64,000 nt of DNA. It comes from Candidatus Woesearchaeota archaeon (lineage in GTDB: Archaea; Nanobdellota; Nanobdellia; Woesearchaeales; 0-14-0-80-44-23). The stretch's first letter is position 1. Every line of letters begins with the position of its first letter. The notes beneath the pieces are model-generated. The model did not search any database. It was not told the origin of the DNA and worked only from the letters and a program-made list of their open reading frames with translations. Below are positions 1 to 64,000 of the stretch, piece after piece. Where the stretch lies: assembly GCA_038874135.1 (NCBI GenBank), contig JAVZCZ010000001.1, positions 288,968-352,967 on the forward strand. The letters run 5' to 3'. The translations under genes and the position numbers were made by a program.

Positions 1-1793
1 CGTTTTATAAGTTGTGGAAACAACTTTTTATTTACCCAATAGGGATATGCATCAACATGCCACCACTTCTTATCTTCAGGAGAAGCATTTTGAAACAATT
101 CAAGATTCATATCTAAAATTCCTGCTTTGTAACCTTTGGCCCTCAAATAAGCTGATAAATAAGCTAGACTAAGAGGTGGAAATATTCCCCATGGAGGTGG
201 CATAATTAGAAGAACATCAACTCCGTCAAATCTTTTTTTGAAATCAAAATCTATCGGTATAATATTTGAATCTTTTGCTGGATCATAAAAATATTTTGAG
301 GTATCCCCGGTTGTATTTGAGTATTTATCTGAAACTTTTGAAACATTTGTTTTTTTATTGATGAGAGAATGTATTCTATTGAGTGTATATATTAAACCAT
401 TGTCTTTTATGAGTCTAAAAATCGTTTTAAGAGTTCTATTTCTACGATTGCAGTGTTCATGCCATTTTGTTTCAATATTTTTGACGGCCATTTCAAGTTC
501 TTGAGCTGAGAGGTAGTCTGTGCTTATTACGCTTTTGATGCTGCCATTATACTCACTCAGATTTTCAGTTATGAGTTTTTGCTGTTGTTTTAATTGTTCA
601 TAAAACTCAGTTCCTGGAAAGGGGGTAGCTATTGAAAACTGTGCTGAAAAAGGATCTATTTCATATAGGAATTTCTCAGTTTGAGATATGGTATCGTAGC
701 TTTCTCCAGGAAGTCCAAAAGTAAATGTTAAGTGGACTCTTATTCCAAGCTTTTTAGTGAATAGAATATTCTTCTTAGCTATCTTCAAATTAAGATTTTT
801 TTTAGAATTATCAACTATTTTTTGTGAGCCTGATTCAATCCCGTATTTAATTGCCCACAACCCTGCCTTTTTCATTGCAATCAATATTTCTTCATCCATT
901 AGGTCAGGTCTTGCCATTATTGCCCAGGGAACATTCAATTTTCTACGCTCAATTTCTCTGCATAGTTCCAGCATTCTTTCTTTACCGATATTGAATGTAT
1001 CGTCGTCAAAATAGATTGATTTGAAGCCCATTTTTTTGACTAGAAATTCCATCTCATTAACAACATCCTGTACACTTCTAATTCGGTAATTTCTTCCACT
1101 GTAAGCTATTTGAGGCCAGGCGCAGAATATGCAGTTAAAAGGGCATCCTCTACTCGCAAGCATTTGAGCACAGGGAAGAGGCATTTCTCCAGGAGAATCA
1201 AGGTATTTGTAAATAGGCACATCTCTTCTTTCAGGCCAGGGGAGCTCATCTAATCTACAAAGGGGACGCCGGTCTGTTCTTATTATAGATTCTGTTGTCC
1301 GGTATATTAAACCTTTTATTTTTTTGAAATCTGTTGTTTTTGTTTTTAGAGCTTCTGCAAGTTCTAGTAATGTGAATTCATACTCACCAAAAATGGCGAA
1401 ATCTATAAAAGGGTAAGAGATGAGGAACTCATCCCTTATCTCTATGCTTGGAGCTGCAACCGCTATATAAGTGTTGATATCTTTCTTTATTTTTTCCAAT
1501 AAGCACATATCATATTTTAAAGAGGGGGCTGAGGTTTCTGTGAATATCAGGTCTGGTCGGAATTCTCTTATTCTTTCTAAAAATTGGGCTTCGCTGATAT
1601 CTTCAGCTATTGCATCGATAAGTTTTGCTTCAAAACCATATTTTTTTAGAAGTGATGTAGCATATCCTAAAAAGAAGGGATAGGGTAGATAATCGCCTTC
1701 TTCATTAGTTTTGAGGTGGGGCCATCTGCTACCTGCCCGCACGCCTTTTCTGCCTTCTTGCTCCCACGGAAGGTTTGCTAAAAGTATTTTCAT
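1..1793 (-). CDS. Cobalamin (B12)-binding radical SAM protein, tandem-module form; C-terminus lies beyond the window start (partial)
   Basis: ATG at 1793 (minus). N-term MKILLANLPWEQEG... B12-binding signature, radical SAM motif SRGCPFNCIFC. I translated the minus frame down to position 1 without a stop, and the ORF track lists no complete minus ORF here. A second B12-binding-like start (VDVLLIMPPPWGIFPPLSLAYLSAYLRAKGY) begins near nt 220. Confidence 0.6.
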   Translation of the reverse strand, partial: MKILLANLPWEQEGRKGVRAGSRWPHLKTNEEGDYLPYPFFLGYATSLLKKYGFEAKLIDAIAEDISEAQFLERIREFRPDLIFTETSAPSLKYDMCLLEKIKKDINTYIAVAAPSIEIRDEFLISYPFIDFAIFGEYEFTLLELAEALKTKTTDFKKIKGLIYRTTESIIRTDRRPLCRLDELPWPERRDVPIYKYLDSPGEMPLPCAQMLASRGCPFNCIFCAWPQIAYSGRNYRIRSVQDVVNEMEFLVKKMGFKSIYFDDDTFNIGKERMLELCREIERRKLNVPWAIMARPDLMDEEILIAMKKAGLWAIKYGIESGSQKIVDNSKKNLNLKIAKKNILFTKKLGIRVHLTFTFGLPGESYDTISQTEKFLYEIDPFSAQFSIATPFPGTEFYEQLKQQQKLITENLSEYNGSIKSVISTDYLSAQELEMAVKNIETKWHEHCNRRNRTLKTIFRLIKDNGLIYTLNRIHSLINKKTNVSKVSDKYSNTTGDTSKYFYDPAKDSNIIPIDFDFKKRFDGVDVLLIMPPPWGIFPPLSLAYLSAYLRAKGYKAGILDMNLELFQNASPEDKKWWHVDAYPYWVNKKLFPQLIK

Positions 1794-1849
1794 TTTTCAG
1801 AGAAAAAAGCACTATGCTTATATATAAAACTTATTTTTATTATTTAAAA

Positions 1850-2698
1850 ATGAAAAAAGTAAAAAAGGTTTCCTTATACATCCCTGTTCTAAATCAGGAG
1901 AAATATCTAAAAAGGTGTCTTAAGGGCGTCCTATCACAAGATTATCCTATTTCAGAGATCATAATAGTGGATAATGGTTCAACAGATAGCTCAATTAAAA
2001 TCGTAAATCATTTTAGAAGAATAGATAAAAGAATTAAGGTAGTTAGGGAAAAAGAGAGGGGATTGGCTAATGCGAGAAATGCTGCATTAAAAGCAGCTAA
2101 ATCAACATTTATAGCGGCGGTAGATGCTGATTGTTTTCTAGAAAAGGATTGGCTTTCTAGAATTATGGCTAATTTTTCTGATAGAAAGATCGTTGGGGTT
2201 GGAGGTAAGCTTGTTGAAAATGATAAGTGGCGTGCTATTCATCTGAAACAGGAATGGGGAGAAGAGAAGTTGATAAATCCACCATTTCTGTTCGGATCAA
2301 ATACTGTATTCAGAACAAAGGTGCTTAAGAGCGTTGGTGGATATAATCCCATTTTTAAAACAAATTATGAAGATGTAGACATGTCTAGAAAGTTATTATC
2401 TAAAAATTTCAAACTAGTGTATGAGCCTAAAGCAGTTGCTCATCATATGAAAGTGGACAAAACTTTTTCTCTTTTACGCACTGTTTGGGCTTGGGGGTTT
2501 TACGGAAATGAGCCTAAGAACTTTGCGGATATACTGAAAAGAGTCATCTTTAATATCAAGATGCCCAGCAGTTTACTGTTTGAAGATTTAATAAATGGAA
2601 GGTTTACTTTTATTTTAACTGATCTACTCATATTTTTTTCTAACCCTTTTTTTGATTTAAAATATTATGTAGAGTACATCAAAAACAGATATTTTTAA
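1850..2698 (+). CDS. Family 2 glycosyltransferase (GT-A fold)
   Basis: MKKVKKVSLYIPVLNQEKYL...IIVDNGSTDSS...AVDADCF motifs typical of GT2. Longest ORF starts at TTG 1775; ATG at 1850 fits the usual GT2 N-terminus. Confidence 0.75.
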   Translation: MKKVKKVSLYIPVLNQEKYLKRCLKGVLSQDYPISEIIIVDNGSTDSSIKIVNHFRRIDKRIKVVREKERGLANARNAALKAAKSTFIAAVDADCFLEKDWLSRIMANFSDRKIVGVGGKLVENDKWRAIHLKQEWGEEKLINPPFLFGSNTVFRTKVLKSVGGYNPIFKTNYEDVDMSRKLLSKNFKLVYEPKAVAHHMKVDKTFSLLRTVWAWGFYGNEPKNFADILKRVIFNIKMPSSLLFEDLINGRFTFILTDLLIFFSNPFFDLKYYVEYIKNRYF

Positions 2699-2701
2699 AT
2701 A

Positions 2702-4672
2702 ATGCATAAATCTAAATGCCAGATTATGAGCAGAGTAATATTTTTTTCGCACAAAAAGATTTTTGAAAACGGGAATAATTCTGCTTCAGACATTAGATTT
2801 TTAGAAATGGCAAAAGTTCTTGTTCAAAATAATCATAAAGTAACGATTGCTGAAAAATTAAGAGAAAACGAAGAAGTCTTACTTGGAATAAGATTTGTTG
2901 GATGGAAAAATGTGCTTAGTTCTGACCTTTCAAAAGAGTATGATGTTGCAATAGTGCCAATTTGGACTACTGAGAAAGAAGTTCTAGACAGAATAAAAAA
3001 TATAGCGATTGTAGTAGACGCGTATGCTCCAATAGTTTTAGAGCAATCGAGTAGATATGCAAATAAAACGCCTAGTAGAAGAGAAGTTTCTGATTTTGTA
3101 AATTATGTTCTAACCAAATCCAATGTTTTATTATCAATGGCTGATTTTATTATGTGTGCTGGAGATAGACAAAAATTGTACTATACAGGAATATTAAGCG
3201 CCCTTGGAAGGATCAACCCGTTTTCATATGAAGAAAAGCTTATTGAATCAGTTCCATCAGGAGTTCATCTCAAAAGACCAGTTAATAAAAAAGAAGTATT
3301 TAAGAAAATAATTGGTGAAAATAAAAGAATAGTTTTGTGGCCCTCTACAATATTTCCTTGGTTTGATGCAGAAACTGCAATAAGAGCAATGAAGATAGTT
3401 GCAGAGGAAGAAAAAGAAGCGGTACTGGTATTCTTAGGCGCAACTGGTTTACCGAAAGACAGTTTAGGATATGAGGAAGCTGAGGAAGCGAAAAAACTTG
3501 CTGAAAAAGAAGGAATTTTGAATAAAAATGTTTTCTTTATAGAAAGAATTCCGTATCAAGATGTGGAATCTGCTTATTTAGAGTCGGAGATAGCATTAAT
3601 AACTTATCCGCCCGGATTTGAAACAGAGTTCGCATTTAGAACTAGAACTATTCATTGTATGTGGGCGGGTTTGCCGGTTATCTGCTCTGAAGGTGATGAA
3701 CTGGCTGAGATCATAAAAAGAGAAGGGCTCGGCGTAGTGGTTAAGCCTAAAGACCCTGAAGTACTTGCGAATTCAATAATAAGATTATTGAAAAATGAAC
3801 AACTAAGAGCTGAAATTGCAAAGAATGGACAAGAATATGTGTTTAAGAATTTTAGTTGGGAAAAAGTGTGTAAGCCATTAGAAGATTTTTGCAGTAAGCC
3901 CCGGATTAGTGAGTCAAAAAACTTTTTGACACCCTATGCAATAATAGATGAAAAGAATAGATTAATATGGCAGTTAGAGGAACATCTTGAGGACTATAAA
4001 TCAAAAGATGAAAAATCAAAACAAATAATACTGAAGAACGAGATGGAGATAGAAAAAGAGCAAAGAATAATTGAAGAGCAAAGTAAAGAAATAAAAAGAA
4101 TAAGCAGAAAATCTGAGCAAGTTATAAATGAGTTAAATAAAGAGATCAAGAATAGAGTTAAACACATAGAAAGTTTAGAAATAACAATACAACAACAAAA
4201 CCAAACAATCAAAAACCTAGAAAAAGAAATACAAAACAAAGAACAAACAATACAACAACAAAACCAAACAATCAAAAACCTAGAAAAAGAAATACAAAAC
4301 AAAGAACAAACAATACAACAACAAAACCAAACAATCAAAAACCTAGAAAAAGAAATACAAAACAAAGAACAAACAATACAACAACAAAACCAAACAATCA
4401 AAAACCTAGAAAAAGAAATACAAAACAAAGAACAAACAATACAACAACAAAACCAAACAATCAAAAACCTAGAAAAAGAAATACAAAACAAAGAACAAAC
4501 AATACAACAACAAAACCAAACAATCAAAAACCTAGAAAAAGAAATACAAAACAAAGAACAAACAATACAACAACAAAAAGAAAAACTAGATGAGATATTA
4601 AACTCGCGATGGTATAAGTTCGCTTCTAAAATTGATTCATTAAGCAAGAAATTAGGAATCATTAAAAAATAA
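2702..4672 (+). CDS. GT4-type glycosyltransferase with a C-terminal coiled-coil repeat extension
   Basis: Glycos_transf_1-like core (IERIPYQDVESAYLESEIALITYPPGFETEF...GLPVICSEGDELAEII) followed by about 6 perfect copies of a 21-aa unit TIQQQNQTIKNLEKEIQNKEQ. Confidence 0.7.
   Translation: MHKSKCQIMSRVIFFSHKKIFENGNNSASDIRFLEMAKVLVQNNHKVTIAEKLRENEEVLLGIRFVGWKNVLSSDLSKEYDVAIVPIWTTEKEVLDRIKNIAIVVDAYAPIVLEQSSRYANKTPSRREVSDFVNYVLTKSNVLLSMADFIMCAGDRQKLYYTGILSALGRINPFSYEEKLIESVPSGVHLKRPVNKKEVFKKIIGENKRIVLWPSTIFPWFDAETAIRAMKIVAEEEKEAVLVFLGATGLPKDSLGYEEAEEAKKLAEKEGILNKNVFFIERIPYQDVESAYLESEIALITYPPGFETEFAFRTRTIHCMWAGLPVICSEGDELAEIIKREGLGVVVKPKDPEVLANSIIRLLKNEQLRAEIAKNGQEYVFKNFSWEKVCKPLEDFCSKPRISESKNFLTPYAIIDEKNRLIWQLEEHLEDYKSKDEKSKQIILKNEMEIEKEQRIIEEQSKEIKRISRKSEQVINELNKEIKNRVKHIESLEITIQQQNQTIKNLEKEIQNKEQTIQQQNQTIKNLEKEIQNKEQTIQQQNQTIKNLEKEIQNKEQTIQQQNQTIKNLEKEIQNKEQTIQQQNQTIKNLEKEIQNKEQTIQQQNQTIKNLEKEIQNKEQTIQQQKEKLDEILNSRWYKFASKIDSLSKKLGIIKK
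4184..4580. repeat. Perfect 63-bp tandem repeat (about 6.3 copies) inside the GT4 gene, in frame
   Basis: The unit atacaacaacaaaaccaaacaatcaaaaacctagaaaaagaaatacaaaacaaagaacaaaca repeats head-to-tail with no mismatches visible. Confidence 0.9.
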
Positions 4673-4676
4673 GTGA

Positions 4677-5843
4677 TTAATGTTTTCTAAGAGACATTGC
4701 AGTTTCATACGCTTTTATAAGATTGTCTGTTGTAACATCCCAATTGTATTCCAACTCGGCTCTTTTTCTCGCTTCTTTTCCAAGCGTCTTTCTCATCTTT
4801 TCATCGTTTAAAAGAATTTTTATTCCTTTTGAAAGAGCTTCAACATCGCCTGCTTTAACCAGTATCCCTGCATTCCCCACCATTTTTTTAACTTCACCGA
4901 CATCACTAGCCACTATCGCTTTTCCTGCTGCCAAGTATTCAACTATTTTAAGAGGGCTCTTACACCTTGTTATCCCATTATCCTCAAAGCATGCCACTGC
5001 AATATCTGAAGCTGCAAGGTATTTTGGAACTTCCTCATGAGTCACATAACCAGTAAAAATTATCCTATCGGAAATTTCTAATTTTTCTGCCAAAGAAGTT
5101 AGTTTATGGGCTTCAGTTCCCCAGCCTACTATCATAAATGCTGCATCAGTTTTTTCATCAATAAGTTTTTTTGCAGCTCTTACAAAAAGCTCAGCATATT
5201 GAGCGCCATGCAATTGTCCTAGATATATTACAACAGGAGTGTTATGTTTTATTTTGTATTTATCCCTAATTTCACTCCCATCTATTTTTGGATTAAACTT
5301 ATTGAGATCTGCACCTACGTGAGCATCAAATATTCTTTCTTCCCTAACACCTAAAGAGAGAGCCAGATTTTTAATACCATCACTCGCAACTGAAACAGTA
5401 TCCACAAGCTTGGGAATAGTTCTTTCAACTAGGTTAAGATACTTTCCATAAAGCTGCGATGGAGGACTAAATAGATAAATTTGGTATTCCCAGTCATCCC
5501 AATCATAATGAACAGGCTTTCCAGCAAAATATGCCGCAAATATTGCCGGAAGAGATGCTATAGTAAAACATTTCTGGAAATGAATTACATCAGCCCACCT
5601 AGCAAGTTTATACATTTTATAAATATTTTTGAATATTGCCCATTTGCGTCTTTTAAAAGGAATCACTTCAAAATTGAAACGGTAATTGTTTAGCAGTCCT
5701 CTCTCCTGTTCAGGTAGTGGAAAATATACCAGCTTAACCTCATGTCCCTTCTCAGTCAACTTTTGTGCAATTTCAGTTATCCTAACAGTCCAGGGCTCTT
5801 TAGTTGAATAGATATCGTGAGGATGAACCATCAATATCTTCAT
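4677..5843 (-). CDS. GT4-type glycosyltransferase
   Basis: MKILMVHPHDIY... N-term, C-terminal GT1/GT4 signature (EDNGITRCKSPLKIVEYLAAGKAIVASDVGE). Longest ORF start is 5858. Confidence 0.7.
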   Translation of the reverse strand: MKILMVHPHDIYSTKEPWTVRITEIAQKLTEKGHEVKLVYFPLPEQERGLLNNYRFNFEVIPFKRRKWAIFKNIYKMYKLARWADVIHFQKCFTIASLPAIFAAYFAGKPVHYDWDDWEYQIYLFSPPSQLYGKYLNLVERTIPKLVDTVSVASDGIKNLALSLGVREERIFDAHVGADLNKFNPKIDGSEIRDKYKIKHNTPVVIYLGQLHGAQYAELFVRAAKKLIDEKTDAAFMIVGWGTEAHKLTSLAEKLEISDRIIFTGYVTHEEVPKYLAASDIAVACFEDNGITRCKSPLKIVEYLAAGKAIVASDVGEVKKMVGNAGILVKAGDVEALSKGIKILLNDEKMRKTLGKEARKRAELEYNWDVTTDNLIKAYETAMSLRKH

Positions 5844-5993
5844 TTTTAAACATCTCATTTATGAGCCGGGAAATAAGCTAAATCCTTTTCGCTTCTCCCA
5901 AAGCCACATATAAACATCTACTACCAATGTGAGTATAAGCAGGTAAATTAAAACAAAAAACCCAATAATTCTGGAATAATTTTTCATTTGTAA

Positions 5994-7106
5994 CTACCTA
6001 ATTAATCCTTTTGCTTTTGCTTCAGCATATGCCTTATCAAACTCATCCCGGGAATTAACTGAATTAGACCACCTAACCAGATCTTTTAAACCTTCCTCAA
6101 GAGTAACTCTCGGCATAAAATCTAGTCTGGATTTTAATTTGGATATGTCGGCAAAACAGTGCCTGACATCGCCCGGTCTAAATGTTTCTCTAATATCCGG
6201 CTTTAGATTGGCTCCATAGATTGAGATAAGCCTTTCAGCAACTTCTTTTATCGGAGTTGGAGTTCCTGAACCAACATTAAAAATCTGGTAATCCGCATTT
6301 TTTGATTCAAGAGAACGCACACAAACTTCTGCAACATCATATACTGATATGAAATCTCTAGTCTGAAGCCCGTCTTCATTAATTACGGGCGGGTTTCCAC
6401 TTTTTATTCTACTCATAAAAATAGCAGTAACTCCAGTATAAGGATTGTTAAGAGATTGCCTGGGACCATAAACATTAAAGAACCTAAGCGAAACAGATTT
6501 TATTCCATAAGTTGAACCAACTGTCATCACCATATCCTCCTGAGTTCTCTTGTTAATTGAATAGATTGAATTAGGAAAAGTATAATCATCTTCTGAAATG
6601 GCTACCGGAGTAATCTTACCATTGCATTTAGGACATAAAGGCTCCCAGATTTTTCTTTGAAGCTGCTCAACACTACGCAGCCCAGGCCTAACAAAGCCGC
6701 ACTTCTCGCAGTAATACTTTCCCTCACCATAACTGCTCATACTGGCAGCCACTATTATTTTTTTAACATTATTTTTTTTATTTATGATAAAATCAAGAAG
6801 GTTAGCTGTTCCCAGTACAGTATTATCTACATAATCATAAATTTTATACATGCTCTGAGCCACTCCAACAGAAGCCGCAAAATGAAAAACTGCATCAACA
6901 TCTTTCAGTGCCTTTTTCACATCATTTTTATTTCTCACATCTCCCCGAATAAACTCAGCATTCTGGTTTAAATAATCCGGCACCCCGCTGGGATGAACCT
7001 GCGGATCTAAGTTGTCTAAAATTCTCACATCATAACCACGCTCAACAAGTTTGTCCACTACGAAGCTACCTATAAAGCCTGCTCCACCTGTAACGAGAAC
7101 ATTCAT
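5994..7106 (-). CDS. NAD-dependent sugar epimerase/dehydratase (SDR family) with an internal CxxC...CxxC zinc-ribbon insertion
   Basis: MNVLVTGGAGFIGS Rossmann motif (ATG 7106; longest ORF starts at TTG 7127). Catalytic YxxxK region. Inserted segment YCEKCGFVRPGLRSVEQLQRKIWEPLCPKCNG. Confidence 0.7.
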   Translation of the reverse strand: MNVLVTGGAGFIGSFVVDKLVERGYDVRILDNLDPQVHPSGVPDYLNQNAEFIRGDVRNKNDVKKALKDVDAVFHFAASVGVAQSMYKIYDYVDNTVLGTANLLDFIINKKNNVKKIIVAASMSSYGEGKYYCEKCGFVRPGLRSVEQLQRKIWEPLCPKCNGKITPVAISEDDYTFPNSIYSINKRTQEDMVMTVGSTYGIKSVSLRFFNVYGPRQSLNNPYTGVTAIFMSRIKSGNPPVINEDGLQTRDFISVYDVAEVCVRSLESKNADYQIFNVGSGTPTPIKEVAERLISIYGANLKPDIRETFRPGDVRHCFADISKLKSRLDFMPRVTLEEGLKDLVRWSNSVNSRDEFDKAYAEAKAKGLIR

Positions 7107-7123
7107 TTTTTCACCTTCCCAAT

Positions 7124-8170
7124 TCAAACATTAAGAGATTCTTGAATAGTTGAGATATTCTGTTTTATCCATGCTAACATTATCTTAACGCCTTTTTGTG
7201 GCGAAGTAGAAGGCTTCCATGAAAAATGCTTTTCTGCCTTTCTTATGTCACTAATGTAAACCTTCTGGTCTCCTGCTCGCCAGGGCCCAAACTTATATGA
7301 AATCTTTTTTGAAAGAAGCTTCTCAAGAATTGAAATCAGCTCTAACAGAGAAAGCGTATTCTTTGGGCCTCCACCAATGTTATAGATTTGTCCCGCAGTT
7401 TTTTTACTCTTCAGAGCAAGTTCATAAGCTCTAACTAAATCCTTAACAAACAACACATCCCTAACCTGTTTGCCGTCTCCATAAAGAGTAAGAGGCAGGT
7501 TTAATGATGCAGCTATTGCAAACCAAGCCACCCAGCCCTGGTCTTCAATACCAAACTGCCTTGGACCATAAATGCAGGACTGCCTAAAAACAACTGTGGG
7601 CAGGCCATAAATGCGATAGTAATCTCTCACATACTGATCTGCACACCCCTTGCTGCAACCATAAGGACTGTGAAAGTCAATAGGCCTATGCTCGTCAATT
7701 GCAGTTATATTTTTATAAACATAGCGGCTCTGAGTTTCCGTTACCTTAACATCTTCCATCTGTCCATACACCTTGTTTGTGGAAGAGAAAATAAGCTTAG
7801 GGGTTTTCTTTGACTTTCTCGCCGCTTCAAGCACATTGAAAGTTCCTAATGCGTTGCTTTCAAAATCATATCTCGGATCAATTATTGAAGAAGTCATCGC
7901 TGTTTGTGCCGCCAAATGAATTACATAGTCTGTATTTCTAGTTTCTTTTTCAAGAAGCTTAATGTCAGTTCTTATGTCGGCTTTAACAAATCTGATCATA
8001 GGATAATCTTTTTTCAAAATTAAGAGATTATTCTTAGAACCTTTTCTTGAGAGATTATCTAACACGGTTACATCATATCCCTTATTAATGAAATATTCTG
8101 CAGTGTTAGAACCTATAAAGCCCGCTCCCCCCGTTATTAATATTCTAGGCCCATTCATTTTAGCGAACAT
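7124..8170 (-). CDS. NAD-dependent sugar epimerase/dehydratase (SDR family)
   Basis: RILITGGAGFIGSNTAEYFINKGYDVTVLDNL. Stop overlaps the downstream epimerase start, suggesting an operon. Confidence 0.7.
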   Translation of the reverse strand: MFAKMNGPRILITGGAGFIGSNTAEYFINKGYDVTVLDNLSRKGSKNNLLILKKDYPMIRFVKADIRTDIKLLEKETRNTDYVIHLAAQTAMTSSIIDPRYDFESNALGTFNVLEAARKSKKTPKLIFSSTNKVYGQMEDVKVTETQSRYVYKNITAIDEHRPIDFHSPYGCSKGCADQYVRDYYRIYGLPTVVFRQSCIYGPRQFGIEDQGWVAWFAIAASLNLPLTLYGDGKQVRDVLFVKDLVRAYELALKSKKTAGQIYNIGGGPKNTLSLLELISILEKLLSKKISYKFGPWRAGDQKVYISDIRKAEKHFSWKPSTSPQKGVKIMLAWIKQNISTIQESLNV

Positions 8171-8239
8171 ACATTTTTTAAGTAAACTTCCATTTCTATT
8201 TTTAAAACTTTTGATTTTTACAAGCTCTTGTGAAAAATC

Positions 8240-8935
8240 TCACTTTTTAATATATATCTTTACATTCCCAATCTGGTAAAGTGTGCTGTTTGCTATAAAA
8301 TCTTGAAATAGTTTTTTGCCATTACACTCAAGAGGGTATTGGGGCATGACTATAAGAAGACGCGGATTCCATGAATTAAGTTCAGCATCATGATTGACTG
8401 AGGAAGAGAACATAGGGTCACCTTCATAGCATACAAATCTGATAAAGTTGAATGGCTCACGATTGGAGAGTAAGTAAATCTCTCCATTCCAACCATAAAC
8501 TAAGATTCTATCTGTTGAGTTGGTATGCTCTTTTATAAAACTGATCACTCTAGTCTGTTCTTCTGCTCCCGAAAAATCGCTGTATGGGAAGTGAAATATC
8601 TTATAATTGATGTTATAATCAGGATATTGTTTAGAAGCGAAGAAAAATGTTGTAAACGATGTGATTAGAAGTAATATTACAAGTACTGATTTTTTATATC
8701 CATTCTTTGATTGAATTAAAAACTTCAATCCCCGTGCAGAGTAAAAGGCTATTGGTGGAAGTACAATTATAAAGTAGTGCCCGAATGAAGGAGGAATAAA
8801 ACAGATTAACAAACCAAACAGTAACCAAGATAAAAACAAAAAATTTATTTGTTTAGAATCTTTGCCATTCTGTATGAGAGATAAAATTCCTAAAAGGGAT
8901 AAGAACAAAAAACATAAAGATTCAAGGATTATCAT
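8240..8935 (-). CDS. Membrane protein, GT-C-like C-terminal module (paralog of the C-terminal third of 12910..14394)
   Basis: Shares the motif IPPSFGHYF plus ...QYP(D/N)xNINxK... with the 494-aa polytopic protein at 12910..14394. About 3 TM segments followed by a soluble domain. Confidence 0.4.
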   Translation of the reverse strand: MIILESLCFLFLSLLGILSLIQNGKDSKQINFLFLSWLLFGLLICFIPPSFGHYFIIVLPPIAFYSARGLKFLIQSKNGYKKSVLVILLLITSFTTFFFASKQYPDYNINYKIFHFPYSDFSGAEEQTRVISFIKEHTNSTDRILVYGWNGEIYLLSNREPFNFIRFVCYEGDPMFSSSVNHDAELNSWNPRLLIVMPQYPLECNGKKLFQDFIANSTLYQIGNVKIYIKK

Positions 8936-8997
8936 AAAATAACCTTCTGCTATTTATTTAGAAAAATTTTTATATGAACACCTTCTTTTTTAGTATA

Positions 8998-10494
8998 ATG
9001 AAAATTTTGCTCATAAACCCGCTTTTTTATTTTAATGGACATCTGTTTAAAAAGAATTACAAAGAGATTAATCTGGGATTATTATACTTAGCATCTGTTG
9101 CGCAAAAAGAAGGTTTTTCTGTTAAAATAATAGCTTTAAATAAACTAGAGACTGAGCGCATAATAAAAAGAGAAAAACCAGACATTGTTGGAATAAGTTG
9201 TATGATAGGACAACAACGGGCCGGTCTTACTATTGCAAAAAAGGTTAAAAAAGTCAATAAGAAGATTATCGTGATAGTGGGAGGGTATTATCCTACTTTC
9301 AGGTATAAAAAGATTTTGGAACAAATACCTGAAGTAGATGTAGTAGTGATAGGTGAAGGTGAAGAATCTTTTAGTGAACTATTAAGATTAATAAATCAGA
9401 AAAAGTTTAATTATAACAATCTAAAAAAGATTAAAGGGATTGCATTTAAAGAGAATAAAAAAATTGTTTTTACAGGAAATCGCGAATTACCGAATTTAGA
9501 TAAATTGCCTTGGCCTAGTAGGACGCTTTGGAGAACAGTTAATTTCTTTGCTTCTCGAGGGTGTAGATTTCGATGTAGGTACTGTTCAATAACCAAATTT
9601 TATAGAAAAGTTGAAAGGTTTAGATCAGTAAAAAATGTTATAGAAGAATTAAAGTGGTTAGAAAAGTTGGGGGAAAAAGATGTTAGTATTAATGACGATA
9701 ATTTCTTAGATAATTTGGATTGGTTTTATAAATTTAGGATATTTTATGTAAAGCAAAGATTAAAGATAAGGAGTGGGATAATGAGTAAACTATTAAATGT
9801 TTTAAGATTAAAAAAACTTAGGTATCTAAAGGAGTGTAATATTAATGAAATCAGTATAGGTTTGCAAGGGATAGGAGATGAAGAAAATAAATTTTTTAGA
9901 ACTGGACACACACTTAAATTATTAGAAGAATTTAATAAAAAACTAATAAGAGAAAACGTTGAATTTGATGCTATTAGTATATTTCTAATAATTAATAGTG
10001 GTGTCAAGCATGAGAACGAGGAATCAATTTTTAATAAGGTAAAGAGAGTAGTAGATCTTTTACCTGAAGGGGCTATCCCTAAGAAAAATAAGCTTGCATT
10101 GTACCCGGGAACAGATATTGCTGAATATTTCATAAAAAAGGGATACTACACAGAGAGTGAAAGCGTATTTAAAGATGATGACTATTTTAATTATTCTTAT
10201 GCAGACCTCAATGAAAGAAAACTTACTGACTTGATAGCTACTGTTGATCAACTATATGAAGAAAGAGCAAAAAGAGAAAGATGGAAAAAGATACCAAAGA
10301 GAATAAGTGCAAATTTTCTTAGTACGGTGAATGCTTACTTGATTATGCTAATGCGCTCTTCTATGAGTTTATGGTTGAAGATCCGTATACTTATGTTCAT
10401 AATATATATAGTTATTAAAGAGTTTGTTTCGTTCAGAAATCCAATTAAAAATGATTATAAATTGGGAAGAATGATCAAAATTAAATATTTCTGA
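8998..10494 (+). CDS. Cobalamin (B12)-binding radical SAM protein
   Basis: MKILLINPLFYF... B12-binding N-term. Radical SAM motif FASRGCRFRCRYCS (Cx3Cx2C). Longest ORF starts at 8974. Confidence 0.7.
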   Translation: MKILLINPLFYFNGHLFKKNYKEINLGLLYLASVAQKEGFSVKIIALNKLETERIIKREKPDIVGISCMIGQQRAGLTIAKKVKKVNKKIIVIVGGYYPTFRYKKILEQIPEVDVVVIGEGEESFSELLRLINQKKFNYNNLKKIKGIAFKENKKIVFTGNRELPNLDKLPWPSRTLWRTVNFFASRGCRFRCRYCSITKFYRKVERFRSVKNVIEELKWLEKLGEKDVSINDDNFLDNLDWFYKFRIFYVKQRLKIRSGIMSKLLNVLRLKKLRYLKECNINEISIGLQGIGDEENKFFRTGHTLKLLEEFNKKLIRENVEFDAISIFLIINSGVKHENEESIFNKVKRVVDLLPEGAIPKKNKLALYPGTDIAEYFIKKGYYTESESVFKDDDYFNYSYADLNERKLTDLIATVDQLYEERAKRERWKKIPKRISANFLSTVNAYLIMLMRSSMSLWLKIRILMFIIYIVIKEFVSFRNPIKNDYKLGRMIKIKYF

Positions 10495-10530
10495 AGAAGG
10501 GTTAGATGGGACTTGGACTTTAAATAAGTG

Positions 10531-10641
10531 CTATCCCAAACTGCTACTACCGGTAACGTGATAATTACACGAGCTAGTTATAGTATCAGTCATTGCAATC
10601 TTTCTAAGAGTGGGCTTTTTCCATACAATCTTGCGTTTCAT
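10531..10641 (-). CDS. Candidate RiPP precursor peptide (36 aa), unannotated small ORF
   Basis: My own translation: MKRKIVWKKPTLRKIAMTDTITSSCNYHVTGSSSLG. It lies 95 nt downstream of the HprK-like gene on the same strand. A TATA-like element (gtttatttataaac, 10661-10674) sits about 26 nt upstream of the ATG. The WKKP leader resembles the PqqA N-terminus. Confidence 0.35.
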   Translation of the reverse strand: MKRKIVWKKPTLRKIAMTDTITSSCNYHVTGSSSLG

Positions 10642-10736
10642 TTTATAAAAAATAATTATTGTTTATTTATAAACTTTTCGCAATAGCTTGGTTTAAACTT
10701 TTATGCTATTTTTAAACATGAAGATAAGCTAACCTT

Positions 10737-11588
10737 TTAAAGATTTGATGAATTGTTTGTAACAAAATTTGTTACGAAGGATACGACAGAATTGTCTTTT
10801 TTGAATTTAAGAGTATACGCTTTAACTGAGTTAACACACGACATCACCAATTTTATGAATTTGGCCTTTGATTCAAAGCTGTAAGGTATTATTGAATTTT
10901 TTAATAAATTATTCAAAAAACTATTTATTCTTATATCTTGTATACTATTATGATTAGATTTTTTAATGAAGAATATATATGCGAGTTCTCCTTTTTTATT
11001 AGAAAAAGATTTCGCACTGCTCTGTGCAGGAGTTCCATAACAGTAAAATTTTCCATTTTTTTTAATGATTATATTAAGTTCGTCGCTAAAACAATTAAAT
11101 CCTGATTTTTTAAACAGTTTACATAGAGTACTTTTTCCTGTTCCGCAGGGACCGACAAATAGAACTACTCTTTTGCGATTGTGCAAATCAAACATAACTC
11201 CGGAGGAATGAACTAAAAAGCTATTTTTTTTCGTCAAATACATCGCCAGTATTCTTTTATTAAAAATGTTTTCAATATCTGTCTTATTAGAAAAGAAGCT
11301 AACTTTATTTTTTTCCTTTATTACGCCCCACTCGCCAGTTTTAGGTTTTATAATTAACTTAGAATTATATTCTAAAAATTTAACTGCAAAGTCTCTGCTC
11401 ACAAGTTTAGATCCTGGAGGGACACAAAAATATCTATAATTCTTCATTAAGAAGGTATAATCCTCTTTTTTATTAGTTCTAAATTGAGCAAATCTATTTA
11501 AGTTAAGATTTTTTTCAGAAACTACCTTAACTACTACTGGACCTATTTTTATTTTAAATTTTTTCATATAAATCACAGTTAATAACAA
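10737..11588 (-). CDS. HPr kinase-related P-loop protein (HprK-like, peptide-maturation associated)
   Basis: Walker A FVGPCGTGKSTLCKLF, in HprK C-terminal-domain-like context. Same strand as the rSAM/SPASM and PqqD genes, and overlaps the rSAM stop. Confidence 0.55.
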   Translation of the reverse strand: MLLTVIYMKKFKIKIGPVVVKVVSEKNLNLNRFAQFRTNKKEDYTFLMKNYRYFCVPPGSKLVSRDFAVKFLEYNSKLIIKPKTGEWGVIKEKNKVSFFSNKTDIENIFNKRILAMYLTKKNSFLVHSSGVMFDLHNRKRVVLFVGPCGTGKSTLCKLFKKSGFNCFSDELNIIIKKNGKFYCYGTPAQSSAKSFSNKKGELAYIFFIKKSNHNSIQDIRINSFLNNLLKNSIIPYSFESKAKFIKLVMSCVNSVKAYTLKFKKDNSVVSFVTNFVTNNSSNL

Positions 11589-12580
11589 TTGTTAAAAAAG
11601 AGTTTAGCAAGTTTACACAAGCGTGGAATCTTTGCTGAGTTAGATGATTTTGGATCGAAGGATTTGATTTCTTGTTCTGCAAAGCCAGGACACCAAAAAC
11701 ATATATTACGGTATTTACAACTAGCACACTTTTTGAATTTCTTTATGTAACTTTGTCTAATGTATTTTAAAGTTTTAAAAGCAATTCTCAGATTCGGAAG
11801 AGCTTTTACTCTTTTTTTTCTTAAGAGGAAGCAGAGCCCCATATTTCCTTTTGAATCAATATGAAAAGAGCGGATACCTGCACTGCAATTAAAAACTTCA
11901 GCTGAATGTTTTAATACTTTTAAGTTTATTTTGTATCTATTACAAAACAAATCAAAAAGATCGTGTGTTGATAAACTAACCTTTCTAGCATTTTTTCCGA
12001 TGATAATTGGATTAAACTCTATCCTTTTTTTTGTAAAGTTCAAACTAAGATTATCAAGTTTTTTAAAGTATTTCTTTAACTGATAAAGAGGAAGCGTTCT
12101 GAGTTCTAGATTAAATTTCTTTAAGGATTTAAGATTATTTAGTACAGTAGTGTATGCTGCTTTTCCAGTTATTTTTCTATACGTAATGTTATCGACTCCG
12201 TACAATGTGATTCTTATAAGCATAGGAGGTTTTTTCTTAAAAGTATCTAATATTTTTTTTGTAACAAAAGACCCATTTGAGTTTATAGTTATTCTATTAC
12301 CAAACAGGGTGTACGCATAATTATAAATTTCTAAAAAGTTTGGATGAAGTAGAGGTTCTCCTCCTGTTAGAATTATATTTGTAACACCGAGTCGATAGGC
12401 CTGTTTAAGAATCTTTTTAAATTTGATCACGGGTAATTCTGAGCTAGTAGCTTGTTTAATATTCTTAAAATAGCAATGTTTACATTTGAAGTTGCATTTC
12501 TGTGTTATTTCCAAATGAAGAAGATTAGGGGGAAATTCCTGATTTAAGATAGTTTCAGATTCTTTATCGTAGCTGTACAT
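11579..12580 (-). CDS. Radical SAM peptide maturase with C-terminal SPASM-type Cys cluster
   Basis: LEITQKCNFKCKHCYF (Cx3Cx2C), TGGEPLL. C-terminal CASCKYRNICFWCPGFAEQE auxiliary cluster motif. Confidence 0.7.
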   Translation of the reverse strand: MYSYDKESETILNQEFPPNLLHLEITQKCNFKCKHCYFKNIKQATSSELPVIKFKKILKQAYRLGVTNIILTGGEPLLHPNFLEIYNYAYTLFGNRITINSNGSFVTKKILDTFKKKPPMLIRITLYGVDNITYRKITGKAAYTTVLNNLKSLKKFNLELRTLPLYQLKKYFKKLDNLSLNFTKKRIEFNPIIIGKNARKVSLSTHDLFDLFCNRYKINLKVLKHSAEVFNCSAGIRSFHIDSKGNMGLCFLLRKKRVKALPNLRIAFKTLKYIRQSYIKKFKKCASCKYRNICFWCPGFAEQEIKSFDPKSSNSAKIPRLCKLAKLFFNNCY

Positions 12581-12581
12581 T

Positions 12582-12854
12582 TTAGGATTTTATTAAGATT
12601 TTTAAAGACAGTGCTTTTTTAATAAAGTTCATAAAATCTTTATCTAATTTACTTGCACTAATATCAAATTTCCGGCTTAGAATTTTTTTAGTTTTAGAAA
12701 TCCCATTTTTTACAACACCTTTTAATATGATCGATGCAGTTTTATTTAAGATAAAGTAATTAGGAGAATTTTTTCTAGTTAGTATCAGAAAGTACTGATT
12801 ATTATTAACTGAATAGAATCTGGCTTTTCCATTAAAAAAATATTTTTTTGACAT
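12582..12854 (-). CDS. PqqD-family RiPP recognition element (peptide chaperone)
   Basis: 90 aa. YFILNKTASIILKGVVKNGISKTKKILSRKFDISASKLDKDFMNFIKKAL matches the PqqD fold pattern. The radical SAM gene starts 1 nt downstream. Confidence 0.6.
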   Translation of the reverse strand: MSKKYFFNGKARFYSVNNNQYFLILTRKNSPNYFILNKTASIILKGVVKNGISKTKKILSRKFDISASKLDKDFMNFIKKALSLKILIKS

Positions 12855-12909
12855 AATTAATATTAAAAAGGCAGTAAGCTTTTTAAATATTGCTATTTTA
12901 ATTTTTAAA

Positions 12910-14394
12910 GTGAATAAGATAAATAATACAAAAGAAAGAATTGATAAAGAACTAGTTTTTCTAATAATCTTATCAATTTTTTTAAGATTTATATGGCTAT
13001 ATGCTGCTATAGAACGAGATGAAGGAATTTTTGGTTATAGTGCATTTAAACTATCGATTAATGAATTAAAAATTGTGGATAATAAAATTCCTATTGTTTA
13101 TATCATCTATTTATTAATAATGATTATACACAAATTACTTTCCTTTAATTTTCCTGTAATTATTAGTGTACGAATTGTTAATAACCTCCTATTCCTAATA
13201 GCAGTAGTTTGCTTATATAGGTTTTTTTCAGAGGAAAAAAGAGAAATTGCCTTTTTTTCTACTATCTTTTTCATAATATTCATGAATCTTCCTGTTTTTG
13301 AAGGACAACTTGCTATGACTGAATCATTGGGAATGAATTTTTTTGTGTTAGGATTAATATATATGCTTAGATATGCTAAACATTATGAACCTGCTTATTT
13401 TAGAATATCATTTTTTTTCTTTTTACTGGCCGCTTTATTAAAGTACCCTTTTTTGTTCCTTTCAGTTCATACGATTATATTTTTTATAAAAAACAGAACA
13501 GGTTTTAAAAAAGTTGCTCTTTTTTTAATTACTTATTTTATAACAGCGATTCTGATGCTTGGTTTCTATTTTATTGCATTTCCTGAAAATGTTTTATTTT
13601 TTATTATTGAAAGTATAAACGTATTAAATGAGGTCCCTGAAATTTACAGTTTTAGTAGTCTTAAGTTAGTTCTTATCGAGGGTTTCTTTTTTATAATTTT
13701 AGTTGTTTTAGGTGTTTTAGAGTATTATAAAGTAGAGAAAAAGGAGAAAATTTTTTATTTGTTTAAGAATATGTTGCTTATCTCATTGGTACTCTCATTG
13801 ATTCCTCCTTCGTTTGGTCATTATTTTCTGATAAATTCAATAGCTGTAGCATTTTTTGCTGGAGTTGGAATACTATCCTTAAAAAGGTTTAGCATTAAAT
13901 TAGTGAAGTATATCATAATTGTAATTCTTTTCCTTGCAATTATAATCTCAGTTTATTTTTCAATGTTACAATATCCTAATCTTAACATTAATTTTAAAGG
14001 AATTAACGTAGTATATAATGATTTCTTAGATTTGAAACAGCAGTTAGAAGTTTCAAAATTTTTAGAAAATCATATTAAACAAAACGAGAGCTTTGCCATG
14101 TGTGGTTTTGATGGAACTTTAGGTTGGCTGTCAGAACGGCGTATTTTTTCTGGAGTTAGAAAATTTTGTTATATTCCAAACGGAAAAGAAAATGAAAATA
14201 AAGTTTTAAAAATATTAAAAGATAGATACCTTTCAAGAATTATAATTTATGATGTAGCTAAAATTTTAAGTTGCGAACTACCAGATAATATTAAATATCT
14301 GGTTCTATTTACTAATGCATATGATGAAACTTTGTTTAAATGTACTGGTAAGATTGAGATGAAATATGATAATTTATTGATTTGCAAATGTTAA
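12910..14394 (+). CDS. Polytopic membrane protein, GT-C (PMT/ArnT-like) glycosyltransferase candidate
   Basis: About 11 predicted TM helices followed by a C-terminal soluble domain. GTG start. Shares the IPPSFGHYF module with 8240..8935. Confidence 0.45.
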   Translation: MNKINNTKERIDKELVFLIILSIFLRFIWLYAAIERDEGIFGYSAFKLSINELKIVDNKIPIVYIIYLLIMIIHKLLSFNFPVIISVRIVNNLLFLIAVVCLYRFFSEEKREIAFFSTIFFIIFMNLPVFEGQLAMTESLGMNFFVLGLIYMLRYAKHYEPAYFRISFFFFLLAALLKYPFLFLSVHTIIFFIKNRTGFKKVALFLITYFITAILMLGFYFIAFPENVLFFIIESINVLNEVPEIYSFSSLKLVLIEGFFFIILVVLGVLEYYKVEKKEKIFYLFKNMLLISLVLSLIPPSFGHYFLINSIAVAFFAGVGILSLKRFSIKLVKYIIIVILFLAIIISVYFSMLQYPNLNINFKGINVVYNDFLDLKQQLEVSKFLENHIKQNESFAMCGFDGTLGWLSERRIFSGVRKFCYIPNGKENENKVLKILKDRYLSRIIIYDVAKILSCELPDNIKYLVLFTNAYDETLFKCTGKIEMKYDNLLICKC

Positions 14395-15548
14395 GTGACA
14401 AAATGATAGTAAAGAATTACAGACGGCTAAGATTCATCATTGTGTTACTTTTTATTGAAATGATTATCATATTAATGTGGTTATCACATTATGAGATTGA
14501 GAGATATCAACAGCAACAGATTAATAAGTTGAATGAAAAGATTGAAAAATTACTCGAGTATTCAAAGCATTTAAATAACAACTGTACAGTTATTGTTTAT
14601 GAAGATAACAGTTTAATATGTGAAAAAACTGCTGGGCCATACACAATTTATGATTACATAAAATTATACGAATTCACAGGAGAACTGGATTTTTTTAATA
14701 CTGCTAAAAGATTAAGTGCTTGCTTGGAAAATTCAAATTTTTCATATATTAAAGATAGATGTGATTTAAATCTGTGGGATGGCAAAAATTATAAAATTGC
14801 CTGGATGTTTTCTGAATATTATTATTATAATCATTTGAACAAATCGGCAGGAGACATTTATAAAAAAATGTTAGAAGATTTAAAAATGAATATTTCTAAT
14901 AACCAGAATATATCTGAAAATTTAATATTAACCCAGTTTAAAATAAGGGAGCTTAGAGCATTAGAACAACAAGCCATTAATAAATGTATTATAAACAAAG
15001 AATGCAATATAACCGAGGAATATAAAAAGATAATTCAAGCATATCTAGAGATTGAAAGTATTTCTGAAACAAATTTTTTTTACATAAACCCTCAATGGTT
15101 ACAAGGAGCATGTTCTGCATTAAAAGGATTTAAAATGTATGGAGACCCTAAAAATTTTGAAACAAATATTATAATAAAAGAAATTGAAATTAGAGTATTT
15201 CACAGAATCAGTAGACTTTTAAGTGATCAAAGAATAGAAGGATATTTTAATGAAAAATTTTTTTCAAAAAAAGATGATGTAGATAGTACAATCTATACAT
15301 ACAAAGCAGTATTAGCGTTAGACGCCTGTCTTGATGCAAAATTAGCACCTTACAGCTTAAATGCAATAATTAATCAAAGTATAAAAAAAGGTTTAATCTA
15401 TTTACTAAATCAACAGGATGAAAAAGGAGGAATAATTGAAAGATATAAAGTTCCACATAAAACAGAAAGTTTAAACGATGAGATCCTTGTACTCGCTATA
15501 AAATATTTTGGTCTTCCCTACAAAAAAATAAATGAAAAAATCAAGTAA
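14382..15548 (+). CDS. Hypothetical N-terminally membrane-anchored protein
   Basis: Single N-terminal TM (FIIVLLFIEMIIILMWL), then a soluble domain with Cys pairs. 13-nt overlap with the upstream gene. No confident family assignment. Confidence 0.4.
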   Translation: MQMLSDKMIVKNYRRLRFIIVLLFIEMIIILMWLSHYEIERYQQQQINKLNEKIEKLLEYSKHLNNNCTVIVYEDNSLICEKTAGPYTIYDYIKLYEFTGELDFFNTAKRLSACLENSNFSYIKDRCDLNLWDGKNYKIAWMFSEYYYYNHLNKSAGDIYKKMLEDLKMNISNNQNISENLILTQFKIRELRALEQQAINKCIINKECNITEEYKKIIQAYLEIESISETNFFYINPQWLQGACSALKGFKMYGDPKNFETNIIIKEIEIRVFHRISRLLSDQRIEGYFNEKFFSKKDDVDSTIYTYKAVLALDACLDAKLAPYSLNAIINQSIKKGLIYLLNQQDEKGGIIERYKVPHKTESLNDEILVLAIKYFGLPYKKINEKIK

Positions 15549-15624
15549 GTAGATTAGAATGATTTTAGATAACAATTTAAATATGAAAAATATTTTATAA
15601 TCCATACCTAAAAGAGGAAAATTT

Positions 15625-17430
15625 ATGAAATTTAAAAGATCTCCAAAAGTATATCAAAATTATAAGTGTGACAATCCTAAGAATACAATAAGAAAAATTG
15701 ATAGTGGCTTTAGAAGAGTTGGTCTTGCGGTAGTGTACAGATGTAAAGAAATTAAATTAAAAAATTTAAATTATTTCACGGGTAGTGTGAGGCTTCCTTA
15801 CTTAAATCTTACAAGTAATGGGAAAGGCTGGAATTATTATTTAAGCAAAGCCAGTGCATGTGGAGAAGCTGTTGAACGATTTTCAGCTGAGATGCATTCT
15901 CCTGCATCTTATCTATTTATGAAGAGTATTATAAAAAATTTCTGGGCAGATGATATTAAATATTATTCTTCTTTTTATTTTAAATCTTTTACAAAAAATA
16001 AAGGGAATAGTAATAAAGCAAGTTATACAAATGATAAAGTCACTAATAATTGGTTGAGAGAAATTAAAAAACAGATGAACAGTGTGAGAAGGAATAGTAA
16101 AAATGTTTATGCATTCTCTCTAATTCATAAAAAATATATAAGAATTCCTGCAACAAAGGTTAAATTATTATCATTTTCGAATGGGCTAGCTGCTGGCAAT
16201 ACCCTAGAAGAAGCAATTGTTCAGGGAGCTAATGAAATTTTTGAAAGATATATTTTAGCAAGAGTTATTAATAATAAAAAGAAGATATGGCCAACGATTG
16301 ATAAAACCAGTATAAAAAGTAAGAGGATAATTAATTTTATTAAGTTATTTGAAAGTAACAATTTTGACATAATTTTAAAAGATTTTTCATTGAATGGCGA
16401 ATTTCCCTGTTATGGTGTATTATTTGTTAATAACAATTTAAAGAATACAAAAAATAAAATAAAAAAAAGGTATTTTTTTAGAAGAGTAAGAATTGCATCA
16501 GATTTTAATCCTGAGATTGCTATTCTAAGATGCTTTATGGAAGAATTACAAGGTAAAGATTTAAAAGATCTAAAAAAACATAAATATTTAGACTCAATTT
16601 GGGAGTTGGGCCTAAAGGAAAATTTAAAGTTTGTATTCAATACGGATCTATCAAACTTAAGATATTACCATTATCCTAAGAGTTTAAGACATCTAGAAGA
16701 AGGTAAAATAGAAAAGTTTGACCATTTAAAAAATAAGAAATTTAGTGATTTCTATGATGAACTAGAAGAAATTAAAAAAATAATAGAAAAACAGAAAAGA
16801 GATATCTTAATTATCGATTATACCCATCCGAAAATAAGGTTTCCTGTTGTGCGAGTAATAATTCCAGGCATGTCAGATATGGTAAATTTGTTTTCATCAA
16901 TTAGACTAACAAAAGCATCAGATGAAGAGATATATTCTCTAATGTATCCTTATTTTAAGTATATGAAAAGATTTATTTTAAATAATATGTGGGTCAAATC
17001 ACAAGAAGGAGTTAAAGAGTTTGTTGAAGCGCTCAGATCATATATTTCAAATTATCCGCTTATGGAAGAGATTCCAACTCCGGTTTTCCCATTAAAAGAA
17101 AATTCAGTTTATATGCTAATGCTATTTTCCTATTTGCGAATAAGAAAGTATGAATCAGCTCTTAATTATCTAAAAACAATAATAAAAATTTATCCAAAAA
17201 ACAAAAAACTTTTTGATAAACTGTACCGATATTTAAAAAGTGTAAAAAAAGATAATATAAACTATGAGAGAATTAAAGTAATGGTTAAAGATCTACCATT
17301 TCAGGAAAAAGTTATACTTTTAGAACCACATAGAAACCCATTAGACCCAAATTTTTTCCTAAGTAAAGAAAATGAATTTTTTACTAAATTAGTTTTGATT
17401 AGAGCAATGAAATCTTTTGAGGGGTCATAA
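15625..17430 (+). CDS. YcaO-domain protein with C-terminal TPR-like extension (E. coli YcaO-like architecture)
   Basis: ATP-binding YcaO motifs SNGKGWNYYLSKASACGEAVERFSAE and SFSNGLAAGNTLEEAIVQGANEIFERYI. 601 aa. Shine-Dalgarno-like aagagga lies upstream. Confidence 0.8.
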   Translation: MKFKRSPKVYQNYKCDNPKNTIRKIDSGFRRVGLAVVYRCKEIKLKNLNYFTGSVRLPYLNLTSNGKGWNYYLSKASACGEAVERFSAEMHSPASYLFMKSIIKNFWADDIKYYSSFYFKSFTKNKGNSNKASYTNDKVTNNWLREIKKQMNSVRRNSKNVYAFSLIHKKYIRIPATKVKLLSFSNGLAAGNTLEEAIVQGANEIFERYILARVINNKKKIWPTIDKTSIKSKRIINFIKLFESNNFDIILKDFSLNGEFPCYGVLFVNNNLKNTKNKIKKRYFFRRVRIASDFNPEIAILRCFMEELQGKDLKDLKKHKYLDSIWELGLKENLKFVFNTDLSNLRYYHYPKSLRHLEEGKIEKFDHLKNKKFSDFYDELEEIKKIIEKQKRDILIIDYTHPKIRFPVVRVIIPGMSDMVNLFSSIRLTKASDEEIYSLMYPYFKYMKRFILNNMWVKSQEGVKEFVEALRSYISNYPLMEEIPTPVFPLKENSVYMLMLFSYLRIRKYESALNYLKTIIKIYPKNKKLFDKLYRYLKSVKKDNINYERIKVMVKDLPFQEKVILLEPHRNPLDPNFFLSKENEFFTKLVLIRAMKSFEGS

Positions 17431-17571
17431 AAAGGGAATGGCTGAATTAGAGATAAATAAAGCAAAGATTACCAGAAAGACCTGTGAACTAAAAATGCAT
17501 GAAATTTAGAAACCTTTTTAAACCCTTCCCTTTACTCCCTTGTGAGGTAAAGATTTTGAAGGGGAATTTAA

Positions 17572-18174
17572 ATGGTTGAAATAAAGGCTTTTAACAGGTG
17601 GAGCACGCAGGGCATCGTAGTTAGTGATCCTGGCTTGAAGGATTATATTACTCTTGAGCCCAAGATTGCTCCTAGGAGTAACGGCACATATGCTGGAAAC
17701 AAGTTTTACAAGTCTAAGATTTTTATTGTTGAGCGCCTTATGAATAAGCTGATGGTTGCTGGGCATAGGGCTAAGAAGCACACTTTTACTTCTTCCCTGC
17801 TTACTGGGAAGAGCCAGAGCGCTTACAAGCTTACTGAGAGAGCTTTAGAGATTATTGAGCAGAAGACCAAGAAGAATCCCATTCAGGTTTTGGTTACTGC
17901 TATTGAGAACGCTGCTCCCCGTGAGGGCATAGTTTCTATAGAGTATGGAGGTGCCAGGTATCCTAAGGCAGTGGATGTGAGTCCTCAGCGCAGGATTGAC
18001 TTAGCGCTTAGGCTTATGGTGCAGGGTGCTTATGCTAAGACTTTTAACAATCCTAAGAAGAAGTTTGAGGAGATGCTTGCTGCTGAGATAATAGACGCTT
18101 ATAATCTCAGTCCGAACTCAAATGCGATATCTAAGAAGCTTATGACTGAGAGGCAGGCTGAAGCTTCAAGGTAA
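17572..18174 (+). CDS. rps7: 30S ribosomal protein uS7 (S7P)
   Basis: MVEIKAFNRWS...LMVAGHRAKKHTF...IENAAPREG typical archaeal S7. GC content higher than upstream block. Confidence 0.85.
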   Translation: MVEIKAFNRWSTQGIVVSDPGLKDYITLEPKIAPRSNGTYAGNKFYKSKIFIVERLMNKLMVAGHRAKKHTFTSSLLTGKSQSAYKLTERALEIIEQKTKKNPIQVLVTAIENAAPREGIVSIEYGGARYPKAVDVSPQRRIDLALRLMVQGAYAKTFNNPKKKFEEMLAAEIIDAYNLSPNSNAISKKLMTERQAEASR

Positions 18175-18190
18175 TTTGGGATGTTTTCTT

Positions 18191-19084
18191 TCATTTTTTT
18201 AAGTTCTTAATTGATTTAATCTGATGCCAGAGTACATCTTCCGATTTTCTGGTTGTATAGTCTATAAATCCTAGTGCTCGCGATATAATCCCTAAGAATA
18301 TTATGCCTAATATTTGGGGAATATTTCGGATTGTTATATTCTGTGACATTGTTTTTAGAATACTCCAACTTTTTAAGGTTGCCGCATTGTATTTATATCT
18401 CTTGGCTAGGATTAGATGCCCGCAGTAGTTTCTCTTCTGCTGGTTTATGAAATCAGCTATTGTTTCAGGTGACTTGTTATAAACAATTGCTTCTGGTTCA
18501 TATTTTAGGAGTAGTCTCTTTTGTTGGATTAATCGTGCAATTTCTTCTTCGTCAACTGTTGTTGGTCTTATTCTTTTTATTAGGTTGTTTCTAAACGCTA
18601 TCATTTCTCCAAATTTTGGCTGTTTTAGGGATAGCTCGTGATGTATTTTGTATATGAGGTGTGCTGTGAATCCGAAGAATGTGTTTTTTTTATTTAGAGG
18701 GATTATTCTTGAGGCTACGGCGCCCACTTTATTGTTTTTGAAGTTTCTTGCCAGTTTTTCGTATGCGTCTCTTTTCGGGATTGTGTCTGCACTTTCCATT
18801 ATTAGAACGGGGCTTTTTGCGATTTTTAGGAATAGGTTTATTGCATAATATTTTCCCTTGCGCGACTTGAAGGTTATAAGCTTGAGTTTGTCTTTCAGAA
18901 TTTTGTGTGCTATTGCTTTTTTTACTTCTCTTTCCGTGTTGTCTGTGCTCCCGTCATTTATTACTATGACCTCTTTTATTTCTGCTGTTTTAAGCTTCTG
19001 TTTTGCTATCTCGCTTAGAAGGATGTATATGTTTTGTTCTTCGTTGTAGGCTGGTACCAGCACGCTTATTTTTATCTTCTTCAC
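18191..19084 (-). CDS. Family 2 glycosyltransferase (dolichyl-phosphate sugar synthase-like)
   Basis: KISVLVPAYNEEQNI...VIVINDGSTDNT. Confidence 0.7.
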   Translation of the reverse strand: MKKIKISVLVPAYNEEQNIYILLSEIAKQKLKTAEIKEVIVINDGSTDNTEREVKKAIAHKILKDKLKLITFKSRKGKYYAINLFLKIAKSPVLIMESADTIPKRDAYEKLARNFKNNKVGAVASRIIPLNKKNTFFGFTAHLIYKIHHELSLKQPKFGEMIAFRNNLIKRIRPTTVDEEEIARLIQQKRLLLKYEPEAIVYNKSPETIADFINQQKRNYCGHLILAKRYKYNAATLKSWSILKTMSQNITIRNIPQILGIIFLGIISRALGFIDYTTRKSEDVLWHQIKSIKNLKK

Positions 19085-19158
19085 AGAGCTGTGATGCCTT
19101 CTTATTTTTTAAAGGTTTTTGAAAAGGCTTTTAAATATTGGATTCGCTTTTTTAGAAT

Positions 19159-19572
19159 ATGAATGGGTTTGAGATTTTTTTAGTAAAAGGTAAGAGTATG
19201 CGTCCCTTATTAAGAGAGGGTGATAGTTGTATTGTTGTGAAAGATAAGAATTATGGTCTTTTTGATGTGGTGGCATTTCGGAGGAAAGGAAAGGTTATTA
19301 TTCACAGAATTGTAAAATTTCGCAGGGACGGCAGGGTTACTACTCACGGGGATAATTCAGCAAGTTTTTTTAGAGCACTTGCCTCTTTTGAAGTTATTAG
19401 AAGGAAGGATATTATTGGGAGAGTTGTCTGCATTGTAAGGTCTAGAAGGAAGGTTGAAGGGTTTCGTTTGAAGCTTCTTTCGTTTTTCTCACTTGTTTTG
19501 GGAATTTTTAGGATGCTTCCGTTTCTTTTTAAAAGGTATGTTTTTGGCTTTAAGCCTCGTAAGGCTCTTTAA
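19159..19572 (+). CDS. S24/S26-family serine peptidase (signal peptidase / LexA-catalytic-domain-like)
   Basis: KGKSMRPLLREGDSCIVV ... VVAFRRKGKVIIHRIV (Ser/Lys dyad pattern). Small, 137 aa. Confidence 0.5.
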   Translation: MNGFEIFLVKGKSMRPLLREGDSCIVVKDKNYGLFDVVAFRRKGKVIIHRIVKFRRDGRVTTHGDNSASFFRALASFEVIRRKDIIGRVVCIVRSRRKVEGFRLKLLSFFSLVLGIFRMLPFLFKRYVFGFKPRKAL

Positions 19573-21487
19573 GCTCAATTATGCCCGGGTTTTTCTCGTT
19601 CCTTATCTTGTTACCATATATGTATATGTACTGCCAGAATAGTCCCTGCTTCCTTTCAACCTGGACATAAAATCCGCATTCTCTGAATATCTCCTTTATC
19701 CTGTTATCATCGGAAAGCCATTCTATGTTTGGGAGTATCCAGAAGAATTTGTCATATTCTAAGAATACTATCCTGCCGTGCTTTTTGAGTCTGCTGTTTA
19801 TCTCTTTTAGAACATATTTCAGGTCTTGTATATAGCCTAAGGCTGCTACTGATACTGCAGCGTCAATTTTCTTTATTTGGCGGTGTATTGAGTCCTTCTT
19901 TTCGTGGAGCACGATTACATGTTCATGTCCAGCTCTTTTGAGTCTGCCCCGAGTTATTTTTATCTCTCTTTCAGAGATGTCTGTAGCGTATACTCTTCCT
20001 TTTTTTGTGACTGCTTCTGCCAGGTGCATTGTAAGGGTGCCTACTCCGCATCCGAACTCTAGTACTTTTTTATCCTTTATATTCCCTAGAAGTTCTAGTA
20101 TTTCGTCGCGAACTCCTCTTGGGAGAAAGTAGTTTTCAGTAAGAAATGCTAGATAAGCAAAGAAGTCGTTTACGAGGATGATTGCCTTAGGGTTGTAATA
20201 AAGTTGTAAGAGGAAGTATACTGGAATTCCTGAGGCTGTGAGTGATATGCCTAGAAGGAATAAGTTTATTGATGAAGGCATGCTTTGCAGCCAGTTCCAG
20301 ATTATAAATATGAAGAATATGCTTATGAGTATTGGTCCTATAACTCCGAAAGGGGCTTTGAACTTTCTTTCTAAGAATGGTTTTTTGAATCTCAGTATGG
20401 TTACTGCAAGTATTATTGGGATGTACATTATTAGGGAGAGAGGAACTACTAAGCTTAGGAACACTTGGTATTTTCCCATTCCTATGAAGAGCATTAGTAT
20501 TCCTACTATTGTTTGAAAGATTATTGCATTGTAGGGTGTCTTATGTGTGGGGTGTATCTTAACCATTTGGGAAAGGAAGAGTCTGTCTCTGGCGAGAGCG
20601 TATATCAATCTGGGTGTGGTGATTATGCCAACTGCTGCTGAGCCCATCATTGTGAAGTATACTCCCAAGCCTATTATTATTCTGCCAGTTTCTCCAAACA
20701 GAGATTCTGCCATCGTTGCTAATGGCGCATTAAGTCCTGAGAGGAACTGCCAGCCGAACATTCCTAGCGATACGAACGCGAGGAGTAGTCCCATTATTGC
20801 CATTGTTGCTGAGCCGAGCACTAATGCCCTGGGCACAACCCTTTCTGGCTCTTTTGTTTCTTCTGCTAGGAATGTTGCTGCTTCCCATCCAAAGTAGGTT
20901 TCTAAGAGGAAGAACATTGTTAGGAATATCGAACTGATTGGATGTGTGAAGAATGGGGAGAAGTTGGAGAGTTGAATGCGGAATGCTCCGGGTATTATTA
21001 CTGCAATTGCTACTGATATTGTTATGGCTGAAAAGGTTATGAGTGTTACTGAGCTTGCCTCAATGCCGAGGTATGTTATGTAGTTCATGAGCAGAATGAA
21101 AAGGATGCTGATTGCCATTCTGATTATGTTGTAGTAGGGCGTTGTGGGTGATATCAAGTAGTCTAGTGCAACTAGTATGAGCATCGCAAATTCTATGTTT
21201 GCAACCAGCCAGACCAGCCATCCTATTATAAATGATACTGGTCTTCCGTACGCCTGCTTGCTGTATTCATAGGCGCCTCCGGCTTTAGGGAATAGCGCAA
21301 CAAGCTCTCCGAAAAGTGAGGATATATATACTGAGATGAGTCCGAGAATTGCCCAGGCAATTATTGAAAGGTTTCCCGCATAGCCTGCTGCTATTGAGCT
21401 TCCGAAGAAGAATCCGCTTCCAACAAGTGAGCCCAGCACCAGTGCAAATACCTGCCAGAAGCCCAGCTCCTTTTTCAGTTCGCTCAT
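19550..21487 (-). CDS. Fusion protein: APC-family amino acid permease (N-terminal) + class I SAM-dependent methyltransferase (C-terminal)
   Basis: About 12 TM helices with APC signature (GSGFFFGSS...EYSKQAYG), then VLEFGCGVGTLTMHLA...VYATDISE methyltransferase motifs I/II. Confidence 0.65.
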   Translation of the reverse strand: MSELKKELGFWQVFALVLGSLVGSGFFFGSSIAAGYAGNLSIIAWAILGLISVYISSLFGELVALFPKAGGAYEYSKQAYGRPVSFIIGWLVWLVANIEFAMLILVALDYLISPTTPYYNIIRMAISILFILLMNYITYLGIEASSVTLITFSAITISVAIAVIIPGAFRIQLSNFSPFFTHPISSIFLTMFFLLETYFGWEAATFLAEETKEPERVVPRALVLGSATMAIMGLLLAFVSLGMFGWQFLSGLNAPLATMAESLFGETGRIIIGLGVYFTMMGSAAVGIITTPRLIYALARDRLFLSQMVKIHPTHKTPYNAIIFQTIVGILMLFIGMGKYQVFLSLVVPLSLIMYIPIILAVTILRFKKPFLERKFKAPFGVIGPILISIFFIFIIWNWLQSMPSSINLFLLGISLTASGIPVYFLLQLYYNPKAIILVNDFFAYLAFLTENYFLPRGVRDEILELLGNIKDKKVLEFGCGVGTLTMHLAEAVTKKGRVYATDISEREIKITRGRLKRAGHEHVIVLHEKKDSIHRQIKKIDAAVSVAALGYIQDLKYVLKEINSRLKKHGRIVFLEYDKFFWILPNIEWLSDDNRIKEIFRECGFYVQVERKQGLFWQYIYIYGNKIRNEKNPGIIELKEPYEA

Positions 21488-21588
21488 ACTTATTAAACTC
21501 CCTTGAAGGTTTAAAAATAGTTGTCTAAACTTTTAAGTGGTTTAAATTTTAGATTTTTAGTTGTTTATGTCTTCGTTGCGCTTAGAGA

Positions 21589-22299
21589 ATGTTTTTAAAT
21601 TGTATTGTTTTTTTACTGCTTATGAGAGTCATATTTGCTGAGGCGAGGGCTGTTGACAAGATTAAGATTAGAAAAGGGGAAGTGGATAAGCTTCCTAAGA
21701 AGGTTGGACTTTTAACTACTGTTCAACTCATAGGACAGGTTAAGGATGTAAGGCGTAAGATTGAAGATTCTGGCAGAGTTGTGATTTTGGGAAGGGGAGA
21801 GCATTCTAAGTATGATGGACAGATTTTGGGGTGCGATGCTGTTCCTCCTAAAGATGTTGAAGCTTATCTGTATGTGGGTGAGGGACTATTTCACCCGCTG
21901 GGAATTGCACTTAAAACTGACAAGCCGGTTTTCATACTTGATCCAACAACCGGTAGGCTAAGTAGGCTGAATAGTGAACTTGTTGAGAAGGAAAAAAAGA
22001 GGAAGAAGGGCGCCCTGCTGCGCTTCTTAGACGCCAAAAGTGTAGGAATACTCGTGTCAACAAAGCCGGGTCAGTTGAGGTTAGAGCAGGCATTCTCACT
22101 TAAAAAACAGCTTAAGAGCCTCGGAAAGGATGCTTATGTACTGATATTTGACACTTTAGATCCGTCAGAGCTTGGAAACTTTACATTTATTGAATGCTTT
22201 GTTAACCTGGCTTGTCCGAGGATTTCAGAAGATGCTGAAAAGCTCGGCAGGCCTGTGGTTAATTATGAAGACATCCTCAGCTATCTCAAATACAAATAA
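21589..22299 (+). CDS. Dph2-like (diphthamide synthase family) protein, short form lacking the first domain
   Basis: ILGCDAV...YVGEGLFHPLG...NLACPRISEDAEKLGRPVVNYEDI resembles Dph2 domains 2-3. Only 236 aa. Confidence 0.45.
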   Translation: MFLNCIVFLLLMRVIFAEARAVDKIKIRKGEVDKLPKKVGLLTTVQLIGQVKDVRRKIEDSGRVVILGRGEHSKYDGQILGCDAVPPKDVEAYLYVGEGLFHPLGIALKTDKPVFILDPTTGRLSRLNSELVEKEKKRKKGALLRFLDAKSVGILVSTKPGQLRLEQAFSLKKQLKSLGKDAYVLIFDTLDPSELGNFTFIECFVNLACPRISEDAEKLGRPVVNYEDILSYLKYK

Positions 22300-22329
22300 T
22301 TTTTAAACTCTTAAACAATTCATAATTGG

Positions 22330-22953
22330 GTGGTGTTCATGGTTAAGAGTAAGGGAAGTTTAAAAAGGGCTTCAGCCAGAAGATTAGGCAAAGATGTAGA
22401 GGTTAAGCGCAGGGTTCTTGCTGTGAATGCAGGGTTTCTTGTTAGGGGCGTGGCTCTACTTGTGGACTTATTGCTGCTCAGATTTACAATAGCTATTCCA
22501 TTCGTTAATAAGCTTTTATCCTTTTATGAAATGGCGGGAATTCCTGTTCATGAGACGAATTCAACCTTGAACTCTTCTGAAATTTTTAATGTCAGCCAAG
22601 CATATTTTGAGTCGCATCCCGAAGTTCTAAATCAGTTCTTCCTATGGCTGTTCGGCATGTTTGCAGCATTCTGGCTGTACTTCTCACTTATGGAGTTCTT
22701 TTTTGGACAGACATTTGGTAAGATGCTGATAAAGCTTGCTGTGATAAAGGATGAAAAGGAAGAGGTTAAAGATGGCAAGTCGCTCAAGCCCAGCATATTT
22801 AAATGTCTCTTAAAAAATGTGAGATTCTTGACAATTTTTCCATTCTTCTTAATATGGCTTTTTGACCTGCTTTTCCTGCTGTTTAGGAAGGACAGACGGA
22901 CATTCAGTGAGGTTATTAGCGGTACAAAAACTGTGCAGTATGTTGAGTATTGA
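22330..22953 (+). CDS. RDD-family membrane protein
   Basis: RVLAVNAGFLVRGVALLVDLLLL start and ...RRTFSEVISGTKTV end, typical of the RDD domain. Confidence 0.55.
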   Translation: MVFMVKSKGSLKRASARRLGKDVEVKRRVLAVNAGFLVRGVALLVDLLLLRFTIAIPFVNKLLSFYEMAGIPVHETNSTLNSSEIFNVSQAYFESHPEVLNQFFLWLFGMFAAFWLYFSLMEFFFGQTFGKMLIKLAVIKDEKEEVKDGKSLKPSIFKCLLKNVRFLTIFPFFLIWLFDLLFLLFRKDRRTFSEVISGTKTVQYVEY

Positions 22954-22964
22954 GGTGAGCGTGC

Positions 22965-24110
22965 TTGAATTTCGTCAGACGTGAAGTTCGTGCAGAATTT
23001 TTTTGTTTATTCTTCCTTGTTCTTCTTGTTTTATTTTCTTTAAGCGGCGAGGCTGCATTCAAGATAAGCTATGAGTGTCTTGCTCCCAACTGTGTAGAAG
23101 GCGAAACGATTGTTTGGAAGGTTAACATTTCCAATGTTGAAAGAGAGAGCATAAGGGTTTACAAGATTGAGATTAAGAATTTTGACGGTACAATTGCTTC
23201 ATATTCTGAACCTTTTGAGGTGCCATTCTCCCAAAGTAGGATTGTTACCTTTTTAGGCAAGGTTCCTGCACCTTATAATTTTACAACTGCGTATTATTAT
23301 CCATGCTTTACATTTTTTAGGATTGAAAATAAAACAGTCATTCCTGACGAGGAAAGGTGCTATAATGTTGTTGAGAACCTTACTGTGATGCCCAGCAGGA
23401 TTTTGCGTTGCTCTTCTGATGCCGATTGCCCTTCAGATTCCAGGTGTGAGCAGGGGCTGTGTTTTATGATAAGATGCGAGGGATGCACTCATGCTGAGGA
23501 GCACAAGTGTGTAAGTTATGAATGCTGTTCTAACGCTGAGTGTGCTTCTCGTATGGTGTGTAAGAATCATTCGTGTTCACTGCTGAACTGCCCAGAGGAT
23601 TATTACGCTGATGAGCACATCTGTAAGAAGCTTTCCTGCGGCATTTTTGAGGTTCCTAGGAGGAATGTGTGCGCGCCTAACTATATAATGTATATAAGTG
23701 CTGCTGCAGCTTTCTTAATAATTTTGGGAATTTCTACGATTGTGTTCCTCAAAAACTTCCGTGTTGGCGGAAAGACTTTGTGGAAGAAGATTAATGACAG
23801 TAGAGAAGTTAAGAAGTACAGAATGAGAGAGCAGAGATATCTCAAAGAGGCTGAGATTCATAGAGAGCTTCTTAAATATGAAAAAGGCAGGGAAGAAATT
23901 AAGTTTCACACTGCTGAGATGAAGAAGTACGAGCTGCTGGCATCTAAGGAGAGGAGTAAGTGGGAGAAGATTTTGGGATTGCAGACTTGTCCGGAGTGTC
24001 ACGCGCAGGTTGATGCTAAGCTTAGGATATGTCCGAAGTGCGGGGCACGCCTAAAGGACAGGAGCATCCGGGAAGAGGATTTTATTAGGGGAAGCCAGTA
24101 TGAAAGATAG
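22965..24110 (+). CDS. Cys-rich extracellular domain / single-TM / cytoplasmic zinc-ribbon protein
   Basis: Signal peptide, many Cys (CPSDSRCEQGLCFMIRCEGC...), TM near aa 245, C-terminal CPECHAQVDAKLRICPKCGARL. Confidence 0.4.
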   Translation: MNFVRREVRAEFFCLFFLVLLVLFSLSGEAAFKISYECLAPNCVEGETIVWKVNISNVERESIRVYKIEIKNFDGTIASYSEPFEVPFSQSRIVTFLGKVPAPYNFTTAYYYPCFTFFRIENKTVIPDEERCYNVVENLTVMPSRILRCSSDADCPSDSRCEQGLCFMIRCEGCTHAEEHKCVSYECCSNAECASRMVCKNHSCSLLNCPEDYYADEHICKKLSCGIFEVPRRNVCAPNYIMYISAAAAFLIILGISTIVFLKNFRVGGKTLWKKINDSREVKKYRMREQRYLKEAEIHRELLKYEKGREEIKFHTAEMKKYELLASKERSKWEKILGLQTCPECHAQVDAKLRICPKCGARLKDRSIREEDFIRGSQYER

Positions 24111-25587
24111 GGTTCATAGGGCTGATAAGGATTCAAAAGTTAAAGCAGTTCTGCTTGCCCTAGCAGTTTTTACATGTTTTTTCTCAGCATATGTTCCACA
24201 TTTAAAGAATCCCTTTCCAATTCATGTGGACGAGTGGCAGCATCTAGCTCAGATAATCGCGATTTCCGAAGGAAAGCCGAACTTGAATCCGTATGTTGGA
24301 GAGAGACATTTTGATTTTGAAATTTTGTTTCATCTAATTTGGGCTTTTCCAGCATTACTTATGGGACGGGTTGGTTTCATACTTTTCAGCAGGTTTATAC
24401 CTGCAATTCTTGCAGCCTTGTCTGGCTTTTGTCTTTACTTTTCTCTCAGAAAGATGAAGTTTTCATATATTGAAGCACTACTCTCAATTTTTATATTTGC
24501 AACTTTGAAGAGTGGACTTAACTTACTAGGAACTGCCTACTTCGTGCCGATGTCAGCAGCTTTCCCATTGATGTTTCTATTCCTGGGCTACTTTTCAGAA
24601 AGTGTTGCTGAGGGTAAGAATATTCTTATTTCCACCCTGCTGTGGGTTCTTCTTTTTATGATTTATCCGCCAAGTGCAACCATACTACTCCCAGCAATTA
24701 TTACCTATCCGCTTTTCTTTCCAAATTTTATCAAGAAGAGGGCTAAGCTTCTTTTAGTATTTGGGATAATTCTAACATGCATGATTATCACATCTCTGCT
24801 AATAAGATTAAATGGAGAGGTAGCTTTTTTTCTAATCTTAAAAAATCTGGTGTTCAAGTTCGGATGGGGAGGGTATGAGCTGAAATATTCAATTCCGTTG
24901 CTATTCACAATTCCAGGATTTATACTGGCGCTTATGGGAGCATATTTAAAAAAGGGGGAGGATAGGCCGCGCCTTCTGCTCTTGGCAGCATTTTTTTCAA
25001 TACTAATTTCTTTCATATTTCAGATTTTTAATGTGAGCTTTCTAGCACCTTATCAGAGAGTGGTTTATTATGTTATGATTTTTATGGTTCCACTCGCCGG
25101 GGTCGGATTATCTAAGGTTTACTTGTTCCTATATTCAAGGGTTGGGTCAACTTTTGCTGTTATTGCAGTCGTCCTAATTTTAGGTTTAATGTTCCAGCTT
25201 AAATATCCTTCTAAGAGTTTGAGCATTGACTATGCAAAGCCGATAATGAATATGGATGCTTGGAATGCTCTTCTATGGGCTAGGGATAATCTTCCTAATG
25301 ATTCAGTTATCCTCTCAGATTTTATGCTGTCTAGTGCAGTTACCCCTATAGCTGGGAGAGTAGTGCAGGCAGTTCTTCCCGCGCAGCTCGGCACATTTGA
25401 CAGGCAGGAGGAAAGGCTTGTAGATGCTATTAAGTTTTTTAATAATGGAGAGTGTTCTGAAAAATTGGGAATTATTGATAAGTGGAATGTGAGCGTGGTC
25501 ATCTCAGACAAGAGGGAAACCTGCCTTGAATTTGAGGGCTTTCAGTTAGCATATGCAAAAAATTATTTCATATATAGAAAGTATTAA
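24100..25587 (+). CDS. Polytopic membrane protein (possible GT-C-like)
   Basis: 10 or more hydrophobic helices. Start overlaps the upstream stop (ATGAAAGATAG). Confidence 0.4.
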   Translation: MKDRVHRADKDSKVKAVLLALAVFTCFFSAYVPHLKNPFPIHVDEWQHLAQIIAISEGKPNLNPYVGERHFDFEILFHLIWAFPALLMGRVGFILFSRFIPAILAALSGFCLYFSLRKMKFSYIEALLSIFIFATLKSGLNLLGTAYFVPMSAAFPLMFLFLGYFSESVAEGKNILISTLLWVLLFMIYPPSATILLPAIITYPLFFPNFIKKRAKLLLVFGIILTCMIITSLLIRLNGEVAFFLILKNLVFKFGWGGYELKYSIPLLFTIPGFILALMGAYLKKGEDRPRLLLLAAFFSILISFIFQIFNVSFLAPYQRVVYYVMIFMVPLAGVGLSKVYLFLYSRVGSTFAVIAVVLILGLMFQLKYPSKSLSIDYAKPIMNMDAWNALLWARDNLPNDSVILSDFMLSSAVTPIAGRVVQAVLPAQLGTFDRQEERLVDAIKFFNNGECSEKLGIIDKWNVSVVISDKRETCLEFEGFQLAYAKNYFIYRKY

Positions 25588-25610
25588 ATATAATAAGTCA
25601 TTTTGTTATT

Positions 25611-25922
25611 ATGTTATTAAAGAATTATGGAGGTGTGTTTATGGCGTTTTACCAACCGTATATGATGTGGCCCTTTTATCTTAGCCCAGGAATTTTTGCA
25701 CTGTTAATTCTAATTTTGATATGGAGCGCCGTCTGGAAGGCGATTGCACTTTGGAAGTCTGCAAGAAATGACGATCTGGCTTGGTTTATAGTATTCCTAA
25801 TAATAAATACAGCAGGCATTCTAGAGATTATTTACATATTCCTAATAAGTAAGAATAGGAAGTGCTGCGAGTGCGAAGAGGAAAGGAAGCCTGAAAAAAA
25901 GGTAAGAGCTAAAAAGAGATAG
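25611..25922 (+). CDS. Small membrane protein with CCECEEE tail
   Basis: Two TM helices. ORF only. Confidence 0.3.
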   Translation: MLLKNYGGVFMAFYQPYMMWPFYLSPGIFALLILILIWSAVWKAIALWKSARNDDLAWFIVFLIINTAGILEIIYIFLISKNRKCCECEEERKPEKKVRAKKR

Positions 25923-25979
25923 TAATTTTGGAATGTCCCATTTTTTATTGATTATATTTTTTGTTTAGATTGCATATTG

Positions 25980-26573
25980 TTAAATTGCTGTGGGCACGCT
26001 GATAAAGAATTCTGAGATTATGAGCAGTATTAAGGAAGCTGCAAGCATGACTGCGAAGGCAGTTCTACTCCAGTAGAAAACCTTTCTTCCGTCAAAGTTG
26101 AAAAAGGGGAGCATGTTGAAAAGGGATAACCAGGCATTGACAGTTAAGGCTGCTGATGCAAATGCCTTCACCTGCAGGCTTGTTGAAGAGAGTAGGAGCA
26201 CTAGGAAGAACAGGGCTAGGATTATGTTGGCAAGTGGGCCTGCCGATGCGATTGAGCCGATCTCCCTTTTCTTCATTGGCCTGCTGTTCAGTATTATCAC
26301 TGCGCCGGGGGCTGCGAACACTACTCCTAAGAGTGATAAAAGCACTGCAAGGATTAGCATTCTGAAGTCTGCTCTGAACTCTGCAAAACAGCCGTAGTGT
26401 TGAGCAACAATCTTGTGGGCTATCTCGTGAATTACGAAGCCAATTCCTATTGTTAGTAGCGCTATTAAGATGTTTATCTGATAAGCTATTGAAAAAGCTA
26501 GGCCTACACCTACTGTTGAGATTAGTATGTGAAGTGTTTCAATTCCTGAAAATCTTAATGGAAGATTTCGCAT
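25980..26573 (-). CDS. M50-family (site-2 protease-like) membrane metalloprotease
   Basis: HEIAHKIVAQHYG (HExxH) within a TM helix. ATG at 26573 avoids overlap with dnaJ; longest ORF starts at TTG 26609. Confidence 0.6.
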   Translation of the reverse strand: MRNLPLRFSGIETLHILISTVGVGLAFSIAYQINILIALLTIGIGFVIHEIAHKIVAQHYGCFAEFRADFRMLILAVLLSLLGVVFAAPGAVIILNSRPMKKREIGSIASAGPLANIILALFFLVLLLSSTSLQVKAFASAALTVNAWLSLFNMLPFFNFDGRKVFYWSRTAFAVMLAASLILLIISEFFISVPTAI

Positions 26574-26577
26574 TTTT

Positions 26578-27663
26578 TTACTCCTTTTCAAATTTGGCGA
26601 GTTTTTCAAGTATTGCCCTCTCTTCAGAGGAGATGTGCTCTGGAACCTTAACTTCCACTGTTACATACTCATCGCCATAGCCGTAGCCGTTAAGCCTGGG
26701 CATGCCACTCCCTTTTAGCCTGAACATTGTGCCTGGCTGCGTATGTGGTGGAATCTTTATTGAAACATTCCCGCTTGTAAGCGTTGGGACCTGTGCGGTG
26801 CCTCCCAATACCAGTTTGGTGTATGGAATACTCACTCTAGTGTATAGGTCGTCTCCCTTCCTTTCAAATATTGGGTGGGGTTTTACAAATACTCTTATAT
26901 AAAGGTCTCCGGGCCTTCCCCCGTGCGAGCCTGGCTCTCCCTCACCCTGAACTCTTAATTCTGCTCCAGAGTCAATCCCTGCAGGTATTTTCACTTCTAT
27001 TTTCTTCTTTTTAAGGACATATCCCGAGCCATGACATACTCGGCATCTCTTTTCAGCAATTCTTCCAGTTCCGTTACAGCTTCTGCACGGCCCGCTCGTG
27101 CTGAACATTCCGAATGGGGTTCTTCTTGTTGAGCGTACATATCCTGTGCCGTTGCAGGCTTCACACACTTTGAATTCGCCGTTTTCTGCTCCTGTTCCCT
27201 TGCAGGCTTCGCACTCCTCGTTTTTTTCCAGTATAAATGATTTTACAAGTCCCGAAGCTGCTTCTTCCAGAGTTATTTCTACATCGTGGTATATGTCTGC
27301 GCCACGCTTGGGACGAGTTCTGCTACTTCTTCCTCCCATGCTGAAGTCTTCAAAGAAGCTTCCGAAGCCGCTGAATAGGTCTTCAAAGTCGGAGAAGTCA
27401 AAGTCTCGGAAGTCAAATCCTGAGGAGCCAGCTTGGAAGCCGCCTGCTTCTGCAGAGCCGAACTTATCATAGTTTGCGCGTAGGTTGTCATCAGAAAGCA
27501 CTCTGTATGCTTCATTTATCTCTTTGAACTTTTCTTCCTTTTCTTTGTCTCCCCGGTTAAGATCGGGATGGTACTTCTTGGCTAATTCCTTATATGCCCG
27601 CTTTATTTCTTCCTTGGAAGCATTGGGAGGCACTCCTAATATTTTATAGTAGTCTTTAGACAT
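26578..27663 (-). CDS. dnaJ: Chaperone DnaJ
   Basis: J-domain YYKILGV...HPD, G/F-rich region, four CxxCxGxG zinc-finger repeats. Confidence 0.9.
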
Positions 27664-28291
27664 CTGAACCCACCTCCCCTTCTTCTTTCATTATTTCTAT
27701 TAATTCGTCAGGACTTCTTCCTATTTTTGAAAAGATCTCATTTTCTAAACTTTCAACACCTGCTCTGGTGCGGAGTATTGCTTCTCTCCTTTTAGGAGTG
27801 GTCCCGTACCTTTTCAGCAGGTAATCATACCTCTCAGGAAGTCCTACTATCGTTGAGTCGTTAAGACGCTTATCAGCATAAAAGACAAGCTTTTCTTCCC
27901 AAGTTTTAAGGCCTTCAGGGTCTTCATAAATGGTTTCAAGTCTGTGCTTTCGAACTATCTGTCCAACTTCCGGATAGCCCTTCTCTGTCAGTATCTTCTG
28001 AGAGAGGTAGCCGTGCTCGTGCCCATTTTCAAGTGTTAGAAACTTGTCCAGGTCGTGCAGCAGTGCGGCTGAGCGGAGCAGTTCCAGGTTTATTGTTTCT
28101 CCTTTTTTCATTAGCTTTTTGGCAAGCGCGGTTGATATTCTCATTACGAGCATGGAGTGCCTCTTCATGTTGCTGGTGAGTTTTGTCTCATCTAGCAGTT
28201 TGAGGCACTCTGCTATTGTTGGAATTTTCATTCCAAGTTCGCTTTCAGCTGGGATTTTTAAAGCTTTCCCAGCTTCATGTTTTGATGTCAT
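27656..28291 (-). CDS. HD-domain phosphohydrolase
   Basis: LLHDLDKF motif. Lies between dnaK and dnaJ with 8-nt overlap. Confidence 0.65.
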
Positions 28292-28304
28292 TAATGCTCC
28301 TCAT

Positions 28305-30167
28305 CTATTTTTTGTCTTCATCTACCTTATATTCTGCATCATAGACCCTGCTTCCTCCATTTTTCTTATTATCATCTTCAGCTCCCGAATTGGAAGAAGC
28401 AGAGGCGCCTGCCTTCTGGTAGAGTTCTGTTGAGGCTTCCTGAAGTAGTCTGTTAAGCTCGTCAAATAAGGATTTCACTCTTGACTCGTCAGCGTTTCTG
28501 TCTTTTATCAGCTCCTTGAGTTCTGAATTCTTTTCACTTATGCGCTTCAGCTTCTCATCTGATACTTTACCCTTCATCTCTTCAAGGAGCTTTTCAGTTG
28601 AGTAGACTGTTGCTTCCGCGTTATTGAATAATTCTGCCCTCTCCTTTCGTCTCTTATCTTCTTCTGCATGCAGTTCAGCCTCTCTCCTCATTCTTTCAAT
28701 GTCAGCTTCGCTGAGCTTGGTAGGAGCAGTTATTGTCATTGCCTGCTGCTTTCCCGTTCCTAGGTCTTTAGCTGAAACATGCAGTATCCCATTTGCATCT
28801 ATGTCAAAGGTAACTTCAATCTGTGGTACCCCGCGAGGTGCCGGCGGTATTCCGATAAGGTCAAAGGTTCCCAGCAGTTTATTGTCTTCAGCCATCGGCC
28901 TCTCTCCTTGGAAAACCCTTATTGAAACTGCCGGCTGGTTGTCTGTCGCAGTTGTGAATATCTGAGACTTTTTGGTTGGGATTGTTGTGTTCCTCTCAAT
29001 AAGCTTTGTAAAGATTCCTCCAAGTGTTTCTATACCTAAGCTAAGTGGAGTTACATCTAATAGTAGTATGTCTTTCACTTCTCCCGCCAGAACTGCGCCC
29101 TGGATTGCAGCTCCCATCGCTACGCACTCCATCGGGTCTACGCCCCTTTCAACCTTCTTGCCTACGATGTCCTCTACAAACCTCTGCACTATCGGCATTC
29201 TGGTTGGACCGCCAACTAATATTATCTTGTCAATGTCGTTCTTTGTAAGCTTTGCATCTGCTAATGCTTGCTCTATCGGCTTTCTGCACCTCTCAACTAT
29301 AGGCCTTACAAGCTCTTCCAGTTTTGCTCTTGTTATCTTCATCTGTAAGTGTTTGGGCCCCTCATTTGTGGCTGAGATGAAAGGCAGGTTTATCTCTGTT
29401 TCAAGCACACTTGAAAGCTCTATTTTTGCCTTTTCAGCTGCTTCCCTGATGCGCTGCATTGCCATCTGGTCTTTTGAGAGGTCTATGCCTTCCATCCTCT
29501 TGAACTCTTTAACTATGTAATCTATGAGGGCGTTGTCCATGTCCGTGCCGCCGAGCTGGGTGTCTCCAGATGTTGATTTTACTTCAAATACCCCCTGGCC
29601 GTACTCCATTATTGTTACATCTAAGGTTCCTCCTCCGAGGTCAAACACCATCACCTTGTGCTCCTTATCCGCCTTGTCCAAGCCGTATGCTAGGCAGGCT
29701 GCTGTGGGCTCATTAATTATGCGTACTACTTCCAGCCCAGCGATTGTTCCAGCGTCCTTTGTGGCTTGCCTCTGATTGTCGTCAAAGTATGCTGGAACTG
29801 TTATTACTGCCTTCTTTACCGGCTGGCCAAGGTATGCTTCTGCATCCTTCTTTATCTTTTGAAGTATGAATGCTGAGATCTGCTGCGGCGTGTAAGTCTT
29901 TCCCATTATTTCGTACTTGTAGTTAGTTCCCATCTTTCTCTTTACTGCCATTATTGTGTTTTTAGGGTTTGAGATCGCCTGTCTTCTCGCTGGCTCTCCA
30001 ACGAGTACAGTTCCGTCTGGTGTGAAGGCCACCACGCTGGGCACTGTTTTGCCGCTGACTGTGGCTCCTTCTGCGCTTGGAATTATGACTGGCTTGCCGC
30101 CTTCCATTACTGCGGCGCAGCTGTTGGAAGTTCCAAGGTCTATTCCTATGATTTTTTCTGTTGCCAT
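28305..30167 (-). CDS. dnaK: Chaperone DnaK (Hsp70)
   Basis: [22 protein letters not shown], full-length Hsp70. Confidence 0.95.
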
Positions 30168-30180
30168 TTTGATTACCTCC

Positions 30181-30519
30181 TTAATCGTTTTTTATACTGT
30201 TCGGCGTGCTTCCTGAGAGGGCTATTCTCCTCAGCTCTTCAACCCTTTCCTCTTTTAGGATTGGGCGGCTGGTGCCCTCTAAGGGAAGTATCTTTACTAC
30301 CTCTAAGAGTTTTACCAGTCGGGCGAGCTTGAAGGTGTCATAAGGCTTTATGCTGCCGACTGCCTCGTAGAGGTTGTAATCGTAAGTGCTTATCTCAAAT
30401 TCTGAGCCTCTGCAGCTTATCATAGTGTCTATGTAGTCGTCTGTCCCGAGCAAGTATTTCAATATTGACTCGGGGCTCAGGAATATTTTTTGTTTTACAT
30501 GGTTGATTTCCATGTTCAT
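30181..30519 (-). CDS. Hypothetical protein in heat-shock operon
   Basis: ORF with 4-nt overlaps on both sides. No recognisable motif. Confidence 0.35.
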
Positions 30520-31085
30520 TTTGATTCCTCCTTTGCTTTGTAATTTTTTAAATCGTCTTTGGTCATTATCTCGTATGATAATATTTTAAATCTCAAATCT
30601 TTGTCAGGAATGATTTCCTCTATTGAAGCCCCAACTATCCTTTTTGGAGTGTGGAGCATGAGCTGGTTCCACTGGCGAAGGGCTTCAGGGTCTTCCTTGT
30701 CAAGCAGCATGTTAAATCTGAACCATTGCAGAGCCTCTCCATCCCTGTCTGAGCAGCTGGCTATCTTGCAGTAAAGCGGCTTGACCTCATGTACGAGGCA
30801 GCCTATGCGCTCGTCATAAAGGATGCAGGGCCCGAAGGGCTTGTTTCCCCCATGTTTTAACTTATAAACTGTCCTGTTCAGCTCCTGTCTTTCTTCAAGG
30901 TAGTGCCTCTTGAACTCTTCTGGCTCTACTGCCAGGTATTTGGCAACTAAATGGAGCTCCTCATCTAGGATGTATGCTGAGCCGTACTTGCAGCAATGGC
31001 CGCACCTTTCACATTTGGCTCCAAGGCTTATCATTACCTCCTGCGGGGTTGAGGTTGATATTATTGGTCTGACTTTTTGGCTCAT
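30516..31085 (-). CDS. YkgJ/UPF0153-like putative Fe-S or zinc-chelating protein (CxxCxxCC)
   Basis: KCERCGHCCKYGSAYI motif. Confidence 0.5.
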   Translation of the reverse strand: MSQKVRPIISTSTPQEVMISLGAKCERCGHCCKYGSAYILDEELHLVAKYLAVEPEEFKRHYLEERQELNRTVYKLKHGGNKPFGPCILYDERIGCLVHEVKPLYCKIASCSDRDGEALQWFRFNMLLDKEDPEALRQWNQLMLHTPKRIVGASIEEIIPDKDLRFKILSYEIMTKDDLKNYKAKEESK

Positions 31086-31600
31086 TCTTCCATCTTTTTT
31101 ATCTTAACCTTGCTCGTTCTGAGCACTGCACCCTTTAGGAGGTAGCCCTTCTGGAGCTCTTCAACAACTTTGTTGTCCTCCTCTTTGTTCTGGGTGCGCT
31201 CTACGATTAGGACTTCTTGAGTGTAAGGGTCAAACTTCTTGTTTAGGCAGTCTACTCTTTGAAGGCCCTCTTCTTCCAGCACCGAGTAGAGCTGTGCGTA
31301 TATTAGCTCTACGCCTTTTAGGAGCTTTTCCCTGTCGCTTCCATTTTTGATTGCAAGCTCCATGCTGTCCAGCACTGGAAGCAGCTTCTTGATTAAAGCG
31401 CTGTTGCTCATTGCTTGCAGCTCTGCATTGCGCTTCTCAACCATCTTTCTATAATTTTCAAATTCGGCCTGAATTCGCTTGGCAGTCTCTGTTAGTTCCT
31501 GTATTCTGGCTTCTTTCTCTTGAAGCTGCGTTTTTAGGGAGTTAAAGTCTTCCTGCTGTTGTGTCTGTTCAATATGCTCTTTCTCTTCTTTCTTGTTCAT
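31082..31600 (-). CDS. grpE: Nucleotide exchange factor GrpE
   Basis: Coiled-coil N-term, LLPVLDSMELAI..., C-terminal beta domain. Confidence 0.8.
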   Translation of the reverse strand: MNKKEEKEHIEQTQQQEDFNSLKTQLQEKEARIQELTETAKRIQAEFENYRKMVEKRNAELQAMSNSALIKKLLPVLDSMELAIKNGSDREKLLKGVELIYAQLYSVLEEEGLQRVDCLNKKFDPYTQEVLIVERTQNKEEDNKVVEELQKGYLLKGAVLRTSKVKIKKMEE

Positions 31601-31648
31601 GCTTTCCCTCCAAAAAAATCTTAAATTAAAAAATTAAAAATAGTTGAA

Positions 31649-32125
31649 TTACTTGATGGCAATTTTCTTCTTTTCTGAAAGTTCTGGGTGCGCTTTCGGA
31701 ATCTCTACTTCCAGGACGCCGTTCTCAAACTTCGCGTCTGCCTTGTCAGGAATTACCTCTTTAGGCAGAGGTATGTGTCTGTAGAAGCTCTGGCTCCTGG
31801 ACTCGTAAAGATAAGTGCCCTTTCGCTCTTCTTTCTTTTCCACCTTCTTCTCAACTTTTACTTCAATGTCCTTTGGGCCTACATTAAGTTGGATGTCTTC
31901 CTTTTTTACTCCAGGAAGCTCAAACCTTACATTAACTGACTTGTCTGTTTCAGTAATGTCTGTAGTAGGCCTTCTGAAGAAGGTGGCTAGCTCATTTCCG
32001 TTGCTCTTTCCAGCAGGCAGAGCTTTGGGACCTTCTAGCTGGTAGAGCCTGTTGAAGAGTCTGTCAAACTCCTTTTGCATTTGATAAATCTCTTCAAAGA
32101 GGTCGTCAAAATACATAGGCACCAC
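31649..32125 (-). CDS. Small heat shock protein (Hsp20/alpha-crystallin)
   Basis: Alpha-crystallin domain VNVRFELPGVKKEDIQLNV...FYRHIPLP...ENGVLEVEIPK. Confidence 0.8.
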   Translation of the reverse strand: MVPMYFDDLFEEIYQMQKEFDRLFNRLYQLEGPKALPAGKSNGNELATFFRRPTTDITETDKSVNVRFELPGVKKEDIQLNVGPKDIEVKVEKKVEKKEERKGTYLYESRSQSFYRHIPLPKEVIPDKADAKFENGVLEVEIPKAHPELSEKKKIAIK

Positions 32126-32370
32126 CTCCTATTTGTTTATTTAAAATCAACAAAAATATATTTAAATGAACTAATATATAAATATTTTTATTCTTAAAAA
32201 TAATTTTTTTAATATATATTTAATAAATCAATAGTTTTGTATGTTCTGTTAAATTTAAAAAATATTTAAATTAAAAATCCGAAAATTCAAAAAAATTTAG
32301 TTTAACCAACAGGCTTAAGAGTACATGAACAGAACATTTTATAAATTACCAGAAATTCCAGATTGGCAGA
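32126..32370. promoter_or_regulatory. AT-rich divergent promoter region (hsp20 operon leftward, cysS rightward) with several TATA-like boxes
   Basis: 245-nt extremely AT-rich spacer. ttttataaatt at 32337-32347 lies about 29 nt upstream of the cysS ATG, consistent with a leaderless archaeal transcript. Confidence 0.3.
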
Positions 32371-33771
32371 ATGCTGCGATTTTACAACGACCTGACAAAA
32401 AGAAAAGAAGAATTTGTTCCAATACATCCGGGACAGGTAGGAATATATTCCTGCGGGCCTACTGTTTATAATTACGCCCACATTGGAAACCTTAGAAGCT
32501 TCGTCTTTGTAGATCTTCTAAAAAGGTTTCTAAAGTATGAAGGCTACTCTGTTAAGCATGTGATGAACATAACTGATGTGGATGATAAGACCATAAAGGG
32601 CTCTCAGCAGGAGGGTGTGCCCCTCAGAGAGTTCACTCTTAAGTATGAGAAGGCATTCCTTGAAGACTTAAAAGCGTTAAACATTCAAATTCCAGATGTG
32701 ATGCCGAGAGCCACTGAACACATAAAAGAGATGACTGAACTTATAAGAAAGCTCTATAAGAACGGCTACGCTTACAGGGCAGAGGATGGCTCAACATATT
32801 ACTCAATTGCAAAGTTCAAAGATTATGGAAAGCTTTCAGGAATAAAAAAGGAAGAGCTAAAAATAGGCGCCAGGGTTAGGAGTGATGAGTACGCTAAGGA
32901 GCAGGCAGAAGACTTCGCACTCTGGAAGGCATGGACTCCTGAAGACGGAAGCGTATTCTGGGAAACAGAATATGGCAGGGGAAGGCCTGGCTGGCATATT
33001 GAGTGCTCTGCAATGTCTTCAAAGTACCTTGGAGAAACATTTGACATACACACTGGCGGCATAGACCTGATATTTCCGCATCATGAGAACGAGATTGCCC
33101 AGTCAGAAGGTGCAAATGGAAAGAAGTTTGTTAACTATTGGCTGCACTGCGAGCACCTGATAGTTGATGGGAGAAAGATGTCAAAGTCTCTGGGCAATGT
33201 GTACACTTTAAGAGACATAACTGCCATGGGCTACAGCCCGATTGCCTTGAGATATTTGCTATTATCCACACACTATAGAAGTCAGCTGAACTTCACCTTT
33301 GATGGGCTAAAAGCAGCCTCAGAAGCTGTTGAACGCCTTAACAACCTGCTTTGGAATCTAAAACAAGTGCCCATAAATAGGGCTGGCTCTGAGTATGGCT
33401 CAATCTCAGAACTTCTTAAGAATGCCGAAACGAGTTTCAGAAACGCATTAGAAGACGATCTCAACATCTCAGAAGCGTTGGATGATATATTCAATCTCGT
33501 AAGAGAATTAAATAAGAGGATTGGAAGCATCTCAAAAAATGAGGCAGAAGAAGCAATCCAACTCTTTAAGAGAATAGACTCAGTGCTGGGTGTTATGACC
33601 TGGAACTGGGAAGAAACACTTCCCGAAGAGATTCAAAAATTGATAGTAGAGAGAGAAGACGCCAGAAGAAAAAGGGATTACAAAAAAGCTGATGAGATAA
33701 GAGCTGAAATTGAAAAGAGGGGAATAATACTCATAGACACGAAAGATGGCGTCAAATGGAAGAGAAAGTGA
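32371..33771 (+). CDS. cysS: Cysteinyl-tRNA synthetase
   Basis: [13 protein letters not shown] (HIGH), KMSKSLGN, zinc-binding Cys/His. Confidence 0.9.
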
Positions 33772-33781
33772 ACTAGTTTAA

Positions 33782-34264
33782 CTACTTCCAATTCTTATGA
33801 TAATGATGCTGCTGCATCTCATTATTATTTTGCTGCTGAACTAACTTTGGTTGGGCGTGCGGAAGCTTGGGAACAAGTAGGGCAAAAGCAGTCAGAAATA
33901 CGCTTATCAAATACCAACCTAGAGCAATGCTCATTCCTATTGCTGTTGAGTACCAGATGCTTGCAGCAGTTGTAAGATTTGTGACGCGGCCGCCCTTGGA
34001 TTTCATTATCATACCTGCACCCAGGAAGCCTACTCCTACTATGATGTTTGAAGCAATCCTCATAGTATTGTTAGGCTCAACAAGTATTGAAATGTAAGTA
34101 AAAGTCATAGCGGCAACTATAACTAATGACTGAGTAGCAACTCCAGCGTCCTTGCCGCGTGACTCTCGCTCTCTGCCTATTAGAAATCCTGCAACTCCTG
34201 AAATCAGAAGGTTCAAGAGAAAAACCAGTTCTCTACTGCCAAAAGGCACTGACACCATTTTCAA
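33782..34264 (-). CDS. MgtC/SapB-family membrane protein
   Basis: GFLIGRERESRGKDAGVATQSLVIVAAM matches the MgtC N-terminal domain. Confidence 0.6.
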   Translation of the reverse strand: MKMVSVPFGSRELVFLLNLLISGVAGFLIGRERESRGKDAGVATQSLVIVAAMTFTYISILVEPNNTMRIASNIIVGVGFLGAGMIMKSKGGRVTNLTTAASIWYSTAIGMSIALGWYLISVFLTAFALLVPKLPHAQPKLVQQQNNNEMQQHHYHKNWK

Positions 34265-34893
34265 ATCTTCCTCTTAGCCTTTAAGATTAGGATTGATGCA
34301 GCAAGCACCAACGCAAGCACAATTATTATTACTAAGGCTGGCCAAAGCTTACTCTTTTTATTCGTTGTTGCATCTTTGTTCATCTTTGACTCTGCACTGG
34401 AATTCTCAACAGAAACTTTCACTTCTTGGCTAACATTTTTTTCAGGCGCTGGCGGTTTGGCTTCCTGTTGAGAAGGCTGTTCCTGCTGAGTGGTTGTCTC
34501 ATTAATCTTGATTGAGATTGGTGTAGCATAAACAGTTGCGCCCGTAGTGTAAACTGTTTTTACGAAGATGTCCAGGTCAAGTATTCCGTCAGAGTTGCTG
34601 TCAAAGTAGTGAGATGTGCCTTCTGATATGGCTACTAACTCTTTGTTCGGAGTTAAGAAGACCACTTCCTTCCCGGAAAAGTGGTCCAGAACATAAAGAT
34701 AACCTGCATCAGTTGGCTTAAATTGAAATTTTATTATGTCTCCCTTAGCCAGTGTTATTGTGGTATTTAGAAATATTATCTCATTCTGCCCATCCACAAC
34801 TCGGCCGCTGTAAGCCTTCCTTAAAAGGTATGTGTTGGCGCTTACAAAGGGTATGAGCAGTAAAAAAAACAGCAAAAAGTATACTCTTCTCAT
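34261..34893 (-). CDS. Secreted protein with C-terminal TM anchor
   Basis: Signal peptide, Thr/Pro-rich linker, C-terminal hydrophobic helix followed by KAKRKI. Confidence 0.35.
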   Translation of the reverse strand: MRRVYFLLFFLLLIPFVSANTYLLRKAYSGRVVDGQNEIIFLNTTITLAKGDIIKFQFKPTDAGYLYVLDHFSGKEVVFLTPNKELVAISEGTSHYFDSNSDGILDLDIFVKTVYTTGATVYATPISIKINETTTQQEQPSQQEAKPPAPEKNVSQEVKVSVENSSAESKMNKDATTNKKSKLWPALVIIIVLALVLAASILILKAKRKI

Positions 34894-34927
34894 TTAAACA
34901 CCTCAAAAAAAGTTTAATACCTAAAAA

Positions 34928-36217
34928 TTAATAAAATTTTCTATTTGGATCTGCTCTGCTTTTTCTTTGAAGCTCTCTTTCTGTAATCCTGTTTTCAAAT
35001 CCTTCCCGCTGCTGAGTTTTTCCAGTAAACTTTCGCTTATTAAAAGATTTGTCAAATGGTTCACGCTTTCTCATGTTGTCTCTTATAAATGGAAGCCGTT
35101 TCACAGTAGGGGTGTGCTGCTCTTCAATCTTTAATTCCCTATCTGAGAGTACGTTATTAAAATTTTCATAGTCCCTCTCAGAAAGCAGAGTTATTGCCTC
35201 GCCACTCTTTCCAGCTCTAGCTGTCCTTCCGATGCGGTGCACATACTCTTCAGATGTTTTTGGTACATCATAATTGTATACATGCTTTACTGCTGGAATG
35301 TCCAAGCCCCTTGCTGCAACGTCTGTAGCTATTAAGGCTTGTATTCTGCCCTCTTTTAAAGAGGTCAAGGCTCTTATCCTCTGTGCTTGGGAGAGCCCGC
35401 CGTGTATTGCCTCTGCCCTTACGCCCTGCCGTCTAAGGTTTCGTGAAAGTATATCAACCTCGTTTCTCGTAGCGCAGAATATCAGGCTTAGTCCGTCATT
35501 TTTAATCTTTAGCAGGTGTATCAAAAGTGAAAACTTCTCTCTAGGACTCACCTGGTAGTATGTCTGTTTTAGCTTGTCTTTTGATACGTAGGATTCAGTT
35601 ATTATCTTAACCGGATTTCTTGAGTACGACTCAGCCAGCTTGTCTACCTCTTCGGAGAGGGTGGCGCTGAACAGCAGGGTTTGCCTATGCTTAGGAACAC
35701 GGCTGATTATTCTCTCAACCTGCTCCATGAAGCCCATCTCAGCCATCTTATCAACCTCATCAACTATCAGAACTTTGATTCTTGAAAAGTTTAGGGTTTT
35801 TCTATCACCGTGGTCTATAATCCTTCCAGGAGTGCCCACGACTATTTCACATCTTCTCAGCTCTTCTGCCTGAGGGTTTATGGAAACTCCTCCATAGATG
35901 CTAGCAGTTCTCAGCCCTAAAGCCATTCCGAAGTGTCTAAAAACTTCCGAAACTTGTATGCAGAGCTCCCTGGTTGGAGTTAAAACGAGGACTTGTATTC
36001 CCTCTCCCCTTTTCACCTTTTCTAAGGATGGTATTGCAAATGCTGCTGTCTTTCCAGAACCAGTTTCCGACTGGGCAACTAGGTCAATTCCCTCTTTTAT
36101 TATAGGGATGCACTTCTGCTGGATTGCTGTTGGCTCAGTGTATCCAGCATTCTTCACCTGCTGTAATATGAGCGGATGTAGGTTTAGTTCTTCAAATTTC
36201 ATAAGGTTCACTTCCAA
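34928..36217 (-). CDS. DEAD-box ATP-dependent RNA helicase
   Basis: Q motif, SETGSGKT, DEVD, SAT, HRIGRTAR. Confidence 0.85.
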   Translation of the reverse strand: MEVNLMKFEELNLHPLILQQVKNAGYTEPTAIQQKCIPIIKEGIDLVAQSETGSGKTAAFAIPSLEKVKRGEGIQVLVLTPTRELCIQVSEVFRHFGMALGLRTASIYGGVSINPQAEELRRCEIVVGTPGRIIDHGDRKTLNFSRIKVLIVDEVDKMAEMGFMEQVERIISRVPKHRQTLLFSATLSEEVDKLAESYSRNPVKIITESYVSKDKLKQTYYQVSPREKFSLLIHLLKIKNDGLSLIFCATRNEVDILSRNLRRQGVRAEAIHGGLSQAQRIRALTSLKEGRIQALIATDVAARGLDIPAVKHVYNYDVPKTSEEYVHRIGRTARAGKSGEAITLLSERDYENFNNVLSDRELKIEEQHTPTVKRLPFIRDNMRKREPFDKSFNKRKFTGKTQQREGFENRITERELQRKSRADPNRKFY

Positions 36218-36342
36218 TAATTAAATTTTGGACAGAGGAGATGCCCTGCGCATTCCAACTGTAAATTCCCCCACAGGACACGCCTAATGTGAGAATTCGC
36301 TTTCCGTCCTAAATGCAAGGAAACCTAAAAGAGTATTTAAAT

Positions 36343-37122
36343 CTACTGCTTATCTAAGAATTCTTTAAGCTTATCATAAAAGACATCCCGCTCAAAATCC
36401 AGATAGGGTAGATGTCCTGAGTTGTTAAGGGTGAATATTTCGCTGTTAGGCGCAACTGAAGCAAGCATCTTAACTCCAGAATAAGGTGCTCTTATGTCAT
36501 TTTTTGAATGGAAGATAAGCATAGGAACTGTCGTATTAAGTCTTACAGTGTCCCTATACCTTTTTTGGTCTCTCAGAAAGTTTGTTGGGTATTTATGAAA
36601 TCTGGGAACTCTGGAGAGCTGACTCTTATCCTTCAGCAGTCCGATGTCAAATCTTGGAAGATAAGGGAGAATTAGCCAGGTTATCAGCTCATATTTAGCG
36701 TTCAGGGGAGGATTAATTAAAACCAAAGGAAGCTTCAGCTCGTCAGCAAGTTTTAGGGCGATTAAAGAGCTTGAGCACTCTGCTACAATTATTGTCTTCT
36801 CAGAAGAGCTATTAATTATTGTGCGGACCTGTTCTTCTAATTCCTGTATGCTTGTCCTTCTAAGTTGCGAAAGTGTTTCCCCGTGATTTTTGAAGAGGGG
36901 CACCACTACTGAGTAGCCGTCGTTGTTAAGTTTTTTAGCGAGCTCTTCAAAGGGCAGAGGAGTGCCGGTCATTCCGGGAAGTATTATCACTCTTTTAGAA
37001 TTGTTTCCCTTAAGAACTATGTCTGAATAGTTTCCCTTAAGATGTTCATCTGAGAAGAGGAATATAACTAAAATGATAAGGCATAATAAGCATGCTGAAA
37101 TTAAGAGTGTTCCCATCTTCAT
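36343..37122 (-). CDS. Putative alpha/beta-hydrolase fold protein, N-terminally anchored
   Basis: Single TM, then VIILPGMTGTP...GYSVVVP pattern. No canonical GxSxG seen. Confidence 0.4.
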   Translation of the reverse strand: MKMGTLLISACLLCLIILVIFLFSDEHLKGNYSDIVLKGNNSKRVIILPGMTGTPLPFEELAKKLNNDGYSVVVPLFKNHGETLSQLRRTSIQELEEQVRTIINSSSEKTIIVAECSSSLIALKLADELKLPLVLINPPLNAKYELITWLILPYLPRFDIGLLKDKSQLSRVPRFHKYPTNFLRDQKRYRDTVRLNTTVPMLIFHSKNDIRAPYSGVKMLASVAPNSEIFTLNNSGHLPYLDFERDVFYDKLKEFLDKQ

Positions 37123-39581
37123 TTTTCTATTTTTATCTTTACTGCGAGGTTCTGATTCAGCTCACCGTCGTTCGCTGAGAAGTATATACTTTTTACCTTT
37201 CCGCCAGCCATTACATGCTTAGCAATTTTTTGAATCTTTTTCTGCATCTGTTCATCACATTCTATTATCATCCTGGAAAGTTCTGTTTTTAGAGGCAGCT
37301 GACGGCTTGTTTTGAACTTTCTAGTTTCAGAGATGAGTTCTATAGCTATTCCACCAAGTTCTTCGGCTTCCGGATTTATTAGCTCTTCACGAAGTTTTGG
37401 CCATCCTGACTCGTGGATGCTTCTCTTTCCCTCAGTGTTGGCGTACATCCTGCTGAATATCTCTTCTGTTATGTGCGGGATTATGGGAGCAAATATTTTC
37501 AAGAGTGTCAAGTGTGAGGTGTAGAGCGTGTATCTTGCAGAGTTGACTTCCTCTTCACTATAGTTTGCCGAGTTGTAAAGCCTGTCTTTTATGAGTTCAA
37601 GATATTCATCGCAGAATTCGTGCCAGAAGAACGCTGCAGCTTCAAGGCGAACCTGCACGAAGTCATAGTTTTCGTATGCTTCAGTACATCGCTTGACCAG
37701 CTGGTTAAGTTTAGAGAGCATCCAAGCGTCAAGCTCATCATACCTTTCAGGCTCTTTTGGAGCGTAGCCTCTGAGGTTTTGAGCGCAGAACTTGGAAGCG
37801 TTCCATAGTTTTGTCATAAGCTTTGAGGCAACTATGAACTCCTTTTCTGAGAAGCTTATGTCATCACCTAGTTTTGCGCTGGCAGCCCAGAATCTTAATG
37901 CGTCGGCAGAGTATTTGGAAATCATCTCAAGCGGGTCTATTCCATTGCCCTTGCTCTTGCTCATCTTTCTTCCGTGAGCATCAAGGGCCCAGCCGTTTAT
38001 CATTATGTCCTTCCAAGGCACCTGGTTGGTGTGCAGAGTCCCTTTAACTATGGTGGTGAAAGCCCAGAAGTTTATTATGTCGTGCCCCTGAGGCCTTAAG
38101 CTCATCGGATACATTTTATTGAAGAATTGCCTGTCAGTGTCCCAGTTTAGAGCTATTTCTGGGGTTAAAGAGCTTGTTGCCCAGGTGTCCAAAACATCCT
38201 TTTCAGGTATGAACTCTTTTGAACCGCACTTTGGACAGGGCTTTTCGGGACTTGATTCTGTAGGATCAACCGGAAGCTTATCCTCTTCAGCAATTATTAT
38301 CTCTCCACAATTTTTGCAGTACCATACGGGGAATGGAACTCCGAAGAAGCGCTGTCTTGAAATACACCAGTCCCACTGAAGCCCCTTTACCCAGTTGTCA
38401 TAGGTATTCCTCATGTATTCAGGATGCCACCTTATCTTTCTTGCAGCTTCTAACAGGCTATCTTTCAGGTCAAGATACCTTATAAACCATTGGGGCGTTA
38501 CTAAGAATTCTATCTCAGTACCGCACCTCTCGTGAACATTCACAGTGTGGGTTATGCTGGTTTGAGAAACGAGCAGCCCGTTGCTGGCTAAGTCCTCAAT
38601 TATTTTCCTGCGCGCCTCTTTTATCGGCAGCCCCTTATAAACTCCAGCTATATCACTCATCACTCCTTCTGAAGTTATCGCCATCTTAAGCGGAAGTTCA
38701 TACTTCTTCCACCATTCTATGTCTGTCTGGTCTCCGAATGTGCAGCACATAACTACGCCTGTGCCCTTCTCAGGGTCCGCCTTTTCATCTCCAAGAATTG
38801 GAACATAATAACCGAATAGGGGAACCTTGGCTTTCTTTCCAATTAGGTGAGAGTGCCTCGCATCTTCAGGATTCACAAAAACAGCCACGCAGGCTGGAAG
38901 CAGCTCGGGCCTTGTTGTTGCAATGTGTATCTTTTCTCCACTTTCCAATTCAAACAGGATCTCGTTGAACTGTGAATGCACTTCCTTGTCATTAAGCTCT
39001 GCCTGCGCTATTGCGGTCCTGCACTCTGGGCACCAGAGGGTTGGTGAATTTTTTCTGTATTCGCGGCCCATCTTGTAGAGCTCTATGAATGAAAGCTGAC
39101 TAACCCTCTGGCAGTGCTTGTCTATTGTTCTATATGTTAGACGCCAATCACAGGCAAGCCCTAAAGAGCGCCAGGACTGCCTGAGAACTTTTTCAACTTC
39201 TTCTGTTTCTCTAAGGCAGAGCTGCACAAACTCTGAACGGGCCATCTCAACTGCCTTCTTCCCAGTTTTCTTTTCTACAAATCGCTCAGTAGCAAGGCCG
39301 TTGTCATCTAAGCCGAATGGGTAGAATAGGTTTTCTCCTTTTAGGAGGTGGTATCTGGCTATTATATCCATCTGGGAGTAGGAGAATGCGTGCCCCATGT
39401 GCATCTCGCCAGAGACTGTTGGGGGCGGAGTGTCTATTGAGAATACTGGCTTTGTTGATTCCGGGTCAAAGCCGCCTATGTGGGCTTCCTGCCAGTATTC
39501 CTGCCACTTTTTTTCCACTGAGTGCGGCTCGTAGAACTTATCAAAGCCGTCAGCAGGTCCCTCAATATTGGTCTCTGCCAT
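37119..39581 (-). CDS. valS: Class Ia aminoacyl-tRNA synthetase, most consistent with valyl-tRNA synthetase
   Basis: PPPTVSGEMHMGHAF (HIGH), CISRQRFFGVPFP, KMSKSKGN. Length about 820 aa from ATG 39581. The longest ORF extends to 39713. Confidence 0.55.
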   Translation of the reverse strand: MAETNIEGPADGFDKFYEPHSVEKKWQEYWQEAHIGGFDPESTKPVFSIDTPPPTVSGEMHMGHAFSYSQMDIIARYHLLKGENLFYPFGLDDNGLATERFVEKKTGKKAVEMARSEFVQLCLRETEEVEKVLRQSWRSLGLACDWRLTYRTIDKHCQRVSQLSFIELYKMGREYRKNSPTLWCPECRTAIAQAELNDKEVHSQFNEILFELESGEKIHIATTRPELLPACVAVFVNPEDARHSHLIGKKAKVPLFGYYVPILGDEKADPEKGTGVVMCCTFGDQTDIEWWKKYELPLKMAITSEGVMSDIAGVYKGLPIKEARRKIIEDLASNGLLVSQTSITHTVNVHERCGTEIEFLVTPQWFIRYLDLKDSLLEAARKIRWHPEYMRNTYDNWVKGLQWDWCISRQRFFGVPFPVWYCKNCGEIIIAEEDKLPVDPTESSPEKPCPKCGSKEFIPEKDVLDTWATSSLTPEIALNWDTDRQFFNKMYPMSLRPQGHDIINFWAFTTIVKGTLHTNQVPWKDIMINGWALDAHGRKMSKSKGNGIDPLEMISKYSADALRFWAASAKLGDDISFSEKEFIVASKLMTKLWNASKFCAQNLRGYAPKEPERYDELDAWMLSKLNQLVKRCTEAYENYDFVQVRLEAAAFFWHEFCDEYLELIKDRLYNSANYSEEEVNSARYTLYTSHLTLLKIFAPIIPHITEEIFSRMYANTEGKRSIHESGWPKLREELINPEAEELGGIAIELISETRKFKTSRQLPLKTELSRMIIECDEQMQKKIQKIAKHVMAGGKVKSIYFSANDGELNQNLAVKIKIEK

Positions 39582-39675
39582 AGAATGTTTTAGGAGTAAA
39601 TATTGGTTTATAAAACTTTTGTGTTGAAAGAAATAAATAGAAAGTTTAATAATAATATAGACATTTTTAAGATTT

Positions 39676-40485
39676 GTGAAACGAAGAGTTGGGAATAAAT
39701 TTTTTGATGACATAAGCGCAAAGTATGGCAGGCCAGATTACTATGACATTGAATATCATTTAAGGAACTCAACATTTAAAGAAATAAAAGAGCTCATTAG
39801 ATATTATAGGATAAAAAATGTTTTGGAGGCTGGCTGCGGCAACGGAATTCTAACTGAACAAATTTCTAAGCTTAAATTTAAGATAACTGCTGTGGACTTC
39901 TCTATTGGTATGCTGAGAGAAGCTAAAAAGAGAGTTGGCAGTATATGCAGTGTAAGTTTCGTTAGGGCAAATTTAAAGAGGATTCCTTTTAAGAATGAGA
40001 GTTTTGATTTGGTTATACTCTCAAATGTGCTTATAAATCAGAACGATGAAGATGCTAAAAAAATTATAAGAGAGTGCTGCAGGGTGTTAAAGCCGGGCGG
40101 ATTTTTAGTACTAAACTTTGAAAAGAGAAGAAGTATCTGGTCATTATGCTTAGGATTGGGAAGGAGCGATAAGTTTTTTGCACGGGCATACAATTCTGGT
40201 TTTATAATGGGAATACTGAACGAAGAAAAACTTTCTGTTGCCAAGATTTTAGATGTGGGCTTTGAAAGGTATAAAAATGTTAAGGGGCTTGGACTAATAA
40301 TGAGAAAGGAAGAAAAATTCAAAGAGAAGATTAAAAGAATTTTTTCAAGTCGGAAATCCTTCATCGGGACAGTAAAATATATAATGATAAGGCTATGCTT
40401 AAAGGTGAGCATATCTTTAAGAGAGAGTCCTGCAAGGATAATTGTTGCGAAGAAGCATGAAAGAAACAAACCTGCCCTGGAGTGA
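39676..40485 (+). CDS. Class I SAM-dependent methyltransferase
   Basis: VLEAGCGNGILT...AVDFS...LKPGGFLVL. Confidence 0.65.
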   Translation: MKRRVGNKFFDDISAKYGRPDYYDIEYHLRNSTFKEIKELIRYYRIKNVLEAGCGNGILTEQISKLKFKITAVDFSIGMLREAKKRVGSICSVSFVRANLKRIPFKNESFDLVILSNVLINQNDEDAKKIIRECCRVLKPGGFLVLNFEKRRSIWSLCLGLGRSDKFFARAYNSGFIMGILNEEKLSVAKILDVGFERYKNVKGLGLIMRKEEKFKEKIKRIFSSRKSFIGTVKYIMIRLCLKVSISLRESPARIIVAKKHERNKPALE

Positions 40486-41695
40486 GAAGTACAGGCCTGA
40501 AAGAGCTTCTGAAGTGATTGGCCAGGATGAGGCTCTTGGCAAGCTTAAAAAGTTTATTTTGAACTTTGGCAGGGGCAGAGAGAAGGCAGCACTCTTATAT
40601 GGGCCTTCAGGAACTGGGAAGACCTGCTCTGTTTATGCTATTGCGCAAGAGCACGACTTTGAGGTTTTGGAGGTTAATGCTTCTGATTTCAGGAGTGACG
40701 AGCAGCTCAGGGCAACTGTTGGAATCGCTTCCAGGCAGGCCTCCCTCTTCGGCAGGAAGAAGATAATCTTAGTGGATGAGATTGAGGGCATAACCGGCTC
40801 TGAGGATCGAGGGGGGCTGCAGGAGCTTGCTAGGATTATTGAAAGTACCAATTTTCCGATTGTTATGACTGCATCCTTTAAGGAGAGTCCTCAGGAAGTG
40901 CATTGGGATTCAAGGTTTAACGCTGTAAGAAAGTCGGCTCTTCTAATAAGATTTTACAGGTTGAAAAATGAGGATGTTTTAAAAATTATTTTAAAGGTTG
41001 CTAGGGCTGAAGGATTGAACATTAAGATGGATTCTCTTTTGAGGATAGCGAGCATGTCCGGCGGGGATGCTAGGGCTGCTATTAATGACCTTCAAACCTG
41101 TTCTTCTGATTATAATAACTTAGAGAGCTTTTCTTCAGTTGCTGGAGACAGGCTTCAAGAGGAAAGTATGTCTTCAGCACTAATAAGAGTTTTTAAGGGT
41201 ACAAATCTGGAAATAGCTTCGGCTGCCTTCTCCAGGGTTAATGAAGATCCGGATACACAGTTCCTCTGGGTTGAAGAGAACCTTCCTAGAGAGTATAAGC
41301 TCATTGAAGATTTGTTCAGGGCTTATGACGCCCTCTCAAAGGCAGATGTTTTTCGGGGTAGAATTGTTAAGAGGCAGTATTGGGGATACCTGCGCACTGT
41401 TGAGCTCTTAATGACCGCGGGTGTTGCTGCTGCTAAGGATGCTAAGTATTCTGGAGAGCCAGATTTTAAAGAGCCAAAGAGGGCTCTGTATGAGTGGATT
41501 ATGAATTCAAGATATGCTAAGAGGAAGTCAATAGCGCAGAAGCTTGCTTTGAAGACGCACTGCTCAACTGCTGAGGCAGTTCAGCTAATTCCATTTATCA
41601 GTTTCATTTTTCGATATGGCAGGAAATTTTCAGAACAGGTTTCTTCCGAGCTGGGTTTGGAAGAAGAAGAAGTAGAATGGTTAAAGTCAAGATAA
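40442..41695 (+). CDS. rfcL: Replication factor C large subunit
   Basis: LPWSEKYRP..., YGPSGTGKT Walker A, DEIE. Archaeal/eukaryal clamp-loader architecture. Confidence 0.75.
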   Translation: MLRRSMKETNLPWSEKYRPERASEVIGQDEALGKLKKFILNFGRGREKAALLYGPSGTGKTCSVYAIAQEHDFEVLEVNASDFRSDEQLRATVGIASRQASLFGRKKIILVDEIEGITGSEDRGGLQELARIIESTNFPIVMTASFKESPQEVHWDSRFNAVRKSALLIRFYRLKNEDVLKIILKVARAEGLNIKMDSLLRIASMSGGDARAAINDLQTCSSDYNNLESFSSVAGDRLQEESMSSALIRVFKGTNLEIASAAFSRVNEDPDTQFLWVEENLPREYKLIEDLFRAYDALSKADVFRGRIVKRQYWGYLRTVELLMTAGVAAAKDAKYSGEPDFKEPKRALYEWIMNSRYAKRKSIAQKLALKTHCSTAEAVQLIPFISFIFRYGRKFSEQVSSELGLEEEEVEWLKSR

Positions 41696-41717
41696 AAAGA
41701 AAAAGATTTTAAAAATT

Positions 41718-41930
41718 TCAGATCATATCTCCTATGGTTATGTCTGAAGAGTCTTCTATCATCCCTACAGTTGCCTGCTCAGGCGCCTCAGCTTCTTGAG
41801 CGGAGTTAGTCTGCTGATAGCTCTCGCCTTTAATGTTGGTTGATTTGCACCCTGAAATTAATGTTATTGCAAAAAGTCCCACTGCTATGAGTCCAAATAG
41901 GATTATTGCGTAGAGGATTTTCATACTCAT
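41718..41930 (-). CDS. Small lipoprotein-like secreted protein
   Basis: Signal peptide followed by Cys (LISGCKS). 4-nt overlap with the upstream ORF. Confidence 0.3.
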   Translation of the reverse strand: MSMKILYAIILFGLIAVGLFAITLISGCKSTNIKGESYQQTNSAQEAEAPEQATVGMIEDSSDITIGDMI

Positions 41931-42895
41931 CGCCTCCTGCTATTTTCATTCTTAGAGTTCCCAACTGGAATTGAAGAGCTGTTTTTATACCTGCTGTATA
42001 TTCTTTCAATTCTCTGACCTATACTCTCATTCCTTTGACGTAGCTGGTTAATTCTCTTTTCCAGGTTAAGCTGTCTCTCTTGAAGCCGCTCAGTCCTTCT
42101 TTCTAAAATCCTGTTCTTCACCGCCATATTATATACTGAGATTCTCTTCATATTTTCGTTTATCTTGCTCAAAAGCTTAACCCTCTCGCTCGGAGGTGCG
42201 GATTGGATTATGCCTTTGAGGTATTCGTGAACCTCTTTCTGCGATGCATTCCCACTTCTAACTGCTTCTATTAAAGAGTCATTATTGACTCCCAGCTTTT
42301 GAAGTGTAATGTTTAGGAACTGCGCATTGTAAGCTCTTCTCATCTGCTGTATCTGGTCACTTATGTTCTGAAGCTGTGTTCTTTCCATATCTTGAATCCT
42401 TAAGCGTATCCTATCCCTCGTTGCTTCTTTTAGCATTGGCGAAGCCGTCTTTCTGAACTCCTGAGTTAGGTTTATTGCTTGCGCCTTTATGTCCACAAAC
42501 TGCTGAGCAAGCTCATCAGCTGATTTAGTGGTTGTGTTAAGCTCGCTTATTAGCTCATTAACTTCGTCGCTAAGAGCGCGCAGCCCGTCCAGCTTTGCTT
42601 CCAGCATTGAAGTGTCTGTGCTGGAATTTGCACTCTTAATCTGTTCTATTATATATTCTCCTGCAGCTATGTTTCTCAGTATGCTCTTTTGCAGTTGAAG
42701 AAGCCTGACCTCTGCACCCAAGGGGTATAAAAAGGGGGTTATCTCGCTCTCATTAACCTCGGTGCTGTTGTCAGGCTGTGCTTCTTCTGCAAAGGCAACT
42801 CCTGATAATACTGCCAGGAGCCCGAGCATAAATATGACATACGCCAGTTTTCTATCCATGTTTTTCATCCTCCAGCCAGCATTCTCTGTAAGCAT
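41927..42895 (-). CDS. Secreted coiled-coil protein
   Basis: Signal peptide plus heptad-rich sequence. Confidence 0.35.
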   Translation of the reverse strand: MLTENAGWRMKNMDRKLAYVIFMLGLLAVLSGVAFAEEAQPDNSTEVNESEITPFLYPLGAEVRLLQLQKSILRNIAAGEYIIEQIKSANSSTDTSMLEAKLDGLRALSDEVNELISELNTTTKSADELAQQFVDIKAQAINLTQEFRKTASPMLKEATRDRIRLRIQDMERTQLQNISDQIQQMRRAYNAQFLNITLQKLGVNNDSLIEAVRSGNASQKEVHEYLKGIIQSAPPSERVKLLSKINENMKRISVYNMAVKNRILERRTERLQERQLNLEKRINQLRQRNESIGQRIERIYSRYKNSSSIPVGNSKNENSRRR

Positions 42896-42993
42896 TTCAT
42901 CTTGGCTGCTGGCCCAATTATAATTATTTATGTGGAACCGTTTAATAATTTAATCCGGAACCCTGCGGAACATTCCGGAACAATCAGAAAGGT

Positions 42994-43764
42994 TTAATGC
43001 TCCTTTTCCCTTTTTATTGAAAGCAGGTTTGTCATTCCGTACCTGTCCTTCTGCACGAGACCCTTGCTTATCAACGCCTGGATGTTTCTGGATAGTGAGG
43101 ATTTTGGAATTTTAAGTTCTTGCATTATTCTTGCTTGAGTTGCTGAACCTCCCGATTTAAATATGATTTTCATTATCTGCGCCTGTCTGACTGGAAGCTT
43201 CTTTATCTTTTCTGTCATATCTGAGTTGTTTTCAGCCTTGTGGTTTTCTGTAGTTTGAGCTGGAAAATTTCGCCTCTTTTTTATTATAAGCATGATAATA
43301 GTTATCATTGCAAGTACTAGTATGAGGCCCAGTGCAGTTTCAAGGATTATGTTGTTCTCTCTTTTGTTTTCCAGGGAATATTGCACTAGCAGGTATGGTT
43401 TTTCAGAGTTGCCCAGCACAGTTACTTCCAGGCGGTCTCCTACAGATTCTATCCTAAATGGTGAGGATGCCTTAACATAGTTTATTTTAGAATTCTGCGG
43501 AAGCTGGGCTGAGAATATGTATTCTGAAAATTCTGCATCTGGACTTATGTTCAAAAGCCAGTATGCTCCACTCTTTGAAGTCAAAGTGTCATAAACTCCT
43601 GGCTTAAGCCCTTCAAAGTTTGTTCTTCCCGAGACTGTAGCTTTTCCAGAATTATCAATTGAAAATTGTAGGTCTGCGTAGTAGCTCGTAGCAGCTGCAT
43701 AAGTGCTGGTGGAAGCAAGCATTGTGAATATTATGATTGTTAAGATCCACGCTCTCATTTTCAT
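42994..43764 (-). CDS. Membrane-anchored transcriptional regulator (extracellular domain - TM - cytoplasmic winged HTH)
   Basis: Signal peptide, about 150-aa ectodomain, TM (ALGLILVLAMITIIMLII), then C-terminal HTH IMKIIFKSGGSATQARIMQELKIPKSSLSRNIQALISKGLV. Confidence 0.45.
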   Translation of the reverse strand: MKMRAWILTIIIFTMLASTSTYAAATSYYADLQFSIDNSGKATVSGRTNFEGLKPGVYDTLTSKSGAYWLLNISPDAEFSEYIFSAQLPQNSKINYVKASSPFRIESVGDRLEVTVLGNSEKPYLLVQYSLENKRENNIILETALGLILVLAMITIIMLIIKKRRNFPAQTTENHKAENNSDMTEKIKKLPVRQAQIMKIIFKSGGSATQARIMQELKIPKSSLSRNIQALISKGLVQKDRYGMTNLLSIKREKEH

Positions 43765-43835
43765 TCCACCTTGAATGTATCTGCTCATATTTATAAATAT
43801 TACAGAATATTTTATAAAGTGGTAAGAGATAACCA

Positions 43836-45329
43836 TTGCAAGTGATATTCATGAAAAATGGAGAAGAGTCCAGCATCACAATAAGCGACCTGGCAGTTTT
43901 CTGCAAAAAGAAGGGCTTCGTTTTCCAGAACTCTGAGCTCTATAACGGCCTCTCAGGATTCTGGGACTTCGGGCCTTTAGGGGTTGAGCTCTTTAACAAC
44001 ATCAAGGCTAGCTGGTGGAAGCGCTTTGTGCAGAGCAGGTCTGATGTTGTAGGTATGGACGGCAGCATAATTTCGCACGGCAGGGTTTGGAAGGCTTCTG
44101 GCCATATTGAAAGCTTTTCTGACATATCAGTTAAGTGTTCCAAGTGTGGTAAGATTAACAAGATTGACAAGTCTGAGCTTGGAAAAGCTAAATGCGAGTT
44201 CTGCGGCGGCAGTTTAGATAAGAGCACTGCTAAGGAGGTCAAGCTACTCTTTCCAGTTTCAGTCGGATCAGAAGGTACTATTGCTTACCTCAGGGGAGAA
44301 ACTGCTCAGGAGATGTTCATCAATTTTAAGATGATCGCTGAAACTATGAGAATGAAACTTCCATTTGGCATTGCTCAGGTAGGAAGGTGCTTCAGAAATG
44401 AAATTGCCCCGAGGGACTTTCTTTTCAGGTGCAGGGAATTTCACATTGCCGAGTTTGAATATTTCATAAATCCTAGGAGTGATAAGTGTTCAATTATGGA
44501 TGCAGAGCACCTTAATTTGAGAGTAATGCTTTTAGATGCCAATACTCAGGAGCAGGGTTCAAAGGAGATGCGAGAAGTAACCATAAGTCAGATGGTCTCT
44601 GAGGGCATTTTAGATGAGTGGCACGCCTACTGGCTGGCTGAGCAATTTCTGTGGTACTTGTCTTTAGGGCTTAGCTGGGATAGGCTTAGAGTTAGAGAGC
44701 ATGTTAAGAGCGAGCTGGCGCACTATTCTACTGCAACATTTGATATTGATTACAAGTTTCCGTTCGGATTTAAGGAGATAAGCGGAATTGCTAATAGGGG
44801 TCAGTATGATCTTACTAGGCACATGAAGGAGAGCGGGAAAAGTTTGGAGTATTTTGATGAGGAGACTAGGGAGAATATAGTTCCAAGGGTGATTGAGCCC
44901 TCTTTTGGCATGGAGAGGGCTTTCCTCGCAGTACTCTCTGAAGCATATTCTTATGATAAGGAAAGGGAGAATGTTGTGCTGAAAATAATTCCCGAGCTAG
45001 CGCCTGTGAAGGTTGCAGTTCTGCCCCTGCTTTCTAACAGGCCTGAACTTCTGAAACTTGCACTGCAGGTTTATGACAAGTTAAGGAAGAGGTTTGTCTG
45101 CACTTATGACAAGTCAGGCTCTATAGGCAGGAGGTATGCCCGTCAGGACGAGATTGGAACTCCTTTCTGCGTCACCATAGATTTTGAGAGTGTTTCAAAT
45201 GGCGATGTGACTGTTAGGGACAGAGACACTACAAGGCAGGTTAGAGTAGGAATTTCTGAGTTGGAGGATGTGCTTTCTGCGCTGATTTCTGGAAGTAAGA
45301 GTTTTGAAGAGCTGGCGCAGAAGAAGTAA
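43836..45329 (+). CDS. glyS: Glycyl-tRNA synthetase, archaeal/eukaryotic alpha2 type
   Basis: Class II motifs (FRNEI...), Zn-ribbon-like insertion CSKCGKINKIDKSELGKAKCEFCGG, C-terminal anticodon-binding domain. Confidence 0.85.
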   Translation: MQVIFMKNGEESSITISDLAVFCKKKGFVFQNSELYNGLSGFWDFGPLGVELFNNIKASWWKRFVQSRSDVVGMDGSIISHGRVWKASGHIESFSDISVKCSKCGKINKIDKSELGKAKCEFCGGSLDKSTAKEVKLLFPVSVGSEGTIAYLRGETAQEMFINFKMIAETMRMKLPFGIAQVGRCFRNEIAPRDFLFRCREFHIAEFEYFINPRSDKCSIMDAEHLNLRVMLLDANTQEQGSKEMREVTISQMVSEGILDEWHAYWLAEQFLWYLSLGLSWDRLRVREHVKSELAHYSTATFDIDYKFPFGFKEISGIANRGQYDLTRHMKESGKSLEYFDEETRENIVPRVIEPSFGMERAFLAVLSEAYSYDKERENVVLKIIPELAPVKVAVLPLLSNRPELLKLALQVYDKLRKRFVCTYDKSGSIGRRYARQDEIGTPFCVTIDFESVSNGDVTVRDRDTTRQVRVGISELEDVLSALISGSKSFEELAQKK

Positions 45330-45403
45330 ATTCTTCTTTTTAGTATCCGCATATTGTTCCAAACAAATAAATTTATAAATAACCCTCTGATTTCCTGCAG
45401 TTT

Positions 45404-45796
45404 ATGAAAATCAAAGATATAAAGGCGAATCAGGGAAAGATTGAAGTTTCAGGAACTGTGAGCAACAAGAGTGAAGTTAGAACTTTTAACAAGTTTGGAA
45501 GGGAAGGCAGGGTTGCTAGCGCAACGCTGAGTGACGAGTCTGGATCTATAAAGCTGACCTTGTGGAACGAGCAGGTAGACCAGGTTGGAGATAATGATAA
45601 GATAAAGATTGAAAACGGCTATGCTTCAGAGTATCAGGGCGAAGTTCAGCTCTCCACTGGAAAGTTTGGGAGGCTTTCCATTATTGAAAAAGCAGAACCT
45701 GGCGATAAGGCAAAATCTGGAAAGGCAGGCAAGATTGAAGATTTGGAAGAAGACGAGTTTGAAAGTGCTGAAGAGGAAAGCTTTGACGATTTTTAA
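45404..45796 (+). CDS. ssb: Single-stranded DNA-binding protein (OB fold, acidic C-tail)
   Basis: OB-fold pattern GTVSNKSEVRTFNKFGREGRVASATLSDESGSIKLTLWNEQ and acidic tail EDLEEDEFESAEEESFDDF. Confidence 0.6.
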   Translation: MKIKDIKANQGKIEVSGTVSNKSEVRTFNKFGREGRVASATLSDESGSIKLTLWNEQVDQVGDNDKIKIENGYASEYQGEVQLSTGKFGRLSIIEKAEPGDKAKSGKAGKIEDLEEDEFESAEEESFDDF

Positions 45797-45853
45797 TCTT
45801 CACCTTTGCTTCCAAAAAGTTTATAAGCACTCCTTGTTTGGTTTTTTGTTGAT

Positions 45854-45927
45854 GGGTCGGTAGCTCAGCCTGGGAGAGCACCACGCTGAAGACGTGGGTG
45901 TCCGGGATTCAAATTCCCGCCGACCCA
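45854..45927 (+). tRNA. tRNA-Phe (anticodon GAA)
   Basis: Hand-folded cloverleaf: acceptor GGGTCGG/CCGACCC, D-arm GCTC..GAGC, anticodon stem CCACG/CGTGG with loop CTGAAGA, T-arm CGGGA TTCAAAT TCCCG, discriminator A. No CCA encoded. Confidence 0.85.
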
Positions 45928-45970
45928 CTTTGAAATTTTCTGCAAAATTTTTTTACGCTGCTTTGAAGCA

Positions 45971-46693
45971 ATGGTTAAATTATTAAAAGGCAAACTCATT
46001 TTAGCTGTTATGGAAGGGCAGAATGAGAAAGTAAAAAAAGATGAAAATGAAAAAAAGAGTTTACTTATAATATGCGCTCATCCTGATGATGAAGTTTTCG
46101 GTGCCGGAGCTACAGTGGCAAAGTATGTAATGGACGGCTGGAAGGCGAGGGCGATAATTTTTTCATACGGTGAGAAGAGTCACATCTGGCTGCAGAAGAG
46201 AGTCACTATTGAGATGCGTGTGAATGAGGCAAAAAATGCTGACCGAATAATAGGGTGCAGCGAGCCGCCAATATTTCTTGGCCTGGAAGAGGGGAAGTTT
46301 TTAACTCAGCTGAAGGAGAAGGGCCTTGATAAGAAGATTGAAGAGGTGATAATTCAGGAAAGGCCGTCTAAGATTTTTACTCACTCCTATGATGATCCGC
46401 ATCCGGATCATAGGGCTGTGGAGAGGGCTGTTAGAGAAGCTGTTAAGAATTCGGGATTGAATTGTGAGGTTCTGATGTTTGAGGTTTGGAATCTGATAAA
46501 CTTCCGAAAGAGGGACAAGCCCAGGATATATGTAAATGTTTCTAACACTTTTGATATTAAGATGGCTGCGCTGAGAGAGTTTAAGAGTCAGTGGATAGCT
46601 ATGATTCCGCTGCTTCCTAAAGTGTTTATATCAACCTTGGTAAATGGCGTTTATGCGGGCTGTCTTTATGCTGAAAAGTTTTATAAGGGATAA
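45971..46693 (+). CDS. PIG-L/LmbE-family N-acetylglucosaminyl deacetylase
   Basis: LLIICAHPDDEVFGAG motif. Confidence 0.7.
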   Translation: MVKLLKGKLILAVMEGQNEKVKKDENEKKSLLIICAHPDDEVFGAGATVAKYVMDGWKARAIIFSYGEKSHIWLQKRVTIEMRVNEAKNADRIIGCSEPPIFLGLEEGKFLTQLKEKGLDKKIEEVIIQERPSKIFTHSYDDPHPDHRAVERAVREAVKNSGLNCEVLMFEVWNLINFRKRDKPRIYVNVSNTFDIKMAALREFKSQWIAMIPLLPKVFISTLVNGVYAGCLYAEKFYKG

Positions 46694-46695
46694 AA

Positions 46696-47862
46696 ATGGA
46701 GGAAGGAGTTAGAAAGAAGAATCTCTTAATAGCTACGGACACATTTCCTCCGAGAGTTGATGGGGTAAGCAAATTCTTACAGCAGGCAGTTCCAAAGCTT
46801 ATAAAAGATTTTAATATCACGATACTTGCACCTGACTTCGGTCCAAGCGGTTCTGAGTTGGAAGGAATTGAAGGCGTTAGAATAGTTAAGTTTAGAGTTG
46901 GGAAGAAAAGTTGGGGCGAGCTAAAACTGGCACACCCTTCATTTTTTAAAATTTTAAAAGAGGTTAAGAATTCCGACATCGTTTTCGTGCAGTCCATAGC
47001 CCCTGTTGGAATTCTAACTGTATTCGCAGCTAAAATTCTGAGGAAGAATGTTGTAGCTTACACGCATGTAATTGAGTGGCAGATCGTTGTTGAACATTTA
47101 GGCTTTAAGGGATTGCTCAGGACATTAGTGCAGTGGTTTGTTAAGATAGTGGCTATTGCCACATACAGAAATTGCTCTCTAATTCTTACACCTAGCCAGG
47201 AGATTGCTGAGATATTTTCTCAGCAGCATATAAGTGTAAGGAAGGAGATAGTCCCATTAGGAATTGATACTTCAAAATTCTCTCCACCCGTTGATAGAAG
47301 AGCTGCTAAGCTGGAGCTATCAATAAATCCTGACAGCGTTGTTGTAGGATATTGTGGAAGGCTGGCTAAGGAGAAGGATCTTGTAACACTTTACAGAGCA
47401 TTTATTCACTTAAGAAGAAGATACCCGAATGTAATACTGCTAATAGTTGGCGACGGACTCCCAGAAATAAGAAACTTGTTCAAGGATAGAGAAGGGGTAT
47501 ATCTCACAGGCGTTAGAAATGACCCCGTTCCGTTCTATCAGGCGATGGACATATTTGTGATGCCATCAATAACTGAAACTTCATCCCTAGCAACTATGGA
47601 AGCAATGTCCTGTGAGGTTGCAGTAATCGCTACTAGAGTTGGGAATATAAGTGACTACTTAATAAATTATGAGACTGGACTGTTTTTCAAAAAGAGAAAC
47701 TCTTTTGATTTGGTAAAAAAGCTTGAGACTCTGATAAAGAGGGAAGACCTCAGAATAAGGTTGGGAAAAAATGCCAGGCGTGAGATTTCAGCCAAGTTCT
47801 CTCTGGATAGTTCCATAGCAAGAATTTCTAAAACTCTTAAGGAACTATGCGTTAAGGGTTAG
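46696..47862 (+). CDS. GT4-type glycosyltransferase
   Basis: C-terminal Glycos_transf_1 pattern (FVMPSITETSSLATMEAMSCEVAVIATRVG). Confidence 0.7.
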   Translation: MEEGVRKKNLLIATDTFPPRVDGVSKFLQQAVPKLIKDFNITILAPDFGPSGSELEGIEGVRIVKFRVGKKSWGELKLAHPSFFKILKEVKNSDIVFVQSIAPVGILTVFAAKILRKNVVAYTHVIEWQIVVEHLGFKGLLRTLVQWFVKIVAIATYRNCSLILTPSQEIAEIFSQQHISVRKEIVPLGIDTSKFSPPVDRRAAKLELSINPDSVVVGYCGRLAKEKDLVTLYRAFIHLRRRYPNVILLIVGDGLPEIRNLFKDREGVYLTGVRNDPVPFYQAMDIFVMPSITETSSLATMEAMSCEVAVIATRVGNISDYLINYETGLFFKKRNSFDLVKKLETLIKREDLRIRLGKNARREISAKFSLDSSIARISKTLKELCVKG

Positions 47863-50800
47863 AATTTTGCGATGCCTTTGCCTGCTCTTCTTTGACTATC
47901 TGTTTTGCCTCTTCAAAATTTAGAGAAACTGCAGTGCTTATAGCCTTGTCTACATCCATGGATATCCCGTAAAGCACGTCCCCCTCAGAGATTATTGCAT
48001 CGTTGTGGCTTATAACTATGTACTGAGCCCTTGCAGAATACTGCTTTATCAGCTTCGCTAGCTTTTCTGAATTGCGCTTGTCAAGGGCTGCATCTACCTC
48101 ATCAAACAGATAAAATGGAGCTGGTTCAAATTCCTGTATTGCAAATATGAATGCCAGCGCTGTAAGAGACTTTTCTCCTCCTGAAAGTGATCTTATATCT
48201 AGAAACTTGTTTTGGGTTATTTTAACTTTTATTGTTACTCCAGAGTCTTCTGCTATCGGGTTTTCCTTGTTCTCAATTTCTAAGAATGCTTCTCCCTTAA
48301 CCGTTAATGCTGAGAAGAACTTTTTGAAGTTAGCATCCAAAGCCTCGTATGTTTTCATGAACAAGCCAAGTTTCTTTCCTTCAATTTCCTGAATCATCTT
48401 TATTACTGATTCCTTCTCTTCAGATAGCTTTGACTTTTTTTCAAGAAGCTCATTGTATTGTTTTTCAGCAGCGTCATATACCTCTATGGCTTTGAGATTT
48501 ATCGCTCCCATCTCAAGAATTAACTTCTCGTATTTTTCAAACTCGTATTTCAGCTCCGCTTCTGATTTGCCGGTTGCAGGCACAACATTCTTGTATGGTT
48601 CAAACTCCTTCTCCAGCCCTATGAGTTCTCCTGTAAGAGAAGCTTTTTTGAGGGACAGGTTGTTGGACTGCATTTCAATCTGTCTTATGCGATCTTCTTT
48701 TATCTGAATCTCCGCTTCTGCCTTAGAGATTTCCTCGGATAGGGTCTGCTGCTGCTCGTACAGCTTTCTGAACTTTATCCTGAAGCCCCGTTGCAGCTCC
48801 TCTTTTTCTTTAAGAGTGGCTGTGCTTGTCTTTAGTTCAGAAGACATCTTTTCAATTTCATTCTGGAAGGTGTCAATCTCCTTTTCAGTCTGCCTTATCG
48901 CCTTCTCAATCTTCTCATTTGAGTTTTTCAGTATGTCCAGCTGCGCTAAGAGTGAGTTCATTTTTATTTCAAGCTGAACATTCTCCTCGCGTATTGAAGA
49001 TTTATTCTGCTCAAATGCTGTGAGTTCTGCTATGAGCACTGGATCTTGAAGGCTGTTTATCTGAATTCTTAGCTCCTGCTTTCTGCTCTTTATCTTAGCA
49101 AGAGTGCTGCTCGTTTTGGATATTTCCGCATCTTTGGCTTTAATTTCCTGCTCTTTCTTTTTGATGTCTTCTTGAAGAAGCTCCTTGGTCCTCTTAGAAA
49201 CTTCCAGGTCTGAAGATTCAAGGTGCAGGCTCTTTTCCGTCCTTATTATCTCCCCCTCAAGGGATGCTTTCTTTTCTCTCAGCTCAGCTATTCTGTCTTC
49301 CAGCGCCTTCTTCTGGCCCTCAAGTTTTGTGACTTCTTCTGTTGCTTCAGAATAAGACTTTTCCAGCTTTTGAAGTTCTTCTACTGACTCCTTTTCTGCA
49401 AAGCCACCTCTGTTCTCGCGCTGTCTGAATCCGCCTGTGATAAGACCACTTCTCTCAAACAGGTCGCCTTCCAGGGTTACCATTCGTGCATTTCCTATGC
49501 CAAGACGCTTTGCAGTTTCAGAGTTTTCAACAACTAATGTGTCTGCAAAAACGTGCTCAAATACCTTTTTGAACTTCTTATCGCATTCAATTAGTTCGTA
49601 TGCGAAGCCGAAGACGCCTTTGGCTGAGGCTAGCTGCTTGGTGTTATTGTCAATTTCGGGAACCTTTATCTTAGAAAGCGGTATGAATGTTGCCACTCCA
49701 AATTTGTTTTCTCTGAGGAATCTTATGCATCTTATTGCAGAGTCCTCATTTTCTACAACTATGCTTCTGATCCTGTTTGCTGCTGCTACTTCAAGCGCCA
49801 ATGCATATTTGGAAGGCGCGTTTCCCAGTTCTGCAACGCTTCCTATTATTCCGGGAATTTTTCCCTTCTGTTCAAGAACCTTCTGAACTGCTGCGTCTGC
49901 TCGTGAGCCCTCTTTGGCTATTGTGCTCTTTATTCGGGCTCTCTGAAGCGCTTGGCTTACGCTTTCCATCCGAGCTCTGGCTTCTGCCAGGCGTGCTGAT
50001 GTTGAAGATGCTTCAGTTAAAAGCCTGTTTATTTCAAGGATTGTGCGTTTGAATTCTTCTTTCTTGTCTTTTAATTTTTCAAGCTCATCCGCATGCTCCT
50101 TTTCAATCTGTATTACCTTTTGAATCTGCTGCTCAATTGTTGAAATTTGAACTTCCAGCTTGTCCTTCTCTCTCAATAAAGACTGTTTTTCCTCGTTGAG
50201 CTTTTGAATCTGCTGAGTGATTGCTTCTGATTCAGAGTCAATCTTTTCCATCTCCTTCTGAAGCTCTGCCACGTCTTCCAGCTTGTGTTTCTTTCTGAAC
50301 TCTTCTATGCTGCGGTTTATTTTTTCAATCTGTTTAAGGTTTTCCTGGTGTTTTGCCCGTGCAGATTCTACTTCAGAGTTGAGCTGGCTTATCTTTTGAG
50401 TGTTCTCTTCAACTTCTTTTTTTGATGAAGAAATTTTTTCCTGAAGCTTTTCAATCTCTTTTTTGTGTGATTCAATTCCTGTTTGAAGAGTAGCAATCTT
50501 AACCTTAAGCTCTTCAACTTCTCTGTTCAGCGCCAACTCGTCAGTTTCTGCCTTTTCGTTAATCTCATTTCTTATTTTTTCTATTAGCTTCTTCTTTTCT
50601 TCAATCTGGCTTCTGACTTCAGAGATTTCTTTTTGGATGCCTTCAATCTCCTTGGCCGCTTCAGAAATCTTTGCTTCTGCCTTTTCTATCTCCTTTTTTC
50701 TCTTTTCTATTATCAAAGACAAGTATGCTGCCTTGTGGCTGTCTATCTTCTCTTTAAGGTCTTTATACTTGAGCGCCTGCTCCCTATCCTTCTTGAGCTC

Positions 50801-51412
50801 AGAAAGAGCTGCCTCCTTTTCTGCAAGGATTATCTCCGCCTGTTTTATTCTCTCATCCACCTTTTGAAGTTCGGATATTGCCTTCTGCTTTTTTTCTTCA
50901 TAAACAGATATTCCTGCAATCTCTTCAATAAGCATCCTTCTCTGGATTGGGCTCATTTCCACAAAGTCGTTTATTTCGCCCTGAAGGACTATGTTATAGC
51001 CGTCAGGGTCTATTCTGGCTGCTGCGAGGAGTTCTAAAACCTCATTACGGGTGACTCTTCTGTCATTTATTTTGTAAGTTCCTTGGCCGTTCTGTTTAAC
51101 AATCCTGGTTATCTTAACCTCTTTTGTGTCTACTGGGAATGATTTGTCTGAGTTGTCAAAGAATATTGATACCTCTGCCTTGGGTGCAGGGTTTTTCAGT
51201 TTTCCCCCGTTATAGATGAGGCTGGAGCTCTTTTCTGCTCTCATACTCTTAGCAGACGCCCTTCCGAGAACAAAGCAGAATGCATCCAGAACATTTGATT
51301 TTCCGGAGCCGTTTGGGCCAAGCACGACATTGAATCTCTCTCCGAAGATGAATTCAGTTCGCTTGGCAAATGTTTTAAACCCTTCCAAAACTAACCTTGT
51401 TACTCGCGTCAT
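47852..51412 (-). CDS. smc: Chromosome segregation protein SMC
   Basis: N-terminal Walker A GPNGSGKSN, long coiled coils, hinge, C-terminal LSGGEK signature and Walker B DEVDAALD. Confidence 0.9.
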   Translation of the reverse strand: MTRVTRLVLEGFKTFAKRTEFIFGERFNVVLGPNGSGKSNVLDAFCFVLGRASAKSMRAEKSSSLIYNGGKLKNPAPKAEVSIFFDNSDKSFPVDTKEVKITRIVKQNGQGTYKINDRRVTRNEVLELLAAARIDPDGYNIVLQGEINDFVEMSPIQRRMLIEEIAGISVYEEKKQKAISELQKVDERIKQAEIILAEKEAALSELKKDREQALKYKDLKEKIDSHKAAYLSLIIEKRKKEIEKAEAKISEAAKEIEGIQKEISEVRSQIEEKKKLIEKIRNEINEKAETDELALNREVEELKVKIATLQTGIESHKKEIEKLQEKISSSKKEVEENTQKISQLNSEVESARAKHQENLKQIEKINRSIEEFRKKHKLEDVAELQKEMEKIDSESEAITQQIQKLNEEKQSLLREKDKLEVQISTIEQQIQKVIQIEKEHADELEKLKDKKEEFKRTILEINRLLTEASSTSARLAEARARMESVSQALQRARIKSTIAKEGSRADAAVQKVLEQKGKIPGIIGSVAELGNAPSKYALALEVAAANRIRSIVVENEDSAIRCIRFLRENKFGVATFIPLSKIKVPEIDNNTKQLASAKGVFGFAYELIECDKKFKKVFEHVFADTLVVENSETAKRLGIGNARMVTLEGDLFERSGLITGGFRQRENRGGFAEKESVEELQKLEKSYSEATEEVTKLEGQKKALEDRIAELREKKASLEGEIIRTEKSLHLESSDLEVSKRTKELLQEDIKKKEQEIKAKDAEISKTSSTLAKIKSRKQELRIQINSLQDPVLIAELTAFEQNKSSIREENVQLEIKMNSLLAQLDILKNSNEKIEKAIRQTEKEIDTFQNEIEKMSSELKTSTATLKEKEELQRGFRIKFRKLYEQQQTLSEEISKAEAEIQIKEDRIRQIEMQSNNLSLKKASLTGELIGLEKEFEPYKNVVPATGKSEAELKYEFEKYEKLILEMGAINLKAIEVYDAAEKQYNELLEKKSKLSEEKESVIKMIQEIEGKKLGLFMKTYEALDANFKKFFSALTVKGEAFLEIENKENPIAEDSGVTIKVKITQNKFLDIRSLSGGEKSLTALAFIFAIQEFEPAPFYLFDEVDAALDKRNSEKLAKLIKQYSARAQYIVISHNDAIISEGDVLYGISMDVDKAISTAVSLNFEEAKQIVKEEQAKASQNSNP

Positions 51413-51518
51413 GCTCGCAATACCTTAAATTTGAGATTAGCTGGGAGTATTTAAAAATTATTCGGATTGTGTGGGCATCTAAAAAAGATTTAAATATTCT
51501 TAAGAGTTTCGTAATTTC

Positions 51519-51965
51519 ATGAGGGCTCAGGTTCAGAATCAGGTATTTGTTTATATGATGGCAGCAGTAATAATGGGATTAGTAGTATATTTTGGTGCTA
51601 AGGGAGTTTGGATGATGACTAAAACTTCAAACGATGCTGCGATTTTAAAAATTGAAAGGGAAGTTTCCGACATTATCAGCAGACTCAACTATGGAGAGGA
51701 AAGAGAATACTCATTAAATGCCCCTTCTGGATATGAACTCTGTTTCATAAGCAGTCCAAGCTCTAACCAGAAGTATAGCCTTTTAAGTGAGGCGTTCAAA
51801 GAGCAGGGCAGCGGGGCATACTTAGTGGATATCAAGAGCAGGGTTCCAAAAAGAATAAGCAGCATTGAAAGGCCCTTGGAAGTTGCTGCAGGTTTGATAT
51901 GTTTCAGCACTTCTCAAAGTTTAAGGTTCTCGTATGATGGGAGAATTGTTTCTGTAAGCAAGTGA
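51519..51965 (+). CDS. Hypothetical N-terminally anchored protein
   Basis: ORF with a single N-terminal hydrophobic helix. Confidence 0.3.
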   Translation: MRAQVQNQVFVYMMAAVIMGLVVYFGAKGVWMMTKTSNDAAILKIEREVSDIISRLNYGEEREYSLNAPSGYELCFISSPSSNQKYSLLSEAFKEQGSGAYLVDIKSRVPKRISSIERPLEVAAGLICFSTSQSLRFSYDGRIVSVSK

Positions 51966-52020
51966 GCTGTAGCTCTTTTTCTCAAAATATTTTTATACTA
52001 AGGATAAAGCACACTGTCTT

Positions 52021-53307
52021 ATGAAGAAGACTCAGAACAAGAACCTACTTATTAGGAAGGTTCTTAGAGATGTTTTGGAAAGGATAAAACCTGAAGCTTC
52101 TGTTAAGAGGGGATGTTTAAAAGTCCTAGCATCTGTAAGAACAGCACTTAAGAAGAGCCGCTTAGATGCAGATGCAATTCTCGGAGGCTCAGTTGCAAAG
52201 GGCACTTTCCTTAAGGACAATTATGACTGCGACATATTTGTCAGATTTGACAGGAAGAAGTATGAAGGTAAGGACATTTCTGAACTGCTTAAAAAAGCGC
52301 TTTCTGGTTTCAAGCTGGAAAGGATTAAGGGCTCTAGGGACTACTTCCAATTTGAAATGCAAGGCATACACTTTGAGATTGTGCCTGTCATTAGAATAAG
52401 TAAGCCTGAAGATGCTGTTAATGTTATTGATGTAAGCCCGCTGCATATAAAATGGGTAAAGAATAAGATCTCAAAGAAGCCGAAGCTTGCTGAGGAAGCC
52501 ATGCTTACTAGGGCATTCTGTAAGGGCATAGGAGTTTATGGTGCAGAATCATTTATAAGGGGATTTTCAGGGCATGTGCTGGACATACTTACAATACACT
52601 ATGGCGGATTTCTAAAACTCTTAAAAGCGTCTAAGAAGTGGAAGGAGCAAACAGTTATAGACCCTGAAAATTATCATAAGGGAATGGCACTACTGAATCT
52701 TAACGCATCTAAGAGGGAAGGGCCGCTCGTACTTATAGACCCGGTGCAGCCTGATAGGAATGCTGCTGCAGCCCTGTCGTACGAAAAGTTTAGAACATTC
52801 AAAAAGAAAGCGCAGGAATTTTTAGAAGAGCCTTCCCTCTCATTTTTCTTCCCAAAAAAAATAGTTTTGAAGCCCTCTGAAAGTGTTCTTCTGATTGAAG
52901 CAGAGCCCGTTGAAGGAAATGTGGACAGGGCGGGCTGCAAGCTACTTAAAGCCTTGGAATTCATAAGAAAAGGACTTGAGCAGAACTACTTCAAGGTTGA
53001 AAAAGCTGAGCTGCACTGGGAAAAAATGGGAAATGCAATTTTTGAATTCAAAATTAGCAATCAATCAATAATGGAAGCTGCGCTGGGCAGGCCTGTGCTG
53101 AGGAGGGGACCGCCTGCTGAGTTGAAGAAGCATGCTGATGAGTTTAGAAAGAAGCATGGGGACTGTTACGAGAAGGACGGCTTTGTTTGGGCAAGGATTG
53201 AGAGGAAGTATTCTTCTTTTGTGGAGTGTGCCGAGCATCTTATTGATAAATTATACTTGCAGGATAAGGCGCGCGGCTTTAGAATTTTGAATAAAGAAAA
53301 AAATTGA
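52021..53307 (+). CDS. cca: CCA-adding enzyme (archaeal class I tRNA nucleotidyltransferase)
   Basis: GGSVAKGTFLKDNYDCDIFVRF nucleotidyltransferase motif. Length typical of archaeal Cca. Confidence 0.8.
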   Translation: MKKTQNKNLLIRKVLRDVLERIKPEASVKRGCLKVLASVRTALKKSRLDADAILGGSVAKGTFLKDNYDCDIFVRFDRKKYEGKDISELLKKALSGFKLERIKGSRDYFQFEMQGIHFEIVPVIRISKPEDAVNVIDVSPLHIKWVKNKISKKPKLAEEAMLTRAFCKGIGVYGAESFIRGFSGHVLDILTIHYGGFLKLLKASKKWKEQTVIDPENYHKGMALLNLNASKREGPLVLIDPVQPDRNAAAALSYEKFRTFKKKAQEFLEEPSLSFFFPKKIVLKPSESVLLIEAEPVEGNVDRAGCKLLKALEFIRKGLEQNYFKVEKAELHWEKMGNAIFEFKISNQSIMEAALGRPVLRRGPPAELKKHADEFRKKHGDCYEKDGFVWARIERKYSSFVECAEHLIDKLYLQDKARGFRILNKEKN

Positions 53308-53511
53308 AGAAGAGAAAAAAAGAGAGAAAGAATAAGAAAGAATGAAAAATAAAACAAATATAATACACATAAGTAAATACTTTTAAATATTTGTAAATAT
53401 TTTTTTTCATGGATTAGATGGCAAAATTTATATATTAAATCAATATTAGTATTGCTTTATATGATAAAGTATGCATTAATGTTTATGTAAGTGTATTAGG
53501 GGTTGTTGGGT

Positions 53512-53664
53512 TTGAAAAAGAGAATAACTATAACTATTGAAGAGGAGCTCTTTGAAAGATTCAGGAGTTATTGTTCTCAAAACGCTATGAAAGTATCCTC
53601 AAAGATTGAAAAGCTTATTGAAGAATTTCTTAACAGTGAGAACAATGAGAGCTCTGTGAAATGA
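53512..53664 (+). CDS. Small ribbon-helix-helix (CopG/Arc-like) DNA-binding protein, unannotated, TTG start
   Basis: My own translation: (M)KKRITITIEEELFERFRSYCSQNAMKVSSKIEKLIEEFLNSENNESSVK. This is the beta-strand-then-helices RHH pattern. The stop overlaps the ATG of the giant ORF (ATGA). Confidence 0.4.
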   Translation: MKKRITITIEEELFERFRSYCSQNAMKVSSKIEKLIEEFLNSENNESSVK

Positions 53665-56600
53665 GAAGAAAAAAGAAAACCGGACTGGGAAAAAAGAGGT
53701 GGATTTTTGAGATTAGAAAAATTCAGCTGCTATACTTGTTAATAGCGTTCCTGCTCATAATATACGGATTTTTCCCATCTGATAAGGAGGCTTACTTCGG
53801 CTTTAAGGCATTTGCCTACACCTGCACCATTTCAAGCATAACAGAATCCTCAAATTATGCCTACGCTTCTGGAACGAATGTGTATTATGCAAATTTGGGA
53901 ACTGGAACATTCACAGTGAATGTTGATGCTGCAACTAACATTGGAGACTGCGAGGGAGGAACTGCAACTGTTTATAATGTTCAGTTTCCTAATACTGTAA
54001 GCTCCGGAGGATTAGACAGTGCAAGCCCGTGGGCTTGGAGTTATACTTTTACCTCTGGAAACACGAACAGCTATCTGTCTCAGTGGGTAACTTGCACCTA
54101 TCAATGCACATATAATGGAGATGTGTGGTATCCCAGCATGAACAGCATAAACACTTTCAATGTTTATTACGATAGTGCAGCTCCAACAATTGGCGCACCA
54201 GTAATGTATGCTGGGACAAGAACTGGAGACTCTTCAGGAAGCTACTTTAAGGGCACAATAAGCATTAGAAGCACAATCTCAGATTCTGGCTCGGGAATAC
54301 TAAATCCGAGCTGTATGGTGAGCATAAACGGGGGGGCCTGGACAAGCAGTGGAGTAACACAGGATGCTAGCTACTGCTACTATAATAACTATGCTCCTGG
54401 AGCAGATTTCAATATCAAATTTAATGTGAGCGACAACACCGGAAGGACTTCTGCCAGCAGCACTTCAACATTTTATTATGATGCAACAGCTCCGACAACT
54501 AGTGTTTCAGCTGTTCTGAAGGGCACCTCAACATCATACACTTTTAACACCTGGACCAAGAGCAACATAACTGTAAATGGGTCCTACTGTTCTGACGCTG
54601 GCTCGGGATGCTATGCTACTCATGTATGCGTTGATTCAAGCAACAGCTGCATTCCCTCATCAAATCCAATTCCAATAGATGTAACCTGCAGTGCTGGAAG
54701 CGTCTGCACGCAATATGTAAGATACAACAGCACTGACGCTCTTGCAAATTATGAAATTACTAAAAGCTCAACAATACTAATAGATATGCAAAGCCCGACA
54801 ACCACGGCAACAGCAGTAAACAGCACCGGAGCAAGCTACACCTTCAACACCTGGACAAAAAGCCCATACGTAAACGTAACACTAACATGCAACGACGCCT
54901 CAGGCTCAGGATGCTCACTCACACAATACTGCACAGACACAACAAACACCTGCACGCCAACCACAACATACACCACACCGGTACAAATAAACGCCCAGGG
55001 AATATCATACATAAGATACAACAGCACAGACAACGCCGGAAACACAGAAACAACCCAAAGCAAAACAATCAAAATAGACACAACAGCGCCTACAACAAGC
55101 ATAAACCCTAACGGACAGAGCTGCTCAGCAACCCAGCCGTCAGTAACTCTCTCGTGCTCAGACTCTTACTCCGGATGCTCAGCAACATACTACAAGATTG
55201 TAAGTGCTGCAACAACCTGTGATACAACAGGCATGAGCCTCGCAGCTGGAAACGTCCCTGTTAATTGCACACAGGGCTCATACTGCACAAATAAGATATG
55301 CACATACTCAGTAGATAATGTAGGCAACTCTGAAAGCGTCGTATCCTCAAACATTTACTATATAGACCTTGCAGGTCCAAATGCGCCAACAGGGCTTTCG
55401 CCATCTGGCTCCTGTCTTGGAACTTCAACTCCTTCATTATCTTGGAGTGCACCCTCAGATGTTGGCTGTTCCTCAGTTGCCGGCTATCAGGTTGAGATTT
55501 ATACAACTTCTGACTGCAGCGGAACTGCGCTCCAAACTGGCTATCCGAGTTCAAACAGCTGGACTCCAAGCGCTCTATCAACAGGCACATATTCGTGGAG
55601 AGTAAAGGCAAAAGATGCTCTAAACAATTGGGGTTCCTGGAGCGCCTGCGCATTAATGTATATTGATGTAAGCGCTCCGAGCACTACAATAAGTCCTAAC
55701 GGAAGAGCTTGGAACAACACTGATGTTACAGGAATAATCCTTTCAGCTTCGCAGGTGGGCTGCGGTTCTGCAGGCTCAACATATTATAAGGTTGTAAGCT
55801 CAGGAACGGTTTGCAACACTTCAGGAATGAGTACTTATGCAGCTCCATTTGACATAACCTGCCCAGCCGGTTCAGTATGCACATATAAGGTCTGCTATTA
55901 CAGCACTGACATCTATGGAAATACTGAAACCTTGAAGTCATCAAACATCTACTATATAGACAAGCAGAACCCGAATTGTTCAGTATCAGCCATATCAGAA
56001 GATTCTGGAAATTCGTATCAGTATGTTTCTGGAACCACAATATATTACAGCAATACCGACTCGCGCGCTGGAAGCTTCACTGTTAATGTTTCTGCTTCAG
56101 ACGGCTCTGGCTCTGGAATTGCTAAGGTTTATTTCCCCGAAACTGTCTCATCTGGCTTTAATGATACTGCCGCACCATACTCTCTACAGTACAGCTGGGA
56201 TTCCTCAGACACTTATTCTGGAACTGCCACGATATATGTATATGACAGTGTAAACAATTACAATAGCTGTACATTCACAATAGTTAGAGACATAAGTGCT
56301 CCATCAGGGGGTAGCATAAACTATTTCAGCGGAGTTACAAATGTTGTAAATCAGCAAATCAATGTTAGCTCCGGTTCTGATTCAGAATCTGGAGTATACA
56401 CTGCACAGCTTTACAGGCAGTCCGCAGTCCTCAACATTGGAGATTACACTTGCGGTGCTTATGGAGCCCTTACAGCAGTAGGTAACAGCTCTCCAATTAA
56501 GGATTATGTCCTTGACACTTTAAGTTCGGGTTACTGCTACAAGTACATCTATAATGTTAGCGATAATGTCGGTAATGTTGTGAGCTACACTTCAAGCAAT

Positions 56601-59600
56601 GAGATTAAAGTTGATACTAATACGCCGAGCATAATTTTTGTACCTCCAACAGATGGGGATGGAACTGCTACAAATAGAAATTACACTTTCATAAATGTAA
56701 CTTCTGACAAGGTATTGAGTTCTGCAGTTTTGGAGTGGAGCGGCACAAATGAGAGCATGTTAGGCTCGGGAAATAACTGGTACAAGAACAAGACAGGACT
56801 TGCTCAGGGATTATATACTTATAAAGTGTATGGTAACGATTCTGTAAATAATTGGGGAGAATCTTTGCAGAGGAGCATAATGATTGACTGGACCTCGCCA
56901 GCTACATCATTCAATCCCTTAAATCAGAGCTGCTCAGCAGCACAGCCGACAGTAAACATAACCTGCACAGACAACCTAGCAGGATGCAACAAAACATACT
57001 ACAAAATAATAAACTCCACACAAACCTGCAACAACACAAACATCATAGAATACACAACACCCATACAAATAACCTGCCCAGCAGGAGAATACTGCCAACA
57101 GAAAATATGCGCCTACTCCACAGACCTTGCAGCAAACCAGGAAACAATAAAACAATCGGGAAACTACACAACAGACCTCGCAGGACCAAACCCGGTAACA
57201 GGACTAAACCCAACAAACAACACACTACTAAACCAAAGCAGCATAACCTTCTCTTGGAATTCGGCGTCTGACATTGGATGCGCAGGTATAAGCAACTACA
57301 CTATCAACATCTACTCTGATGAAGCGTGCACAAGCCTAACACACACCAATACTACTACACTCACAACCTATGCTATAATACTAAGCGACGGAACATACTA
57401 TTGGAAAGTTGCAGCAGCAGATGCATTAGGCAACATGGGAAGCTGGAGCAACTGCACAAAATTAATAGTGGATACTACTCCGCCGAACACTTCATTTGTT
57501 CCAAACAGTCAGAGCTGCTCAGCAGCACAGCCGACAATAAACATAACCTGCACAGACAACCTAGCAGGATGCAACAAAACATACTACAAAATAATAAACT
57601 CCACACAAACCTGCAACAACACAAACACCATAGAATACACAACACCCATACAAATAACCTGCCCGGCAGGACAATACTGCCAACAGAAAATATGCGCCTA
57701 CTCCACAGACCTTGCAGCAAACCAGGAAACAATAAAACAATCAGGAAACTACACAACAGACCTCGCAGGACCAAACCCGGTAACAGGACTAAACCCAACA
57801 AACAACACAATGACTAATGATGACACTCCAACACTATCCTGGAACGCAGCCTCTGACATTGGATGCGCAGGTATAAGCAGCTATCACCTAGAAATATATA
57901 ATGGAAGCGGATGCTCGCAGCTGCTCATCTCAACTTCAACAACCTCAACAGAATATAACACGGCACATCTTGAAGATGGAAACTATTCCTGGAGGGTTTA
58001 TGCTGTAGACGCATTTGGAAATATTGGAGCCTGGAGCAACTGCAGTATAATAAAAATACACACTCAGGGACCGCCATGCGCTGTTACTAGCATAAGTGAA
58101 AATTCAGCATTTGCCTATACTCTTCAAAGCACAATATATTACAATAACAAGTCCTCAGGAGCCTACACTGTAAATGTTGAGGTCAATAATTCTGGAAGCG
58201 GAATTGCAAATGTTACATTCCCGGCAGCCACAAGCCCTGGCGGCGTAGACTCTGTAAGCCCGTATTTCTGGGATTACAATTTTAATTTGGCATCATCCTA
58301 CTCTGGAACTGCCACGATATACGCGTATGACACAATTGGAAACAATGAAAGCTGCTCATTCAGCGTTTATCTAGATAATGTAAACCCCGCACTAACTATC
58401 TTAGGAGTGCCAACACAGTGGCAGGCCTCAGATGCAACCATAAGCATTGAATGCTCTGATTCTGGAGCAGGATGCAATAACTCAAGGATTTATTATTTCA
58501 TGAACCAGAGCGGCGCCCACTGCCCTCCATTTTCAGAAGCACAATACCATCAGTATAATACTCCATTCTCAGTCAGTGCTCACACCTGGATGTGCGGCTA
58601 TGTTGAGGACTATGTAAATAATTCAAATCTCTCCTCCCCAATTGAGATAAGGGTTGATGAAATCCCGCCAACATCTTTAATAACAGGCCCTGCTGCTGGA
58701 AGCTGGTTCTCTTCTGACTTTGAAGTTTCAACAGCGAGTTCAGATAGCGGCGGTTCTGGATTGAACAAGTGTTATTATAAGGTTATTAGCAGTGGAGTAC
58801 AAACTGTGGATTATACAGAGTATCCTTGCAATTCGAACATTACAATAACTGTTGGGAGCGGCAAAGATTGCAGGTATGATGGTGTTGATGCTTGTGAAGT
58901 TCAGATTTATTCTGAGGATGTTGCAGGGAATCCTTCTGAGGTGGACTCAAGAAATTTCAGCATAGAGTTTGGAGCTCCACAAATCACGATTTACGACCCA
59001 GGCTGTTCTTTTGATTTAACTACAATATATTATGACATTTGGACTCTCAATGCGGGCATAAGCTCGTGCTCTTATGAGTGGAGTGCTGACGGCGTTTCTT
59101 GGAATCAGACCGGATTCAGCAGCTCAGGCTGCGTAAGGGGAGAAAATAATGTTTTGTTCAACACCTCATTATGTCGTGCTTCAGAATTTGGAAACTGTAC
59201 TGTAAGAATAAATGCTACAAGTGTAGCGGGAGTTACTGGAAGCGCGAACTTCACATTTGAAGTTGATAACAAAGCGCCTCAGATTACAATTTTGTCAACA
59301 AGCTCAACTGAGATCTGGTATGGTAATCTATCAACAGCAAACATAACTACTGCTATTTCAGAGAACGGCTGTCTGGCTAACTCGTGCTATTATGCCTTAA
59401 GCACTAATAATGGTTCAAGCTACGGGCTTTGGAAGCCGATGTCTTGCAACTCTGTAAAGAACATAAGCATTGCTGAAGAGTGCCCTGTTGAAGGACTGGA
59501 CATTTGCAAGGTTAAGGTGTATGCTAACGATTCAGAACATTCGGGAAATGAAGATGAAATGGCTGGTGCTTGGGATATTGACTTTACACCCCCAACAACT

Positions 59601-62600
59601 GTAGATGATGTAAAGGTTCCCAGTTGGGACAACTGGATAGTATATCTTGACACTTATTACTCAAATTATTACTCAAATGTTACTCTGAATTGCTCTGACT
59701 CTGCATCTGGTTGCAATAGGACTTATTACTGTACTTATAACATTGGAAACGAGAGCGAATGCAGCCCCAATATTGAGTCTTACCATAATCCAACTCAGTT
59801 TAACATATCCTGCGCCTTCAATTCCATCTGCACTAAAAAAGTCAGGTATTACAGCGTAGACACAGCTGGAAACTCAGAACAGATTAAGACGAGCGAGCCA
59901 ATATACATAGCAGTTAACTCTTATGTTAATAATACTAACGCTTCCAACTCCCAAGTGTATAATTGGTCAGATGTAAGGTATGCAAACCTTGAAAACTCAG
60001 TAGTAGATGGATGCTATGTCAGAAATTCCGTAATAATTAATTCAACAATAGTTAAAAATGCAGATTATACTACGCAGTGCAGAATAATTAATTCTGTAAT
60101 TACAAATTCAAAGATTGTAAGTTCAGAAGTTGTTGATAGTGTTGTAGATGAGTCAGACATTACAGGCAGCAGAATTGAATATTCAAATGTATTCCAAACT
60201 ATTGCATACTACAGTATAATCCGAATTACACAGATGCCCTGCGGCGGATTCGGAATGGTTGGCTCAGTAATAAGAGATGGAATACTTACCTCAGGATATG
60301 TGCGATATGGGGACTATGTTTATTACGCTCCAAAGAACATATCTGAAATATGCACGGGAATGCTGCCGAGGCCTGTTGGAACCTTGATTGCCAGCCCAGC
60401 TGTTGTTAGGAATGGAAGCGTGGTTAATTTAACTTACATTGGTAACGATGTCGGCTTTTCAGTGTTTGTAAATTATAGCGAGTTGAATTATGAGGAAAGC
60501 CTTATTGAATTGAAGGATGATGGCATTTATCCTGATTTGAGAAAGGATGATGGAGTATACACTGGCAGCATAGTTGTTAACATGGATGGAGACGGCGTTA
60601 AGATATTGAGGGCAGAGATTAATGACAATGTCAGAAATGTACTGCACACCAACACCGCTGTGATTTTGGACAATACCCCGCCGTATGTTCAGTTTAAAAT
60701 AGATGGCGGAAAAACAAATACTACTACAAGACATGTAGTTTTAAATATTGAATTTAGAGATGCCAATGGGGTATCTGCCTGCAGGTATGCTAATGAAGAC
60801 CTAAACTGGACTGCTTGGGAAGCGTGCTCTTCAACTAAGGCTTGGCTGCTCAGTGCTGGAAGCGGGGTTAAGGGTGTATTTGTTGAAGTTATGGATGTTG
60901 CTGGTAATATTGCTACCGTTAATGATTCAATACTGCTTATGGAAGGAGTGTACGATACTACGCCTCCTGAGAATCTTACTGTAATTGATGATGGTAATTA
61001 TACTAATAGCAATTCCACCTTGCATGCAAGGTGGAGTGCATTTGACCGCGAGTCAAAGGTGTTCTACCTTTACAGGATTGAAGAAGCAGATGGCGCTTGC
61101 GTGCCAATTTCTGGAAGCTGCGGTTGGCAGGACGCATTAGATGCTTCTGAAGTTACTGTTAACAATTTGACATTGGAAGAGGGACGCACTTACAGGTTCT
61201 GCGTTATAGCTCAGAATGCTTACTTCATAAACAGTTCTGAAGTTTGCTCTGACGGCATAACAACCGACTTTACTAATCCGCGAATTGATTATCTGCACGG
61301 AAGCATTCCTGAAGGCAGCTGGAGCAATTCAAACCTTGTGTTATTCTCCTGGAATGCTACTGATCCTGAATCAGCTGGAGTTTCAAGCGGAATATATGCT
61401 TACAGCTATGTCTTGGATTCAAAAAATGACACTACTCCTGACGAGGTGCCTGAAGGGGTTTTGGGAATGTTAAACAATGAGACTAATACTGCATTTTCAA
61501 ACCTGAAAGATGGAATATACTACTTCCATGTGAGAGCCAGAGACCTTGCAGGAAACTGGGGACCGGCCAGGCATTATGAAATTAGAATAGACAGAACACC
61601 TCCCACTACGCCTTTTATGCTGAATTCAAACCAGAGCACTAACACTAATGTAGTAATATTTAACTGGCTTCCGGCAATGGACTATGCTAGCGGCGTTGCT
61701 GGCTACTATCTCTCAGTGTACAGGACTGATACTGGAGCTTATATTCTTAACAACTCCTGGATTGGAAATGTCACTACATATCATGTTTCAGCAATAAATG
61801 GGGTTACATATCACGCATATGTCAGAGCAGCTGATAATGCTGGAAACATCGGTTTTGATTCGGACGTGGCTGGTGCAACTTATGATAATGAGCCGCCTAA
61901 GATAACTTTTAAGAAGCCAATCCCTGAAGGAATAGTGGTTAGCAATCAGCCAATTTTAACCTTAGATACTGATGAATATGCAAGTTGCAGTTATAATGGA
62001 GTTGAGTTTGCATATACCAACTCTACACATCACGAATCAAGAGTTACTGTTCTAGAAGGCCAAACTACAACATTTTCAATAATCTGTAGCGACAGGGTTG
62101 GCAATCAGGTGTCTGACTTCATAACTTTCACGGTCAATACAAGTGTAACTCCTGATTCAATTGAGATCATCTCTGTTGAGTCTCCTGCATATGCTAACAT
62201 TCCCGTAAGGGTTGTGATTCAGGTTAAAAAAAGCGGAGTTGTATTACAAGAATTGGACAGAGATAGGTTCCACCTGTGGCTTAACGGGAGTGAGCTTAAA
62301 GAGTTTAGCATAATCTCAATGGGTGCAAATTATACTCTTACATTCCTGGCTCCTGCCAAATCCGGGCTCTATTCCCTAGTAGTAGGAGTAGACTCTTTAA
62401 AGAGCAGCTCCAAGAGTCTGGAGGTTAGCGATTTAAGTTTGCTTTTGATGTATGAAGGCGCACTCTCATCCACCAAGACAACTGAAAAGATGACCTACGC
62501 TGTTGAGAGCAATCACAGCATAGGAATTGCTTCTGACAGCTCAAAAGTTATCACTGAGAGCTCTTCAGGACAGCTTTCTGTCTATTCAGATGCTTCGGGA

Positions 62601-62870
62601 AGCGCTTACATATTTATAGTGAAGCCTGAGGAGAAGCCCGAAAGCAGGACTGGTTATCTTAAGAGTGGAAAGTTCCAGGAGATACAGTCGCCGGCCTTTG
62701 GATATAGAATTACGGCTGACAAGTATTTCATTAAGAATATACTCTCATACTCTGACATATTGCTGAATATGCCCCGAGAGCTTGGTCCTGGAACTCACAC
62801 TTTGATAATTAAGAATAATGGGCTGCTTCCGGATGGAAGGGTGAATATTAGCATAAGTGTGGTGAGCTGA
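53661..62870 (+). CDS. Giant (3069 aa) secreted/cell-surface protein with repeated Cys-pair Ig/Fn3-like modules, very many N-x-S/T sequons and a beta-helix-like segment
   Basis: N-terminal signal anchor. Recurring about 100-aa modules (..TTS.. YTFNTWTKS .. C..C) and Fn3-like segments (SWSAPSDVGCSSVAGYQVEIY...YSWRVKAKDALNNWGSWS). Short IxNSxI-type repeats near aa 2110-2180. Confidence 0.7.
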   Translation: MRRKKKTGLGKKRWIFEIRKIQLLYLLIAFLLIIYGFFPSDKEAYFGFKAFAYTCTISSITESSNYAYASGTNVYYANLGTGTFTVNVDAATNIGDCEGGTATVYNVQFPNTVSSGGLDSASPWAWSYTFTSGNTNSYLSQWVTCTYQCTYNGDVWYPSMNSINTFNVYYDSAAPTIGAPVMYAGTRTGDSSGSYFKGTISIRSTISDSGSGILNPSCMVSINGGAWTSSGVTQDASYCYYNNYAPGADFNIKFNVSDNTGRTSASSTSTFYYDATAPTTSVSAVLKGTSTSYTFNTWTKSNITVNGSYCSDAGSGCYATHVCVDSSNSCIPSSNPIPIDVTCSAGSVCTQYVRYNSTDALANYEITKSSTILIDMQSPTTTATAVNSTGASYTFNTWTKSPYVNVTLTCNDASGSGCSLTQYCTDTTNTCTPTTTYTTPVQINAQGISYIRYNSTDNAGNTETTQSKTIKIDTTAPTTSINPNGQSCSATQPSVTLSCSDSYSGCSATYYKIVSAATTCDTTGMSLAAGNVPVNCTQGSYCTNKICTYSVDNVGNSESVVSSNIYYIDLAGPNAPTGLSPSGSCLGTSTPSLSWSAPSDVGCSSVAGYQVEIYTTSDCSGTALQTGYPSSNSWTPSALSTGTYSWRVKAKDALNNWGSWSACALMYIDVSAPSTTISPNGRAWNNTDVTGIILSASQVGCGSAGSTYYKVVSSGTVCNTSGMSTYAAPFDITCPAGSVCTYKVCYYSTDIYGNTETLKSSNIYYIDKQNPNCSVSAISEDSGNSYQYVSGTTIYYSNTDSRAGSFTVNVSASDGSGSGIAKVYFPETVSSGFNDTAAPYSLQYSWDSSDTYSGTATIYVYDSVNNYNSCTFTIVRDISAPSGGSINYFSGVTNVVNQQINVSSGSDSESGVYTAQLYRQSAVLNIGDYTCGAYGALTAVGNSSPIKDYVLDTLSSGYCYKYIYNVSDNVGNVVSYTSSNEIKVDTNTPSIIFVPPTDGDGTATNRNYTFINVTSDKVLSSAVLEWSGTNESMLGSGNNWYKNKTGLAQGLYTYKVYGNDSVNNWGESLQRSIMIDWTSPATSFNPLNQSCSAAQPTVNITCTDNLAGCNKTYYKIINSTQTCNNTNIIEYTTPIQITCPAGEYCQQKICAYSTDLAANQETIKQSGNYTTDLAGPNPVTGLNPTNNTLLNQSSITFSWNSASDIGCAGISNYTINIYSDEACTSLTHTNTTTLTTYAIILSDGTYYWKVAAADALGNMGSWSNCTKLIVDTTPPNTSFVPNSQSCSAAQPTINITCTDNLAGCNKTYYKIINSTQTCNNTNTIEYTTPIQITCPAGQYCQQKICAYSTDLAANQETIKQSGNYTTDLAGPNPVTGLNPTNNTMTNDDTPTLSWNAASDIGCAGISSYHLEIYNGSGCSQLLISTSTTSTEYNTAHLEDGNYSWRVYAVDAFGNIGAWSNCSIIKIHTQGPPCAVTSISENSAFAYTLQSTIYYNNKSSGAYTVNVEVNNSGSGIANVTFPAATSPGGVDSVSPYFWDYNFNLASSYSGTATIYAYDTIGNNESCSFSVYLDNVNPALTILGVPTQWQASDATISIECSDSGAGCNNSRIYYFMNQSGAHCPPFSEAQYHQYNTPFSVSAHTWMCGYVEDYVNNSNLSSPIEIRVDEIPPTSLITGPAAGSWFSSDFEVSTASSDSGGSGLNKCYYKVISSGVQTVDYTEYPCNSNITITVGSGKDCRYDGVDACEVQIYSEDVAGNPSEVDSRNFSIEFGAPQITIYDPGCSFDLTTIYYDIWTLNAGISSCSYEWSADGVSWNQTGFSSSGCVRGENNVLFNTSLCRASEFGNCTVRINATSVAGVTGSANFTFEVDNKAPQITILSTSSTEIWYGNLSTANITTAISENGCLANSCYYALSTNNGSSYGLWKPMSCNSVKNISIAEECPVEGLDICKVKVYANDSEHSGNEDEMAGAWDIDFTPPTTVDDVKVPSWDNWIVYLDTYYSNYYSNVTLNCSDSASGCNRTYYCTYNIGNESECSPNIESYHNPTQFNISCAFNSICTKKVRYYSVDTAGNSEQIKTSEPIYIAVNSYVNNTNASNSQVYNWSDVRYANLENSVVDGCYVRNSVIINSTIVKNADYTTQCRIINSVITNSKIVSSEVVDSVVDESDITGSRIEYSNVFQTIAYYSIIRITQMPCGGFGMVGSVIRDGILTSGYVRYGDYVYYAPKNISEICTGMLPRPVGTLIASPAVVRNGSVVNLTYIGNDVGFSVFVNYSELNYEESLIELKDDGIYPDLRKDDGVYTGSIVVNMDGDGVKILRAEINDNVRNVLHTNTAVILDNTPPYVQFKIDGGKTNTTTRHVVLNIEFRDANGVSACRYANEDLNWTAWEACSSTKAWLLSAGSGVKGVFVEVMDVAGNIATVNDSILLMEGVYDTTPPENLTVIDDGNYTNSNSTLHARWSAFDRESKVFYLYRIEEADGACVPISGSCGWQDALDASEVTVNNLTLEEGRTYRFCVIAQNAYFINSSEVCSDGITTDFTNPRIDYLHGSIPEGSWSNSNLVLFSWNATDPESAGVSSGIYAYSYVLDSKNDTTPDEVPEGVLGMLNNETNTAFSNLKDGIYYFHVRARDLAGNWGPARHYEIRIDRTPPTTPFMLNSNQSTNTNVVIFNWLPAMDYASGVAGYYLSVYRTDTGAYILNNSWIGNVTTYHVSAINGVTYHAYVRAADNAGNIGFDSDVAGATYDNEPPKITFKKPIPEGIVVSNQPILTLDTDEYASCSYNGVEFAYTNSTHHESRVTVLEGQTTTFSIICSDRVGNQVSDFITFTVNTSVTPDSIEIISVESPAYANIPVRVVIQVKKSGVVLQELDRDRFHLWLNGSELKEFSIISMGANYTLTFLAPAKSGLYSLVVGVDSLKSSSKSLEVSDLSLLLMYEGALSSTKTTEKMTYAVESNHSIGIASDSSKVITESSSGQLSVYSDASGSAYIFIVKPEEKPESRTGYLKSGKFQEIQSPAFGYRITADKYFIKNILSYSDILLNMPRELGPGTHTLIIKNNGLLPDGRVNISISVVS
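56924..57818. repeat. Near-perfect direct duplication with 588-bp period (two about 310-bp near-identical cores) inside the giant gene
   Basis: cagagctgctcagcagcacagccgaca... recurs at 56924 and 57512 with only a handful of substitutions over about 300 bp. Antisense and shifted-frame ORFs (56984..57271, 57326..57817) give identical peptides. Confidence 0.8.
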
Positions 62871-63391
62871 TGGTTCACAAGGTTAAGAGGGGACAGGTGT
62901 ATGTATTTGCTGCTCTTGTGATTTGCGTTTTACTCTACGCCCTCTATGCTGAAACTGGTTCAAAGAGTGTAAAGCTTAAGCAGTATAACAAATGCTCAGA
63001 ACTTGCGCGGGAGATTCCCAAGATGTTTGATTATGCGCTTTATTCAAACCAGAATGGGTTAAGCGTGCTTTCTGAGTTTAATAATAAATTTTCAGAGTAT
63101 GCTTTGGCATCTGGAGAGCCTCTTGGATTCGTATACGGAGCAGCCATTGATAGGAAGATTTATCTTGCAAGTAACTCTTGTAATGGCTGCGAACTCATAG
63201 TTTATTATTCAGACGGAAACGCTTCAGTTGTTGAAAACAACTGCTCTTATGAAGTTGAGGCTGAAAACATAAGCGGAATTGAACTGGTATTTCAAGGAAG
63301 AAACTACAGCATGATGCCAGAATCAATTTCGGGAATAAAGATTTTTTGCTATTCAGGAGATTCAAACAACTTACAGATAAATTATCAATAA
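62870..63391 (+). CDS. Putative archaeal type IV pilin-like protein (class III signal peptide)
   Basis: MVHKVKRGQ|VYVFAALVICVLLYAL fits a K/R-G-Q cleavage motif followed by a hydrophobic helix. The start overlaps the giant gene stop (TGATG). Confidence 0.35.
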   Translation: MVHKVKRGQVYVFAALVICVLLYALYAETGSKSVKLKQYNKCSELAREIPKMFDYALYSNQNGLSVLSEFNNKFSEYALASGEPLGFVYGAAIDRKIYLASNSCNGCELIVYYSDGNASVVENNCSYEVEAENISGIELVFQGRNYSMMPESISGIKIFCYSGDSNNLQINYQ

Positions 63392-63411
63392 GAAAAAAGA
63401 GGGGTTAGAAA

Positions 63412-63876
63412 ATGCGTTTTGGAAGAGGCAGCAGGAAGGGAGAGTCCGCCTGGATTGCCTGGGTGATGATAACTGCATTTATGGTCGTGATGGGCGCTCT
63501 TATCTATAAGTGGAGCTCCTCATATGCAGCAGCCTCTGCAGAGCAGGTTGAGGAAAATGCTTATAGAGAAAATTGTAGGGATGTTAGCGTAAATATTAAG
63601 GAAGCCTGCCAGGACAACTATACATTAACACTAAATATTGAAAATGTTGGAAGCGTTAATGTGGATAAGGTAATCATAAACATGTTTGACGCTTTTGGTT
63701 ATGGAGCGTCCAGAGAGCAAATGCTTAGAATAAAGCCTGGTTTGAGCAGCATGTGTACTTTTGTAAAGCAGTATGCAATCAGCACAGTTAAAGTTGTGCC
63801 CGCGATAAGAGTGAAAAACAAGTGGATAGTATGCTCTGAAAGGGAGGTGGAATTTACAGGGGTAAAGTATTGTTAA
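63412..63876 (+). CDS. Hypothetical small N-terminally anchored protein (possible pilin-like)
   Basis: MRFGRGSRKGESAWIAWVMITAFMVVMGALI N-terminus. Confidence 0.3.
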   Translation: MRFGRGSRKGESAWIAWVMITAFMVVMGALIYKWSSSYAAASAEQVEENAYRENCRDVSVNIKEACQDNYTLTLNIENVGSVNVDKVIINMFDAFGYGASREQMLRIKPGLSSMCTFVKQYAISTVKVVPAIRVKNKWIVCSEREVEFTGVKYC

Positions 63877-63933
63877 AAGAAAAAATATAAAAATAAAAAA
63901 AAGAAGTGAATAATTAAAAAGAGGTGGTATGAA

Positions 63934-64000
63934 ATGCCTGAAAAATTTAAAAAGGAATTTATAGATTTAGAAAAGAAGATTGTGGATGTCCAGCTTGAGA
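63934..64000 (+). CDS. ORF start running off window end (MPEKFKKEFIDLEKKIVDVQLE...), function unknown
   Basis: ATG preceded by the Shine-Dalgarno-like sequence gaggtgg. Only 22 codons are visible. Confidence 0.2.
   Translation, partial: MPEKFKKEFIDLEKKIVDVQLE

What the first reader, a model, noticed from the sequence alone, without database searches (positions are those of the whole stretch)
53512..63876. RHH regulator - giant sequon-rich adhesin-like protein - two pilin-like genes, with a 588-bp near-identical internal duplication
A roughly 50-aa ribbon-helix-helix ORF with a TTG start overlaps by ATGA the start of a 3069-aa secreted protein. That protein is built from repeated Cys-pair Ig/Fn3-like modules, carries dozens of N-x-S/T sequons consistent with the upstream glycosylation locus, and has a beta-helix-like segment. 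Two consecutive repeat modules (56924-57230 and 57512-57818) are almost identical at the DNA level, indicating recent duplication and a substrate for recombinational length variation. Two small ORFs follow with overlapping stop/start, one carrying a KRGQ|hydrophobic class III signal-peptide-like N-terminus. The layout suggests a co-regulated surface-attachment module, for example host-cell attachment in an episymbiotic DPANN-like archaeon.
Basis: partly seen in the sequence, partly recalled or inferred. Interest (0 to 1): 0.6.

Follow-up and report, generated by a model that had tools for sequence, protein, structure and literature searches.

The report
Giant adhesin heading archaeal pilus operon
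The region is the start of a type IV pilus operon in a tiny, probably host-dependent Woesearchaeota archaeon, and its first large gene encodes a 3069-residue, sugar-decorated, bead-on-a-string surface protein that is a good candidate for how these cells attach to others.

Summary
A 50-aa ribbon-helix-helix gene (53512-53664) overlaps by ATGA an intact 3069-aa ORF (53661-62870), followed by two genes with class III (prepilin-type) N-termini.

In a contig 100% identical to the window from 54795 onward, and in orthologous loci, the operon continues. It adds a small membrane protein, three more pilin-like genes (one passes the archaellin/pilin N-terminal model), a T2SSE/PilB-type ATPase and a platform protein split into two genes.

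The organism is a Candidatus Woesearchaeota (DPANN) MAG.

The giant protein has an ordinary N-terminal signal, not a class III one. It has about 25 Ig-like modules and 95 N-x-S/T sequons (58 expected). Its last 327 aa form a conserved module with no Pfam match. That module occurs in 232 cluster representatives, almost always at the extreme C-terminus. In 25 of 27 testable loci it sits just upstream of the same pilin genes.

The "recent duplication" is an old duplication. Its OmpL47-type half has been homogenised by gene conversion, with a 585-bp offset, not 588.

Apparent structural variants in other MAGs are joins with a paralogous giant gene across a shared module. These are either real recombination or assembly chimeras.

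The most likely function is a pilus-associated adhesin. This is inferred, not shown.

The parts
53308..53511 (+). AT-rich intergenic region upstream of the RHH gene. Probably holds the operon promoter and operator.
   Evidence: Read directly. It contains TATA-like runs (tttaaata, atttatatatt, ctttatatga), the direct repeat GTAAATA at about 53373 and 53392, and GGGG(T) 8 nt before the TTG at 53512. The promoter role is inferred only; the scan tool does not cover archaeal promoters.
53512..53664 (+). 50-aa ribbon-helix-helix protein with a TTG start. Likely a transcriptional (auto)regulator.
   Evidence: Pfam ParG scores 22.4 bits against a cut-off of 21.4. RHH_5 and DUF6364 fall below their cut-offs. 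NCBI annotation uses the same start. Orthologues lie directly upstream of the giant gene in L011 and L012 only.
53661..62870 (+). Giant secreted protein of 3069 aa, a chain of Ig-like modules.
   Evidence: Identical to P0330. Collinear with P0002 over residues 1-3066.
53661..53819 (+). N-terminal basic stretch plus hydrophobic segment, ending in the conserved FGF(K/S)AFA|YTC (aa 1-53). An ordinary signal peptide or signal anchor, not class III.
   Evidence: N-termini of the window protein, P0002, P0003 and P0004 were compared. Cleavage was not predicted with a dedicated tool.
54795..55010 (+). OmpL47-type module shared with a paralogous giant gene at another locus. It is the point where other MAG assemblies cross between the two genes.
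   Evidence: 96.8% and 95.4% nucleotide identity to L044 12313-12528 and 7476-7691. L009 and L001 switch to the paralogue here.
56814..57398 (+). First copy of the 195-aa unit (OmpL47-type module plus Fn3-like module; aa 1052-1246).
57399..57983 (+). Second copy of the 195-aa unit (aa 1247-1441).
56928..57215 (+). Homogenised block, copy 1 (288 bp).
   Evidence: 98.3% identical to 57513-57800.
57513..57800 (+). Homogenised block, copy 2 (288 bp).
59916..60365 (+). Single-copy segment with a roughly 5-residue periodicity (aa 2086-2235). Possibly a beta-helix.
   Evidence: Shared with 34 other proteins in the hit set. Pfam gives only non-significant hits to beta-helical families. The fold was not tested.
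59589..62858 (+). C-terminal roughly 1100 aa that stay collinear even in the most distant orthologue examined.
   Evidence: P0004 shows 38% identity over aa 1977-3066, while the N-terminal two-thirds is rearranged.
61887..62867 (+). Conserved C-terminal module (aa 2743-3069): two Ig-like domains plus a third beta-rich domain. No Pfam family.
   Evidence: 232 representatives at E<=1e-3, with a median of 12 residues after the match in the 150 best-scoring ones listed. AlphaFold2 pLDDT 87. Filamin-type Ig in the middle. No Pfam hit. Syntenic with pilin genes.
62870..63391 (+). g1: 173-aa pilin-like protein (KRG|QVYVFAALV), translationally coupled to the giant gene.
63412..63876 (+). g2: 154-aa pilin-like protein (RKG|ESAWIAWVMI).
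   Evidence: The KKG|[IV]S..ISW motif is conserved in about 25 loci. Weak NCBIfam UpsA hits: 6.9e-5 here and 7e-4 in L013.
63936..64000 (+). Start of g3, a 108-aa protein with a coiled coil and two transmembrane segments. Cut by the window end.
   Evidence: Sequence equals L001 11065-11391. Conserved in most loci.

Best explanation
The region 53512-64000 is the promoter-proximal part of a roughly 19-kb operon. The operon builds a type IV pilus-like filament in a Woesearchaeota (DPANN) archaeon.

Gene order: RHH regulator, giant protein, g1, g2, g3, g4 (probable major pilin), g5, g6, PilB/FlaI-type ATPase, small coiled-coil protein, then two half-size FlaJ/TadC platform proteins.

Proposed mechanism:
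1. The giant protein is exported by the general secretion route, since it has an ordinary signal rather than a prepilin signal.
2. It is probably N-glycosylated.
3. It forms a chain of about 25 Ig-like modules.
4. Its conserved C-terminal 327-aa module ties it to the pilus apparatus, most likely by docking on the pilin-like proteins encoded next to it. This is analogous to PilY1/PilC sitting on minor pilins.
5. The modular N-terminal two-thirds, which varies between species, points outward as the adhesive part.
6. Repeated modules are kept similar by gene conversion, both within the gene and with a second giant gene elsewhere in the genome. This supplies variation.
7. The RHH protein is a lineage-specific regulator at the head of the transcript.

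Shown: gene content, synteny, domain content, conservation pattern and gene-conversion signature. Inferred: co-transcription, docking, orientation, adhesion and glycosylation.
For: Operon content:
- Searches give the downstream genes. L001 is 100% identical to the window from 54795 onward.
- The ATPase carries T2SSE plus PilB3_C. The two T2SSF proteins match the N-terminal and C-terminal halves of ArlJ.
- g4 passes TIGR02537 (29.2 bits against a cut-off of 20).

Class III motifs:
- They are conserved in g1, g2 and g6 across about 20 species.

Synteny:
- The same order is found at 61%, 56% and 38% identity of the giant protein. One of these loci has a different upstream neighbourhood.
- 25 of 27 loci with at least 2 kb of downstream sequence carry the pilin genes after the C-terminal module, and 15 reach the ATPase.

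C-terminal module:
- It is always terminal and is conserved, while the N-terminal part varies and host proteins range from about 750 to 6033 aa.

Tight coupling:
- ATGA and TGATG overlaps join the genes.

Gene conversion:
-.

Literature:
- Large adhesin-like proteins in archaeal type IV filament loci, and split platforms in 'system 1' loci including DPANN, are described in PMC4858521 and bioRxiv 10.64898/2026.04.22.720090.
Against: - There is no direct evidence of interaction between the giant protein and the pilus.
- The g1 model gives no structural match to solved pilins.
- No prepilin peptidase was found among the window ORFs scanned, nor within about 10 kb of the orthologous operons.
- One family member (6033 aa, L014) is not next to pilus genes.
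- If the N-terminal hydrophobic segment is an uncleaved anchor, the orientation is reversed.
Confidence: 0.55

Rival explanations
1. The giant protein is a membrane-anchored stalk. The N-terminal hydrophobic segment is not cleaved. The variable modules form the shaft, and the conserved C-terminal module is the distal end, which binds a conserved partner such as the cell's own pilus or a conserved host structure.
For: The conserved AFA motif lies about 14 residues after the hydrophobic core, which is far for a signal peptidase site. There is no C-terminal anchor of any kind. The most conserved motif (NPSFGY) sits beside a low-confidence, possibly partner-ordered loop.
Against: Adhesins usually vary at the distal end, and here the variable end would be next to the membrane. 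The FGF(K/S)AFA|YTC motif is conserved like a cleavage site. No signal-peptide predictor was available.
Confidence: 0.2
2. The giant protein is an envelope or S-layer-like component encoded with the pilus genes. It would let the filament pass or be anchored in the cell wall, and would not be an adhesin.
Against: Family members range from about 750 to 6033 aa with unrelated N-terminal content (LamG, beta-helix, Fn3), which is hard to reconcile with a lattice. Two to four such genes can sit in tandem. No C-terminal membrane anchor is present.
Confidence: 0.1
3. The pilus-like machine works as a secretion piston, like a type II secretion system, and the giant protein is its cargo. The protein would be released or handed to a host cell.
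For: The component set is the same as a minimal type II secretion or pseudopilus system: ATPase, platform and several minor-pilin-like proteins. The cargo gene comes first in the operon.
Against: Archaea have no outer membrane to cross. g4 looks like an ordinary filament-forming pilin. No precedent was found in the papers read.
Confidence: 0.08
4. The 3069-aa ORF is a chimeric assembly across repeats rather than a real gene.
For: Other MAGs of the same species break, or switch to a paralogous gene, inside the repeated module. L044 has a 100-N gap at the same kind of module.
Against: Three MAGs give the same 3069-aa product on contigs of 910, 398 and 31 kb. A 61%-identical orthologue from another species aligns in one piece over residues 1-3066.
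Confidence: 0.04

Closest known systems
Archaeal type IV filament 'system 1' / Epd-like pilus loci (clade 1 of Makarova et al. 2016, PMC4858521; bioRxiv 10.64898/2026.04.22.720090)
   Same: One FlaI/PilB-type ATPase. Platform encoded by two genes. Many different class III signal proteins in one operon. Large adhesin-like proteins in the locus. Reported in methanogens, Thermococcales and some DPANN. Q at +1 in g1 and g6, as I recall for Epd minor pilins (from memory).
   Different: No dedicated EppA-type peptidase in or near the locus. The probable major pilin g4 has a globular domain, whereas the Epd major pilin is described as lacking one. The large protein has no DUF2341. ATPase clade membership was not tested by phylogeny.
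PilY1 / PilC tip-associated adhesins of bacterial type IV pili
   Same: Large non-pilin proteins with an ordinary signal peptide, encoded beside minor pilin genes. Variable N-terminal part and conserved C-terminal part. For PilY1/PilC, as I recall, the C-terminal part docks on the minor pilin complex. Here the same layout suggests the same logic.
   Different: The C-terminal module here is three beta-sandwich-type domains, not a beta-propeller. There is no sequence relationship. The protein is three times longer. Docking is not shown.
Bacterial giant Ig-repeat adhesins (SiiE, LapA/RTX adhesins, OmpL47/Big-domain proteins)
   Same: Long chains of Ig-like modules, repeat homogenisation and surface exposure. 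OmpL47-type and Big_13/Big_3_3 domains are detected.
   Different: No type I secretion signal, RTX repeats or cell-wall sorting signal. Linked to a type IV pilus operon in an archaeon.
SPEARE proteins of Nanohaloarchaeota (PMC6642349)
   Same: Giant surface proteins in DPANN archaea, proposed to mediate host interaction.
   Different: As I recall, SPEARE proteins contain protease and restriction endonuclease domains. No protease or nuclease domains were detected here. The lineage differs, and here the gene is physically linked to pilus genes.

Membership tests
Archaeal type IV filament (TFF) system | Secretion ATPase of the T2SSE / FlaI-PilB family in the locus | tested here: met
   525-aa product 2.2 kb beyond the window end, in L001 (100% identical to the window from 54795 onward). 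T2SSE 5e-33 and PilB3_C 7e-7. Present in 15 related loci.
Archaeal type IV filament (TFF) system | FlaJ/TadC (T2SSF) platform protein | tested here: met
   Two genes (629 and 301 aa), each with one T2SSF domain. They match the first and second halves of ArlJ.
Archaeal type IV filament (TFF) system | Filament subunits with a class III signal peptide | tested here: met
   g4 passes TIGR02537 (29.2 bits against a cut-off of 20). g1, g2 and g6 carry conserved [KR][GAS]|x motifs followed by a hydrophobic helix. No dedicated predictor such as FlaFind was available.
Archaeal type IV filament (TFF) system | Class III signal peptidase (Peptidase_A24: PibD/FlaK/EppA) | tested here: not met
   Not among the window ORFs scanned, nor in the gene tables of L001, L011, L012 and L013. 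It may lie elsewhere in the 910-kb genome, which was not searched.
TFF 'system 1' / Epd-like pilus | Platform protein split into two genes | tested here: met
   The feature is as described in bioRxiv 10.64898/2026.04.22.720090.
TFF 'system 1' / Epd-like pilus | Major pilin without a globular C-terminal domain; dedicated EppA peptidase in the cluster | tested here: not met
   g4 is 173 aa with a beta-rich C-terminal part. No peptidase is in the cluster.
TFF 'system 1' / Epd-like pilus | ATPase branching within the system 1 clade | not tested
   No reference ATPase set was available for a tree.
PilY1/PilC-type or DUF2341 pilus adhesins | C-terminal beta-propeller (PilY1/PilC domain) or DUF2341 domain | tested here: not met
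Ribbon-helix-helix (CopG/Arc/MetJ/ParG) DNA-binding proteins | N-terminal beta strand followed by two helices, matching an RHH profile | tested here: met
   ParG scores 22.4 bits against a cut-off of 21.4. RHH_5 (19.9 against 26) and DUF6364 (23.8 against 27.3) fall below their cut-offs. This is a marginal pass. DNA binding was not tested.
OmpL47-type / bacterial Ig-like repeat proteins | Repeated OmpL47-type barrel or Big domains above curated cut-offs | tested here: met
   NF047446 scores 99.4 bits against a cut-off of 40, in 5 stretches. Ig_Rha78A_N 64.9/27.4, Big_3_3 39.3/27, Big_13 32.9/27.
Woesearchaeota pilus-linked giant proteins (family defined here by the C-terminal module) | About 320-aa module at the extreme C-terminus, with the gene directly upstream of g1-type pilin genes | tested here: met
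   The window protein is the query, so this is membership by construction. The family itself is supported by 232 representatives, and pilin genes follow the module in 25 of 27 testable loci.

The most novel reading that the evidence does not exclude
Woesearchaeota carry a host-recognition device with three features:
- A giant glycoprotein docks through a dedicated, lineage-wide C-terminal module onto a type IV pilus.
- Its outward-facing modules are exchanged by homologous recombination with a second, silent or separately regulated giant gene elsewhere in the genome.
- On this reading, the cross-locus joins seen in MAGs (L009, L001) are real recombinants, giving switchable attachment specificity comparable to pilin antigenic variation.
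Probability: 0.15. Interest if true: 0.8.

Novelty: new variant of a known kind. Interest (0 to 1): 0.5.

Why it matters
How DPANN archaea find and hold on to host cells is largely unknown, and Woesearchaeota have, to my knowledge, no cultured, genetically tractable member.

This locus gives a concrete, lineage-wide candidate. It is a pilus operon whose first structural gene is a hypervariable giant protein with a conserved docking-like module that no curated family describes.

It offers testable handles:
- the C-terminal module,
- the invariant Q+1 pilin-like partner g1,
- the NPSFGY motif.

It also carries a warning for MAG users. Near-identical modules shared by two giant genes make assemblies break, or cross over between distant loci.

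Tried and rejected
1. Self-BLAST of the giant protein returned only the identity hit. It was replaced by a fragment-against-whole search.
2. The shorter giant products in other MAGs (2404, 1766, 1330 and 502 aa) looked like length variants. They are truncations at contig ends.
3. L009 (1100-aa product) and L001 (at least 3380 aa) looked like strain-specific alleles of this locus. They are joins with the paralogous gene P0006 at L044.
4. A word-indexed search with g1 alone found only itself. A profile of g1 sequences taken from related loci found 59 clusters.
5. The search for related loci with the 28-sequence alignment failed because the alignment was too diverse. A 6-sequence alignment worked.
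It was repeated with database proteins.
9. Rfam and tRNA scans found only tRNA-Phe at 45854-45928.
10. Iterated profiles of the A, B and C module types merged into one general Ig profile. Exact copy numbers per type are therefore not given.
11. Looked for AglB/STT3 and Peptidase_A24 among the window ORFs. Neither was found.
Full report

Yes.
- The ORF listing and translation show a small ORF ending at 53664. Its TGA overlaps the ATG (53661) of an uninterrupted 3069-codon ORF ending at 62870.
- A 173-aa ORF (62870-63391, TGATG overlap) follows, then a 154-aa ORF (63412-63876) after a 20-nt spacer.
- The annotated start of the small ORF is the TTG at 53512 (50 aa). It has a GGGG(T) motif 8 nt upstream. 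NCBI's annotation of conspecific MAGs uses that start.
- The giant product is identical to MEM3370438.1, on a 909,956-bp contig that is evidently the source of the window. Two other MAGs give 3069-aa products differing at 15-19 residues.
- A 3088-aa orthologue from a different species aligns in a single piece over residues 1-3066 at 61% identity. The long ORF is therefore a real gene and not a collapsed assembly.

**2. The repeat**

- The near-identical DNA is 56928-57215 against 57513-57800: 288 bp at 98% identity, with a 585-bp offset.
- The repeating unit is 195 aa, made of an OmpL47-type module followed by an Fn3-like module. Only the first half is near-identical. The second half is about 53% identical at the protein level.
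- Comparison with the orthologue P0002 shows that both units already existed in the common ancestor. The Fn3 halves pair up orthologously: 49-50% with the corresponding unit, 37-44% with the other.
- The OmpL47-type halves, by contrast, are more alike within each genome than between species. They are 91% identical here and 65% identical in P0002, against 50-55% across species.
- This is concerted evolution by gene conversion, not a recent duplication. A conspecific MAG (L002) has two further positions of copy 1 converted to the copy 2 state.

**3. What the giant protein is made of**

- HMM scans find OmpL47-type barrel domains (5 stretches, E 1e-28), Ig_Rha78A_N, Big_3_3, Big_13 and Y_Y_Y.
- Fragment-against-self searches and iterated profiles show beta-sandwich modules of 95-110 aa filling residues about 160-2780. 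A 110-aa 'A' module recurs three times, at 55-170, 773-893 and 1473-1587.
- One single-copy segment (2086-2235) has a five-residue periodicity. It gets only non-significant hits to beta-helical families, so the 'beta-helix' remains a guess.
- There are 95 N-x-S/T sequons against 58 expected from composition.
- The N-terminus is basic, then hydrophobic, then carries a conserved FGF(K/S)AFA|YTC motif shared with the closest orthologues P0002 and P0003. This is an ordinary secretion signal or anchor, not a prepilin signal.
- There is no C-terminal transmembrane segment.

**4. The surroundings: a complete pilus operon**

- Looking up the 173-aa protein found nine contigs from conspecific MAGs. One of them (L001) is 100% identical to the window from 54795 to 64000 and continues past the window end.
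- Its downstream genes, in order:
  - g3, 108 aa, a coiled coil plus two membrane segments. Its start is visible at 63936 in the window.
  - g4, 173 aa, RRG|VSPLIATVLLIAFAVALGA.
  - g5, 143 aa.
  - g6, 252 aa.
  - A 525-aa ATPase.
  - An 83-87-aa coiled-coil protein.
  - Two membrane proteins of 629 and 301 aa.
- The ATPase has T2SSE and PilB3_C domains.
- The two membrane proteins each have one T2SSF domain. They match the first and second halves of ArlJ/FlaJ respectively.
- g4 passes the curated archaellin/type IV pilin N-terminal model.
- g1, g2 and g6 carry [KR][GAS]|Q or KG|xS motifs followed by a hydrophobic helix. These motifs are conserved in about 20 species, and the Q after the presumed cleavage site is invariant in g1.

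**5. Organism and conservation**

- Sources name the MAGs Candidatus Woesearchaeota.
- Orthologous giant genes at 61%, 56% and 38% identity are each followed by the same ten genes. The most distant one sits in a different upstream neighbourhood and has no RHH gene.
- Conservation along the giant protein is uneven. The C-terminal roughly 1100 aa stay collinear, while the N-terminal two-thirds is rearranged.

**6. The C-terminal module**

- The last 327 aa, searched against 1.84 billion cluster representatives, hit 232 proteins at E<=1e-3. Among the 150 best-scoring hits listed, the match ends a median of 12 residues before the C-terminus. Host proteins range from about 750 to 6033 aa.
- No Pfam family covers the module.
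- A profile search of the PDB recognises a filamin-type Ig repeat in the middle.
- AlphaFold2 (pLDDT 87) gives two Ig-like domains and a third beta-rich domain. A low-confidence stretch (274-296) lies next to the most conserved motif, NPSFGY.
- A scan of one genome per species found 28 loci:
  - 21 are titled Woesearchaeota;
  - 1 is titled Nanoarchaeota;
  - 1 is titled simply 'archaeon';
  - 5 are third-party bins titled 'uncultured Methanosarcinales archaeon', probably mislabelled.
- Twenty-seven loci have at least 2 kb downstream, counting two loci found by protein look-up. In 25 of them, g1/g2/g4/g6-type genes follow on the same strand, usually within 100 nt, and 15 reach the ATPase.
- In some loci two to four large secreted proteins sit in tandem before g1.
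- One 6033-aa member (L014) is not followed by pilus genes.

**7. The apparent structural variants**

- Most conspecific contigs break inside the giant gene.
- Two of them differ in structure:
  - L009 shares the first 473 codons and then runs into a stop at 1100 aa.
  - L001 has different sequence upstream of 54795.
- Both foreign parts belong to a second giant gene (P0006, LamG-containing). It lies at another locus of a conspecific genome (L044) that has no pilus genes:
  - L009 11284-13623 matches L044 12313-14652 at 99.4%.
  - L001 1-1633 matches L044 8963-10595 at 98.8%.
- The switch points are copies of the OmpL47-type module, which are 95-97% identical between the two genes.
- Three facts point to assembly ambiguity, which I consider somewhat more likely:
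  - the breakpoints in the paralogue differ;
  - contigs end close by;
  - L044 itself has a scaffold gap at such a module.
- Real inter-locus recombination is not excluded. The high identity of the shared module shows that sequence exchange between the two genes does occur.

**8. The RHH gene**

- It passes the ParG model marginally (22.4 bits against a cut-off of 21.4) and falls below cut-off for RHH_5 and DUF6364.
- Orthologues precede the giant gene only in the two closest relatives.
- It is therefore a lineage-specific addition, plausibly an autoregulator given the ATGA coupling. It is not a defining part of the system.

**9. Glycosylation context**

- The window contains the following:
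  - a GT4 glycosyltransferase and a PIG-L deacetylase at 46.0-47.9 kb;
  - a low-GC island at about 1.8-19 kb with GT2, GT1/GT4, two nucleotide-sugar epimerase/dehydratases and a weak PMT_2-like membrane protein.
- No oligosaccharyltransferase was recognised. The link to the sequons is loose.

**10. Mechanism and comparison**

- The best reading is a pilus-associated adhesin. The protein would be secreted by the general route, held by its conserved C-terminal module on the pilin-like proteins encoded next to it, and would point its variable modules outward.
- The layout parallels PilY1/PilC of bacterial type IV pili. However, the defining propeller is absent, and so is DUF2341, so it is not a member of those families.
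- The operon resembles 'system 1'/Epd-like loci in having a split platform and many pilins, and such loci are reported in DPANN. It lacks a cluster-encoded peptidase and a domain-less major pilin, and the ATPase clade was not tested.
- Large adhesin-like proteins in archaeal type IV filament loci are already described in general terms.
- What I found in none of the papers read or the Pfam/NCBIfam libraries searched:
  - the Woesearchaeota-wide family defined by the uncatalogued C-terminal module;
  - its strict linkage to g1;
  - the gene-conversion dynamics.
- Hence the verdict is a new variant of a known kind, with moderate interest.

Noticed in passing
window 51519-51965 (+): A 148-aa ORF between the SMC and CCA-adding enzyme genes starts MRAQVQNQVFVYMMAAVIMGLVVYFGA. 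This is the same [KR][GA]Q-plus-hydrophobic-helix start as g1 and g6. It has no Pfam family. A 154-aa gene sits at the same position in L011 and L012. It may be a stand-alone pilin-like gene.
   Followed up: partly
L044 1-22481 (GCA_038731275.1 contig 1, 398-421 kb): A second giant-protein locus in a conspecific genome. It holds two HTH regulator genes, a 1127-aa protein and a roughly 2490-aa LamG-containing protein split by a 100-N gap. It has no pilus genes. It shares OmpL47-type modules at 95-97% nucleotide identity with window 54795-55010.
   Followed up: partly
window 61887-62867 (aa 2743-3069): In the first Ig domain of the C-terminal module, T28, E30, C34, H49, E50, C67 and D69 are invariant or nearly so across 28 diverse members. 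This could be a metal site or a cross-link-forming site. The NPSFGY motif (268-273) adjoins the only low-confidence stretch of the model.
   Followed up: no
L033, L035, L040, L043 (upstream of g1), and several proteins: Some family members, and neighbouring large proteins, carry an extra short C-terminal tail ending V[FY]QY[GD]. The window protein lacks it. Its meaning is unknown.
   Followed up: no
window ~1775-19084: A low-GC island (26-31% GC against about 41% elsewhere). It carries GT2, GT1/GT4, two NDP-sugar epimerase/dehydratases, a B12-binding radical SAM enzyme, another radical SAM enzyme, an 11-TM PMT_2-like protein, a YcaO protein and a GT2. It looks like a variable glycan and/or peptide-modification island.
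   Followed up: partly
L013 5468-6250 and 9495-9962: A Woesearchaeota contig encodes LGT (prolipoprotein diacylglyceryl transferase) and Peptidase_A8 (signal peptidase II), which are bacterial-type lipoprotein enzymes. The peptidase gene lies directly upstream of the giant gene.
   Followed up: no
L006 (GCA_038883955.1, 2.8-kb contig): A contig 99.8% identical to window 61361-64000 is binned and named 'Candidatus Micrarchaeia archaeon'. This is probably a mis-binned fragment.
   Followed up: no
L031 15872-18918; L029 6802-9969: In two related loci the pilus ATPase gene is unusual. In L031 it is split into 382-aa and 622-aa ORFs. In L029 it is extended to 1055 aa.
   Followed up: no
window 24100-25587 (+) and 41927-42895 (-): An 11-TM 495-aa protein and a 322-aa secreted protein have no Pfam match at E<=0.01.
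   Followed up: no
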